A stretch of DNA of 46,757 nucleotides, taken from NCBI GenBank assembly GCA_041748795.1, contig JBGTCM010000472.1:1-46757 (forward strand), written 5' to 3'. Below, in pieces: positions 1 to 46,757 of this stretch. Every line of letters starts with the position of its first letter. Positions within the stretch are counted from its first letter, which is position 1. Under the pieces are notes generated by a model. That model ran no database searches, was not told where the DNA came from, and was given only the letters and a program-made list of their open reading frames with translations. Made by a program: the position numbers and the translations under genes. This DNA is from Pyrinomonadaceae bacterium (lineage in GTDB: Bacteria > Acidobacteriota > Blastocatellia > Pyrinomonadales > Pyrinomonadaceae).

Positions 1-217
1 ACAAAAAGTCGAATGAAGGGGTTCGCGAAGCGGTATCAGAACCGGAAGCGGTAGCGACCGGGTCACGGTTGGTAAGAACAGCCAAGCATTTCGCTGTCAA
101 CCATCGCCTTCGTAGATAGAGGCGACCCGGTCGCTACCACCACCCCAAGCGGGCTGCCCGCTTGGGGACCCCGGTTCGCGTCCGGTTCTGATTTATTCGG
201 CTTCGCCGACTTTTTGT
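1..217. repeat. Long imperfect inverted repeat (MITE-like or structured element). The arms share the blocks acaaaaagtcg / atcagaaccgga / ggtagcgaccgggtc. It encloses a nested perfect 11-bp palindrome at 143-167.
   Basis: Read directly. Bases 1-11 are the reverse complement of 207-217. atcagaaccgga (35-46) pairs with tccggttctgat (181-192). ggtagcgaccgggtc (50-64) pairs with gacccggtcgctacc (124-138). ccccaagcggg-ctg-cccgcttgggg lies at 143-167. Confidence 0.7.
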
Positions 218-366
218 GCAAAGCCGCTGTGAACCATTCTTAGTCATGGCCGAGGTTTTAGCACCATTACGCTTAACTTGGAACGCGGGCAACATCGCTA
301 ACGTCCGCTGATAATTTCGTTAATGTTAACGAATAGCTGACGAACTAAACGAGCCAGACGTCAACC

Positions 367-401
367 GGGGCGGGTCTCTATCGAGGCCCGCCCCTTTTTT
401 T
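367..401 (+). terminator. Rho-independent terminator-like hairpin, plus-strand orientation
   Basis: ggggcggg (367-374) pairs with cccgcccc (387-394). The stem extends through tctc/gagg around a tatc loop and is followed by a run of 7 T (395-401). No plus-strand CDS lies upstream within the window. Confidence 0.6.
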
Positions 402-452
402 CGCTCTCCATGCAGAGGGTTTGATTAATGTCGTATTGCGCGACTCGACGCC

Positions 453-3400
453 TTAGCAAATCTCCGGCGCAGCCACCAACCGCGACGTGCGAAGGATGCG
501 GTATTGGCCTAATTCGCGTGAGAGCGGGCGAACGGATGTGTCAGGGGTAGGTCCATGAATAAAGTACTGGTCATACCGGGGCATCATTTCCACGGCCAGC
601 ACACTTAGGCGAGTGTTCTTGTGCAGGTTAAACCTTTCCAGCAACGCTCGTATCTCTAACTCCGTCCACCGGCCGGCTCCAGTCGCTGGAGCGTCCAGGT
701 TTACCGAAACAATCTTAAACTTGTTCGGCACTGACTTAGGCTGAACAACTTCCAGCTTCAACTCGGTTAACAGGATATTCCGATTCTCTTTGCCATCCGC
801 CTGCCTCGTCTGCGCATAAAGCATGCACCAGATTTCCGACATGGGGGGCTTGCTGGTCACGTTCCTACCGCTGAAGACAGCCGTCGCATAATGGGCCGTA
901 GCGACTAACTCTTTCGGAGTGCGATCGACGAGAAGTTTGAGTGGCGGCGCGGGATGTTGCACACCGTTAACTCTTATTGGATGACCGAAGCGGCCCTTAG
1001 CTGTGCACCAGATTTGATTCGAGTGGCCCACCCTGATCTCATAGGTGAAGAACCCGAAGAGCTCATTAGATTCGTTATGCAATCCTGGAGGCAGTGGCAA
1101 TAAATAATGTACCGGGGAAATCTTGATTAATGCGTCCGGCTCGCTGGTCTCCGCCATCATCATTTGCATGGCGTCGATGCCGGCATTGTCGTTGGTCTGA
1201 TCGTTAGTAATGACGCGAATTAATTCATCACTGATGCCCAGCTTGGGATCTTCCTGCTTCACCATCACCTGGTCCATATTCGGGAAACTCAACAATGGAT
1301 CGGGCGCGTAGCTGAGTATCCTGGCAAAGTAGGTGTCGTTAGGATCTTTGATTGGATGTTCAAATTCCAGCCACAGGTAACGCTGGCGCACAGTTGTTTC
1401 AGAATATTCTTCGTCGCGTTGATAAGGCGAAAGCGCGTAGCCCGCAGCCACAACTTTCGGTACCTGGCTGGGTATTGTAGTGACGGGCAAATCCACATCT
1501 CGAGTGATGATTTGCTGATCGGCTGAGTCCGCCGTGACGCTGGGAATAAACTTTGGCGTCAACATATATTCAAGGTGCAGAGTGTTTGGGAAAGGGTTCG
1601 CCAGCGTAGCGGGTTTTCCCAGGTCTTTCTTTGGCTCGACCGCATCGATAAACAAGACGCGGGTATAGGTTCTGTCAGGATCGGTGGTGGCCACCCGGCT
1701 CGCAGTATCCTTCAGTTGCAAATACCCTACGACGTCAGTCTCGCGCGTGGCAGCCTCACCGGTGAATTGTTTCTCGCGACTAATCTCGATCCCCGTATCG
1801 CTCAGTCCCCTCCAGGTCCAATCCCGATTGATCTCAAACGACAGAACACATAACCAGTGATTGAAAAGATCTGCCTTGGTCGAGAAGGTCAGCGAAGAAT
1901 TATCCGGCGCCAGGGTATGCCTGATACGGTTGCTACAACCAAACTGAATTCGTTCGCCAGGTTTGCCTATTAAGGTCAACCCCGTGCAATCCACTTTCAG
2001 TTGCGAAGCCAAACGCTGCATCAGCGTGCTTTGCTCCAGTTCCTTGCCAGCTACAAGCTCCCACGTAAACGTTTGGGGGTTGTTGACTTTGGGCGGATCG
2101 GGCTGCAGGTAGATTCCTTGTAACTGCCGGGATTCCACATCCGTGCTGAAAAACTCTGTCTCCTCGGTTGCGTCTTCTCTCACAAAAAACTGGGTTGGCT
2201 CTCCGGCGCGCACGAATTCTCCAGCGATGATCGTTTCGGCAAAACCAAAATATTCAGGCTTATCTTCCTTCTCTGAGCAAACCGGCAGCAGAGTGATTCT
2301 TATGTCTCGTGATCTCGGCAAAACTATTTCGTCTGAATCATCGATGTCCGTTTGAGAAATGTTGAGATCACCATGGGTGATCTTGTTTTCAAAATCGAGC
2401 ACGTTAGCGTCGCGGTATTCCAGGGCGAGCGTAAATGGCTCCTCGGGATCAACGGAAAACGTTCGGAAGGTGGTATAGAGCGGGATGAAAGCCTCACGCT
2501 GATTAAGCGAGGCCAGGTTATCAAGTAATAACGACTTAACTTCCACGATCACCATGAAACGATCCACGTCAGGGTCAAAGTAGCTGACCTCACGTTGGTC
2601 CTTGATTCTCTCAAGGCCCACCTTTCCGGTATGGAGAAACAGTTTGTCGTCCAGGAGTTTCTGAAACGCATCGGCCGTGTCCATTTCAGTAAAGAGCAAA
2701 GCCGGATACCCGAGTCGAGGGCGGGCGACCTCGAATTCGTCTCCCTCGTAAAACACATTGGTGGATGAAGCGGGGTTGGGCTGGTCTATTCCGGGCACAA
2801 CCTTCAGTTGTTTTGGCGCCACGAATCTCTTGAAGATCACCGATGCGCTCTTTGCCGGCGCATCATTCAGCTCCCGGTCATCTTCGAGTGGGCCACCGCC
2901 GGTCATATCCGCAAGTCGAACTCGGAACTCATACTGCTTTCCATACTTCAGTTCAGGGTTCTCCGGAAGCAAAGGCTCATACAGCCCGCCTTTTTGGTCC
3001 GGCTTGGCATCGATCTTTGAATCACTGTAACTGCCGGGGTTAGCTAGTGCGCCGGAGTGGTCCAACGCGGCTGCTCGTTCGTCCGGCAAGACCAGCGATG
3101 GGCCATACCACTGGGTGAAGTAACTGGGTAACCAGAAAAGACCGGAGGGGTCGGCGTTTATTCTGGAGGGATAGACCTGCACGCCTGACTCCATCGGAGT
3201 AAGCGCCGGGGCGATTGACTCTCCCGCGAGCAGGAGCTCATCCTTGTTTTGGATTCGCACCAGCGAGGCCCAGGCGTTCTGCGGTTCCGCCTTCTCCCTA
3301 ACGTCCACGCGATAACTGAAAACTCCCAGCGGAGCGTCGATACGCGCTCCCGGCGTGGTCGGGTCGGCCAACACCTGGCGGTTTTGCCAGATGAGTAGTT

Positions 3401-4397
3401 GCTCATCGTCCCAGCCCAAACGGATTCCCGCGTCCTTCTGTACATGGATACCGTCAGGCTCTTCGCTCAGAATATTTGCGCTGACGGGTTGAAATGCATG
3501 GACGATTTTCGCGAAGCCGTCGTCGTAGTCGGCAGCCTCTATTTTGAGGAAATCAAATTCACCGTTTGGCGTCGCCGGTCCGGGAACCACCGGGAACAGC
3601 AATGCCGCAAACAATTGTCTTGGTCCATCAATATCGGGAATGCGCGCGGCATACTCCCTTAGCTCAACCGCAGGATTGACGATGCTAAACTGATTCAGCG
3701 GAGAAGTGAGATGAAAGTAGACCCAGCCGCCCTCGGCAAAATAGTCGGCGTCAGGCAAAGTCAGTGTCCACTGGTGTAACAAGCCGATGCTCTTAGCAAG
3801 TAGCGGTTGTCGCAGGCAGAATGCAATCACTCGTCCCCAGGTAATTTCATCGGCCGATTGTTGGAACGCGGGATTAAACTTAGTGTTCTTGAAAGCGCAG
3901 TGGTAGCTATCATCAGTCTTCGCAAACTCTGTTCGCGGATTAGTGAAGTTGAAGGCGCTGCGATAAGAGACCGGTAAATATTTCCGAATCCCTTCACTGT
4001 CCGCCCAGGGAGCTTCCGCGCCCATGTTCGTTGTTCCGCGAGGACTAGTAAGGGTCAGCTTAAACTGTGACGCCAGACCCTCGTAAATGAGTGGGAGGTT
4101 GGCGGGAAACGCGAGCGTTGTTGTTTGGGTGTTGGCCGTCACGCCTTCGCTGGCCAAAACAGCGGCGTTTGAAAATGGGTACGAACTCAATCCCCGAAGC
4201 GTCGTCACTTCGAGTTGAAGATTTGCACTGATGAACCGCGGAAGGTTCACACTGCCTCCGCCATTCAATTGACTTGGAAACGGCGACTGCAGATTTAGCA
4301 ATCCCTGGGTTGGCAGCAACAGCACGTTGAGCTCCAGTTGGTCGCCGGAGATGCGCTGCGGGAAAGTGAGAATGCGGAGTTTTTCAGGAAGTAGCAC
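453..4397 (-). CDS. Giant hypothetical protein, 1314 aa, no recognisable domain
   Basis: Uninterrupted 3945-nt ORF with a GTG start. It begins 33 nt after the stop of the upstream 1777-aa ORF on the same strand. By eye there is no signal peptide, no long hydrophobic helix and no catalytic motif. Confidence 0.85.
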   Translation of the reverse strand: MLLPEKLRILTFPQRISGDQLELNVLLLPTQGLLNLQSPFPSQLNGGGSVNLPRFISANLQLEVTTLRGLSSYPFSNAAVLASEGVTANTQTTTLAFPANLPLIYEGLASQFKLTLTSPRGTTNMGAEAPWADSEGIRKYLPVSYRSAFNFTNPRTEFAKTDDSYHCAFKNTKFNPAFQQSADEITWGRVIAFCLRQPLLAKSIGLLHQWTLTLPDADYFAEGGWVYFHLTSPLNQFSIVNPAVELREYAARIPDIDGPRQLFAALLFPVVPGPATPNGEFDFLKIEAADYDDGFAKIVHAFQPVSANILSEEPDGIHVQKDAGIRLGWDDEQLLIWQNRQVLADPTTPGARIDAPLGVFSYRVDVREKAEPQNAWASLVRIQNKDELLLAGESIAPALTPMESGVQVYPSRINADPSGLFWLPSYFTQWYGPSLVLPDERAAALDHSGALANPGSYSDSKIDAKPDQKGGLYEPLLPENPELKYGKQYEFRVRLADMTGGGPLEDDRELNDAPAKSASVIFKRFVAPKQLKVVPGIDQPNPASSTNVFYEGDEFEVARPRLGYPALLFTEMDTADAFQKLLDDKLFLHTGKVGLERIKDQREVSYFDPDVDRFMVIVEVKSLLLDNLASLNQREAFIPLYTTFRTFSVDPEEPFTLALEYRDANVLDFENKITHGDLNISQTDIDDSDEIVLPRSRDIRITLLPVCSEKEDKPEYFGFAETIIAGEFVRAGEPTQFFVREDATEETEFFSTDVESRQLQGIYLQPDPPKVNNPQTFTWELVAGKELEQSTLMQRLASQLKVDCTGLTLIGKPGERIQFGCSNRIRHTLAPDNSSLTFSTKADLFNHWLCVLSFEINRDWTWRGLSDTGIEISREKQFTGEAATRETDVVGYLQLKDTASRVATTDPDRTYTRVLFIDAVEPKKDLGKPATLANPFPNTLHLEYMLTPKFIPSVTADSADQQIITRDVDLPVTTIPSQVPKVVAAGYALSPYQRDEEYSETTVRQRYLWLEFEHPIKDPNDTYFARILSYAPDPLLSFPNMDQVMVKQEDPKLGISDELIRVITNDQTNDNAGIDAMQMMMAETSEPDALIKISPVHYLLPLPPGLHNESNELFGFFTYEIRVGHSNQIWCTAKGRFGHPIRVNGVQHPAPPLKLLVDRTPKELVATAHYATAVFSGRNVTSKPPMSEIWCMLYAQTRQADGKENRNILLTELKLEVVQPKSVPNKFKIVSVNLDAPATGAGRWTELEIRALLERFNLHKNTRLSVLAVEMMPRYDQYFIHGPTPDTSVRPLSRELGQYRILRTSRLVAAPEIC

Positions 4398-4430
4398 GAT
4401 GGTTATCTCTGTTGGTTAGTGAAAGTACAG

Positions 4431-7400
4431 CTACGCAATCTGACGACCCTCTTCCCAGGTGTCGGAAAACGAAATGTCGATGACCCAGAGGATTGTGATA
4501 TCAATCGAGAACGTGACTTGAGCTATGCAGTTGGTTTCATTAGCGGTACGCGTGACGGATCCGCCCGCTTCAATTTGAATAGTGACACCTACGAGGCCGC
4601 CGCAGATTTCCGCATGTCCGCGGAAGAGCATGAAGGCCCCGACCGTGACGGAGGTGGATGAAACGCCGACCTCGACCTCAATCATGTAAAGGACCGAAGC
4701 ATTGCCGACCACCGGCAGGCCCACCACTATTTCTACTCCAAAACCGAATTTCATTCTCAAAATGATTCCGGCTTTCGAGTCCGCTGCGATTCCAAGATTG
4801 GCCTGGCCCACAGCGTAGACACTGGCAGCGGCGAGAGTGAAACACATCACCTGAATCCGGCCGTAGAATTCGACGTAGGCGCCGCAGGCGGGAACCAGTT
4901 GTTTCAAATCGGTCGGGATTGCCATTAGCATGTTGAAATAGAAACCAACTTTCAGGCCGGCTTCCAATTTCAACGGGGGATTTGGATTGACACTTAACTG
5001 AGCGGGCGATGGGAATTTAATGACCGGAATCTCCTGGCTACAGTCGAATTTATATTCCCAACTGTCCGGCGAATTGCTCATGCCGACCTTCATGCCGTTG
5101 TCGAAATCATCACCCGAGAGCGTTGCCAGAATCTGAAGAATATCTTTTACAGTCTGCAGCACCGGCCCAAACTGCAGATTGGGCTTGTCGTATTTCGTGC
5201 TGGCGCCGCTTGACGCGTTAAAGTTCCCATCCACCCACATCAACCGGTCGAATGGACCAAGATCGACTACGATGCGAATATTCGATAAGGCAGCTTTCCA
5301 CTTATCTGCCAAAGCACCCGCCGAATCAATTCCGAGTTTGAGGTTTCCTGCGCCGCTGTTGCTTTGGTATTCAGCGTAGATTTTTAAGATCCCGGGCTCG
5401 TCCACAAAGGGATAGGAGAAGTTGGGCGGCTGCAGACTGCTGAGATTGAGATTTCTGTCAGCCATCTTCATCAGCCCTTCGCCGAGAATCTCAATTTCCT
5501 TTTCAGCATTGGTCAACGGCAGCGCGTTAGCGACGTTTGGAAACACCCCCTTGGAGTTGAGCAATTTGTAGGCATCGGCAAAATAGGTTTGGCTGCTCTT
5601 CAGCTTCTTCTCATTGGGCGCAAACTGTGGGATGTCGAAGAGTAATTTCTGCGTTCCGGTTGATTGGACCACACCGAAGTTGGAATTGGAGTCGGGCTTA
5701 ACCACGTCACGTGGATCGGCTATCCGGAATATTGAATCCCCCTGACGGCGGATCAGCGGCACACTCTTCCCTTCCTCGATTAGCTTTACGTCCTTCGTAT
5801 CGACTTGTTGGGTGACCACTGACCATGATCCGTCCTGCGGCAGGATCAGGGATCCGCGAACCGCGGCGGTAAAGATGTGATTGTCTGCATTGTCGAGGGC
5901 GGGATTCAAATCCACCCGCGCCAGGCGCATTTTTTGTTGGGAGTTTGCCACGTCGATGATGCAATCGACCGGGCCGCCCAGTGATCCATCCTGGAAGTTC
6001 AGAAGTTCGGCAAGCACTTTCGGCGGTATCAGGATCGACGAGGGCTTCAATTGGACGTAGCCCAGCATCTTTCGGGATTGGACTTTGAAGTCGCCCGCTA
6101 CCGTGTCCTTGACGCCACCGCTGGTGACGTTATCCAGATGAACGTCTCCGTCAAAGACCACGGCCTGGAGTTCCACGTCCAACTGATCATTAAAACTCCC
6201 AAGGCTGGCAAAAACCTTTTGCCACTCGACCAGACTGTTGATGCCGAGTTTGGTTGGCAAACCGCTTTCGTTCAGGCTGAATGACGACCCAAAGTTACCT
6301 GCCGCCGGGTAGTCTTTGATTTCGCGAACATCCGTAATGCCCTTCACTGCGCCTTTGTGAAACTCATAGGTGTTGTTAACCGGCACCTTATTGAAACCAA
6401 AAACGATCGAGTAGTTGCAGTCAAAGGTTGCGTCACTCTCGGCCTTCCAGCCTGAGTCCGAACGGAAAACATAACCGTTTGGTGAACGCATCAGGGTGAT
6501 GGTCCGGACCACATGAACGCAGCCAGCCTCCGTGTACATCACGCTTCGCACCTGAACCACTTCATGGGCCGTACGCCCAACCAGCACATCAAACTTCGCC
6601 TGGCTTACATCGGCAATCGTTGCTTCGTGATTGAACCAGTCACTAAACATGCTGGCGCCATAGCCCGAAAACTCTATCTTCTCCAGCGGAACCTTGGGCT
6701 TATCGACGGACATGATGTTGTTGAAGATTGTCTTGACCGTCTTGCCCAGTGTGCTGCCGGTGAGCGGAACCCCAAACAGTACCCACTTAATGTTGTTATC
6801 TATCTGAAGAGTTCTGCCGCTGAATGATGGGCGTTCGCCTAATGCTTTTGGTTTGAGCGCCACCGATTTGATTTGTAATCCACCATGCAGTTCATCGAAG
6901 TGCGGGCGATTGAAGGAAAGCCTGGCGGTGTCGTTGTTCGGGTTGCCGGCGTCGCGTTCAAAGCTGGCCTGCGCGATCAAGGCAAACGGTAACGTAAATA
7001 TTGAATGCAACTGGCGGGCGGTTTGCTCGTCGTTGTATTCCTTTATGAAATGTTTGGTCACCGAAAGAGGCGTGACCGGAACCAGGTATGGGCTTTCGGA
7101 GAAAAAGCGCGTGGGTGGCCCATCGTCGTCGTAGACTACCAATCCCGGAGTGATCGTGATCAAATCATCCAGCCAGTCGTTGATGTTGAAAGGGCCTTCG
7201 ACCGGCAAAGGGATGTTTGAAATTGGTTCCCAGGAGATCTGGGGCAAGGTCAGAGCTCGCAGGTTCTGCGCTACTCCGACTACGTCCATGTTCAGGATCT
7301 GAAGCGGCATCCCGGACACCAACATCAACGAGTTCGTTGCTCCAGAAAGGTTGGCATTGCCTCGCTCGTCGTTCTTCACTCGTATTGCAGTTCCCCAACT

Positions 7401-9764
7401 GACGCCCATCTGATCGGCCTTGCTGGAAACGTCGAGAAGGCGAAACAGATCCGGCAGGATATCGCGGCCACCCTGGTCACGCTCGGGCGGTACCGCAACG
7501 TTGGCGGATCGCGCCGAACGTTCCCCCGAAACTGATGCCGCAAAACTCCGATCATCAGTGCGAGCGGTGTTTTCGTTTGCAACGCGCAATACTCTGTCGA
7601 CTTCAATCGTCTTGTTCGACAGGTGGCCAAACATGGGATTCGAGTCGAGGTTGCGCAAAATCGATTGCCCATCGTCTGATTGCGTTAAGCTCTCGATAGG
7701 CCTGTTAAAAGTCGCGCGCACTCGCGAGGAGTCGAGTTCGACTTTTGTTCCTGTCTCAATTGTCGGCGTTGGCAACGACGCTCGCTCGAGCGCATCGCGC
7801 GAGATGAGGCTGCGGTTAAACGTCCTCACTCCTGCCTGGAAATTATTTGACGGTGTTGCGATGGGTTGATTGCGCTCGGAAGCGGCGTTAATTGCAGACG
7901 CACTATTGAAGAGGAGCGAAAGGTCAAGCGGCGCAAACCTGAAGTAAACGTATGGCGAACCGAATGCATCGTCTTCTTCAGCCACCGATGGGTCCGGCCA
8001 CTTCACGAAACCGGCGAGCGCAATTTGCAGTTGTCCGAATTGTCTTTGGGATCCTCCCCTCAGGAGCGACGTATAACTGGCCACATACGGATCCGGGAGT
8101 GTAGGCAGATAGAGATAAACCGCATGAAGCAGCGCTATCACGCCCTTCTCTATCCGGTCATCGACCAGATCGCCCGCGAGAAACAAACTATATGGCCGGG
8201 TAACGCCGAAGAGCGCATTTCGTAAAGTGATGCTGCGCGGTTCAAACGCTTCGGGCTTGTCGAAATTGCCGTCAAACAAAAGGTCGTTGTCGAAAAGAAA
8301 GGCTTTATAAGAGCTACCGGTTTGCACGATGCTCGCGAGCGCGATTGAAGATTCAATCTTGAAGGGTGCGCCGTTGGAATCCACAGGTCGATCAAGCGAC
8401 GCCTTATGTTTGCAGAAAAACAGAACTGTTTCGCTGCCTTTAGATGCCGAGATGTAGATGAACGGAAACGCCTTACCGAAACTCAGGGTGATTTCTGAAT
8501 GATGTTGTGCCGGCGAATTCTTCCAGAGACTCCAACGTTGCTTGCCGCTTAGGTTTGAGGCAAAGAAATCAAGCACCGTTAACATGCCGGGTTCAACGAT
8601 AATGCCCGGCTGGACGAGTTTGGTGAGACCCCCCTTTATTCCCTTCCAAGCGGCCGTTATGCCTTTAGACACGGCAATCCCAAGAGCGCCGGTTCCCGCT
8701 GCCGCACCCAACTGCGAAGGACTAACCTTTGCCGCCGGAAGCAACCATCCGCTGCCGCTTTTTAGTTTTGCTTTTCCCTTATACCGGCAAAGTTTCGAGT
8801 CGGAGGAGAAAATCTCAAAGGTGTCTGGTTGGCGGCTCGTAGTTTTAACCGAATAAGGAATTAGGATTTGGCCCAGCGGACCCAGCCACACCGGAGAAGA
8901 AGGGCTGAAGGTGAAGTCGGCGCCGCAACCGAAAACCTTGCAGGACGCATCCCCTGCAGCTAGTTGTCCGGTGCCGGTACTGAATTTTAAAGTAAGCGTT
9001 TCGGGCAGCTTGACCTTTGCTTTGTTTGCATCAAAACCGGCAGACGATGACGCGGGCCCTGTTTTATTCTGATTGAGGTTAAGCTGAAGAGTTGCGTTTG
9101 CGCCTAACTTGATAATGATCTTACCGTCAGTCACCTCTGCCTTCTGAGATAGATCGAGCGAGCCTCCAGTCACCTTCAATCCGGTATAGTGATCTTTTAG
9201 CGCCGCATCCGCAGCAATCAAGTCTGAAGCTATCCATACGCTCCCAGGCTCGATTTTATAAGAGTTCTTTTCGCTGACCGTTCCCCAAACGGGAATCAAC
9301 AACGACGGCGCGGAGGCCCCTTTTCGGTAAACATGGACCATCTTCGTTGGTTGATAAATATCAAACCAAACCTGAAGACCAAGATCATCGATGAAGGGAC
9401 CCAATGACGAGGTGGGGGCCATACCCGATCCCCACACGGGCGCGGACTGCCCCAGCAAGTTGTTGTGAAATTCCGTCTCGCGGCGGAAAACGAGCGGCGG
9501 AGCGGCCGCCTCCTCAGTTACGACGCGACCCTCCAGTAACTCCTCGAGGTGGCTATAACGTTCAACTGGTCCCGAGGCAGCTTCCATTTGGTGAGCACCA
9601 GCGTGGTGCAACCGATCCCCGAAAACTTGAAACGTGGAGTCGTCGGCAAAACTCTCGGCGAGCGTTCGTTGCAAGGCTTTGAGATCCGCGCCGGATGCAC
9701 GGCCGGTGGGTTTCAGGTTGCCGGTCAGCTGCTCAACCCGGGTAAAGATAAGCTCTTTTTCCAT
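4431..9764 (-). CDS. Giant hypothetical protein, 1777 aa; the C-terminal ~180 aa are a Gly/Val/Ile/Ala-rich, beta-strand-like segment
   Basis: Uninterrupted 5334-nt ORF with an ATG start preceded by a purine-rich gaagaagag. No signal peptide and no recognisable motif. The last 180 aa run from LKLEAGLKVGFYF to WEEGRQIA and show alternating hydrophobic/small residues. Confidence 0.85.
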   Translation of the reverse strand: MEKELIFTRVEQLTGNLKPTGRASGADLKALQRTLAESFADDSTFQVFGDRLHHAGAHQMEAASGPVERYSHLEELLEGRVVTEEAAAPPLVFRRETEFHNNLLGQSAPVWGSGMAPTSSLGPFIDDLGLQVWFDIYQPTKMVHVYRKGASAPSLLIPVWGTVSEKNSYKIEPGSVWIASDLIAADAALKDHYTGLKVTGGSLDLSQKAEVTDGKIIIKLGANATLQLNLNQNKTGPASSSAGFDANKAKVKLPETLTLKFSTGTGQLAAGDASCKVFGCGADFTFSPSSPVWLGPLGQILIPYSVKTTSRQPDTFEIFSSDSKLCRYKGKAKLKSGSGWLLPAAKVSPSQLGAAAGTGALGIAVSKGITAAWKGIKGGLTKLVQPGIIVEPGMLTVLDFFASNLSGKQRWSLWKNSPAQHHSEITLSFGKAFPFIYISASKGSETVLFFCKHKASLDRPVDSNGAPFKIESSIALASIVQTGSSYKAFLFDNDLLFDGNFDKPEAFEPRSITLRNALFGVTRPYSLFLAGDLVDDRIEKGVIALLHAVYLYLPTLPDPYVASYTSLLRGGSQRQFGQLQIALAGFVKWPDPSVAEEDDAFGSPYVYFRFAPLDLSLLFNSASAINAASERNQPIATPSNNFQAGVRTFNRSLISRDALERASLPTPTIETGTKVELDSSRVRATFNRPIESLTQSDDGQSILRNLDSNPMFGHLSNKTIEVDRVLRVANENTARTDDRSFAASVSGERSARSANVAVPPERDQGGRDILPDLFRLLDVSSKADQMGVSWGTAIRVKNDERGNANLSGATNSLMLVSGMPLQILNMDVVGVAQNLRALTLPQISWEPISNIPLPVEGPFNINDWLDDLITITPGLVVYDDDGPPTRFFSESPYLVPVTPLSVTKHFIKEYNDEQTARQLHSIFTLPFALIAQASFERDAGNPNNDTARLSFNRPHFDELHGGLQIKSVALKPKALGERPSFSGRTLQIDNNIKWVLFGVPLTGSTLGKTVKTIFNNIMSVDKPKVPLEKIEFSGYGASMFSDWFNHEATIADVSQAKFDVLVGRTAHEVVQVRSVMYTEAGCVHVVRTITLMRSPNGYVFRSDSGWKAESDATFDCNYSIVFGFNKVPVNNTYEFHKGAVKGITDVREIKDYPAAGNFGSSFSLNESGLPTKLGINSLVEWQKVFASLGSFNDQLDVELQAVVFDGDVHLDNVTSGGVKDTVAGDFKVQSRKMLGYVQLKPSSILIPPKVLAELLNFQDGSLGGPVDCIIDVANSQQKMRLARVDLNPALDNADNHIFTAAVRGSLILPQDGSWSVVTQQVDTKDVKLIEEGKSVPLIRRQGDSIFRIADPRDVVKPDSNSNFGVVQSTGTQKLLFDIPQFAPNEKKLKSSQTYFADAYKLLNSKGVFPNVANALPLTNAEKEIEILGEGLMKMADRNLNLSSLQPPNFSYPFVDEPGILKIYAEYQSNSGAGNLKLGIDSAGALADKWKAALSNIRIVVDLGPFDRLMWVDGNFNASSGASTKYDKPNLQFGPVLQTVKDILQILATLSGDDFDNGMKVGMSNSPDSWEYKFDCSQEIPVIKFPSPAQLSVNPNPPLKLEAGLKVGFYFNMLMAIPTDLKQLVPACGAYVEFYGRIQVMCFTLAAASVYAVGQANLGIAADSKAGIILRMKFGFGVEIVVGLPVVGNASVLYMIEVEVGVSSTSVTVGAFMLFRGHAEICGGLVGVTIQIEAGGSVTRTANETNCIAQVTFSIDITILWVIDISFSDTWEEGRQIA

Positions 9765-9900
9765 CGCGACTCTTCTTCTGCGAATGCGTGGTGACGGTGA
9801 AATAACGATTCGGCTTTGGTTCGTCCGTTGGACGACCGGAAACCTGGATACGGCGAGTACTTGGGGGTGGAGTATGTTTGCCGTTCAGGCCAGCAATGTG

Positions 9901-9917
9901 GGACAGACATTCCTGTC
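9901..9917. repeat. Copy 1 of a short dispersed hairpin repeat, ggacagacattcctgtc
   Basis: The same ggacagacatt core recurs at 20601-20620, and its reverse complement at 43567-43585. All three copies are intergenic. Confidence 0.6.
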
Positions 9918-10074
9918 AGTCTGGCCCTGGTTACAGAGCTGTCCGAGCTGTCGGGGTATTACCACAATTCGCACTGAGCGAGGACTACGGCGAATCGTTT
10001 ATCGGCCGGTGTAGCGAGAATGCGAAGAGGCTAGTCCGGCTCGAGAGAATTCAAATAGTTACGGAACGTTCGGC

Positions 10075-10103
10075 AGCCTAAGCCCGGATGATTCAAAAGT
10101 CAA
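10075..10103 (-). promoter_or_regulatory. Possible sigma-70-type promoter for the giant-gene pair (TTGACT-N17-TAGGCT on the minus strand)
   Basis: The reverse complement of 10098-10103 is TTGACT and that of 10075-10080 is TAGGCT, with 17-nt spacing. It lies in the 472-nt gap upstream of the 1777-aa ORF. Pattern match only. Confidence 0.2.
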
Positions 10104-10236
10104 TAGACAATCTACTCCTCGAGTGGTGCAATTAACGCAGACCGGATCCAAAGTTTGTAATTATCCGTTCGATCCGATGGACGCGTTCATTCACCCCTCA
10201 AAATTGGTAACTCTTTTAAAACACTCAAGCGCTGCC

Positions 10237-13080
10237 TTACCCAAGTGACGGGTCGGGCTCCACACGCTTGAGGATAACTAGCGTAATATCGTCAGAGGCG
10301 GGAGTCCCATGCGCAAACTTCGTGAGTGCCCCCTCTATTTTGTCACGGATGCCGGCGGCTGAACGTTCAATATTTTGCGACAAAACTTCCTGCAGGCGCT
10401 TTTCGGCGAATTCTTCACCCGCCGGATTCTGCAATTCGGTGACGCCATCGGAGTATGCAACGAGGACGTCACCGTGATGCAGTTGCGCAGTTCCCTCAGT
10501 CCAGCTAGCGTTGGGGAATATGCCTAGAGGGAGGCCAGTCGAACTAAGCTTTTCAAGGGTGCCGTCGGCGTGCGCGATGAGCGGTGGATTATGGCCAGCG
10601 TTAATGAAGGCCAATGAGCCGGTGAGCTGATTAAGCTGGGCATAGAAGAGCGTGACGAATCGATTGGCTGGAATGTTTTCTGCAAGGTAGCGGTTGACTT
10701 CCAAGATTGTATCAACGATCGAGCGCTGAGAAGCGACTTGCGCGTGCACTGCGGCATGTAATGAGGACATTAGGAGCGCGGCCGCAGTCCCCTTACCGGA
10801 GACTCCCCCCAGAGCTATTATCAAATGACCATTTGGCCTTTCAATGAAGTCGTAATAGTCGCCCCCGATCTCGTAAGAAGGGAGACTGTTGCCTACCAGC
10901 TGATAACCAGGTATTAGCGGCGGTGCCGCTGGTAGGAAACGCTGCTGAATCTCACTAGCCAATCGCAATTCGCGGTCGAGACGCTCTCTCTGCATTTCTT
11001 CCTCACGCAGACGGGCAGTCTCTACACGGATAGCGGCTACCGAACCGAGCGTCGTGAGCACCTTCAAGTGATCTTCAGTGAAGCGAGAGGTGGTCAAGGG
11101 CGAGTCCGCATAGATCAGGCCGAATATTCGATCGCCCACGCCCAATGGGACGGCGAGCACAGAGCGGATCCCATGTAACGTTATCGAGTGCGACATTACG
11201 CGAGGATCATGCTGGGCGTCGGAGGTGAGAATCGCCCTGCTTCGGATGACAACCTCGTCAATGATGTTGCGGCTAACTCTAACCTCACCCACCTCTGGTC
11301 GGCGGTCACGCGTTTCCGCAGCGCGAACGCGAACCTCTCCTGACTCGTCGTCGCGCAGCATAATGATGCAACGCTCGGCGGGCACAGCGTCGAAGACAAG
11401 GAGCGCAACCTGGCGGAGCGTCTCGTCTAACGTGGCCGCAGCCAAGAGCGTGACGCCTACCTTTGAAATGAGAGCAAGCAGGTCACTACTTAATTCTTTA
11501 TAAGCGGACAAGTCATCGTACAGTTCGCGGTAAATCTTTTTCGTCCAACTTTCGGTAAAAACATGCTCGTAAATCCGGTTTCGAACACGAAGTTGGAGAT
11601 TCTCATCAGCTACAACTAATCCTGACAATTTAAGTGCGGAGTGGACCGCCGATAATGGGTTATCCTTTACCACATGCCCTTGTGTAATGTGTTCGTAGAT
11701 TGTAAGTATTTCCAGGCTCTCTTTGTCCTTGGTCAATCTGTCTCGTACGAAATTTAGATTGGGTTCTTCACGGCTGGCCTCTTGAGATAAGAAATGCTCT
11801 TCGACCAGACGATCAACATCAGCCTCCTGGCCTGTTTCGAAGATTGCCTCAGCAACTAATTTGCAAAGCTTTTGCGTCAGGTATGGATGCCCACCTGTCC
11901 AACCTAGAACGCTCCCGAGCGTTTGCATACTTTCTTTGTGTCCTTCGCTCAAACCACCTGCCAGCGGTTTCGCCTCTTCAAATGAAAAGTCTTCCAGGTG
12001 GATTCCGTGTCCAATATTGAAGGGAGTTCTTTTCTGATCTTTTATCAGGTCCGACGGACTGGCCACGCCCAGGAGAACAAAGCTGAGACGATCATACTCC
12101 GACTGCAGGGCCCGTGAGTTGTAACAGGCGCGAATCGCCGCAAAGAAATCATCCGTGAAGGGTAGACTAATGGTCGTATCAATCTCATCTACAAATACAA
12201 CGATCTGCTCACGAGTTTCTGCTAAGACCAGATCATAAAAAAACTCAGTGAGACGCTGTAAGGCTGTAACCTCTGCGCGCGCGACCCACCACTCCTTCAA
12301 ATTAACCTTTAACTTAAGTGCTCTGACAATTGTATTTGCGATTCCGTAATACCATTTACTGGCGCCTCCCTCGCCCTGTTCGCTCCCAATCAATGTTAGG
12401 TCAACGAACACCGATACAATGCCTCGCTTTTGTATTTGCCTGGCCGTATGGACCATGAGACTAGACTTTCCCATTTGGCGTGGAGTAAGGACATAGCAGA
12501 TATCACCCGCGAGTAGGTGCTCGCATAGTTCCCGATCGGCGCGCCTTTCTATGTAGCTTGGAGCTTGTGGTCGCAGCGTTCCACCCACGACATAAAACTC
12601 AGTCCCGGTTCTTGTCTGCGACGACGAAACTTCCGGGACCACTTCATCGGCCTTTAAGGTGTCGTAGTAGTCTGGGCCGAATCCTTGAACGGCTCTGCTT
12701 AGTTCTAATGTTGCCGTGTGGCTCAAATCGCCCCCGGCGGTCCGCTCAGGCAAAGGGTCCGTGAAATCCGCGGCGCGTGAAAGCGACTCGTCGACCTCGC
12801 TGTAGATAATCAACGTGTCCCCAATTTTTATGAGCCCGCCCGGGGTGAGCACCACTTGTCCGGTTAGACTTGCTCCCTCGTAGGATGTCCCGTTGGCCGA
12901 CCCTAAATCCTGAAGAACATACTGATTTCCCTCGCGCCGGACTTCGGCATGGATTCGCGAGGCCATCGGGTCGGGAATGCATACGTCGTTCACCGCCGCC
13001 CGCCCGATAGTTATGCGCAACTTATCCAAATAGAGCCGTTGCTGAAAGCCGTCCGGAGAATTGATAAGTAACTCTGGCAT
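10237..13080 (-). CDS. FHA - AAA-like (STAND-type) NTPase - GAF - PP2C/SpoIIE-type phosphatase multidomain protein, 947 aa
   Basis: FHA: ITIGRAAVND..SRIHAEV..LQDLGSANGT. Walker A: TPRQMGKSSL. Walker B: VVFVDEID. GGHPYL motif present. GAF-like segment around residues 535-690. PP2C/SpoIIE motifs: EIGGDYYDF, GGVSGKGTAAALLMS, YSDGVTE, SDDITLVILKR. Confidence 0.8.
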   Translation of the reverse strand: MPELLINSPDGFQQRLYLDKLRITIGRAAVNDVCIPDPMASRIHAEVRREGNQYVLQDLGSANGTSYEGASLTGQVVLTPGGLIKIGDTLIIYSEVDESLSRAADFTDPLPERTAGGDLSHTATLELSRAVQGFGPDYYDTLKADEVVPEVSSSQTRTGTEFYVVGGTLRPQAPSYIERRADRELCEHLLAGDICYVLTPRQMGKSSLMVHTARQIQKRGIVSVFVDLTLIGSEQGEGGASKWYYGIANTIVRALKLKVNLKEWWVARAEVTALQRLTEFFYDLVLAETREQIVVFVDEIDTTISLPFTDDFFAAIRACYNSRALQSEYDRLSFVLLGVASPSDLIKDQKRTPFNIGHGIHLEDFSFEEAKPLAGGLSEGHKESMQTLGSVLGWTGGHPYLTQKLCKLVAEAIFETGQEADVDRLVEEHFLSQEASREEPNLNFVRDRLTKDKESLEILTIYEHITQGHVVKDNPLSAVHSALKLSGLVVADENLQLRVRNRIYEHVFTESWTKKIYRELYDDLSAYKELSSDLLALISKVGVTLLAAATLDETLRQVALLVFDAVPAERCIIMLRDDESGEVRVRAAETRDRRPEVGEVRVSRNIIDEVVIRSRAILTSDAQHDPRVMSHSITLHGIRSVLAVPLGVGDRIFGLIYADSPLTTSRFTEDHLKVLTTLGSVAAIRVETARLREEEMQRERLDRELRLASEIQQRFLPAAPPLIPGYQLVGNSLPSYEIGGDYYDFIERPNGHLIIALGGVSGKGTAAALLMSSLHAAVHAQVASQRSIVDTILEVNRYLAENIPANRFVTLFYAQLNQLTGSLAFINAGHNPPLIAHADGTLEKLSSTGLPLGIFPNASWTEGTAQLHHGDVLVAYSDGVTELQNPAGEEFAEKRLQEVLSQNIERSAAGIRDKIEGALTKFAHGTPASDDITLVILKRVEPDPSLG

Positions 13081-13142
13081 CGGATACAGAAGTTAGTAAA
13101 ACCGCCTTCAGAATAGTTTCAATGTGTAGTTGATCGGGATTA

Positions 13143-14678
13143 TCACAGGTGCTTACGAAAATATTCGGCATACAGCTGACACCGCATTTGGAGCGAGTGC
13201 CTCGTTTCCCCTTTGACCAATCCGGCTGCTTTAAGCCTTTGGAAATCAGTCTCATCATCACACATATTTTGGCGCAAGACATTCTGCATCACCGTTATTA
13301 GTTTTTCACTGTTCTGTATGGACCAGATGTAACGCCTCAAATGGTCGCTGAATGGCCCTGTCTCATCGGCGGCAGTTCTACATAACTCCTGAACGGTTAG
13401 ATTAGAGTTGGCCAAGGTGAAGAGTGCGTGCCGGATTAGGTATGGGTGTCCACCTAATAGATTCATTAGGTTGTTGATGTCGTTATCACTCTTCAACTGA
13501 TCCTTATATTTCGCGTTCAGTTCTTTAACTTCATCAAGGGAAAAGTCTTCGAGCCTGATTGAGAGACCTACATTGAAAGGAGATTGGTTTATGTTTTGTA
13601 TCCACAAATATGGTTCAGTTGAGTGGGCGATTATGATATTTAGGCGGTTCCAAATCTCTCGTGTCGCTCGAAGATTATGCCAACCTCGGATAGTTGCGAA
13701 GAATTGATCCCTATAGGGAAGATCGAAAAGTAAATCAACCTCGTCGAGTAAAAAAGTGACTGGTAATTCGGAGCCGGGCAAGATCACCTCCTCGATGTAA
13801 TCGGTTAAATTCTCTTTGGCCCCAAGAGAAGCATCCCAGCACCCGTCAGGCTTAGAGACTCCGAGGCTTTTGGCTAACCGACGTGCGAGATATTTTAATA
13901 ACTTATCAAGGCTTTCCAGCGGGTCGACGTCTACCAACTGAAAATCCAGGTAAAATGCCCTCCCATTGCGCTGCTGGGCAGCATGATAAGCCCTGGCGAG
14001 CAGGGAACTCTTACCTAATTGCCTCACGCCCTTTACGACAGTAGTGGTTCCATCAATATAGCCTTGTTTTTCTATCTGGGCATCAGCGCCTCGTCTGACA
14101 TAAAAAGGGGAACCGAGCTTGACCGTCCCGGTCTCTAACCACATCCGATGGTCTGCTGAAGGCAGCGGGGCGCCAGAGCCTTCGGTTGCATTTGTCAATT
14201 CTCTGATACCAGATAGCGAAGAATTATCTCGCTCAACTTTTCCGTTGTTGGGCAGGCTAACTGATTGTGCGATCGCAGATACTATGCGATTACCAATGGT
14301 CGCGAAATCATCACCTTCTTGCCAGATGGTGAACTGTATAGGGTCGAGATAGGCACCCAGGTCATAGGGAAGCTCTCCAGTAAACGCTACTCTGATCGGC
14401 AATATGACAAAGGGTTTTGCGAGGCCCTGGGTAAGCTCATACGCAAGTTTCACTTCCTGCCTAACCATATCGCTCAAAATTGACTGCTTTGACAGGAGAA
14501 CTATGAAGTAGTCTGACTCTCTGATTTGTTGTCTTATTTCGTCGGCCCACCTCATACCTACCGAGATTTGCTTATCAGTGAAAGCAACAATCTGATGCTC
14601 ATTAAGGAAATGCGCCAAGAACTCTGCCAGGTCCTGATCGGGATACACATGGCGATAGCTAATAAAGGCCGCGCTCAC
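13143..14678 (-). CDS. TIR domain - AAA-like (STAND-type) NTPase protein, 511 aa
   Basis: The N-terminus AFISYRH..DYFIVLLS..SDMVRQEV is TIR-like, with a candidate catalytic Glu at E75. Walker A: GVRQLGKSSL. Walker B: TFLLDEVD. SPFNVG..LEDFS and GGHPYL motifs are shared with the neighbouring gene. GTG start with a GGGAGG RBS 5 nt upstream. Confidence 0.8.
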   Translation of the reverse strand: MSAAFISYRHVYPDQDLAEFLAHFLNEHQIVAFTDKQISVGMRWADEIRQQIRESDYFIVLLSKQSILSDMVRQEVKLAYELTQGLAKPFVILPIRVAFTGELPYDLGAYLDPIQFTIWQEGDDFATIGNRIVSAIAQSVSLPNNGKVERDNSSLSGIRELTNATEGSGAPLPSADHRMWLETGTVKLGSPFYVRRGADAQIEKQGYIDGTTTVVKGVRQLGKSSLLARAYHAAQQRNGRAFYLDFQLVDVDPLESLDKLLKYLARRLAKSLGVSKPDGCWDASLGAKENLTDYIEEVILPGSELPVTFLLDEVDLLFDLPYRDQFFATIRGWHNLRATREIWNRLNIIIAHSTEPYLWIQNINQSPFNVGLSIRLEDFSLDEVKELNAKYKDQLKSDNDINNLMNLLGGHPYLIRHALFTLANSNLTVQELCRTAADETGPFSDHLRRYIWSIQNSEKLITVMQNVLRQNMCDDETDFQRLKAAGLVKGETRHSLQMRCQLYAEYFRKHL

Positions 14679-15227
14679 AAAACCCTCCCAATAGGTTGTT
14701 TAGGTACTACGTCGCGCAAGAGATAGGACTGCTAAGTGAGACTGAGAAAACTACCGTTCATTTGATGAAAAGCGCGGGAAACGATATTCCTCACGGCGCG
14801 GAGTGTCAATAAAAGCAGAACGAACTAGCGGACGGTTGATTTGCACGGGAGCACCAGTGCTGTGCGGTTTCGTTACGAGTCGTGGATTAATGAACGCTAA
14901 ATCAATCAAATCTGACAAGTTTTCAGCAGGGGCCCAGAAACGTGCTTCCATTCTGGATTCGAGGTTAGTGGGAGAGCGGTCAATAAATAATTTGCTAGCA
15001 AAGGCTTTACGCCCGCAGCACAGTCGATCAAAGAGACAGCGACAAGATCGTTCGTCAAGACGCTATCAGCAATAAATTCTTGAACGTTAGTCCGAGACAC
15101 GCCCTTTTTGATCCTGCAAAACTTTTGATCGTTTCGATTCCCATCGTCGCGCAGCCAAAATTGTTCGCTAAACTATTACGATTCTCTCGAAATCGATCTT
15201 CTTCCGCAGGTAGGCGAAGCCAAAAAA

Positions 15228-17711
15228 CTAGAAAGTCTTCAAAAATTCGATCAGCGCGCGCTTGTCTTCGTCGCTCAAGCCTGGTTCTCCGCCCGGAAAT
15301 TGATGGGTGCCGAAATAGTGGCCTCGGTTTACAACCAGGTCGGGGCACTTGCTGAGTTTAAGTAGCTGCGGCACGAGGGGCGTTAGAACTCGTGTCGCCT
15401 CTTGATCACTGGCTCCGCGCGGCAGGGCCTTTAGTGCCCTCTTTACTTCCAGCAGAAGTTTCAATATCTCTGCATCATATTTCCCGCGCTCCAGGAGACT
15501 CGAACCCTCGTACAGAATATTCAGGTTCGCAAGCAGGCTAACAGGCGTGCCCTTAGGCAACGGACCAATCTCGATACCTTCGTCGCCAACTAACCAAGGA
15601 AGATAGCGGGAGAAGAAACCGCCGGATCCCTGAAGGAAGTCGGGAAGGAAACCCGCGCCGACCCTTAGATAGCTCTGTTGGGTAGTGCGATCGATGGCGC
15701 CGGGAATCTTGTCTCCCAGCACCGAGTCCTTGTCACGTTTCTCGGGCCAGAGCATTTGCTCAATCGAATTCTGAAACGACCGCATACGTGCATCTACCGA
15801 TGGACTCTCTTCAAACTTGCCGACGCTGTTGTTTAGTAAGAACGGCGCCGTGGACCACAAACTGATTAGAGAAGGCGGCCGAGTGTAACCACGACCACCG
15901 GCGGGCATCTCATACTCATGCGGAGCGCCGGTCACAGGATCGTACCAGGTGATTTTGCCAACCGAAGGGAGGTCTTTATACGACTGCGAGGAGAAGTTGT
16001 CCCAGATATTCCCGCCGATTGCGTTGGTTGCCAGCGGACTACATGCGTTGGTCTGTAACAACGTCACCGGAACTCTGAATTCGGTGGAAAGGTAGTTGTC
16101 TTTCAGGAAGTCGTCGGCGAGTACGATGTTTCGCATCTTCGCCTTGAAGTCTTCGGTTTGGGTCCATGCCCAGTACTTGTTCCAACAATTGAGATAGTCC
16201 TTACCATTGCAACCTCGGGCGTCGTCGACTCCCGGAGCGGGCTCTGGGACCTTGCTGGAGTGACAACGTGCGCAGCGCTCAGCAAACACCGTCTTGCCGC
16301 GTGTGAGTTGGGCCTGGTCTTTGGTGAGATAGGCCTCACCACCAGGGGCGTCCTTCAGATAGTGAGGCTCCGTCGTCGCAAGGAAAAACGCAGCCATGTT
16401 CATCGTCTGATTCTCGGTGGCCTCGAAGTAACTCGAGTTGCGTCGCGAGACCGAGATCTCAATTGGCGTAATACGCTTGCCGCCCACCAGGGGATTGAAA
16501 TGAAGCAGCCACTCCTCGCTGAACACTCCGATGTTTATGTAGACGCGGTTCAACGCGCCGAGTGCGCCAACAGAATCCGAACCGTCTTTTAAGACTCGTG
16601 GCGTGTAAACGGTGTCCGGAGGCTCGAAATATTTAGTGAGTGGTCCATCCTTTACGTACTCGTTGAATTGCCGGTTATCTTTTCCCCCACCCGCCAGAGT
16701 TTCCTTGCCCCAGCGTTTGGCCAGCTCCAAACGCGGCCCGAGAAGGTACATGGCGTTCATGGTTCTTGGGTTGTTGATGCTGTCGGTCGAGACTAGTGAT
16801 GTGTCCAGGGTTCCCGGTCGGGACGTATGGAACAACTGAAAGATGAAATTGCTTTCGTCTTTTTCCCAATAGAAGATTCTGTCGATCCAGAAGTATTGTG
16901 CGCCGACGTTGGAGCTCAGATTTTCCCACTTCGGATTCTCGGCGTCAGCGGGAGGCTTGATCGGATTTGGACCAACGTGACAAAAGCCGCACGACATTCC
17001 CACGCGATACGGTCGCACCAGGTCTTTCGAATAGTAGTAAGAAGGATCCGTGTAGTATCTCTCCGCATCCCATTTTTGCGCGGCGGCTTCGTCAAAGTCA
17101 GGATTCGTAAACAAACGTAAGCCGACAATCCCGGTTTCGTATCCGTAATACGAGCCGACCTCCATATTCTTACCGCGAGAGCCGATTTTCACACCCGGAT
17201 ATTTTTGCTCATTCTCAAATGGCTCAGGCGGACAATCGGCGCGGCGCTTATCAAGCCAGAGGTTAAAGCGCTTGGGATCCGGAGCTGTTGCCTTTTCAAA
17301 GCACGGAGAATTAACGAGTCCGAAATACTTCCAGCGATTATCCCGGCTGAATTGGTATTTACTCTGGAGATTCGGATGTGAGGAAAGGATCTTTAGAAAG
17401 TCGAGAGCGCCGACGCTGGCGTTGACCATCTTGTCCCAAAACCTGTCATTGCCGGCGGTCCAAACAATCCAGGTGTTACGGCCTTTTACCTGTTCGGGTG
17501 TCAGCGGCAACCCGCCGTCCATATCATGAAAGAAATCTTCATCCGCAGCCGGGAAGCTGGTTGCTGCTCGTCCGGCTACGCGCGCCTCGTCAGGCACCTC
17601 ACCCGACTGTGGTCCATCCGACCTAATCCATTTGACGAGCACTACGCCACCAGCGACGACGGCGAGCACCACGACAATGATCGTTAACCTGAGGCGAGAC
17701 TTGGTAGTCAT
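15228..17711 (-). CDS. Membrane-anchored c-type cytochrome family protein with two CXXCH heme motifs, 827 aa
   Basis: N-terminal signal-anchor LTIIVVVLAVVAGGVVLV. Heme c motifs CGFCH and CARCH. The precise family was not recognised. Confidence 0.6.
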   Translation of the reverse strand: MTTKSRLRLTIIVVVLAVVAGGVVLVKWIRSDGPQSGEVPDEARVAGRAATSFPAADEDFFHDMDGGLPLTPEQVKGRNTWIVWTAGNDRFWDKMVNASVGALDFLKILSSHPNLQSKYQFSRDNRWKYFGLVNSPCFEKATAPDPKRFNLWLDKRRADCPPEPFENEQKYPGVKIGSRGKNMEVGSYYGYETGIVGLRLFTNPDFDEAAAQKWDAERYYTDPSYYYSKDLVRPYRVGMSCGFCHVGPNPIKPPADAENPKWENLSSNVGAQYFWIDRIFYWEKDESNFIFQLFHTSRPGTLDTSLVSTDSINNPRTMNAMYLLGPRLELAKRWGKETLAGGGKDNRQFNEYVKDGPLTKYFEPPDTVYTPRVLKDGSDSVGALGALNRVYINIGVFSEEWLLHFNPLVGGKRITPIEISVSRRNSSYFEATENQTMNMAAFFLATTEPHYLKDAPGGEAYLTKDQAQLTRGKTVFAERCARCHSSKVPEPAPGVDDARGCNGKDYLNCWNKYWAWTQTEDFKAKMRNIVLADDFLKDNYLSTEFRVPVTLLQTNACSPLATNAIGGNIWDNFSSQSYKDLPSVGKITWYDPVTGAPHEYEMPAGGRGYTRPPSLISLWSTAPFLLNNSVGKFEESPSVDARMRSFQNSIEQMLWPEKRDKDSVLGDKIPGAIDRTTQQSYLRVGAGFLPDFLQGSGGFFSRYLPWLVGDEGIEIGPLPKGTPVSLLANLNILYEGSSLLERGKYDAEILKLLLEVKRALKALPRGASDQEATRVLTPLVPQLLKLSKCPDLVVNRGHYFGTHQFPGGEPGLSDEDKRALIEFLKTF

Positions 17712-17773
17712 GGAATAAACCTCCTGCCCGATATGAGGGGCTAGACTGTTGAAAGTCTGGACAGTTGTTTACA

Positions 17774-19282
17774 TCACATCTGCGAGGTTGATCCTGCCCG
17801 GGCAAAATATCGCAACGCGCGAAGGCTCGGCAGGAAGAAGTATGCGCCGCCACGCACGAACACAAATTGAGGCAGGCCGGTAACACGACGGCGCAGGCCA
17901 TTCTCCTGAGGAATCGAAAAAGTATCCGTATGTGGGCAGCCGAGAACCGGCGCGCGGTTTCCTAGTAGTGGGTCACTCTCTTCGGTCAGTCCGTTAAACT
18001 TTGTGCTCATACACCAGGCGCTCTGAACAAACTCAAACTGCCTGGCGATGTTGCTGTTGAGGCAAACGAAGTGTAAGCCGCGTTCAGGATCATTTGGCGG
18101 TGCAGGATCGAGAGCTTCCGGCACAAAAAGGTCGGGGCCGTATTCCCGACCGCGCCGCAGGATGCGATGGAAACGAGTCGGGGCCATGAGATCGTCCCTG
18201 ATGTCTTTTCGGCCAAAGCCGAGAATTCGAACGAGGCGAGAAATCAGTCCTTTTACGGGCTGCGGAAAATCGGCATTGCGCGGATTGGCGCGTCGGATAT
18301 GGGAGCCTATTGGGCATTGATTGCCGCCGTCGTCCCCCTGATATGTGTACTGGTTGTAGCTGATGTCCAATTGATCTGGACCAACGCCGTCGATCGGATT
18401 GCACAATGCCAACAGGGGCGCTCCATCCATGGTCCGCCCGACCATGGCTTCGGCCAACTTTTGGCGTGCCTGAGGATTCGATCCGGTAGCCGTGTCGAGA
18501 AAACGCCAAAAACCGCGTACGTCCTGTTCGAGCTGTCGCATCACCAGGTATGTACCGTTGCGGGCAAGGTCTTTCTTGTTGGTTTGGTCTTCGGCGGGTA
18601 ACAGTAAGCTGGTCGTGTCAGTCGTGTCGAGCAGCGGCCGGTCTGTGTACTCGCCATATTCGTTTGGATAGCCAAGCAGGAATTCGCCCAACGCCAGCCT
18701 GTTGCTATATTGAAGCTGATCTCCTGAGACTTTTCGTTTGCGATCAAAATCAACGGTCGGTTGGCTTATCCCGTCCACGAAACCGAAGGGCTCTCGTTCA
18801 CCTAGCTGCGAGGTTGCCATGCGTTCAATCACCTGGAAAGCCGCGTCCCAGCCTTCGCCCTTAACCGACTGCTCCCAACTGGACAGTTCCTGTTTGGCAT
18901 AGATCATGATGAGCAGATGTGGGAGCTTTTCTGCGTGACCCCATCGCCAACAATTGGGTGAGTTAGCGCCGTTGTCTCCAAGACGCTGCGATCGGTTTTC
19001 GTCTCCAGTCATTCCGGAAACGAACTCCGAAGAGAACCCTCTAATCACCTCTTCGGGCAGACCCAGCGTTTTGAGTCCTTCGCTTGTAAATGCGATCTGC
19101 AACGCCCGGGTCGGAGGCGGGCTCTTCTCTTCTGCAGTTGTCACCGGCGCCGATGTCAGCCATGCACTGGCGGCGGGAACATCCTTTACCTTCACGAGGT
19201 AAAAGCAGCACTCGGTCATTCCGCCAAAACCGTAGCGAACCAGACCTTGCACATCGCTGTAGTCAACTGCGTTAAGCGTCAT
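17774..19282 (-). CDS. DyP-type (dye-decolorizing) heme peroxidase, 502 aa
   Basis: N-terminal DVQGLV-type start. GXXDG motif in FGFVDGISQP. Proximal-His region GSHIRRANPR. C-terminal ILRRGREYG..GLHFVCLNSNIARQFEFVQ. Confidence 0.8.
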   Translation of the reverse strand: MTLNAVDYSDVQGLVRYGFGGMTECCFYLVKVKDVPAASAWLTSAPVTTAEEKSPPPTRALQIAFTSEGLKTLGLPEEVIRGFSSEFVSGMTGDENRSQRLGDNGANSPNCWRWGHAEKLPHLLIMIYAKQELSSWEQSVKGEGWDAAFQVIERMATSQLGEREPFGFVDGISQPTVDFDRKRKVSGDQLQYSNRLALGEFLLGYPNEYGEYTDRPLLDTTDTTSLLLPAEDQTNKKDLARNGTYLVMRQLEQDVRGFWRFLDTATGSNPQARQKLAEAMVGRTMDGAPLLALCNPIDGVGPDQLDISYNQYTYQGDDGGNQCPIGSHIRRANPRNADFPQPVKGLISRLVRILGFGRKDIRDDLMAPTRFHRILRRGREYGPDLFVPEALDPAPPNDPERGLHFVCLNSNIARQFEFVQSAWCMSTKFNGLTEESDPLLGNRAPVLGCPHTDTFSIPQENGLRRRVTGLPQFVFVRGGAYFFLPSLRALRYFARAGSTSQM

Positions 19283-19289
19283 GCATTCA

Positions 19290-20594
19290 TTAGAAAAGTG
19301 CGAGCCACTCCTTGGCCTCTTTGTCCGTCATTGACTGTCGCTCAAGCCCTTGCCGAATCAGCGCGTTTCGTCGGAGATCAAAGTTAGTCAGGCCGGAGTG
19401 CCCGTTGTACCAAACATCCGTCGCCAACTCGTGACGGCGAATGAAATTCTTAAACCTCTGCTCATCCTTCGCACCGTTGAACACCAGCCAATTAGTATGC
19501 GGATACCCGATTCCATTACTGAAGACCAGGTTTAGTCCAAAGGAGACCTTGTTAATGAAGTCGTCCATGTAACTCTCGAGGCTGCCGTCGTAGTTACTGC
19601 AAAAGATTAGGCGCCTTTTATTATCGAGAAAGACCCACCGCGCGAAATGAATTGAAGGGACCCGCGCGAGCTGGCCGCGGTTGTAGATGTGGCGCGTCGT
19701 GTACTGGACCAGCCATAAATAAAACACCAGCGTCCAACGACGAAAAAGACCAGGCTTTAAACTGCCCATCGCGCTGAACTGGTTGGTAACATCGTGGTCC
19801 TCCAACTCGGCAAGCCTCCTGCCGTGGGCGGCATCGACACGCGGCGCGATTTCGAGATCACGTTTCTCGCGCCGGCGGAGTTGGAAAATGAAAAAAGGAA
19901 GATAAATGAGTATGAGCGGAGTGAAAAACAGCAAGACCAGCGGAACGCCAATCAGGTGCAATGTATTCCGGAGCCTCTGGCTAAAGCGCGTCGCCTCGGG
20001 AGAAGTTAACTTTAGACGCCCGGCGATCACTTCCGATCTCACAAACGCTTCGATGGCAGCGTGCATTGCTCTTGGAGACTGTTTCTCTAGTTCCGCCGCC
20101 TGCTCTTGCAGATAGCCCTGGATGACAGTTCGCAACGCGTCCTCTTCGCGGATCTGTCGCATCGTTCGTCCGGCCCAGTTAACGTACATCGTGGCGGGGC
20201 GATGCTCATGGTCCTTCATCCAACGAAGCAGATCGCTGTCCGCGCGAAAGTCTTCGCAAAAGGAAAAAATCCGGCGCAGGCCATCGCCGCTTTGCTCAAC
20301 CAGTTTTTTGAGAAAGCGACTGGCGTCGCCGTCAAAATCGCCCAGGAATGCGAGGTAGGTTGGATAATCTCGCCGCGGCAATCCATAGGCGGTCGTAACG
20401 TCATCCAGAGTCTGATCTTCGAGGATTACAAGGCGAGCGAAATGCAGTTCTTCAAACCGGCCGAAGGGGACCACTCCGTTATTCGGATCCGCCCAACCCG
20501 GCGCCTGATTCATGGATGACAGCAGGTTTCTTAACTCTCCGATGCGCGGAGGGTGGAGAGGTGCAACTACCATGAAACTCGCTTGTGGAGTCAT
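19290..20594 (-). CDS. Hypothetical membrane protein with two homologous HFAR-containing halves, 434 aa
   Basis: Long ORF ending 7 nt upstream of the DyP gene. Hydrophobic segment LHLIGVPLVLLFFTPLILIYLPFFIF. Internal repeat HFAR..L.F...[FY]DG....GL...FS (details in findings). Confidence 0.7.
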   Translation of the reverse strand: MTPQASFMVVAPLHPPRIGELRNLLSSMNQAPGWADPNNGVVPFGRFEELHFARLVILEDQTLDDVTTAYGLPRRDYPTYLAFLGDFDGDASRFLKKLVEQSGDGLRRIFSFCEDFRADSDLLRWMKDHEHRPATMYVNWAGRTMRQIREEDALRTVIQGYLQEQAAELEKQSPRAMHAAIEAFVRSEVIAGRLKLTSPEATRFSQRLRNTLHLIGVPLVLLFFTPLILIYLPFFIFQLRRREKRDLEIAPRVDAAHGRRLAELEDHDVTNQFSAMGSLKPGLFRRWTLVFYLWLVQYTTRHIYNRGQLARVPSIHFARWVFLDNKRRLIFCSNYDGSLESYMDDFINKVSFGLNLVFSNGIGYPHTNWLVFNGAKDEQRFKNFIRRHELATDVWYNGHSGLTNFDLRRNALIRQGLERQSMTDKEAKEWLALF

Positions 20595-20600
20595 TTTGTA

Positions 20601-20620
20601 GGACAGACATTGCTGCCTGT
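20601..20620. repeat. Copy 2 of the dispersed hairpin repeat, ggacagacattgctgcctgt
   Basis: Sits 6 nt upstream of the 434-aa gene start. It matches 17 of 19 bases of the reverse complement of 43567-43585. Confidence 0.6.
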
Positions 20621-20686
20621 TGAAGATTGCTAAGAGATCCGTGGGACCGAACCGTCCTTGCTAATCGTGAGACAACCGGAAACGGT

Positions 20687-21148
20687 CTATCCTACTGACC
20701 CAGACGCAGAGGCGGTCGGAAACTGCAGTGCGAAATGGATCAGAGGCTTATCGCCCCAATAGACTTTGCCTAAATAGAAACCTTTGTCTATCTCTCGGAT
20801 CTCATCGCGAATCCAGCGGGCGACAAGGGACGTATCAGAATAATCGAGCACGATGCACTCCTTCTTGTCGTACCAACTTGGCTCTTTGTAGACGCGGGCA
20901 ATGATTGCACTTAGACCGAAGGGCAGTATGCGGTTCCTCAGCAACCCCTTCTTCGCGTCGAAAGTTTTGCCCTGCCAGGCAAAGAGGCCAACCATCTCGG
21001 CAATCTCCGAACTAAAGCTGGTGCCATTGGCCACTATGGCGGTGCCTTTAGCCTCGCCGTCTGGGATCTCTCCAGCGACACTGGCGGAGAAAAGTGCGTC
21101 GAGCTGCTCATCAGTCATGTCCAATAACTCTTCAACTTTGGGGGCCAT
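20687..21148 (-). CDS. Hypothetical protein, 153 aa
   Basis: ORF with an ATG start, co-directional with the DyP cluster. Any resemblance to GXWXG/DUF4334-type proteins is loose and unverified. Confidence 0.55.
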   Translation of the reverse strand: MAPKVEELLDMTDEQLDALFSASVAGEIPDGEAKGTAIVANGTSFSSEIAEMVGLFAWQGKTFDAKKGLLRNRILPFGLSAIIARVYKEPSWYDKKECIVLDYSDTSLVARWIRDEIREIDKGFYLGKVYWGDKPLIHFALQFPTASASGSVG

Positions 21149-21389
21149 ATTTTTTACCCTCCTTTAGCAGTGTTTTTAGATCGGATGTGGGTTTTCCGAG
21201 GTCATGATTGTTGGAACTGCAAAAACTGGAGTGCAAATTGAGGGCGGTCGCGCCCGCTCGATTCGCGGTGGTCCAGGTATCAGGTTGGACCGGTTGAGTG
21301 TTTGAGACGGCAAGACGATATGAGGAGACGTTTTATTTGTCAACATTTTTGCGCACCGTTACCCAACCGGTATCTCCGTACGATTCCGC

Positions 21390-23267
21390 CTATCTGGACT
21401 TCGCCTCAGCGAGAATTACGTCGGCCGCTTTTTCGGCAATCATGTAGATTGCACTCACAATAAAAAACCCGGGGATGCGAGGAAAGACCGAAGCGTCGAC
21501 GACGCGCAGTCCCTGGGTCCCATGCACACGGAAGTTGCTGTCAAGCACACCGTTTTGCTCACGAGGACCGATCGCGCAAGTGCACGAAGCATGGTGTCCC
21601 CACGCATTGCAACGCACGAAGTCTCTCAATTGATCTTTGGTCTGAAATTCCAATCCCGGCGATTCCTCCTCGGCAATGAGCTTTTCTTCTCGGAGCCTCT
21701 CGCTCAGCCTGCGGACGAATTGAATCCCCTCGACCACCGCGTCCAGGTCCGCTTCCCCTCCTTCCTCGAAATAGCGAAAGTTGATGCGTGGCGTGTCATG
21801 CGGATCTGATGAGCGCAGCACGACCTCTCCTTTCCGGTTTTGCGTGTGCGCTTTGAGAATGCACCAGGTTAGGTAGTTCAGGTTCTTGGGAAACAAGTCG
21901 GAATAACCGGGGAAATAGCCCTTAAACTGCGCCAGCAGCGCCATGCAGAAAAGATCGGGAAGAACGCCTGCCTTCTGCGACCGCGTGAACATGGTAAGTA
22001 CGGCGCCGTTAGTTGCGTAGATTCCGCGCCGCTTGGTTGACCACTCAGCAAATTGGGAATCAGTCCGATCAAACTTCACGTCTTGATATATTTGCCAGTC
22101 GTCCTTCATCCGGTTGACCACGCCGACTTCATAACGGTCCTGCAAATTCTTTCCGACACCCGGAAGCTCTACACGCACGCGAATGTTGTTGCGCTCCAAC
22201 ACATCACGTGGGCCAATACCCGAGAGCATAAGAAGCTGAGGCGAATTAAAAGCGCCACCGGCCAAAATAACCTCGCGAGAAGCATAGATTTGGCGAAGCT
22301 CGCCCGGCTGATCGCTGGGCCGCGAATGTGCGCGATAAAGCCGTTCGCCCTTGCGATACTCAACTCCGATCGCGCGATTCGTCTTATCGAATAAGACTCG
22401 TGTCGCTAATGCGTTAAGTTCGATTCTTAATCGGTCGGGATACTTGCGGGCGATTTCCAGCACGCGCTCACGCGTCCCTGTGCGGGCATGGTTGCTCGTC
22501 GTCAACGGCAGATAGCGCATGCCAATTGAATTGTCCTTAACGAGCCGCCAATCATTTGGATCAAGTTGGCCCTGGAATAACCACCGCACGCGTTTGATCT
22601 TCTCGCCGATACCGATGAAAGCTTCGTGGCCGGAGTCAAGGATAACTTTCGCCAACGCCTTGTTATGCATCGCTGACATTGGGATCGACTTTTCTGTTCG
22701 CAGCCAACCATTCCACCCGTGTCTTGTGGGATTGATTCCAATCTTGGCCAGCCAACGATGCAAGGGCCGATGATGGCAGTTTTCCAGTCGCTCAAAATAA
22801 GCGCGCATTTTGTCGGGAGCCCAAGTCGAATCACCGGTGAGATCGGCAATGTAGTCCCAATCGCCATTATGTGGATAGATCAAGATCATCGCGTTATGGG
22901 CGGTGCATCCTCCCAGGGTGCCGGCGCGAGGGTATAAGACGCCATCCACAGGCTTGTCATCCCACTTTGCGTAGTACTTATCGTCCTTACACTGAACTTC
23001 GTCGTCGGTGTAGTGACGAACAAAGAAGTCCCACTTCATGGCTGCATTCTCAGAAGCAAACGCATGAAATGCCGGTACATCGTAGTCGCTCGGCATTCGG
23101 CTGCCGGACGCATCTCCGTCGCCGGGTTGCTTCGAGTCGCATCCTGCTTCGAGCAAGATCACAGTGCGGCCGGCTTCGGCCAGACGCGCTGCCAGAGTGC
23201 CGCCACCCGCGCCTGAACCGACGACGATGTATTCGCAATCAGTTTTGAGTTGGGTTTCGGAAAGCAT
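21390..23267 (-). CDS. GMC-family FAD oxidoreductase (choline dehydrogenase / aryl-alcohol oxidase-like), 625 aa
   Basis: N-terminal FAD fold VVGSGAGGGTLAARLAEAG. C-terminal GMC region GHHASCTCAIGP..VLDSNFRVHGTQGLRVVDASVFP. Confidence 0.85.
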   Translation of the reverse strand: MLSETQLKTDCEYIVVGSGAGGGTLAARLAEAGRTVILLEAGCDSKQPGDGDASGSRMPSDYDVPAFHAFASENAAMKWDFFVRHYTDDEVQCKDDKYYAKWDDKPVDGVLYPRAGTLGGCTAHNAMILIYPHNGDWDYIADLTGDSTWAPDKMRAYFERLENCHHRPLHRWLAKIGINPTRHGWNGWLRTEKSIPMSAMHNKALAKVILDSGHEAFIGIGEKIKRVRWLFQGQLDPNDWRLVKDNSIGMRYLPLTTSNHARTGTRERVLEIARKYPDRLRIELNALATRVLFDKTNRAIGVEYRKGERLYRAHSRPSDQPGELRQIYASREVILAGGAFNSPQLLMLSGIGPRDVLERNNIRVRVELPGVGKNLQDRYEVGVVNRMKDDWQIYQDVKFDRTDSQFAEWSTKRRGIYATNGAVLTMFTRSQKAGVLPDLFCMALLAQFKGYFPGYSDLFPKNLNYLTWCILKAHTQNRKGEVVLRSSDPHDTPRINFRYFEEGGEADLDAVVEGIQFVRRLSERLREEKLIAEEESPGLEFQTKDQLRDFVRCNAWGHHASCTCAIGPREQNGVLDSNFRVHGTQGLRVVDASVFPRIPGFFIVSAIYMIAEKAADVILAEAKSR

Positions 23268-23291
23268 ATCTATTGGGTTGACTTAATGCGC

Positions 23292-24179
23292 TTAACTGTT
23301 TAATACTCGGCTGATTTCCCGGGCGAGTTTCTCGGGCGCCTCGAGATCAACAAAATGTCCGACGCCTGGAAGGGGTCTCCATTCCACTTCGCAGCCGGCG
23401 TCTTTGTGGCTTTTTAAAGCGACCTTTGCGGATAACGCTCCATCTTCCAAGCCCCAGATCAGAGTGACAGGAACGGTCATCGGTGTGTCATAGACAGCGG
23501 CAAGTTGAGCCCGCTTTTTGGGTATGAGCTGCGTCTTGACCATCTCGCGGTAGTAGTCGATCGGCGGCCGCGCATCAGCAGCCTTTTGGAAGCGCCCAAC
23601 AAGTTCATCTACAAGCTGCTCGTCCATCGTCCCTTTCTGCCCTTCCCGGAGCGTGAACGAAAGCTTTAGTAGCTTTCTGCCGAGTGCGCTGGAGAGGAAG
23701 GCCTCAGGAATCCAAGGCAACTCGAAAAACGGAACCCACGGTATGCGGAACGGCTGCCAATCCTCGAAGCGGAATAAGGCGCGGACCAAAGTTCTTGGAT
23801 GAGTACAGTTTATGACTACCAGCTTGCGAATGAGATTCGAATAGCGGTGCGCAAAGATCCAACCGAGCGCACCGCCCCAGTCGTGCGAAACAATCACCGG
23901 CCGGTCCAGCTCCAGTTTCTCGATCAAGGCCTTTATATCTTCAGTCAGAGTGAAGACGTCGTAGCCGCGGCGCGGACGATCAGTTCCCGGATAGCCCCGC
24001 AGGTCGGGTGCATAGATACGCGCGCCGGCCATTTTTTCCATCAACGGCCGCCAGCACATCGAGCCCTCTGGAAATCCGTGTAAACAAAGAATGGGTGGTG
24101 CGTCCTTCGGGCCGGAAAACGCGACGTGGAAGGTGATACCGTTGGCCTGCACGTGAAGATGCTCAATACTTGCTGTCAT
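23292..24179 (-). CDS. Alpha/beta hydrolase, epoxide-hydrolase-like, 295 aa
   Basis: LHGFPEGSMCWRP (HGFPE..W..W type oxyanion region). SHDWGGALGW (Asp nucleophile elbow). C-terminal GVGHF. Confidence 0.75.
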   Translation of the reverse strand: MTASIEHLHVQANGITFHVAFSGPKDAPPILCLHGFPEGSMCWRPLMEKMAGARIYAPDLRGYPGTDRPRRGYDVFTLTEDIKALIEKLELDRPVIVSHDWGGALGWIFAHRYSNLIRKLVVINCTHPRTLVRALFRFEDWQPFRIPWVPFFELPWIPEAFLSSALGRKLLKLSFTLREGQKGTMDEQLVDELVGRFQKAADARPPIDYYREMVKTQLIPKKRAQLAAVYDTPMTVPVTLIWGLEDGALSAKVALKSHKDAGCEVEWRPLPGVGHFVDLEAPEKLAREISRVLNS

Positions 24180-24379
24180 GATGGCAAGCTTCGGAACGTC
24201 AGCAGCTCAAGAGTTGTGAGCGCGAGGTGATCGCTGCTGGATCATCGAGTGCGTGGGCACTGTAAGCAAATAATGCCCCCTTGTCCAGATTTCTATCAAG
24301 GTCTCAGCAACACATATAGTCGCGGAACACTGCTGGCGAAAAAGATGCTAGACTATGCGACGCTTCTCACAGAAACCCC

Positions 24380-25564
24380 ATGAGTACTAAATTTGGGCCA
24401 CGAGTTAATGAAGCTATCTTTGCCCTCGTAACTCTCGAGCATCGCGTCGACCCCTATTTCCGCGACACATTCAACAAGCTCTTCCAGCGTCCACTCGCGG
24501 AGCTAGTCCAGTTATTGCTGCGGCTACTCCACCGCAACGATGAAACAAAACTATGCGAGGAGATTCGCATAGCAGGCGAAGAGGAGATTACGCGGCAGAT
24601 AAAAGATCACATGGCACGCTTCACTGAACGCGAGTATAACGGGCGTATTGCCGAACGGGCAGGCAACACTAAAACTTACGGCGTGGTGCGCGCAGAGTTT
24701 CAGGTGATGAAGGATATTGCACCTGTGTTCAAGAAAGGGATCTTCGCCCAGCCTGCGACTTTTCCCGCCTGGATTCGTTTCGGCGGTCCTGGCCCATTAT
24801 CTCCGCCAGACGTTGAGGATAGCGGGATCTTGAGCATCGGTATTAAGTTAATGGCAGTACCCGGTGAAAAGTTTCTGCCGGATGAGAAGTCAACTCAAGA
24901 CTTCACTGGAATCAGTTGTCCAACGTTCACTACGCCAAACATACTTGAAAACGTAAAACTTCAGCGGCAGATTTACGCACGTACTCCTGTCTTCTACTTT
25001 ATTAAACCCTTTGATTCGCATTATCTGGACATGTTGATGCAAGGCTTATATGCCCGGATGAATACTAATCCGTTAGAAGTGCGTTACTGGAGTTGCGTTC
25101 CTTTTCTGCTCGATGAGGGGCAGGCGATGAAGTTCAGTGTTAAGCCCCTCTCCAAAAAGAAGACGAAGATTCCATGGAATCCACCTGACGACTGGCTCCG
25201 CCAGTCGATGGCAAATACGTTATCTCAAACTGAGGTCGAACTGGAATTTTCATTACAATTGCAAACGAATCCGCGGAGAATGCCCATTGAAGATGCTTCA
25301 ATCGAATGGCCGGAGCGGCTTTCTTCGTTCGTTCCAGTGGCGAAGGTCACCATTCCGAGGCAGAGTTTTGATTCACCTGAACAATCCGTCTTTGCCAGAC
25401 AACTGTCATACAATCCGTGGCATGCAATCTCGGCCCATCGCCCTCTGGGAAATCAGAACCGCGCCCGGCGTGAGATTTACTTCGAGCTTTCGCGGCTGCG
25501 ACAAACAATGAGCAAAGAATCTCATCTGGAACCCACGGGCTCAGAAGTCTTTCCATCAACTTAA
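24380..25564 (+). CDS. Catalase-related heme-binding protein (mini-catalase / y4iL-like), 394 aa
   Basis: RAGNTKTYGVVRAEFQV aligns to the catalase RVVHAKGAGAFGYFEV block, with Asn at the distal-His position. The C-terminal RREIYFELSRLR fits the proximal R-x3-Y-x6-R heme-ligand spacing. Confidence 0.55.
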   Translation: MSTKFGPRVNEAIFALVTLEHRVDPYFRDTFNKLFQRPLAELVQLLLRLLHRNDETKLCEEIRIAGEEEITRQIKDHMARFTEREYNGRIAERAGNTKTYGVVRAEFQVMKDIAPVFKKGIFAQPATFPAWIRFGGPGPLSPPDVEDSGILSIGIKLMAVPGEKFLPDEKSTQDFTGISCPTFTTPNILENVKLQRQIYARTPVFYFIKPFDSHYLDMLMQGLYARMNTNPLEVRYWSCVPFLLDEGQAMKFSVKPLSKKKTKIPWNPPDDWLRQSMANTLSQTEVELEFSLQLQTNPRRMPIEDASIEWPERLSSFVPVAKVTIPRQSFDSPEQSVFARQLSYNPWHAISAHRPLGNQNRARREIYFELSRLRQTMSKESHLEPTGSEVFPST

Positions 25565-25568
25565 ATAA

Positions 25569-26432
25569 ATGACGGAGCGCGACCTCGCAATTACCTTTGC
25601 TGGCGGCGGCAACCGCTCTTTCTATCAATTGGGACTAATGAATCGTTGGCGCTCGAAAGTTTTGCCGCGGACTTGTTGCTTTGCGACTTGCAGCGCAGGA
25701 GCGTGCGTCGCAACTTTGATTTTGAGCGGACGTGAAACGGAGGTTCGGGAATACTGGCGAGAACGGTCTCGGGAAGTCAGGAGGAATATCGAATGGCGAC
25801 GGCTGTTGTCAGGCAAGCGGCCAACGCCGCACGAACCCCTGCTTCGGGGAATGCTACGTTACGCGCTCTCGTCAGGGGGATTCGAAAGAGTTCGGTCACA
25901 ACCCTTCCCAGTGTTGGTGTTGACGACAACCTTTCCTCGGGCATTGCCCGGCTTGGGTGCCGCGTTACTTGGCTGGCTGGTTTACGAGTTGGAACGGAAG
26001 TTACGCCCCGAAATGGTTCATCCAACCTACGGCAGACGCGTCGGTTTCAAAGGCCTGGTTTCCGATGCTCGCGATTGCGAGTCTCCGGATGCACTTGTTG
26101 ATCTGATCTTAGCGTCCTCAGCAACGCCTCCGTTTACTTCACTCGGAAAATTTGCCGGTCGCAGGTCCATCGATGGCGGCGTCGTCGATAACGTTCCGGC
26201 GTTTCTCGCAAACAACGTTGACGGAGTAAAACGCAATCTGGTGATGCTAACGCGGCCATACCCTCAAAACGTCATCGGACTGCAGAACTCGCGCCTTTAC
26301 ATTGCTCCCAGTAAGCAATTGCCCTTGTCGCAATGGGACTTTACGCGGCTGGATTTGCTGGAGGAGACAATTGCGCGCGGTGAACGGGATGCAGACACGC
26401 ACAACTCGGTACTCGAGAAATTTCTTAGGTAA
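25569..26432 (+). CDS. Patatin-like phospholipase, 287 aa
   Basis: Oxyanion motif FAGGGNRS. Nucleophile elbow TCSAG, a variant of GXSXG. Catalytic DGG in SIDGGVVDNVP. Starts 4 nt after the preceding stop. Confidence 0.7.
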   Translation: MTERDLAITFAGGGNRSFYQLGLMNRWRSKVLPRTCCFATCSAGACVATLILSGRETEVREYWRERSREVRRNIEWRRLLSGKRPTPHEPLLRGMLRYALSSGGFERVRSQPFPVLVLTTTFPRALPGLGAALLGWLVYELERKLRPEMVHPTYGRRVGFKGLVSDARDCESPDALVDLILASSATPPFTSLGKFAGRRSIDGGVVDNVPAFLANNVDGVKRNLVMLTRPYPQNVIGLQNSRLYIAPSKQLPLSQWDFTRLDLLEETIARGERDADTHNSVLEKFLR

Positions 26433-26469
26433 TTTGTTGAGGGTTATCGGGTGACGTTGCAGGCGACTC

Positions 26470-29157
26470 TTACACTACGCGGGCGTAAGCGACAGTGGGC
26501 GCTCTATCGTTGCGCCTGTTATTTGAATCAGCTAGAGCCCGGGCGTCGACACCCATAGTCTCAAGGAGTTGTAGGTTTGGTGAGTAAGATCCGCTAATGA
26601 AGTCTTCAGCACCTTTGGAATCAATGGGTTTGGAGAAGAAATAGCCTTGTCCAAACTGACATCCTAAGCCGCGCAAGATTTCCAACTGTTCACGCGTTTC
26701 TACACCTTCGGCTACGACGTCCATCCCCAGGTTATGGGCTAGGCCTGAGATCGTTCGTACAATCTCCGCATTCTCGTTGTTTTCGACCATGTGAGTGATG
26801 AAGGAGCGGTCGATCTTTAGAGTATTGATTGGGAATCTGTGAAGGTTCGAAAGTGAAGAGTAGCCAGTACCGAAGTCGTCCATCGCGAGTTGCACGCCTA
26901 GCTCTCGGAGTTCGGTCAACATCCTCGTCGCGGTCTCAACGTTTTCCATGACAGCACTTTCAGTTATCTCCAACTTCAAGCTGGCGGGCGGAAGTTTGGT
27001 TTCTCTCAGAATTCCCGAAACCTTCTCAATCAAGTCCTGCTGCGAAAACTGTTTGACTGATAGATTTACACACACAAACATTCGAGGATCAGAAGGATAG
27101 ATCTGCTGCCATCTCTGCATCTCGGTGCAAGCCTCTCTCAATACCCATTCACCAATCTGCACGATCATCCCCGTCTCCTCAGCCACGGGAATAAATTCCA
27201 TCGGTGATATCAAGCCGCGAATCGGATGGTGCCAGCGAACGAGTGCTTCAAATCCGCGCAAACTCTCCGATGCTAGAGACATGATTGGCTGGTAGACCAC
27301 AAAGAACTCTCGACGCTCAACGGCCCGCCTTAGGTCGGTTTCAAGTTGCAGTAGCTTGATAGCTTGAGAATGCATTCCTGTATCAAAGGTCTCATGTCGC
27401 GCCTTGCCAAGACCCTTAGCCCTATACATCGCGGTGTCTGCATCTCGGAGAATATCTTCCGGTCGCTCATACTCTTGAGAACTTACAGCGATGCCCATAC
27501 TGACCGTGGTAAATACCTCTCTGCCGCTGAGATTGAAGGGTGCGGAAATTTCGTTTTGAATGCGCTCAGCAATTTGCGCGACTTCACTGCCGTCCCCGAT
27601 ATCTTCCAGCAACACTGTAAACTCATCTCCACCGATTCGGGCTATCGTGTCACCCGGACGTAGACAATTTTCCAGGCGCCGAGCGATCCCTATTAAGAGT
27701 TGATCGCCACCGAGGTGACCTAGCGAGTCGTTAATTACCTTGAAGCGGTCGAGGTCGAGGTAGAGCACCGCGAACCTCTGATCTCCGCGACGATGCAAAC
27801 GAGCAATGGCCAGCTTTACGTGATCGGTAAAGAGGGCACGATTCGGAAGGCCTGTTAGTGCGTCATGAAAAGCATCATGGTGCAACTTCTCTTCCGCCTG
27901 TTTGCGATCGGTAATGTCTTGAATCTGGAAGATAAGGTTGGGTGTGCGAGCGTGTGCGTCCTGAGCCAGAGAGGCGCTCCAAAGGCCCCAAACCTCTTCG
28001 CCGGTTTTGTGAATGTAACGCTTCTCCATTTGGCAGGAGGGAATCCGGCCCCTTAACAAATCTTTAAAGTTTGCAAGCGCGGGGCTGAGGTCGTTCGGGT
28101 GAAGGACTTTTAGATAGTCGATCGCCATCAACTCGCGTTCCGAATAGCCCAGTAGCCGACAGAGCGAGTGGTTTACTTGAAGCCAACGACCTTCTGGAGT
28201 AACCAGCGCCATGCCAATTGCGGCGTTATCAAAGGCGCTGCGGAAACGATCCGAAGAGTCTCTAATAACGGCGCCAAAATGTTCGATCGGTGCCGCGAGA
28301 GGCTCCACATTCGTGTGGTACTTCCTGTACGTGAGGAACGAAATGAAACCGAGTAGAGCGACCACAAGGAAGGCAGTATTACCAATCGCAAAAAATAGCC
28401 AGGCTCCTACAGCCGCGATAATCGTTCCCGCGAGTGACGTAACAGAGGTCCAGAGTCCGATGGCTCCCCACTTCCGCCAGACTGACTCTTTGATCACATA
28501 CGCTTCATTGATAAGAATTTGGGCGGCGCTCAGCGAGGCTTGGATTAGGGCGGCCAACAAAAGGGCTTCAAAGAAATTGTACGAGTATGCGGCAGTACCG
28601 GGCTCTAGGATCGTCCCGAAGTTAAGGCGAAGAGTCCAGACCAACAGAATTGTCGAAAGCGCGGAGATAGAGGCATCGAATAATACTACAGTCTTGTCAC
28701 GGCCCTGGCTTAAGGAGAGGCAAAGCGACGTGGCGGCGGCGAAAGGAATGGCCGCGTCGCCCCCAAAAAGAAGCACAACGAGCAGAACGAAAATATTGAG
28801 GAGTGAAACCTGGCCACGCCCCCGCGGCATTGGTATGGAGTAACGGGAGCCCGTGAGAAAGGCTATCAGCAAGAGCATCAACAACGGGGCGCCCATCCTC
28901 GAAACGGGTGTACGGGAAAGGGCGAAAGTGACGGCTCCCGCGCCAGCAACGCCGACCAACCGCATGAACCATGTTGGAGCCCGGTATTTGTACATTGGGG
29001 TAGTCAAAGTTACGAGTGGTTTGGGAAATCTTTGGATTTGGGCGAAAGAGGGACGAGCACTTCGCAAGCACGCGTTTTGCAGTTTCGGTGCCACTCTAGA
29101 ATTCGGCGGGTTTACTGAGAAACACTTACACTTCTGAACTTTCGGCGACCGTGCCAC
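26470..29157 (-). CDS. Multi-pass membrane sensor - PAS - GGDEF - EAL protein (c-di-GMP turnover)
   Basis: About 7 hydrophobic segments. PAS: FDNAAIGMALVTPEGRWLQVN. GGDEF: RIGGDEFTVLL. EAL: GFEALVRW and DDFGTGYSS. The real start is more likely the ATG at 28995 (MYKYRAPTW...). Confidence 0.85.
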   Translation of the reverse strand: MARSPKVQKCKCFSVNPPNSRVAPKLQNACLRSARPSFAQIQRFPKPLVTLTTPMYKYRAPTWFMRLVGVAGAGAVTFALSRTPVSRMGAPLLMLLLIAFLTGSRYSIPMPRGRGQVSLLNIFVLLVVLLFGGDAAIPFAAATSLCLSLSQGRDKTVVLFDASISALSTILLVWTLRLNFGTILEPGTAAYSYNFFEALLLAALIQASLSAAQILINEAYVIKESVWRKWGAIGLWTSVTSLAGTIIAAVGAWLFFAIGNTAFLVVALLGFISFLTYRKYHTNVEPLAAPIEHFGAVIRDSSDRFRSAFDNAAIGMALVTPEGRWLQVNHSLCRLLGYSERELMAIDYLKVLHPNDLSPALANFKDLLRGRIPSCQMEKRYIHKTGEEVWGLWSASLAQDAHARTPNLIFQIQDITDRKQAEEKLHHDAFHDALTGLPNRALFTDHVKLAIARLHRRGDQRFAVLYLDLDRFKVINDSLGHLGGDQLLIGIARRLENCLRPGDTIARIGGDEFTVLLEDIGDGSEVAQIAERIQNEISAPFNLSGREVFTTVSMGIAVSSQEYERPEDILRDADTAMYRAKGLGKARHETFDTGMHSQAIKLLQLETDLRRAVERREFFVVYQPIMSLASESLRGFEALVRWHHPIRGLISPMEFIPVAEETGMIVQIGEWVLREACTEMQRWQQIYPSDPRMFVCVNLSVKQFSQQDLIEKVSGILRETKLPPASLKLEITESAVMENVETATRMLTELRELGVQLAMDDFGTGYSSLSNLHRFPINTLKIDRSFITHMVENNENAEIVRTISGLAHNLGMDVVAEGVETREQLEILRGLGCQFGQGYFFSKPIDSKGAEDFISGSYSPNLQLLETMGVDARALADSNNRRNDRAPTVAYARVV

Positions 29158-29266
29158 AAAGACTGAGAGTCAAATCGGTCAAAGGAGTAGTTCATTCTGA
29201 TTGGAAGACCGAACACTTGGCTGGTCCTTTTTCTTAGCGCTTTAGGAGAGTTCCCAAAGGAATCGG

Positions 29267-29990
29267 GTAGGAGGCGGTGTCACCGCCGCCGTCCTCCCAC
29301 ACCACCGTACGTACGGTTCCGTATACGGCGGTTCATGAGGTCCACTGAAGATAGCTCAGTTGAGACAGCAGCAACTTAATTCGACCACTGCGGCTACAAC
29401 GGTTCGCCTTCTTCCGAGCAGAGAGTTCTCTCCTTGCCGTGACCTTTGACACACCCAAGCCTTCCTCTCGCCAATTCCGTTGGCTACCCTCCGGGTGGGA
29501 GTCGAGCATCTCAGCTCTTCTATCTGCGTCTGCTATGGTCATCGAAATTCAAGTCTCCATTCTGTGACTTCACGTTTGGGCCTCCAGTCCGGTCGTGGAC
29601 CTACTATGCCCTCGGCTGACTTCTGCCAACTCTTCCCGTCACCTCTCGATGCCGGTAGTGCGTGACACAAGTTGACAGATCTCCCCGGGTAATGCGCTCT
29701 CACCTTCACGCTTATGTCCGCCGCATCTACGTACAAGCTTTCCGTACAGGTATTGGACTTTAGGTAGTGCTACACTGGAAATAGAGCACTACCGGACTTT
29801 AGAGATACTTGCCTCCTCATCCAGCTTGCACGCCTCTTATGCGATTTCTGTTCGTCGAGCCAGCGCTTTGCCTGCGGCTTCCTTCAGATTCCACCTCGCG
29901 ATGGACACCCTTGCCGACCAGCTAACGATTCCCCCTGTCGGGTTCGTAGGAGACTTTCACTCCCTAGTAAGAGCGCCCTGCCGGGCGCAC
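29267..29990 (-). mobile_element. ORF-less group II intron, class C (IIC)-like, about 724 nt
   Basis: The minus strand starts GTGCGCCCGGCAGGGCG...GGGAGTGAAAGTCTCC...GGAATCTGAAGGAAGC. The domain V hairpin ACCGCCGUAU-ACGGAACCGU-AC-GUACGGUGGU (29301-29332) has a CGC triad and an AC bulge. A domain VI-like stem ends in CCUAC near 29267. It is inserted 5 nt after the U-tract of the trxA terminator. No reverse-transcriptase ORF is present. Confidence 0.8.
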
Positions 29991-29995
29991 AACGG

Positions 29996-30021
29996 AAAAA
30001 AGGGGGCCGCTAATGGCCCCC
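29996..30021 (-). terminator. Rho-independent terminator of trxA
   Basis: On the minus strand: GGGGGCC-attagc-GGCCCCC followed by TTTTTT, 24 nt downstream of the trxA stop. Confidence 0.75.
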
Positions 30022-30044
30022 TTTTCGTCCGATGCCGACTAGAC

Positions 30045-30386
30045 TTAGGCGTTTGCGACCATCATGTGCTTCTCAATCATGCGCGAAATTGAGTCTTTGC
30101 TGGTAGCGCCGACGACCCGTTCTACTTCCTTTCCCTGGCTGAAAAGAATCAGGGTGGGAATACCTTTGATGCCGTAGCGTTGCGCAGTAGCGGTGTTGTC
30201 ATCCACATTGACCTTAACAACGCCGGCGGTGTTGGCAAATTGCTCCGCGATAGCATAGATCGTGGGAGTTAGCATGCGGCATGGCGCACACCACTCGGCC
30301 CAAAAATCCACCAACATCAATTTTGACGATTGAAGTACGTCGCTTTCAAAAGAACTATCCGTTACGTTTGTCACCTTCTCGCTCAT
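30045..30386 (-). CDS. trxA: Thioredoxin
   Basis: 113 aa. Active site [10 protein letters not shown] (WCxPC). Typical thioredoxin length and C-terminal region. Confidence 0.9.
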
Positions 30387-30455
30387 TTTGTTCCTTTTCC
30401 TATTCCTTGTTCAGACATCGCGACCTATTGCGCGTTAAATACCTCATAAACAAAC

Positions 30456-32171
30456 TCACTGTCTCTGCCCTTCGATGAAGCTTTTCAGCACACGCGCGCG
30501 TGAGGGATGTCGAAGTTTGCGAAGGGCTTTGGCTTCAATCTGGCGAATGCGTTCCCGAGTTACATTGAAGTCCTGACCCACCTCCTCTAGGGTGCGCTCG
30601 TGGCCTTCCCTATCCAAGCCAAACCGCATGCGAATTACTCGCTCTTCTCGTGGGCTAAGGGTTTGCAATACATCGCCAGTGATTTCGCGAAGGTTTGAAG
30701 TAATCACCCTTTCAGCAGGGCTGGTGCTAGATTTGTCCTCAATCAAGTCTCCCAACTGCGAATCGCCACTTTCTCCGATTGGTGTCTCGAGTGAGACTGG
30801 TTGCTGCACTAGTTTTCGTGCCTTGCTCACTTTCTCGACTGACATTCCCATCTTTTTGGCTATCTCTTCAGTGGTTGGTTCCCGACCGAGTTCACGAACC
30901 AACTCGCGAGAAGTGTTCCGCAGCTTGTTAATAACCTCGATCATGTGGACCGGGATACGAATTGTCCGCGCCTGATCGGCAATTGCTCGCGTAATTGCCT
31001 GACGGATCCACCACGTGGCATAGGTAGAAAACTTATATCCGCGTCGCCATTCGAACTTATCCACGCCCTTCATTAGTCCCAGGTTTCCTTCCTGGATCAG
31101 GTCAAGGAACTGCAGTCCACGGTTTTGATATTTCTTGGCGATCGAAACTACCAGACGCAGATTTGCTTCAGTGAGCTCATGCTTCGCCTGCGCCGCCTGA
31201 GCTTCACCCGTCACGATCATCTGGTGGGACCGCTTAAGCTCAAGGGACGTCACGTGGTGTGACGTCTCGACCTCCTTCAAGCGACGCTTAGCCGCTCCAA
31301 TCTGTCGTTTGAATTCTTTGGCGTCGTCAGCCTTGATCCGCTTCTTGGTCAGCTTCACCTGGTTAGCTTCAATCTCGCGCTCGAGCGTGCGCGTTTCCCG
31401 ATGAAGGTCCGCAATGGTAGTTATCAACCGTTGCCGCACTGCCTCTTTAAGATGCAAACCTGCTATTTCCCCAACAATCTCAAGCCTTGTGCGACCCAGC
31501 TTCCGTCTGAGACGAACAAGTTTCTTCGACGACTTTCCACGTCTCAACTTTTGCTCGGCGTTCATTTGCTCTAATTCTTTGATGCCTCGCCTATACAGCT
31601 TGCGAATATTCTGAATGCCCTCGACTGTCCATTGAAAATACTCTTCAGTCTTATCTTCGTGTTCTTCCGTCTCCGTTTGATCCGAAAAATTTATAACGTC
31701 GCGAATACCGATTGTTCCGGCTTCCAATTCAGTGCCGATCTTGATCAACTCGGCAACCGCGACTGGAGACCGCGTGATACCCTTTTGCGCGCGCTTCTGT
31801 CCCCACTCGATTCTCTTGGCGATCGAGACTTCCTGCTCCCGCTTGAGAAGGGGCACCACACCCATCTCTCTCATGTACACTCGTACCGGATCCGACGTCT
31901 TATCCAATTCGCCGGCTGAGAGATCTAACTCCATCTCCTCGGGTGCGCCTTCATCGTCTTCGGGCCGCGCCGAGGAAGAAGACGACTCGCCGATCACTGG
32001 CTCGTCGGTCTCAGTGCCTGAAATACCGGCAGTTGCGAGCTTCTCCAAGACCTCGTCGATATCTTCGATCGAGACTGCGTCTTCGAGTAGCTCTTCATGA
32101 GCCCCCGCAAAATTCGGCTTAACCGAATCCATTGGTTCAACACCGTCTTGATCTTTCTGAAGCCTACTCAA
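30456..32171 (-). CDS. rpoD: RNA polymerase primary sigma factor (sigma-70 family)
   Basis: Acidic N-terminus. Region 2: [41 protein letters not shown]. Region 4: [39 protein letters not shown]. The start is uncertain (TTG at 32171 or ATG at 32132). Confidence 0.92.
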
Positions 32172-32270
32172 TTGAAGCCTATCCTTTCATGCGAGATTCG
32201 TTTTACGCATCGAGAGTGTCTCGCAACGTCCACTCATCGACCCTGTTAATAACACGAATACGCGCCTTCT

Positions 32271-32753
32271 CTAGTTTCGCGCCGACACCATCTGAACTCG
32301 CGCTCCAGTCTTCCGCTTTCCATTGGTGGAGGCAACGCAAGGTCTTAATCGCGAGACTACGTCTTTGACCGTGATGCTTTGTAGGACTGTCTCCACGGCA
32401 GAATCCACTTCGTCGAGTACATCATTCAGCACAGTTCCAATGTTTACCCCAACAGGGCAGCTTCGACTTGGAGGGTGGCGATGTAACGAGAAAACTCCCG
32501 GACTCTCAACAGCGTGGTAAATATCCAGCAAGGTGATTTGACTCGGATCGCGCGCCAACCTGGACCCGCCCGTTGCGCCCGTCTGTGATACCACGAGGTT
32601 CGATTCAGCCAGTTCACACAACATGCGACGAATCACAACCGGATTCGTCTGTACGCTCTCAGCGACTTGTTCAGATTTAAGAGATTCTTCGTCGGCCCAC
32701 GCCATCAGCGTCAGGACGTGTACAGCAACTGCAAACCGGCTACTGGTCGACAT
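32271..32753 (-). CDS. Rrf2-family transcriptional regulator
   Basis: FAVAVHVLTLMA...SEQVAESVQTNPVVIRRMLCELAESNLV is a typical Rrf2 winged-helix N-terminus. 160 aa. Confidence 0.8.
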   Translation of the reverse strand: MSTSSRFAVAVHVLTLMAWADEESLKSEQVAESVQTNPVVIRRMLCELAESNLVVSQTGATGGSRLARDPSQITLLDIYHAVESPGVFSLHRHPPSRSCPVGVNIGTVLNDVLDEVDSAVETVLQSITVKDVVSRLRPCVASTNGKRKTGARVQMVSARN

Positions 32754-33204
32754 AGGGAATAATTCTTGAAAGCGGATTATCGTCTGTAACCAATATAGTT
32801 ACAGTTACCGAATTTGTCAACCCTTAAGCTCTAAAGGGGCCGAAGTTCCTGAAGCCAGGGAGCTTAGCTTTGCAAAGGACTACTAAACGCCTAATTCTGA
32901 GCCTTTTCAAAGGTTCTACCCTTTATCCGTCGGTTGGAACAATTAACCGCGCCCATTTTGAACCAATTTCGCACAACTCCCAAACCCGGCCGGATTCAGA
33001 AACGAACGGTTCTAATGCACCTTTCGCAAAGGTTCAAAGCCGAACAACCCGTTGTTATAGCGCTCACCCCCTCAAAGCCGCTGCCTTTTTGAGACCTAGG
33101 CGTGAAATCGTGTGGGTTTACCAAAGTTGGCATGGGCATTGCTCCTTCAATGATCGGTTCCTAGAGATCAACAATAGAGTAGCTAACAAAAGGAGAGACT
33201 TCCT

Positions 33205-33351
33205 ATGTTGTGGACGATTCTTGTAATTCTGCTGGTGCTTTGGCTGGTCGGTTTCCTCGGTAGCGTTGGGGGCAGTCTGATTCACCTGCTCTTGGTTATC
33301 GCGCTTATCGTGCTGATTATTAATCTCGTTTCGGGGCGCCGAGCAGTTTAA
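33205..33351 (+). CDS. Small membrane protein, 48 aa (lmo0937-like)
   Basis: Below the ORF-track cutoff. Translation MLWTILVILLVLWLVGFLGSVGGSLIHLLLVIALIVLIINLVSGRRAV. AGGAGA RBS at 33191-33196. Followed by a terminator at 33373-33411. Confidence 0.6.
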   Translation: MLWTILVILLVLWLVGFLGSVGGSLIHLLLVIALIVLIINLVSGRRAV

Positions 33352-33372
33352 CGAATGACGCTTTAGCCTTGG

Positions 33373-33411
33373 GCGCGGTTTCCGACGGAGACCGCGCGCG
33401 GGCTATTTTTA
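33373..33411 (+). terminator. Rho-independent terminator
   Basis: gcgcggt (33373-33379) pairs with accgcgc (33391-33397). The stem is extendable and is followed by a T-run at 33406-33410. Confidence 0.55.
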
Positions 33412-33724
33412 TTAACCTATCTGTAGGCGAGCGATCGTCCACTTTAGCCAACGCTTCTTCAATAAATGAAGAGGCGTTGCCTTCGTATGCACATCAGAAT
33501 TTGAGAAAACACCGGTGGAATCGGGTTAAAACACGAGGCAAGATCAAATAACGATCTGGTCCGGTCGCGAGTAGTTCAACCACAATTTTCAATGATGGCG
33601 AGATAACAACGCCAGCTGAAACGCGCGCCTCCCGCAACAAAGAATTTCCCGAAGAAAATGTCTGAGTGTCGTCCCGTTAGCCCAATCATCGCCAAAATTT
33701 CCTCTACCGCTCGGTAAGTATCGC

Positions 33725-33733
33725 TGCTAGAAT
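33725..33733 (+). promoter_or_regulatory. Possible extended -10 promoter element, TGcTAGAAT
   Basis: tgctagaat lies about 38 nt upstream of the ATG at 33771. Pattern match only. Confidence 0.25.
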
Positions 33734-33770
33734 CCGATTCAATAAATCACCCTTGACGCGAGGACAGCAT

Positions 33771-34004
33771 ATGCCCGAACAACGCGGTAAGCAGGCTACC
33801 GCTGAGGTTAAGTCTGAATGGACCCGAGCCTACCAAATTTACTTAAGAGCTCCCGGCGATCGATACGACAAAAAGAAGGACCGCACCGCTCGCATCGATT
33901 CCGTGGCCCAGGAACTGAAGCTGACACGCAAGCAAGCAAAAAGACGAGTTCGTAACTTCGAAGCATGGCAGCGGAACATTAAAAAGGGGTTGGTTGAATC
34001 TTAG
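33771..34004 (+). CDS. Small basic hypothetical protein, 77 aa
   Basis: ORF MPEQRGKQATAEV... An ATG with gaggac upstream is preferred to the TTG at 33753 given in the track. No recognisable motif. Confidence 0.45.
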   Translation: MPEQRGKQATAEVKSEWTRAYQIYLRAPGDRYDKKKDRTARIDSVAQELKLTRKQAKRRVRNFEAWQRNIKKGLVES

Positions 34005-34079
34005 TACAACAATCGTCAGCCCCGGTCACACTAAGTTTGTCCCCCTGATTGGATAATCCCTACACGTCAATCACTGGAA

Positions 34080-35210
34080 ATGGACAACTTCGCATCTCGG
34101 CACGTCCCGGAACTCGACGGGCTTCGGGGCATCGCGATTATTTCTGTTTTAATCCACCATCAATTGACCCCCTTCCCTCTCAAGGGGGGCTTTCTCGGCG
34201 TTGATCTCTTCTTCGTTCTAAGTGGCTTTCTGATAACTGGATTGCTCGCGGCCGAGTTTGACAGAACCAACTCTATCTCTCTGAAGAAATTCTACATGCG
34301 CCGGCTTTTGCGGCTGGGGCCTGCGCTCGTTCTTTACCTGGTCGGCTGCCTTATTGTCACCATTTACACCCAACAAATCAGTGTTAGTCGGCAGCTTCAG
34401 CTAATCGGGCTGGCTTTAGTTTATGCAACCAACTGGCGCATGGCTTTCCAGTGGGAACCGGCGCTCGATCCTACCGCCATCATTTGGTCACTCTCGATCG
34501 AGGAACAGTTCTATCTTGTCTGGCCAATCGTCTTCGTTCTGTGCCTGGCATTAAAAATCAAACGCAGCCACATCGTGCTAGCTCTTGGAACTATCATCGC
34601 CGGCATATTCATCCACCGCCTTGTCATGCTTAGTGGGGGCGCAGACTATACGCGGCTTTACTATGGAACCGACACCAGGGCGGATGCTCTTTTGATGGGC
34701 TGCCTATTCGCGTTGTTACCCGTAGAGAGAATCTCATCGAGCGGCAAGCGCTGGTTAAACCTCACAGGTGTGCTGACTGCGGCTTGTTTGGTCTATCTGT
34801 TGGCTACGGTCGGCTTTACTGACCGCATCCTATACCAAGGCGGCTTTACCTTTGTCGCCCTGGTGTGCGGCGTATTGGTCTTGGTAGCCGCACATTCTCC
34901 ACCCAGAATATTGGCTGTAATCCTAGGCTCAGTGCCATTGGGTTGGCTTGGCCGCATCTCTTATGGATTGTATCTCTGGCATTGGCTGGTGGTGAGAAAC
35001 ACAACTTTTTACTATCTCGGCGTCTTCGAACCATGGGCTAAGCTGGGCCTCGCTGTTGCAATCGCTGCAGCTTCGTTCTACGTAGTCGAATGGCCGTTCA
35101 ATAAATTAAAGCGGCGCTTCTCAGTTTCTACAAAAGAGTCACCGCAAACTTCCCCGACACACGACGCAGAAAACAACGTACCGCCCCTCGCTCTGCCGGT
35201 TGCGAATTAA
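34080..35210 (+). CDS. Acyltransferase family 3 (OafA/YrhL-like) integral membrane protein
   Basis: LDGLRGIAIISVLIHH, GVDLFFVLSGFLIT, WSLSIEEQFYLVWP and about 10 hydrophobic segments. Confidence 0.85.
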   Translation: MDNFASRHVPELDGLRGIAIISVLIHHQLTPFPLKGGFLGVDLFFVLSGFLITGLLAAEFDRTNSISLKKFYMRRLLRLGPALVLYLVGCLIVTIYTQQISVSRQLQLIGLALVYATNWRMAFQWEPALDPTAIIWSLSIEEQFYLVWPIVFVLCLALKIKRSHIVLALGTIIAGIFIHRLVMLSGGADYTRLYYGTDTRADALLMGCLFALLPVERISSSGKRWLNLTGVLTAACLVYLLATVGFTDRILYQGGFTFVALVCGVLVLVAAHSPPRILAVILGSVPLGWLGRISYGLYLWHWLVVRNTTFYYLGVFEPWAKLGLAVAIAAASFYVVEWPFNKLKRRFSVSTKESPQTSPTHDAENNVPPLALPVAN

Positions 35211-35239
35211 AATCCATCCCCAGCTATATTGGCCGCGCT

Positions 35240-37015
35240 TCAGCCACGAACAGGCGTTGGCACCAGAACCTTCTGGCCTGGCTGAATTCTGGACCAGTTT
35301 GTGATCTGAGGATTAAGTTCCTTCAGCCGCGAAGGCGACAGCTTGTGGCGGTTAGCTAGTTTATCCAACGTGTCACCCGCCTCTATCGTGACCTTCCGGG
35401 TGGCTGTCCTGGATGGCGGTCGATCAGCAGCCCGTTCGAGCTGCTGCCTAACTGCTCGACTATTTACTGGCCCAGCGGGCACCACCACTCTTTGACCATT
35501 CTTAACCATAGACCACCGAGTTATTTTTGGATTAAGCGCGATTAACCTGGCAGGAGGAACCTTGTAACGCTGCGCCAGCGTCTTCAATGAATCTCCTTGC
35601 CGAAACGCAATAGACGTTACGATCTCGGCAGGCTTCGTTTCCTTTGCCGGCGTCGGAGCCGGAGGCTTCGGCGGAGACTGACTCGTAGTTTGAACTTCCG
35701 GCTGCACCTGGTCATCTGTTACTGGCGCGTCTGACGGTGTAATAGTATCGATGTATTGCTTAACATCCGCGAATGAAGAGAAGGTTTGCTCGCCGGTCGA
35801 GCTCAAAGGCCGGTCGGTATTGAGAGTGACGATCGACGGGTTTCCTCCGTTATTCAGACGGCTAATCACAATTTGACTGCCCGACGTCTTAACGGTCCAC
35901 GCTTCCGGGACTGTTACCGTTCTTGAAGCATTAATACGTCCACCGATTAAGGCACCTGCGAGTCCAACCGCGAAAAGCAATGCAACCCACATCAATGGCC
36001 GCCAACCGCCTGATGGGCGGGCTGCCGCTTCCGGCACTTGTCCAGTTCGTAAAGAGTGCGCGTCGCGATTCGCACCAGCATCGCTCTTCTCCTTCGCCAG
36101 TACTCCCAACTTCAAGACCTCGCTTTGGAGCCCAAGCAGTTCCGCGGTGTCTGCCTTGTTAGCCAACACCGCACTGAGATTCTCAAGCTTCTCATCGAGC
36201 TCAAGAAGGCGATCGTCATCAACGGCTATGTTTGTCCGCAGTGCCGCCCCACCAATTCCATCGTCATCGTTAGTATGGTCGAATGCCTGCTCCGAGGCCA
36301 CAACCGCCGGATGCACCTCGGCTAAAGGCAATTCGCCGGATTGTTCGTAAGGCCCGCCAATCACCACCAGTGTGCGATCTTCCTGGCTGGCTTCGGAAGC
36401 CTCCATCAGCGTACTGCAAACCGTCTCCGGCTCGAGCGCGTCGGAACTTAAGACGTGGTCCAAAAGGCCCTGCCCGTCAAACTCGCTTGAGAGCCCGCTG
36501 GTCATGAGCAGAACAACATCACTGTCCTTAAGTGTGAGGTGCTGAATTTGATCCGTAAAGGGACTTTCCTCTTCGAGTTGACCCAAGTGGCGTATCGACT
36601 GATCACGTTCATCAACTTTACGACCGGCAAGCAGAAGCAATTGGTCATGATTAGCAAGAGCCACTCGAACGTCGCCACAGGTAAAGTACGAGAACCGGTT
36701 GCCGCTCACCAAACACAACGCCGCGCTACACAACGACTCCTGTTCGTCGGCATTCTGTGCAAGGGTGTAGAGGAAACTGTTGATTTCCTTTGCTATGAAA
36801 CCGAGAAATAAATCGGGCGAGAATCGTGTCAGCGTGACAAACGAGTCGACGATCGTTTCGAGTTTGGCTTCCAGGGTTGTATTCAGGTTAGCAAAGTCGT
36901 GCTGTTCAAAATCCAACACCGCAAAAAAATGTCCCCGCTGGGTTTCTCTTTCGAAAAAGAAATCCGCATTCTGCGGCTTCAAATCCGGTTTCAACGACTG
37001 AGAGGTAAACTTCAT
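35240..37015 (-). CDS. Membrane protein with a degenerate PP2C-like N-terminal domain, one TM segment, a Pro-rich linker and two C-terminal LysM domains
   Basis: LysM 1: FRQGDSLKTLAQRYKVPPARLIALNP..GQRVVVP. LysM 2: IEAGDTLDKLANRHKLSPSRLKELNP..GQKVLVP. TM: LMWVALLFAVGLAGALIGG. N-terminal FFAVLDFEQHD and VVLLMTSGLS resemble PP2C motifs but lack the Asp residues. Confidence 0.7.
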   Translation of the reverse strand: MKFTSQSLKPDLKPQNADFFFERETQRGHFFAVLDFEQHDFANLNTTLEAKLETIVDSFVTLTRFSPDLFLGFIAKEINSFLYTLAQNADEQESLCSAALCLVSGNRFSYFTCGDVRVALANHDQLLLLAGRKVDERDQSIRHLGQLEEESPFTDQIQHLTLKDSDVVLLMTSGLSSEFDGQGLLDHVLSSDALEPETVCSTLMEASEASQEDRTLVVIGGPYEQSGELPLAEVHPAVVASEQAFDHTNDDDGIGGAALRTNIAVDDDRLLELDEKLENLSAVLANKADTAELLGLQSEVLKLGVLAKEKSDAGANRDAHSLRTGQVPEAAARPSGGWRPLMWVALLFAVGLAGALIGGRINASRTVTVPEAWTVKTSGSQIVISRLNNGGNPSIVTLNTDRPLSSTGEQTFSSFADVKQYIDTITPSDAPVTDDQVQPEVQTTSQSPPKPPAPTPAKETKPAEIVTSIAFRQGDSLKTLAQRYKVPPARLIALNPKITRWSMVKNGQRVVVPAGPVNSRAVRQQLERAADRPPSRTATRKVTIEAGDTLDKLANRHKLSPSRLKELNPQITNWSRIQPGQKVLVPTPVRG

Positions 37016-37219
37016 TAGGGCAACAGGTCCTCCTTAACGCGCGAAACTTACCACGAAGAGACTGGAAGCGGCATCAAGTTTTTTGCTTTACGCCACTATG
37101 GTTAGAAACGGGCGGCCAACGAACGCTTACGCAAACTTTCCAACTTTCCTTCCGCTGGGTACAATCCAATCCAATTCCCCTAATCAAATTCATTAGCTCA
37201 TTTTGCAGCGGAGGCAACT

Positions 37220-39067
37220 ATGAATTTCATCGGTCGCAGTCGCAATCTGTGGACGGCAATGTTTCTCCTCATTTGCGTGAGCCTTGCTCTGGTGACGTCC
37301 TGCTCCAATCCGGGTTCCGTTTCAACGTCGAGCGGTAAAGGCACACCTGCGGAGGCGGAAAAGTTTATTACTGACGCGGAGGCGAAGCTGTTGGATCTCA
37401 ACATCAAATACAGCCGCGCTGATTGGGTAAAGAGCACTTTTATTACTGACGACACGGAGGCGTTATCGGCCGAGGCGAACAAACAGGTGATCGCCGCAAC
37501 GACTGAATTCGCAGAGCAGGCGAAGAGATTTGATGGACTCGAATTACCTTATGACGTATCCCGCAAGACCAAACTATTAAAACTCTCGCTGGTGCTTCCG
37601 GCGCCCAGCAATCCCCCCGAGCGCGAAGAGCTCACAAAGCTAACTGCTTCTTTGGAAGGCGATTACGGAAAAGGAAAGTATTGCCCCGAGGGCGATAAAG
37701 GAAAATGCATGGGCATTGATGAGCTTGGCGCCACAATGGGCAACAGTCGCAACCCGGAAGAGTTGAAACAAACGTGGCTGGGATGGCACCAGATCGCACC
37801 GCCTTATCGAAAGAACTATGAACGCTTTGTAGAACTAAGCAACAAGGGCGCTAAAGAGTTAGGCTTCAAAGATACTGGAGCACTGTGGCGGTCCAAGTAC
37901 GACATGGAGCCTGATGCCTTCGCTGCCGAGATGGAGCGACTCTGGCTGCAGGTAAAGCCGCTTTACGACTCGCTCTACACCTACACGCGTCGAAGGCTTT
38001 CAGAAAAGTACGGCAAAGAAGTAGTGGCGGAAGACAAACCAATCCCGGCACATCTGCTGGGGAATATGTGGGCGCAACAGTGGGGAAACATTTATCCGCT
38101 CCTCGCGCCACAAGGCGGAGACCGCGGATTTGATCTAACAAAGACCCTCAAGGAACGAAATACAGATCCAAAACAGATGGTCCGTTACGGTGAATCGTTT
38201 TTCACCTCGCTCGGTTTCGAGTCTTTGCCACCAACGTTCTGGGAACGCTCGCTGTTCGCGAAGCCGGCCGACCGCGATGTCGTTTGCCATGCCAGCGCCT
38301 GGGACGTTGACTTTGAAAAAGACGTTCGTCTGAAGATGTGCGTGCAGATTACCGAGGAAGATTTTTCAGTCGTGCATCACGAGCTCGGCCACAACTACTA
38401 CCAGATGGCCTATGCAAATCAACCATTTCTTTATCGCGACAGTGCCAACGACGGTTTCCACGAAGCTATCGGCGACACGATGGCGCTGTCAGTGACACCG
38501 CCATATCTTCAGCAGCTTGGGTTGATCAATACAGTTCCTGACGCCAGCGCCGATACGGGCTTTCTGTTGCAACGCGCCCTCGACAAAGTTGCTTTTCTAC
38601 CCTTCGGCTATTTGGTCGATCAATGGCGCTGGAAAGTTTTCTCAGGTGAGATTGGGCCAAACGACTACAACAGAGCCTGGTGGGAACTGCGCGAGAAGTA
38701 CCAGGGAATCACGCCACCCGAACCACGCAGTGAAAAAGATTTCGATGCTGGGGCGAAGTATCATGTGCCCGCGAACGTCCCCTATTCACGCTACTTCCTG
38801 GCCCACATTCTCCAGTTTCAGTTCCACCGCGCCTTGTGTAGGGAGGCTGGCGTGACTGGCCCACTGCACCGGTGTTCGATTTACGGGAACAAGAAAGCGG
38901 GGGAGAAACTCAAGCAGATGTTGGCGATGGGTTCGAGTAAGCCCTGGCCGGAAGCCCTTAAGGCCATGACAGGAGAAGAGAAAATGGACGCCACGGCGAT
39001 CATTGATTACTTCGCGCCACTCAAGACTTGGCTGGATGGGGAGAACCAGAAGGCAGCGGGCAGATAG
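37220..39067 (+). CDS. Peptidase M2 (angiotensin-converting-enzyme-like peptidyl-dipeptidase), predicted lipoprotein
   Basis: Zinc motif HHELGHNYY plus downstream HEAIGD. Lipobox-like signal peptide ...LALVTSC. Confidence 0.85.
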   Translation: MNFIGRSRNLWTAMFLLICVSLALVTSCSNPGSVSTSSGKGTPAEAEKFITDAEAKLLDLNIKYSRADWVKSTFITDDTEALSAEANKQVIAATTEFAEQAKRFDGLELPYDVSRKTKLLKLSLVLPAPSNPPEREELTKLTASLEGDYGKGKYCPEGDKGKCMGIDELGATMGNSRNPEELKQTWLGWHQIAPPYRKNYERFVELSNKGAKELGFKDTGALWRSKYDMEPDAFAAEMERLWLQVKPLYDSLYTYTRRRLSEKYGKEVVAEDKPIPAHLLGNMWAQQWGNIYPLLAPQGGDRGFDLTKTLKERNTDPKQMVRYGESFFTSLGFESLPPTFWERSLFAKPADRDVVCHASAWDVDFEKDVRLKMCVQITEEDFSVVHHELGHNYYQMAYANQPFLYRDSANDGFHEAIGDTMALSVTPPYLQQLGLINTVPDASADTGFLLQRALDKVAFLPFGYLVDQWRWKVFSGEIGPNDYNRAWWELREKYQGITPPEPRSEKDFDAGAKYHVPANVPYSRYFLAHILQFQFHRALCREAGVTGPLHRCSIYGNKKAGEKLKQMLAMGSSKPWPEALKAMTGEEKMDATAIIDYFAPLKTWLDGENQKAAGR

Positions 39068-39164
39068 AGGGCAGCGTCGGCAGACAGCAGGAGGCAGGAA
39101 GCAATTCAAACAGAAATGGCACGACGACGCCGACCGCTGTCTCCTGTCGCCTGTCTCCTGTCTT

Positions 39165-39470
39165 CTAGTTATCCTTGTTCTTGCGGTTGATCACTTCAGC
39201 CACGAGGAATTTCTTCACGACATCTGGCGGCCAATGCCGATGATCTGAGCCTTCGCGAATAGTAGAGCGGCTGACTTTAATGATGTCGTCGAGGGTCAAT
39301 GCGCGCTTGGCCGGAAGGCGGCGCGGTTGTACGACCTCCGTAGCTATGGACGTTAACCATCCGTCAAAATAATCTGTGGGTGGCTCGGATCTTTGCTCCG
39401 GAGAAGTCGTTGACTCCTCGGCTGATGGAACCAGTGAAAGGGGGCTGGCTTTGAGGGCGGACCGTTTCAT
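39165..39470 (-). CDS. Hypothetical protein, 101 aa
   Basis: The ATG at 39470 is preceded by a GGGAGA RBS, so it is preferred to the longer 127-aa track ORF. No motif recognised. Confidence 0.45.
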   Translation of the reverse strand: MKRSALKASPLSLVPSAEESTTSPEQRSEPPTDYFDGWLTSIATEVVQPRRLPAKRALTLDDIIKVSRSTIREGSDHRHWPPDVVKKFLVAEVINRKNKDN

Positions 39471-39557
39471 AATTATCTCCCGATGAGAGTAGACAACTCC
39501 TAATTCAGCGGCATTTCCAATTCTAGTCGCAGATCCACGAGCAATCACTTTGAGTCA

Positions 39558-39974
39558 TTATTCCAATGGCCGCGGGTTCTCACCCGTAATTGCGGGAGGG
39601 TGTTTCTCATGGACTTCGATGGCTCGCGTCCGCAGCCTGCCAAACTCTTCTTGCAGTTTCACGAGCTCTTCGTCGGTGAAGTTTTCGAGGTTCACAAGAT
39701 GCGTGCGCGCGCCCGTCACGCCCTTTATCAGTTCATCAAGCTTTAGGTGAATGGCCAACGCGTCGCGGTTCTGTGTGTTTTGAATCAGGAAAACGGCCAG
39801 GTAAGTAAACACCGTGGTCGCTGTATTTATTACCAGCTGCCACGTATCCGAATAATAGAAAAAGGGACCAGCCCCGGCCCAAACAAGAATTAACCCGACG
39901 TTAACAATAAACATCCATGGCGCGCCCAGCATGTTTGCCGCGGATACCGCGAACTTGCGAAACCACTGATTCAT
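39558..39974 (-). CDS. Low-affinity iron permease family protein (Fet4-like small membrane protein)
   Basis: SDTWQLVINTATTVFTYLAVFLIQNTQNRDALAIHLKLDELI is characteristic of this family. Confidence 0.7.
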   Translation of the reverse strand: MNQWFRKFAVSAANMLGAPWMFIVNVGLILVWAGAGPFFYYSDTWQLVINTATTVFTYLAVFLIQNTQNRDALAIHLKLDELIKGVTGARTHLVNLENFTDEELVKLQEEFGRLRTRAIEVHEKHPPAITGENPRPLE

Positions 39975-40146
39975 CTCAACGCTCCTCCAGACAAGTTTTC
40001 ACAACAAAGCCGCGTGACCCAAATTACGAGACATCGAGTGCTTGCCTCGCCGTAAGAAAGGGAAGAGTCACGCGGCACAGGGGCTGCAGAACGTGCTTCC
40101 GATGAAGCCCACTCTCCAACACCTGTTGTTTTCCAATCCTGTTCGA

Positions 40147-40299
40147 CTATTTCGACGGCGCGCTGATGTTCACATCAACTTGTTTATTGCCGCCGAAGAG
40201 CCGGCCGCCGAAAATGAAAAGCGCGGCCACCACGAGTATTACGAAAATCACAAGCACTGCTACCACACCTGCACTACCTCCGCCACCGTTGTCTCCCAT
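40147..40299 (-). CDS. Small membrane protein, 50 aa
   Basis: Below the ORF-track cutoff. Translation [60 protein letters not shown] 6 nt upstream of the ATG. Confidence 0.5.
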
Positions 40300-40332
40300 G
40301 ATGTTTCTCCTTTTGTAGTTGGTTTTAGAAAA

Positions 40333-41319
40333 CTAGGCGGCGGTTGTTTCGCCACCGAGTAACGTCAGGATCTCTCCGGTCACATAACTTGAATCGATCT
40401 CTGACGCGAAATAAACGTACGCCGGCGCAATTTCTTCTGGCTGCGCCGGACGCTTCATCGGCGTGTCGGCTCCAAACTCAGCTACCTTTTTTGCGGGTTT
40501 GTCAGAAGGATTTAAAGGCGTCCAAACCGGTCCTGGCGAAACGCAGTTCACGCGAATGCCTTTCTCAACCAGGTTCTGGGCCAGCGATTTAGTGAAAGCG
40601 TGAATCGCCCCTTTGGTAGCTGAATAGTCCAGCAACTCCTTGCTGCCTTCCAGTCCGGTGATCGAACCTGTATTGACGATTGCACTTCCCTTCTCCAAAT
40701 GCGGCAAGGCCGCTTTTGTCATATAGAAGTAGCCGTAGATATTTGTCTTAAAAGTCCGGTCCCATTGCTCCTCTGACAACTCTTCCAAACCTGACTGATG
40801 CTGTTGATAGGCCGCATTGTTGACCAGGATATCGAGCTTGCCGAGCTTGGCAATCGTCTCTTTCACCACGCGCCGGGAGAACGCAGGTTTTTTAAGATCG
40901 CCGTCGATGAAGTAGACCTTCCGGCCTTCAGCTTCAATCGCTTCCGCCGTTTCGAGAGCATCGCTTTTCTCTTGCGGCAGATATGTAAACGCTACGTCCG
41001 CGCCTTCCCTGGCAAACAGCACAGCGACCGCTCGTCCAATTCCGGAGTCGCCGCCCGTGATCAGGGCGACCTTGTTTTCGAGTTTTCCGGATCCTTTGTA
41101 ATGTGGCGCTTGATATCGCGGCCGCGGCTTTATCTTCGATTCCAGGCCGGGCTTTCTTTGATGTTGCTCCGGCATCGGCGACTTCGGCTCTTTTAGTTGC
41201 CCCATCTCTCGAGGTGCCTTGGTAGCGAGAGCCTTCGCTGAATTGCACAACGTGGACTTCCTGGCCCCTCTCTTTGTTGAGCGTGACGTGGTCCCGGATT
41301 TTTTAGGTTTGCTCGCCAT
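40333..41319 (-). CDS. SDR-family oxidoreductase (YghA / general-stress-protein-39-like)
   Basis: ALITGGDSGIGRAVA (TGxxxGIG). YSATKGAIHAFTKSLA (YxxxK). NNAA motif. The N-terminal ~40 aa basic extension may be over-extended. Confidence 0.85.
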   Translation of the reverse strand: MASKPKKSGTTSRSTKRGARKSTLCNSAKALATKAPREMGQLKEPKSPMPEQHQRKPGLESKIKPRPRYQAPHYKGSGKLENKVALITGGDSGIGRAVAVLFAREGADVAFTYLPQEKSDALETAEAIEAEGRKVYFIDGDLKKPAFSRRVVKETIAKLGKLDILVNNAAYQQHQSGLEELSEEQWDRTFKTNIYGYFYMTKAALPHLEKGSAIVNTGSITGLEGSKELLDYSATKGAIHAFTKSLAQNLVEKGIRVNCVSPGPVWTPLNPSDKPAKKVAEFGADTPMKRPAQPEEIAPAYVYFASEIDSSYVTGEILTLLGGETTAA

Positions 41320-41324
41320 GACTT

Positions 41325-41603
41325 TTACTTTTTCTTGCTTGTCTTCTTACTGGATTTCTTTGACGACTTCTTCGCGGACTTCTTGCCGCCTTTCTTACCG
41401 CCCTTTTTGGAGGCACTGCGGTTTTCTTTTTTGCCTCGTCCCGACCCGCTCTTCTTCCCTCCACCGGATTCCTTATTCACGGTGGCCCAGGCGCGAGATT
41501 CCGCTTCCTTCTTCGACACTCCCTTTTTCTCGTACCCCTCCTCGATGTGCTCAGCCTGGCGTTTTTGCTTATCCGTATAAGCGCCTTTATCACCTCTAGG
41601 CAT
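41325..41603 (-). CDS. Lys-rich small hydrophilic protein, 92 aa
   Basis: MPRGDKGAYTDKQKRQAEHIEEGYEKKGVSKKEAESRAWATVNK followed by a K/G/S-rich tail. AAGGAGA RBS before the ATG at 41603. Confidence 0.6.
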   Translation of the reverse strand: MPRGDKGAYTDKQKRQAEHIEEGYEKKGVSKKEAESRAWATVNKESGGGKKSGSGRGKKENRSASKKGGKKGGKKSAKKSSKKSSKKTSKKK

Positions 41604-41837
41604 TATCTTTCTCCTTTTTGTTTCGGAACTTTGCAATTACTGATCCCTGTTTACCGGCAAGGCGAGTCGCTCGGTTATTACACCCGAATCACTACGCGCT
41701 TTTCGAGCAAAGAAGCTGGCATCACGATTGCGGTTGAGGTGGTCCAAGTTCATAAAGACCGAAATGGTGGTCTGTTACTAAACAAGTAGGTAACTGCTAT
41801 GTACAGGAAGCCTACACAAGATCGAGGAGGGGGGCTG

Positions 41838-42035
41838 ATGGCAAATAAGAAGGCGAGCAGCAAACGCGAATTAATAGACACCGGAACTGATAAGCGCTAC
41901 GTGCGACGCGACGATAAGGGCCAATTTAAGGAATCCGATGATCAGGGTCGTTCCCTGTCCCAGGATGTCAAACAACACGCCAAGACCGTGTCAAAGCCGG
42001 GTGAGGGTGATCGAGGGGACCGGAAGCGAAATTGA
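41838..42035 (+). CDS. Small hydrophilic hypothetical protein, 65 aa
   Basis: MANKKASSKRELIDTGTDKRYVRRDDKGQFKESDD... The ATG is preceded by GAGGAGGGGGG. Confidence 0.5.
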   Translation: MANKKASSKRELIDTGTDKRYVRRDDKGQFKESDDQGRSLSQDVKQHAKTVSKPGEGDRGDRKRN

Positions 42036-42248
42036 TGAAATTGCAACTGGGCCACCCAAACGGCGAGACTCTTAACTTCCCATAACAGGCAATACAAAAA
42101 TGTTGTTTTAACGAGACGACCGCTCGCAGCTCAATCGTGGGTAGCGGCTGAGTCATGGGCAGAAGCCCGACAGTAAGGAAGGTGTCTGAGCACGAGTGAC
42201 ACCGTGTCTAGCCCGTTGGGCTACTGCCCCGTTCAGCTAACAGGATCA

Positions 42249-43268
42249 ATGACGATACTCGAACGACTCCAAAAGACAGGTATTAATCGGCGTGGATCGC
42301 CGTCACGCGGCTTCTCATACCAGCGCGTCGATGGTCAAAAGTTGAGCGTTGCCGATCGAAAAAGGATCGAGGAGCTGAAGATTCCTCCCGCGTGGACAGA
42401 TGTCTGGATTAATAGCGCGGCGGGTGGTCCTCTGCAGGCGATCGGAAAAGATGCTGCAGGCCGATTGCAGTACCTCTATCACGACAATCATGTCCGTCGA
42501 CAGGAAGCCAAAAAGTTTAACCGGCTGATTAAATTTGCGGAGGCGCTCCCAAGAATGAGGTCCACGGTCGCAGGCCATTTAAGGCAAACAGGACTCGGGC
42601 GAGAACGGGTGATGGCCTCCATCCTGCGAATTCTCTCAACTTGTTTCATTCGGCCCGGCAGTCAGGTTTACGCGAGCGAGAATGGCAGTTACGGGATCGC
42701 GACCCTGCGACCAAAGCATGTAAAGGTGAAGGGCGACGTTATTGGATTCGATTTTCCGGGTAAGTCCGGCGTTCAACAGCAACGACAGTTCAAGGACCGG
42801 CAGGTTGCGAAGGTGATCCGACAACTTTTGCAGCAACCGTCACGAGAGGTCTTTAAGTTTCAAAATGGAAACGGCGCGTTTGTCGACGTCACGCGATCGC
42901 ACATCAATGCCTACATTCGAGAGGTGATGGGTGAAAAGTTTAGCGCCAAAGATTTTCGGACCTGGGCGGGCACGCTCGTTTGTGCCTGTGCCTTGGCGAG
43001 AGTCGGCGCTGACGTCGGCGATAGTGGCACCGTTCGAAAGCGAAAAGTGGTCGAGGCAATCAAGGAGACGGCAGATGCGCTGGGAAACACGCCCGCTGTG
43101 TGCAGAAGCGCTTATGTCTGCCCCGAGATAATTAACAGCTTCGAAACCGGCACGATCATTAATCGATACTTCAAGACGTTGGACGAGTTCATCAAATTCC
43201 GAGGCCGAACTCTGCATCCGTCAGAGAAATCTTTATTGAATTTCATGAAACGGTCAGCGACGAAGTGA
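42249..43268 (+). CDS. DNA topoisomerase IB (poxvirus-like bacterial type)
   Basis: GFSYQRVDG..IPPAWTDVWI N-terminal block. RPGSQVYASENGSYGIATLR. KDFRTWAGT. Active-site Tyr context CRSAYVCP. The start could be the GTG at 42204 instead. Confidence 0.8.
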   Translation: MTILERLQKTGINRRGSPSRGFSYQRVDGQKLSVADRKRIEELKIPPAWTDVWINSAAGGPLQAIGKDAAGRLQYLYHDNHVRRQEAKKFNRLIKFAEALPRMRSTVAGHLRQTGLGRERVMASILRILSTCFIRPGSQVYASENGSYGIATLRPKHVKVKGDVIGFDFPGKSGVQQQRQFKDRQVAKVIRQLLQQPSREVFKFQNGNGAFVDVTRSHINAYIREVMGEKFSAKDFRTWAGTLVCACALARVGADVGDSGTVRKRKVVEAIKETADALGNTPAVCRSAYVCPEIINSFETGTIINRYFKTLDEFIKFRGRTLHPSEKSLLNFMKRSATK

Positions 43269-43566
43269 TCGGACGCGGGCAGGTGATCACACGAAGAGTC
43301 CAGTTAATAGTTATGGCACTAACATTGCCGAGTCATTAGCGAATCCTATGAAGCTGTTCGGTTAGCATGCGAAGCGATAACGTGTGTTCGACAGCGTACA
43401 AACAAAGAGACGTGAAAAGAAAACTTCAAACCGCCCGTCTTCGGGCGCAAGATCGACTAAGAAGTCAGCGACAACTCGAGGCAGGGCGAGAAAGAAATAG
43501 CGACTTTCCAGTCTATCGGTAACCCAACAGGCTGGTTTGTTTTACACAACGATTCGAAGAGAGGGT

Positions 43567-43585
43567 CAGGCAGGAATGCCTGTCC
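43567..43585. repeat. Copy 3 (inverted) of the dispersed hairpin repeat, caggcaggaatgcctgtcc
   Basis: The reverse complement ggacaggcattcctgcctg matches 20601-20619 at 17 of 19 bases. It forms a CAGGCA-ggaa-TGCCTG hairpin. Confidence 0.6.
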
Positions 43586-43602
43586 TGCTTAGGAGATAAA
43601 TT

Positions 43603-43725
43603 ATGCAAGGACCTCTGCGTGGACTTTTGGCCGGCGCCGCAGCCTGGAAATTTGGTGGTGGCTGCGTTTCAACCGTTCTGATTTTTATTATTGTCTTTTG
43701 GCTGCTTGGTTATGTGAATTGCTGA
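43603..43725 (+). CDS. Small membrane protein, 40 aa
   Basis: Below the ORF-track cutoff. Translation MQGPLRGLLAGAAAWKFGGGCVSTVLIFIIVFWLLGYVNC. AGGAGA RBS at 43591-43596. The 3' end overlaps the convergent pgl stop by 16 nt. Confidence 0.45.
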   Translation: MQGPLRGLLAGAAAWKFGGGCVSTVLIFIIVFWLLGYVNC

Positions 43726-44471
43726 ACCCTGGCAGACGAAAGCTTTGACGCTGCCTGACGATCCACTAGCCACGTAACTGAGCCAGACTCCGGTCTGATC
43801 AGTTGTGCGGGCAGCTGCTCCGGATGTGACGGTCCTTCGAGGACGGTGGCGAGCGCTTGGGCCTTATCAGCGCCCGTCACCAAAAAATCCACGTTGGCCG
43901 CAGCGTTGATTGCAGGCGCTGTGAGCGTGAGGCGAGAGGATTGAAACTCGTCGATCCAGTTCGCCACTACCCACGCATGCTTTTCGCTAAGAGCACTGGT
44001 GCCTGGAAACAACGAAGCAGTGTGGCCGTCTTTACCTAGCCCAAGCAAAACCAGGTCAAACCGAGGCCATTCAGATCCTGCAAAGAATTTCCTCAACTCC
44101 TTTTCATAAACACCAGCATTCGTAACAGCAGCACCGATGCCGTTCATCCGATGCACGTTCTCGTCAGGTATCGGCATGTGGGAGAGCAACGCTTCCCGGG
44201 CCATGCGGTAGTTGCTGTCTGGATGATCCGCAGGAACCATTCGTTCGTCACCGAAGAAGGTGTGAACTACGGACCAATCCACGCGGTCCTTGAACGCTTC
44301 CTGAGCCAACAGCTCGTACAAAAGCCGGGGCGTGTTTCCTCCTGACAGAGCCACGGTGAACAATCCGTTATCGTGAATGGACGTCTGCGCGAGTTTGACA
44401 AGCCGTTCAGCCGCCGCCATCGCAACTTGTTCAGGCGTTTCGAAAACCAGAATTGTTGGTTGATTTGACAT
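43710..44471 (-). CDS. pgl: 6-phosphogluconolactonase
   Basis: ALSGGNTPRLLYELL, FFGDERMVP and LLGLGKDGHTASLFPG motifs. Start chosen at MSNQPTILVF; the track ORF extends to 44525. Confidence 0.85.
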   Translation of the reverse strand: MSNQPTILVFETPEQVAMAAAERLVKLAQTSIHDNGLFTVALSGGNTPRLLYELLAQEAFKDRVDWSVVHTFFGDERMVPADHPDSNYRMAREALLSHMPIPDENVHRMNGIGAAVTNAGVYEKELRKFFAGSEWPRFDLVLLGLGKDGHTASLFPGTSALSEKHAWVVANWIDEFQSSRLTLTAPAINAAANVDFLVTGADKAQALATVLEGPSHPEQLPAQLIRPESGSVTWLVDRQAASKLSSARVQQFT

Positions 44472-44596
44472 GAGGACAGCTATCCGCAGATTACGCAGAC
44501 TCCGACAAAGTTGTTTTAGTCGCACTTAACACAAAGTTGTTTTGGGCGTCCCACGCGCTGTGGCTAAATTTGTGTAATCTGTGGATAGTCCGCGAG

Positions 44597-46027
<1,431 letters not shown>

Positions 46028-46124
46028 TGCGGTTTCTATTATCGGAAGCGATTGAGTTCAGGCCAGTAGTTTAGAGTCCAACCTTCAGGTTGTGGCTTCG
46101 CGACGCAAGCTTAAGCTTGAACTG

Positions 46125-46282
46125 GCTTTGCCCGAAAAGTAGCGGCGTAAACCGATCTCTCTGTGCAACCTCAGTGTCCTCTGTGGCTCTGTGGTGAATT
46201 TTGCTCGAAAATTGACCACCACAAAGACACAGAGAACACAGTGCACAGAGAAGAGGGACTTTAAATACTTTTCGGGCAAAGC
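46125..46282. repeat. About 158-nt imperfect palindromic intergenic element (ctctgtg / cacagag-rich)
   Basis: Perfect 16-bp outer inverted repeat: gctttgcccgaaaagt (46125-46140) and acttttcgggcaaagc (46267-46282). The inner arms tctctctgtgcaacc...gtggtgaatttt and aaaattgaccaccac...cacagagaaga are imperfectly complementary. Confidence 0.75.
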
Positions 46283-46292
46283 TGCTTTAACT

Positions 46293-46757
46293 CTAAACTA
46301 CGCGCCCTTCGCAAGCGGCTCGCAAGAGATCTTGAAGCGTGGTTAGTCCTTGCAACACATCGTCGCCCAGGTCAACCCGTATCGCGCGCCGGCCATGTGC
46401 CTGAAGCGCCGCCAGATCACCTTGAGCCTGCGCCTGCTTGAGTATGCTAAAGGTGTACGGCGCGCCTGGAACTTCGAAATCAACTTTATCGGGCGCAGTT
46501 ATCTGAATGAAAACCCCGGAATCCGGGCCGCCTTTGTGTAACTGTCCGGTTGAATGAAGGAACCTTGGACCATAGCCAGTGGTTGTCGCACTCCCCGTAG
46601 CATCGCGAAGGCCTACCCGCAAAGCCTGGAGCGCCTCATCAATCTCCGGAGTCTCTTCGACATACGCAAGGAGCGCCACGTAGTCGCGTGGCTTCACCCT
46701 GGCAACATGTTGCCGCAGAACTTCGGCTACTGAGCCTGGCGTGTTTTCCTCGTTCGA
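46293..46757 (-). CDS. C-terminal part of a glucose-6-phosphate isomerase-type protein (probably bifunctional transaldolase/PGI); 5' end lies outside the window
   Basis: The reading frame stays open from 46757 with no stop upstream of the track's GTG. The GYGPRFLHSTGQLHKGGP motif is typical of the PGI C-terminus in transaldolase-PGI fusions. It sits in a pentose-phosphate context with gnd and pgl. Confidence 0.6.
   Translation of the reverse strand, partial: SNEENTPGSVAEVLRQHVARVKPRDYVALLAYVEETPEIDEALQALRVGLRDATGSATTTGYGPRFLHSTGQLHKGGPDSGVFIQITAPDKVDFEVPGAPYTFSILKQAQAQGDLAALQAHGRRAIRVDLGDDVLQGLTTLQDLLRAACEGRVV

Follow-up and report, generated by a model that had tools for sequence, protein, structure and literature searches.

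Four consecutive genes on the minus strand fill 14.2 kb of the window, namely the whole 46,757-nt stretch of Pyrinomonadaceae DNA analyzed herein, and their proximity raises the question of whether they act as one conflict system, as the first-pass annotation had suggested, or belong to separate units.

Arrangement and independence of the two gene pairs

The coordinates, spacings, and domains of the four ORFs were exactly as given in that annotation: a TIR and AAA_35 protein of 511 aa (13143-14678), an FHA-AAA_35-GAF-PP2C protein of 947 aa (10237-13080), and two giants, G1 (1777 aa, 4431-9764) and G2 (1314 aa, 453-4397), all on the minus strand, separated by 62, 472, and 33 nt, with G1 and G2 amounting to 3091 aa in total. 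The paralogy of the P-loop NTPase modules in the first two genes was confirmed (26% identity over 349 aa, E = 7e-32), as was the lack of a recognizable motif in the giants, which gave zero matches in Pfam, NCBIfam, PADLOC, and PHROGs. Pfam searches likewise upheld the domains of the NTPase pair, and PADLOC assigned no named system to the pair or to the giants.

The gene neighborhoods, whose conservation the first-pass annotation had named as the check on a common unit, refuted the grouping in both directions. TIR, FHA, and AAA_35 genes were found at none of the 77 G1-G2 loci in reference genomes, including relatives at ~85% DNA identity, and G1 or G2 was absent from all 82 other loci carrying the NTPase pair. 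G2 lay directly downstream of G1 in 73 of the 73 loci in which the contig leaves room (tblastn). Clustering of 1083 ORFs from the G1 loci left only G1 and G2 as conserved genes, and Pfam and PADLOC searches of 150 neighbors revealed no conserved third gene and no secretion or mobility context, with defense genes only scattered among these neighbors (PADLOC). The gene upstream of G1 was split about evenly between the strands (32 vs 34). No copies of G1-G2 were found on phages, and neither gene pair sits in defense islands.

The boundary between the pairs was also visible at the DNA level. In blastn comparisons with two relatives, L001 and L014, a single G1-G2 block (453-10110) was recovered with the same end in both (10109/10111), running from the G2 stop codon to a point 345 nt upstream of G1, where a promoter-like site lies and homology ceased. 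The conserved 5' region of this cassette (9765-10110, minus strand; 82% identical in L001 and 68% in L014) comprises a promoter-like TTGACT (10098-10103), a 17-nt spacer, and TAGGCT (10075-10080), followed by a leader of ~300 nt. Between L001 and the window, homology was confined to 15228-15567 and 453-10109, which outlines a variable slot (10111-15227, minus strand) extending from a cytochrome-c gene to the G1-G2 cassette. In the window the slot holds the NTPase pair, while in L001 it spans 1.8 kb and contains a CAP12/Pycsar-type TIR effector, the flanking cytochrome-c gene being kept.

The NTPase pair (module A, 10237-14678) and the G1-G2 cassette (module B, 453-10110) are thus independent, and the 14.2-kb region very probably represents two two-gene modules, each autonomous and inherited separately, that adjoin by chance; module A would have landed in the variable slot beside the cassette, hence their contact. 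That all four genes nevertheless work as one conflict system, with the TIR/NTPase pair sensing and signaling and the giants serving as effectors or targets, is highly improbable given the co-occurrence counts, the homology-block edge and promoter-like site lying between the pairs, and the miscellaneous metabolic genes that are the closest neighbors of G1-G2. The four genes are, to be sure, co-directional, and a terminator scan of the 472-nt gap detected no terminator-like site between the phosphatase gene and G1, so that read-through transcription is possible; moreover, different TIR-type genes adjoin G1-like genes not only in the window but also in L001 and in L160-L162, three settings in all, so that a loose functional link retains a small probability. 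The designation as a candidate undescribed conflict/signaling system stands for the NTPase pair, which is conserved, shows an architecture fitting an NTP-dependent system of this type, and has neither a PADLOC match nor a description in the literature searched, but not for a four-gene unit, and cloning and phage-challenge work would be misdirected if the four genes were taken as one system.

The tandem AAA_35 pair

The first two genes of the window fit a tandem pattern, defined as a class in this analysis, in which an effector-AAA_35 gene (T-type) lies directly 5' of an AAA_35 gene with a variable extension (P-type). This pair is real, conserved, and widespread: of the 77 metagenomic loci that could be tested, 74 had the T-type gene directly upstream of and co-directional with the P-type gene, and the two often overlap by 1-4 nt. 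The N-terminal domain of the T-type protein is exchangeable: among 39 such proteins, TIR (27) and Pkinase (12) were the most frequent, with CHAT, trypsin, Mrr, cyclase, SEFIR, and EAD7 (one protein) also represented, and in some T-type partners the output is a kinase or a DNA-binding domain (Trans_reg_C, BTAD, GerE). The P-type proteins have an N-terminal AAA_35 domain and variable C-termini, often a WD40-type propeller, with WD40/PD40 repeats in about 18 of 50. Neither defense databases nor the papers searched describe the pair; PF14516 is not mentioned in the literature searched, in which text matches to AAA_35 were irrelevant, and AAA_35 does not appear in Kaur 2020, a 2026 STAND survey, or a 2025 preprint on TIR systems.

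STAND NTPases were reportedly defined by Leipe, Koonin and Aravind in 2004 through a P-loop, a GxP helical domain, a winged helix, and a NOD fold. Walker A (GK[ST]; GKS in the T-type homologs) and Walker B (hhhhDE) were invariant in the 39 T-type and 50 P-type sequences, and the GxP expected after the NTPase core is carried, at motif level, by GGHPYL, whose G and P are invariant in both paralogs. The AAA_35 NTPases thus plausibly look STAND-like in their motifs, as the earlier label "STAND-type" had implied, but Pfam gave no match to NACHT, NB-ARC, or nSTAND profiles, the only strong match being AAA_35 itself; matches to AAA_16, AAA_22, and ATPase_2 fell below their cut-offs, and no PDB relative was detectable by sequence.

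In the window, the 511-aa protein consists of a TIR_2 domain (aa 5-124; 14307-14666, minus strand; Pfam, 6e-19), in which the catalytic-type Glu (E75) is present, and an AAA_35/PF14516 domain (aa 183-509; 13152-14132, minus strand; Pfam, 1e-88), and is the effector-bearing partner of module A. Its GTG start codon is preceded by a GGGAGGG ribosome-binding site, and a consensus scan placed a promoter-like TTGACA-17-TATCGT upstream (14781-14809, minus strand), as a pattern match only.

The 947-aa protein comprises FHA (aa 23-87; 12820-13014), AAA_35 (aa 167-509; 11554-12582; 4.5e-32), GAF (aa 551-685; 11026-11430), and SpoIIE/PP2C (aa 750-939; 10264-10833; 1.3e-45) domains, all assigned by Pfam on the minus strand. 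Judging from its alignments, it is a rare chimera in which a P-type NTPase has been inserted into a lineage-typical FHA-GAF-PP2C phosphatase: NTPase-free proteins of this type, ~575 aa long, are abundant and very common in Pyrinomonadaceae, whereas the chimeric architecture was found at only three loci, being shared solely with P0237 and P0238. In a nine-sequence alignment (A10), the ~575-aa phosphatases were 65-69% identical to the 947-aa protein over the shared parts, and an insert of ~410 aa containing AAA_35 replaced the inter-domain linker of the latter. Compared with the RsbU/SpoIIE-family FHA-GAF-PP2C phosphatases of Acidobacteriota, the protein thus has the FHA, GAF, and PP2C parts in common and differs by the AAA_35 insert in place of the linker and by one motif substitution, the ALGDVSGKG of its relatives reading ALGGVSGKG in the window (conserved Asp → Gly); the other PP2C motifs, GGDYYD, SDGVTE, and DDITLV, are intact.

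These architectures suggest a mechanism in which the P-type protein would act as the sensor, responding in the window to a ligand of GAF, to the phospho-Thr status as read by FHA and PP2C, or to both; it would then co-oligomerize with the T-type protein in an NTP-dependent manner, bringing the TIR domains into clusters, and the clustered TIRs may cleave NAD+ or synthesize a signal, leading to growth arrest. Module A could instead serve housekeeping signal transduction, as an NTPase-gated switch feeding into Ser/Thr phospho-signaling such as RsbU-type partner-switching or stress-response control. This alternative, which we regard as rather doubtful, is consistent with the very common and apparently housekeeping nature of the fused FHA-GAF-PP2C regulator in Pyrinomonadaceae, with the Trans_reg_C, BTAD, GerE, or kinase outputs of some T-type partners, and with the metabolic context in the window and a defense-island enrichment around the pair no higher than that of the G1-G2 control set. 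It is at odds, however, with the dominance of TIR among the outputs and the presence of CHAT, trypsin, Mrr, and EAD7, since such outputs are typical of conflict systems according to published surveys. Also against it are the patchy occurrence of the pair in a strain-variable slot, filled in L001 by the Pycsar-type TIR effector, and the integrase and type I methyltransferase near the pair at locus L078.

The giant proteins G1 and G2

Hundreds of full-length homologs for each mark both giants as real genes, not chance ORFs. G1 has 370 confirmed relatives in reference genomes, and its family forms 749 clusters at 50% identity, each of 1500-1870 aa when full length; G2 has 1399 homolog clusters. 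The family spans many phyla, including Bacillus, Chloroflexota, and Actinomycetota, and the pair was found on a Bacillus toyonensis megaplasmid and a Chloroflexota replicon. Cultured hosts include Bacillus toyonensis DC11, Bradyrhizobium rifense CTAW71, Caballeronia terrestris LMG 22937, Chitinophaga rupis DSM 21039, and Mucilaginibacter aquaedulcis CECT 8102. G1-G2 was rejected as a known anti-phage system on the lack of both a PADLOC match and a defense-island context, and no description of it was found in the defense databases or papers searched. It represents a large unannotated protein space, with hundreds of clusters and ~3100 highly conserved residues and without a domain, structure, or name. 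As for its noncoding elements, the 345-nt G1 leader gave no Rfam match to a riboswitch or other RNA even at E <= 1 and no meaningful covariation among three sequences only. A terminator scan detected a GC-rich 12-bp hairpin 3' of G2 (367-394, strand unassigned), which has a T7 tract on the plus strand and, read as a minus-strand terminator, is without a U-tract.

G1 and G2 are not paralogs (hhalign probability 0.3%), and the G1 family profile had no match among PDB sequences. The AF2 model of G1 aa 770-1777 (pLDDT 82, pTM 0.71) was almost entirely beta, its C-terminus being formed by a helix and then about 12 strands. Strand analysis of aa 1598-1775 (4440-4973, minus strand) identified nine amphipathic strands of 16-22 residues with strict dyad alternation and one face 73-100% hydrophobic, and this property was kept in the Bacillus and Chlorohelix homologs. 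Foldseek matched the C-terminal region to LptD, usher, MtrB, porins, and BamA with E down to 3e-6 and TM-scores <= 0.4, and comparison of the G1 core with viral structures returned generic beta-rich or barrel matches only. On this modeling, the C-terminal region of G1 is a candidate membrane-inserting beta-barrel or sheet. The AF2 model of G2, which rests on a shallower alignment, consisted of beta-sandwich domains (pLDDT 71), for which Foldseek against the PDB returned nothing beyond generic beta-sandwiches of the arrestin, alpha-2-macroglobulin, and FN3 kinds.

G1 and G2 might form a binary membrane-acting complex, with membrane insertion by the amphipathic C-terminal strands of G1 and a partner or regulatory role for the beta-sandwich array of G2. 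Taken further, G1-G2 would be an unrecognized, self-contained, all-beta binary machine of ~3100 aa with its own promoter and long leader, spread horizontally over >10 phyla including monoderms, whose G1 strands would build a barrel or pore, either from within the cytoplasm or once released; this is a speculative reading of low probability, which, if true, would make the pair a new type of apparatus for killing bacterial cells or delivering toxicity. Alternatively, the pair could be an exported structure of the surface or outer membrane, resembling autotransporters or ushers, and not a module that attacks membranes from a cytoplasmic origin. This would account for the Foldseek matches of G1 to beta-domains of autotransporters and to LptD, usher, and porin, for its terminal helix and strands, and for the Ig/FN3-like domains of G2, which are typical of surface proteins. 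However, both proteins lack signal peptides and TM helices, their N-termini being conserved and non-hydrophobic, no secretion genes are conserved near the pair, and Bacillus, Chloroflexota, and Actinomycetota all lack a classical outer membrane, so we judge an exported structure quite unlikely.

Comparison with known systems

The C-terminal strands of G1 resemble outer-membrane beta-barrels (LptD, PapC/FimD ushers, and autotransporter beta-domains) at the fold level, and the beta-sandwiches of G2 resemble Ig/macroglobulin-domain arrays. Given the low TM-scores, the lack of sequence similarity and of a signal peptide, and the monoderm hosts, membership in these families was not accepted.

For the NTPase pair, the paired-paralog NTPase conflict systems such as the DO-GTPases, with swappable TIR, CHAT, trypsin, and EAD effectors (PMC7159879), are similar in design, and EAD7 indeed occurs in one T-type protein. 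The systems of Kaur, Burroughs, Iyer and Aravind (2020) nonetheless use a different NTPase class, AAA_35 being absent from that paper (PMC7159879). Avs/AVAST, bNACHT, and TIR-NLR proteins share with module A the N-terminal effector (TIR), the central P-loop NTPase with Walker A/B and GxP, and C-terminal repeat sensors, WD40 being present in many P-type proteins. The logic expected of both is that NTP-dependent oligomerization would activate the effector. Unlike these single-chain proteins, the pair divides effector and sensor over two tandem paralogous NTPases, and its NTPase is AAA_35 (PF14516), not NACHT or NB-ARC; the PADLOC models for Avs, NLR, and bNACHT matched neither the window proteins nor their relatives. 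Thoeris was also rejected: ThsB models gave only weak matches (E 1e-3 to 4e-2), no ThsA-like gene is present, and an NTPase stands in the partner position.

Plant paired NLRs combine a sensor with a helper or executor, and some carry integrated domains. By analogy only, the AAA_35 pair has their layout, in that two adjacent paralogous NTPase genes, in a widespread split architecture for which no description was found in the literature searched, encode one protein with an effector such as TIR and another with variable or "integrated" sensor domains. In the window, a rare version wired into Ser/Thr phospho-signaling, the counterpart of the integrated domain would be a copy of the host FHA-GAF-PP2C phosphatase, and if T-type and P-type proteins co-assemble, the pair would offer a bacterial model for sensor/helper NLR pairs.

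Gene content and neighbourhood of the G1-G2 cassette

The four consecutive minus-strand genes at 453-14678, with spacers of 62, 472, and 33 nt, were reproduced by an ORF listing, and Pfam agreed with the domains claimed for the first two in the first-pass annotation, fully confirming that observation. The 511-aa protein (13143-14678) carries TIR_2 and AAA_35 (PF14516), and the 947-aa protein (10237-13080) carries FHA, AAA_35, GAF, and SpoIIE/PP2C domains; their NTPase modules, likewise claimed to be paralogous, aligned with 26% identity (E = 7e-32). The two giant proteins, G1 (1777 aa, 4431-9764) and G2 (1314 aa, 453-4397), were as motif-less as had been stated, giving no match in Pfam, NCBIfam, PADLOC, or PHROGs.

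Full-length G1 homologs with 50-65% identity were found in Acidobacteriota, Bacteroidota, Proteobacteria, Planctomycetota, and others. A G1-alignment scan with one genome per species yielded 370 confirmed relatives, from which 77 loci were fetched with flanks of up to 10 kb and searched by tblastn with the window proteins. G2 lay immediately downstream of G1 in 73 of these loci, the other four reaching the contig end, and the spacer was typically 10-60 nt. A TIR-AAA_35 or FHA-AAA_35 gene was detected in none of the 77, the sole related signal being a weak PP2C match 6 kb off in one locus (L015). When the 1083 ORFs in the G1 loci were clustered, conservation was confined to G1, present in 73 loci, and G2, present as a complete ORF in 65; the next-commonest cluster occurred in 13 loci, and the strand of the gene upstream of G1 was evenly split (32 vs 34). 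The 150 nearest neighbours were assorted metabolic genes with no Pfam family exceeding three occurrences, and PADLOC identified Septu, QatC, MzaA, IetA, and TIR genes among them as single instances only. Because of the constant G2 partner and the lack of NTPase genes or any other conserved neighbour, G1-G2 is an autonomous two-gene cassette.

The most divergent G1-like/G2-like pair (1620 + 1207 aa), found in three loci (L160-L162; e.g., L160 3670-7243), is flanked by a cluster of ThsB_TIR/TIR_2, pNTSase1, and TPR-S genes transcribed divergently from it. Its TIR gene represents the third distinct TIR type adjoining a G1-like gene, and about 70 other loci are devoid of any; the placement of TIR genes beside G1-like genes is probably a coincidence.

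When the G1 core was searched exhaustively with phmmer, relatives fell into 749 clusters at 50% identity, and 592 clusters reached E <= 1e-10. Full-length members all measured 1500-1870 aa, and none of them had an added informative domain. Further copies of the cassette lie on a megaplasmid of Bacillus toyonensis (1617 + 1232 aa) and on a Chlorohelix replicon (1695 + 1202 aa), whose G2 proteins show 33-40% identity; no phage copies were found. Bacillus toyonensis DC11 is among the cultured carriers. The predicted structure of G1 residues 770-1777 (pLDDT 82, pTM 0.71) was nearly all beta, ending in a helix and about 12 strands, and the last nine strands (aa 1598-1758) showed a strict alternation of hydrophobic and polar faces that recurs in the homologs from Bacillus and Chlorohelix. 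The significant Foldseek matches of G1 were transmembrane beta-barrels, namely LptD (3e-6), ushers, MtrB, and porins, with TM-scores of 0.4 or lower. The prediction for G2 residues 1-1200 (pLDDT 71) bore likeness only to generic Ig/FN3/macroglobulin-type sandwiches, and neither a signal peptide nor a TM helix was present in G1 or G2. A tentative working model is that G1 and G2 might form a binary membrane-acting complex; the family is an orphan. Homology between G1 and G2 themselves was rejected on comparison. The G2 C-terminus (453-500) carries the motif G..RILRTS.L...(E/N)(I/L)C, conserved from Acidobacteriota to Bacillus and often followed by one to three more Cys residues at the extreme C-terminus.

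Cassette boundary and strain-variable slot

The closest loci, L001 and L014, belong to Pyrinomonadaceae MAGs with approximately 85% DNA identity to the window. Comparison by blastn gave a single unbroken block that runs from 453/455, at the G2 stop codon, up to 10109/10111, and its upstream end coincided in both strains. At the start of this block lies a promoter-like TTGACT-N17-TAGGCT on the minus strand (TAGGCT being TATGGT in L014) and, after it, a conserved non-coding leader of about 300 nt (9765-10074) 5' of G1. Between strains, the leader was 68-82% conserved, as against about 85% identity in their coding DNA; it had no match in Rfam and could act as a regulatory RNA.

The cytochrome-c gene upstream in the window was kept in L001, and between this gene and the cassette (L001 364-1605) a 413-aa CAP12/Pycsar-type TIR effector (PADLOC Effector-TIR, 1.8e-42) replaces the two NTPase genes, with no cyclase gene visible on the short contig. 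Since the slot of L001 is occupied by another TIR gene, the stretch 10111-15227 is a slot whose content varies by strain, and the cassette does not include the NTPase pair. Together with the NTPase-free G1-G2 loci, this means that the proposal of one four-gene conflict/signalling system was not borne out. Both halves of the 14.2-kb region are genuine and conserved, and no description of either was found. The 472-nt gap showed no terminator-like site, and read-through from the NTPase pair into G1 is possible, though the giants have a promoter-like element of their own.

Downstream of G2, nested perfect or near-perfect inverted repeats pair 35-64 with 124-192, and a GC-rich 12-bp hairpin at 367-394 is followed by T7 on the plus strand; these could constitute a REP/MITE-like element, or else terminate an unseen plus-strand transcript. 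Farther upstream of the four genes, the region 24380-29157 holds a 394-aa ORF with no Pfam match, a patatin-like phospholipase gene following it (25569-26432, plus strand), and a PAS-GGDEF-EAL gene (26470-29157, minus strand). At 29262-29905 on the minus strand, Rfam located parts of a group II intron, with domains D1-D4 at 29579-29905 and D5/D6 at 29262-29333. These parts are only about 250 nt apart, pointing to a degraded copy or to an intron that lacks the customary internal ORF.

The paired AAA_35 NTPases

A metagenome scan with the phosphatase-linked AAA_35 module (P-type, the second AAA_35 gene with a variable extension) gave 80 loci; with L078 and L079 counted in, 77 loci had testable upstream sequence. 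In 74 of these 77, an effector-bearing (T-type) AAA_35 gene lay directly upstream and co-directional, commonly with a 1-4 nt overlap. The 39 T-type N-termini scanned comprised TIR (27) and Ser/Thr kinase (12) domains, with Trans_reg_C, CHAT, trypsin, BTAD, cyclase, Mrr, SEFIR, and EAD7 as rarer types. P-type proteins begin with the NTPase, followed by a variable C-terminus of 110-1030 aa, and about 18 of 50 bear WD40/PD40 propellers. Walker A, Walker B, and GxP motifs were invariant in both paralogs, and the window TIR domain has a catalytic-type Glu. On this sequence evidence, the tandem genes encode two paralogous, apparently competent NTPases, one with a swappable output domain and the other with a variable domain. 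Some loci show a T-P-P order, with a second P-type gene after the first (L090 2900-5537; L092 900-3531), and arrays in which one effector protein is served by several sensors may exist in the family.

The full FHA-AAA_35-GAF-PP2C architecture was very rare, being found only in P0237 (61% identity) and, without FHA, in P0238 (53%); among the P-type loci, GAF/PP2C fusions were restricted to the window, L078, and L079. NTPase-less FHA-GAF-PP2C proteins of about 575 aa are abundant in Pyrinomonadaceae, and BLASTP matched them at 68-76% identity over 42-44% of the query, corresponding to the C-terminal GAF-PP2C part. The alignment showed about 410 aa (linker and AAA_35) inserted so as to displace the short linker of the ordinary proteins. 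At aa 759 (~10804-10806), the PP2C motif is ALGGVSGKG in the window protein and ALGEVSGKG in P0238, and ALGDVSGKG is kept in all aligned ordinary relatives; fusion to the NTPase may go with an altered or inactive phosphatase. On the contigs of P0237 and P0238, a TIR-AAA_35 gene directly precedes the chimera gene, and G1 and G2 are absent.

By extension from published STAND/NLR work, the P-type protein would sense a signal, its nucleotide-dependent co-assembly with the T-type protein would cluster the TIR domains, and the clustered domains would either hydrolyse NAD+ or produce a signal. As host-phosphatase domains stand in place of the propeller in the window P-type protein, its input is likely a small ligand (GAF) and/or a phospho-Thr state (FHA/PP2C), with which the frequent kinase fusions of T-type proteins are consistent. 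A regulatory, non-immune role is a serious rival to immune signalling, favoured by the DNA-binding outputs of some T-type proteins, the housekeeping origin of the phosphatase part, and the lack of a defence-island context, defence genes near the pair being not enriched relative to the G1-G2 control set. PADLOC holds no model for the T-type/P-type pair, no solved relative of AAA_35 was detectable by sequence, and no description of the pair was found in the literature searched. The NTPase pair is best classed with the STAND/NLR-like systems, among which it forms a new variant.

Follow-up and report, generated by a model that had tools for sequence, protein, structure and literature searches.

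The 46,757-nucleotide Pyrinomonadaceae stretch analysed here (the window) carries two giant open reading frames, and the questions raised by this locus are whether they are genes, whether they act together, whether they belong to any known protein family and what they might do. The first-pass annotation had placed two giant frames 33 nt apart at 453–9764; exactly two were recovered there, and both lie on the minus strand, a detail that can now be added. The pair and its bordering elements are:

4431–9764, minus strand: gene A, the upstream member, 1777 aa, ATG start, stop codon at 4431–4433
4398–4430, minus strand: A–B spacer, 33 nt
453–4397, minus strand: gene B, the downstream member, 1314 aa, GTG start, stop codon at 453–455
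9765–10111, minus strand: leader and promoter region upstream of A, co-inherited with the pair in close relatives (blastn block with loci L011 and L012)
367–394, no strand assigned: GC-rich, terminator-like hairpin 59 nt past the B stop, 12-bp stem with 10 GC pairs

Both genes are intact in the window, with no frameshifts, and their start codons fit the N-termini of the homologues. A has 115 homologues, nearly all of 1750–1830 aa, and B has 1399 (90% clustering), which form 962 clusters at 50% identity; hundreds of homologues are full-length and of uniform length. The dN/dS ratio is 0.07–0.10 along both proteins and reaches its highest local value, 0.20, in a linker of A (residues 561–760). 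A and B are real genes under strong, uniform purifying selection, and the strength and uniformity of that selection mean that every part of the ~3,100 residues matters to the carrier. The probability that the pair represents chance open reading frames, pseudogenes or an artefact of assembly or annotation is negligible. A few relatives are fragmented (L057, L062, L066 and L076), all of them MAG assemblies of the same MFD series whose broken copies may be assembly errors, whereas the uniform full-length homologues, the low dN/dS and the intact window genes speak against an artefact. The pseudogene status that the first-pass annotation had considered is thereby dismissed.

Among the 66 genome loci and four megaplasmids, every locus that is complete has A immediately upstream of B, and the spacer ranges across relatives from a 4-nt overlap to ~36 nt. 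This arrangement supports the co-transcription and translational coupling of A and B that had been proposed from the window alone. The hairpin at 367–394, which has a T-run on the plus strand, could act bidirectionally and close the A–B transcription unit. The blastn homology block shared with L011 and L012 runs from window position 10109–10111 to 453–455, the stop codon of B, with sharp edges at that codon and 345 nt upstream of A, and with differing flanks beyond. The leader region is kept among close relatives only; it shows no conservation in more distant loci and no Rfam match. A neighbour-joining tree of the pair interleaves phyla, and the pairwise identities of A correlate with those of B (r = 0.957), which together indicate that the pair moves horizontally as one unit. 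A–B is shown to be an autonomous two-gene operon, inherited and transferred as such, and it is almost certainly a real, novel and mobile two-gene module. From the strict co-occurrence, the correlated divergence, the tight or overlapping junctions and the presence of highly conserved stretches of B whose models lack confidence in isolation, we infer that A and B form one stable heteromeric complex of ~340 kDa per A–B pair.

Carriers come from about ten or more phyla and include monoderms (Bacillus, Streptomyces); the groups represented are Acidobacteriota, Planctomycetota (the anammox genus Brocadia), Bacteroidota, Pseudomonadota, Cyanobacteria, Chloroflexota, Actinomycetota, Bacillota and others. 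Cultured carriers are Bacillus toyonensis DC11, Caballeronia terrestris LMG 22937, Bradyrhizobium rifense CTAW71, Mucilaginibacter aquaedulcis CECT 8102, Tistrella mobilis KA081020-065 and Microvirga terrae R24. The genome survey found at least 66 loci among 185,579 species genomes, a lower bound. The GC content of A and B is 0.51–0.55, like the remaining window, and that of the TIR gene region is 0.46–0.48, in agreement with the earlier observation that the pair resembles core genes and the TIR gene does not. The conclusion drawn from it, that the pair is not a recent import, holds within the lineage, where the window pair is syntenic with Pyrinomonadaceae relatives at ~85% nucleotide identity, but not for the family as a whole, which has spread between phyla.

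The neighbourhood reveals little that is constant. No third gene is conserved, no neighbour cluster is shared by more than 7 of 67 loci, and none of the Pfam families turns up in more than 3 of the 150 neighbours, most of which are housekeeping genes. Open reading frames that follow at a short gap lack homologues and appear spurious. A linked gene for lysis, secretion or immunity was not found. Catalase or peroxidase genes neighbour the pair in the window and in two plasmids, which is taken as coincidence because they are not among the recurrent families of the 150 neighbours. PADLOC returned only single matches on these neighbours, with Septu and Qat sometimes near the pair, and enrichment in defence islands is weak overall. 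By raw count, TIR genes of four different types stand beside the pair in four independent loci (the window, L012, L007-9 and L056); L012 carries a different TIR gene in the same slot as the window, and in L056 the TIR gene begins 21 nt after B.

The plasmid copies raise the possibility of a selfish or addiction module, a giant toxin–antitoxin-like pair for plasmid stabilisation or exclusion that is kept because its loss is costly. Four megaplasmids carry the pair, in surroundings with many IS elements or toxin–antitoxin genes; the Tistrella copy lies between RelBE and HipA modules. The sharply bounded homology block within differing flanks and the cross-phylum transfer also fit such a module. 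However, most copies are chromosomal and surrounded by housekeeping genes, no integrase, transposase or repeats were found as consistent flanks, and no member of the pair was present among 2.9 million viral contigs or in 50,697 phage genomes. The cost of encoding 9.3 kb and the conservation of every part are likewise ill-suited to a simple addiction pair, and this explanation is considered very unlikely.

Sensitive searches place neither protein in a characterised family, and so bear out the earlier impression, gained by eye, that no known domain is present. A and B gave zero matches to Pfam, NCBIfam, PADLOC and PHROGs at E ≤ 0.1; against PDB sequences, zero matches were obtained with single sequences, and likewise with the family profiles at E ≤ 10. 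Neither 13 divergent members of A or B nor six unusually long B relatives gave a recurring match in Pfam scans, although one B relative has a C-terminal FG-GAP extension. TRF found no repeats in the pair, and self-BLAST and self-hhalign found no internal repeats in A or B; a relationship between A and B and an internal duplication were both rejected on sequence comparisons. The maximum 19-residue Kyte-Doolittle mean is 1.79 for A, within its β-strand region, and 1.22 for B; to judge from these hydropathy values, neither protein has a transmembrane helix. N-termini across the family are not signal-like, and the conserved A N-terminus, MxxxxxLxRLxQLTGxLKP, lacks a hydrophobic h-region. The absence of repeats, signal peptides and long transmembrane helices noted previously is upheld. 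No paper mentioning any A or B member was found in the literature. A and B are families without detectable relatives in sequence or predicted fold, and together constitute a new family.

Protein A can be divided into four parts:

8085–9764, minus strand: A residues 1–560, N-terminal region, conserved in every clade and diverging faster than the C-terminal half
7485–8084, minus strand: A residues 561–760, variable indel-rich linker, with the lowest conservation and most gaps
4974–7484, minus strand: A residues 761–1597, compact all-β core, delimited from the AlphaFold model and invariant residues
4434–4973, minus strand: A residues 1598–1777, C-terminal amphipathic β-meander of eight 16–22-residue strands, followed by a conserved W-x-E-x-R-Q-I-A tail

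Across 30 aligned sequences that span the clades, invariant residues are spread over the full length of A and are mostly Gly, Pro and Trp. Those of the N-terminal region are G122, P123, W177, G195, G201, P254, S323, W373, W414, P460, N516 and L556-D-P-Y560; BLAST alignments to the ~40% identity clade cover only residues ~774–1777. The core begins with an invariant LLDVS (776–780) and contains GYG (1034–1036), R1064, R1087, R1093 and R1101-x-D-x-G-W1106. The AlphaFold models, which cover the C-terminal half of A and all but the last 114 residues of B, are almost wholly β. For A residues 762–1777 the mean pLDDT is 80.6 and the pTM 0.71, with ~60 strands and four longer helices.

The C-terminal meander is the best conserved part of A. 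Its eight strands have bilayer-spanning lengths and faces that alternate between apolar and polar: over residues 1598–1758 the hydropathy of the apolar face is 2.2–3.6 versus −1.5 to 0.0 for the other face, a contrast confined to this region and unique within A. The amphipathic pattern persists in Bacillus and Streptomyces members that share only 25–26% overall identity. The apolar face is the more conserved of the two (entropy 1.31 versus 1.88), which fits burial in a packed protein core no less well than exposure to lipid. In Foldseek searches of the A C-terminal model against the PDB, the top probabilities all belonged to transmembrane β-barrels (LptD 0.97, OmpT 0.95, maltoporin 0.95 and MtrB 0.93). 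It is presumably the meander that draws these barrel-wall matches, the output giving no aligned query residues. As the TM-scores are only 0.09–0.34 (the best being 0.34 target-normalised and 0.13 query-normalised), the matches may mirror just the long antiparallel strands.

Like the giant outer-membrane β-barrels LptD, MtrB, the PapC/FimD ushers, SprA and Deinococcus SlpA, which include its best Foldseek probabilities, A possesses a long antiparallel meander of 16–22-residue amphipathic strands. In contrast to a true relative, its TM-scores are only 0.09–0.16 to these giants and 0.26–0.34 to smaller porins, and no closed-barrel fold matches at a TM-score above 0.5. Unlike substrates of the Omp85/BAM pathway, A has no N-terminal Sec signal peptide and ends in ...WEEGRQIA rather than in an aromatic C-terminal β-signal. 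Moreover, the pair also occurs in Bacillus toyonensis, Streptomyces sp., Actinomycetota and Chloroflexota, and its presence in both monoderms and diderms leaves no possibility of an outer-membrane-specific role.

A reading outside conflict takes A–B for a cellular machine of a structural or lipid-handling kind, such as a sheet that binds or transfers lipid, a tether to membranes, or a scaffold of the envelope or of inclusions; it would confer a niche advantage on soil and freshwater bacteria and spread horizontally in the manner of other accessory organelles. The higher conservation of the apolar face is as expected for a lipid-binding groove or packed interface, and Foldseek of A against the PDB gave weak matches to the lipid-binding sheets of ApoB100 and to LptD. 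The constraint on the pair is machine-like, with the same lengths and architecture across phyla, invariants throughout, low dN/dS and no fast-evolving patch; the flanks are mostly housekeeping genes, and the GC content of the pair matches the host genome. However, the pair is scattered and very rare, no genes for lipid or envelope functions were detected in linkage with it, strong amphipathicity is limited to the last ~180 residues of A, and monoderm carriers rule out any version restricted to the outer membrane. Unlike AsmA/TamB-type lipid bridges, A has neither an N-terminal membrane anchor nor a full-length hydrophobic groove, and no AsmA or DUF490 Pfam match. A non-conflict machine is judged rather unlikely.

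Protein B is more conserved than A, with a mean pairwise identity of 0.47 versus 0.41, and two of its segments stand out:

3402–3554, minus strand: B residues 282–332, the best conserved block of either protein, with invariant acidic motifs and conservation of 0.86–0.90
456–527, minus strand: B residues 1291–1314, conserved C-terminal motif P-L-S-x-x-L-G-x-Y-R-I-L-R-T-S-x-L-x-x-x-P-x-x-C with an invariant final Cys

The 282–332 block contains the invariants D282, (D-Y-D)-D293-G294, K297, H300, Q303, G324 and W329-D-D-E332, that is, five invariant acidic residues plus K297, H300 and Q303. Invariants of B as a whole include 18 Asp, 14 Arg, 6 Glu and 2 His, and contain the pairs C167/C1314 and H300/H1125. 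Members of the B family end in ...PEIC, as in the window copy, or in ...PEICCxxC. The AlphaFold model of B shows several tandem β-sandwich domains (FN3/arrestin-like), and the weak FN3, arrestin and Vps26 matches of this model to the PDB in Foldseek reflect a generic β-sandwich resemblance. B presumably holds an FN3-like F-G hairpin with the sequence YEFRVRLADMTGGGP. The model is poor in the best conserved parts of the protein, and the 282–332 block has a pLDDT below 50 in spite of its conservation. The first-pass annotation had reported no Ig-like or cadherin-like repeats, which holds for sequence repeats; the cryptic sandwich folds of B were invisible by eye because they are not sequence repeats. 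It had also regarded both proteins as cytoplasmic. Export signals are indeed missing, but the all-β, β-sandwich and Asp-rich make-up is more typical of extracellular proteins.

The acidic block suggests an enzyme complex as another possibility, in which B would perform metal-dependent catalysis on a polymer (polysaccharide, nucleic acid or peptidoglycan) by means of D282, DYDDG, K297, H300 and GWDDE, while A binds the substrate or serves as a scaffold. The position of this block as the most conserved of the pair, the higher conservation of B and its abundance of Asp, Arg, Glu and His among the invariants, versus mostly Gly, Pro and Trp in A, are in its favour. On the other hand, a Pfam scan at E ≤ 1 of all 30 diverse members of the deep B alignment produced no recurring match and no enzyme family, the PDB sequence-profile search was equally negative, and the B model contains only β-sandwich-like domains and no recognisable catalytic fold. 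Asp-rich invariants of β-sandwich proteins are often structural Ca2+ sites. An enzymatic role is judged improbable.

Of the readings considered, the most likely is that the A–B complex acts on a lipid membrane in inter-organism conflict, and this membrane-attack mechanism is put forward tentatively, as plausible but short of probable. A would be the effector part, through its last ~180 residues with eight long strands and one strongly apolar face. In the resting state the apolar face would be buried; upon a trigger the strands would be released and would assemble, probably together with strands of further copies, into a β-barrel or sheet inserted in the bilayer. B would be the recognition and regulatory subunit, with its β-sandwich array, its invariant Asp-rich motifs DYDDG and GWDDE, which resemble sites for metal or Ca2+, and its invariant C-terminal Cys. 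The target could be, about equally, the membrane of the producer itself (abortive-infection defence) or that of a foreign cell reached after non-classical release (binary toxin). The sporadic distribution, cross-phylum transfer, accessory plasmid regions and TIR neighbours are points for a role in conflict. On the plasmids, the Tistrella copy has RelBE and HipA genes on its two sides, the Chlorohelix copy lies close to CRISPR I-D and WYL genes, and the Bacillus copy close to an ABC-three-component gene. Against it stand the lack of a sequence or fold tie to any pore former, toxin or defence protein, the weak defence-island association, the lack of linked lysis, secretion or immunity genes, and an architecture that is rigid throughout: lengths are uniform, domains are not swapped and dN/dS is uniformly low, unlike typical fast-evolving sensors or polymorphic toxins.

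Known conflict systems resemble the pair in part. Tc (ABC) toxins (TcA/TcB-TcC) likewise comprise adjacent genes for very large, β-rich proteins without signal peptides that form one membrane-attacking complex, as is proposed for A–B, and their horizontally mobile loci lie on plasmids or in accessory regions. In contrast, neither the window proteins nor 13 divergent members show RHS/YD repeats or Pfam domains of TcA, TcB or SpvB, the Foldseek lists of A and B are free of Tc, RHS and teneurin structures, and three genes are involved there versus two here. The aerolysin and haemolysin families and bacterial gasdermins share with A a soluble nature without transmembrane helix or signal peptide, and long amphipathic β-hairpins with the capacity to form a barrel; in abortive infection, gasdermins attack from the cytoplasmic side. 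A is 5–10 times larger, however, matches none of them in sequence or fold, has no linked protease or trigger gene and carries eight contiguous strands in each chain, where those proteins have one or two hairpins.

Phage tail-tip, lambda J-like host-specificity and tail-fibre proteins are also large and all-β with embedded FN3-like sandwiches, but the tail-type matches of the A C-terminal model in BFVD are weak (TM ~0.1), no PHROG matches and no tail genes lie near the pair. Anti-phage systems covered by PADLOC, candidate PDC systems included, show a similar sporadic, horizontal spread, and TIR, Septu, Qat, toxin–antitoxin or CRISPR genes sometimes adjoin the pair; yet A and B match none of the PADLOC models, defence islands are absent from most neighbourhoods, and the pair is unusually rigid and slow-evolving. 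Unlike polymorphic toxins (RHS, CDI and MafB-type), A and B have their C-termini among their best conserved parts, and no conserved downstream gene follows. Bacterial α-2-macroglobulin differs in that B has no Pfam A2M match and no signal peptide, and the C-terminal CCExC of the B family is not the CxEQ thioester motif; the Foldseek match of B to an α-2-macroglobulin-type structure (4rtd) has a low probability, 0.30. Since Foldseek gave only generic β resemblance (TM ≤ 0.34) for the A C-terminal model against PDB and BFVD and for the B model against PDB, assignment of the pair to the Tc toxins, RHS shells, phage tails or baseplates, secretion-system components, α-2-macroglobulins or outer-membrane barrels was rejected.

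The locus thus contains a 9.3-kb two-protein module that is almost unchanged across phyla and stands outside any protein family or fold class. Conserved proteins that resist placement in this way are now rare, as profile and structure searches classify most. It is possible, though doubtful, that the pair represents a new kind of membrane-attack or immune machine: an all-β heteromer of ~340 kDa, made of two folds without known relatives, in which a stored eight-strand sheet becomes a giant β-barrel pore, with no secretion signal, working in monoderms and diderms and encoded by one cassette across ten or more phyla. Should A–B be a pore-forming complex for defence or intoxication, bacterial immunity or toxin biology would gain a new structural class; should it instead serve lipids or the envelope as a machine, it would count as a new accessory system of the organelle-like kind.

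Two long open reading frames were listed on the minus strand of the window, in agreement with the first-pass annotation as to their positions and the 33 nt between them:

453-4397, minus strand: gene B, downstream, 1314 aa, GTG start
4431-9764, minus strand: gene A, upstream, 1777 aa, ATG start

At 0.51-0.55, their GC content is close to that of neighbouring genes and, as that annotation had held, the TIR gene differs: its region, further upstream, lies at 0.46-0.48. It had also described the pair as devoid of recognisable domains, repeats, signal peptides and transmembrane helices, and each of these points stands. Neither protein had a match at E ≤ 0.1 in Pfam, NCBIfam, PADLOC or PHROGs, or any match among PDB sequences with single-sequence or family-profile queries. 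Tandem DNA repeats were absent from both genes, internal protein repeats were absent at the sequence and profile levels, no transmembrane helix or signal peptide was found in A or B, and the two proteins showed no relationship to each other. A has 115 homologues, and B has 1399 after clustering at 90%; both sets have highly even lengths (about 1750-1830 aa and 1300-1340 aa, respectively), and all members are named "hypothetical" and have zero precomputed Pfam matches; RefSeq and the other source databases likewise give "hypothetical protein" wherever members are named. Exhaustive phmmer searching with B recovered 962 clusters at 50% identity, 366 of these at E ≤ 1e-30. The literature searched contains no mention of any member of either family.

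Comparison with the two closest relatives, loci L011 and L012 from Pyrinomonadaceae MAGs (~85% nucleotide and 89-91% protein identity), gave dN/dS values of 0.07-0.10 for A and B, even along both genes and highest in the A linker (0.20). The window itself derives from a Pyrinomonadaceae-like acidobacterium. A and B are real, constrained genes; the possibility of pseudogenes raised earlier is excluded, as are chance ORFs. In one MAG series, the MFD isolates (loci L057, L062, L066, L076 and L019), A or B is fragmented or the two ORFs are apparently fused, which may reflect indel errors of assembly rather than true pseudogenes.

The suggested check of distribution and synteny showed A directly upstream of B on the same strand in every complete locus of a set comprising 66 species-representative genome loci, ten metagenomic loci and four megaplasmids, with junctions that vary between a 4-nt overlap and a spacer of about 36 nt. 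Carriers are found in Acidobacteriota, Methylomirabilota, Cyanobacteria, Alpha-, Beta- and Gammaproteobacteria, Bacteroidota, Chloroflexota, Gemmatimonadota, Actinomycetota (Mycobacterium, Streptomyces), Planctomycetota (Brocadia, Gemmatales), Desulfobacterales and, on a Bacillus toyonensis plasmid, Bacillota. The carrier phyla are interleaved in a neighbour-joining tree, and A and B are correlated in their pairwise identities (r = 0.957), which indicates that the pair has been transferred and maintained as one unit. It is rare: a pattern-based scan, which gives a minimum, counted 66 loci in 185,579 species genomes. The viral and phage collections contain no copy. Clustering of all flanking ORFs revealed no other family shared by more than 7 of the 67 loci, ORFs following B at a short gap had no homologues elsewhere, and no Rfam match lies around the pair. 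The DNA upstream of A is conserved among close relatives only; with the two nearest, the homology block begins 345 nt upstream of A and ends exactly with the B stop codon, between dissimilar flanks. The pair is an autonomous, co-inherited operon.

Outside this block, window positions 1-217 contain nested inverted repeats (arms 1-11/207-217, 35-50/177-192, 50-64/124-138 and 143-154/156-167) and fold as one long hairpin (-117.7 kcal/mol, z-score -8.6 versus shuffles). The hairpin matched nothing in Rfam, occurs only once in the window and, as it touches the window edge, may be incomplete.

The deep alignment of A shows invariant residues from end to end, indicating a fixed architecture without domain swapping; the conservation profile places a variable linker at residues 561-760. 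The AlphaFold model of residues 762-1777 (pLDDT 80.6, pTM 0.71) is of good quality and nearly all β, with about 60 strands. In the model, the last ~180 residues are a series of eight strands, each 16-22 residues long and linked to the next by a tight turn, with a hydropathy of 2.2-3.6 on one face versus -1.5 to 0.0 on the other, a contrast that no other long strand displays. This region is the most conserved part of A. Its apolar face is better conserved than the polar one (entropy 1.31 versus 1.88), and the apolar/polar alternation is retained in members with only 25-26% overall identity. The C-terminus of A is a discrete amphipathic β-meander. The rigid architecture and conserved apolar face would also suit a lipid or structural machine with no part in conflict, a reading that we regard as unlikely.

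High-probability Foldseek matches of the A model in the PDB were transmembrane β-barrels only (LptD 0.97, OmpT 0.95, maltoporin 0.95, MtrB 0.93). TM-scores of 0.09-0.34 do not amount to a fold match. Searches against BFVD returned weak phage-tail-like matches with TM-scores of about 0.1.

The AlphaFold model of B (residues 1-1200) is of mixed quality (pLDDT 66). Its confident parts are β-sandwich domains, for which Foldseek detected similarity only to tandem sandwiches of the arrestin, Vps26 and FN3 kinds, at query-normalised TM-scores of at most 0.11. The most conserved stretches (135-200, 276-359 and 1016-1200) have pLDDT values below 50; either their folding needs a partner or the alignment supplied, 47 sequences at 63-90% identity, is too shallow. 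Asp (18) and Arg (14) are prominent among the invariant residues of B, which include D-Y-D-D-G (290-294), K297, H300, Q303, G-W-D-D-E (328-332), C167, H1125 and, at the very end, C1314. It appears quite improbable that the pair is an enzyme complex with the acidic block of B at its centre. In all clades the C-terminus reads ...YRILRTSxLxxxPxxC and either stops there, as in the window (456-470, ...PEIC-stop), or runs on as CxxC (...PEICCxxC(x)-stop). The close clade contains both endings, and the first Cys is invariant throughout. This Cys together with C167, H300 and H1125 might constitute a metal site or a modification site. One B relative, P0272 (1809 aa), has a C-terminal extension carrying an FG-GAP repeat, which is usually found in extracellular proteins.

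A and B are two novel all-β proteins. In the profile and structure searches proposed in the first-pass annotation, neither sequence nor predicted fold had a known relative, which makes both families new. The nearest analogies are Tc toxins, soluble-to-membrane β-pore formers including gasdermins, giant outer-membrane barrels, phage tail-tip proteins and catalogued defence systems. One defining feature of each was tested and found lacking in the pair, so that these analogies suggest what the pair might work like rather than what it is.

The majority of pair neighbourhoods are ordinary. Among 150 immediate neighbours, mostly housekeeping genes, each Pfam family is seen three times at most, and the PADLOC matches (Septu, QatC, a TIR effector and PDC-S01) are all singletons. 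Nevertheless, TIR-domain genes of different types lie beside the pair in four independent loci:

Window 13143-14678, minus strand: TIR-AAA_35 gene, two genes upstream of A
L012 364-1605: CAP12/Pycsar-TIR gene in the same slot, between the shared cytochrome c-like gene and A
L007 3670-7243, also in L008 and L009 (distant family branch): ThsB_TIR-pNTSase1-TPR-S operon, divergent from A
L056 (Vicinamibacterales MAG) 13949-14554: TIR_2 gene, 201 aa, same strand, starting 21 nt after B
L056 19441-20550: second TIR_2 gene, 5.5 kb beyond the first

The slot between the cytochrome c-like gene and A holds two STAND-like genes in the window, TIR-AAA_35 and FHA-AAA_35-GAF-PP2C/SpoIIE (10237-13080, minus strand), and the CAP12/Pycsar-type TIR gene in L012; with its contents swapped, it looks like a local defence-gene hotspot. 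The TIR genes in L056 and L007-9 reflect either a functional link or co-location in an island. Plasmid-borne copies have different surroundings: RelBE and HipA modules on either side in Tistrella, CRISPR I-D and WYL genes nearby in Chlorohelix, an ABC-three-component gene nearby in Bacillus and IS elements around the pair in Microvirga. These contexts suggest an accessory, conflict-type setting, the overall association being weak. That the pair is itself an addiction-type module is very unlikely.

Further genes in the window are as follows:

15228-23267, minus strand: redox-type gene run, including a cytochrome c-like protein of 827 aa that has a single hydrophobic segment, at its N-terminus
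17774-19282, within the run: DyP-type peroxidase-like protein
19290-20594, within the run: 434-aa protein, no Pfam match
21390-23267, within the run: GMC oxidoreductase
37220-39067, plus strand: full-length bacterial angiotensin-converting enzyme homologue (Peptidase_M2, E = 1.9e-232)

Catalase or KatG genes adjoin the pair on the Tistrella and Chlorohelix plasmids; their recurrence with the redox genes of the window is probably coincidence.

A membrane-attack mechanism, the leading reading, is proposed tentatively. A and B would form one complex in which the apolar face of the A meander is buried at rest; after a trigger, this face would engage a lipid bilayer, probably within an oligomeric barrel, and B, with Ca2+ or metal sites, would be the subunit for recognition and regulation. 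Two settings for such an attack are considered without ranking. An intracellular, abortive-infection role is consistent with the lack of an export signal, the range of carriers, monoderm as well as diderm, and the nearby TIR and toxin-antitoxin genes. Release as a toxin is consistent with the all-β composition, its FN3-like character and abundant Asp, with the relative fused to FG-GAP, and with the finding that the only proteins resembled are extracellular, outer-membrane or phage-tail ones. The original observation of the tandem giant genes is strengthened: the pair is a real, widespread and horizontally mobile two-gene module.
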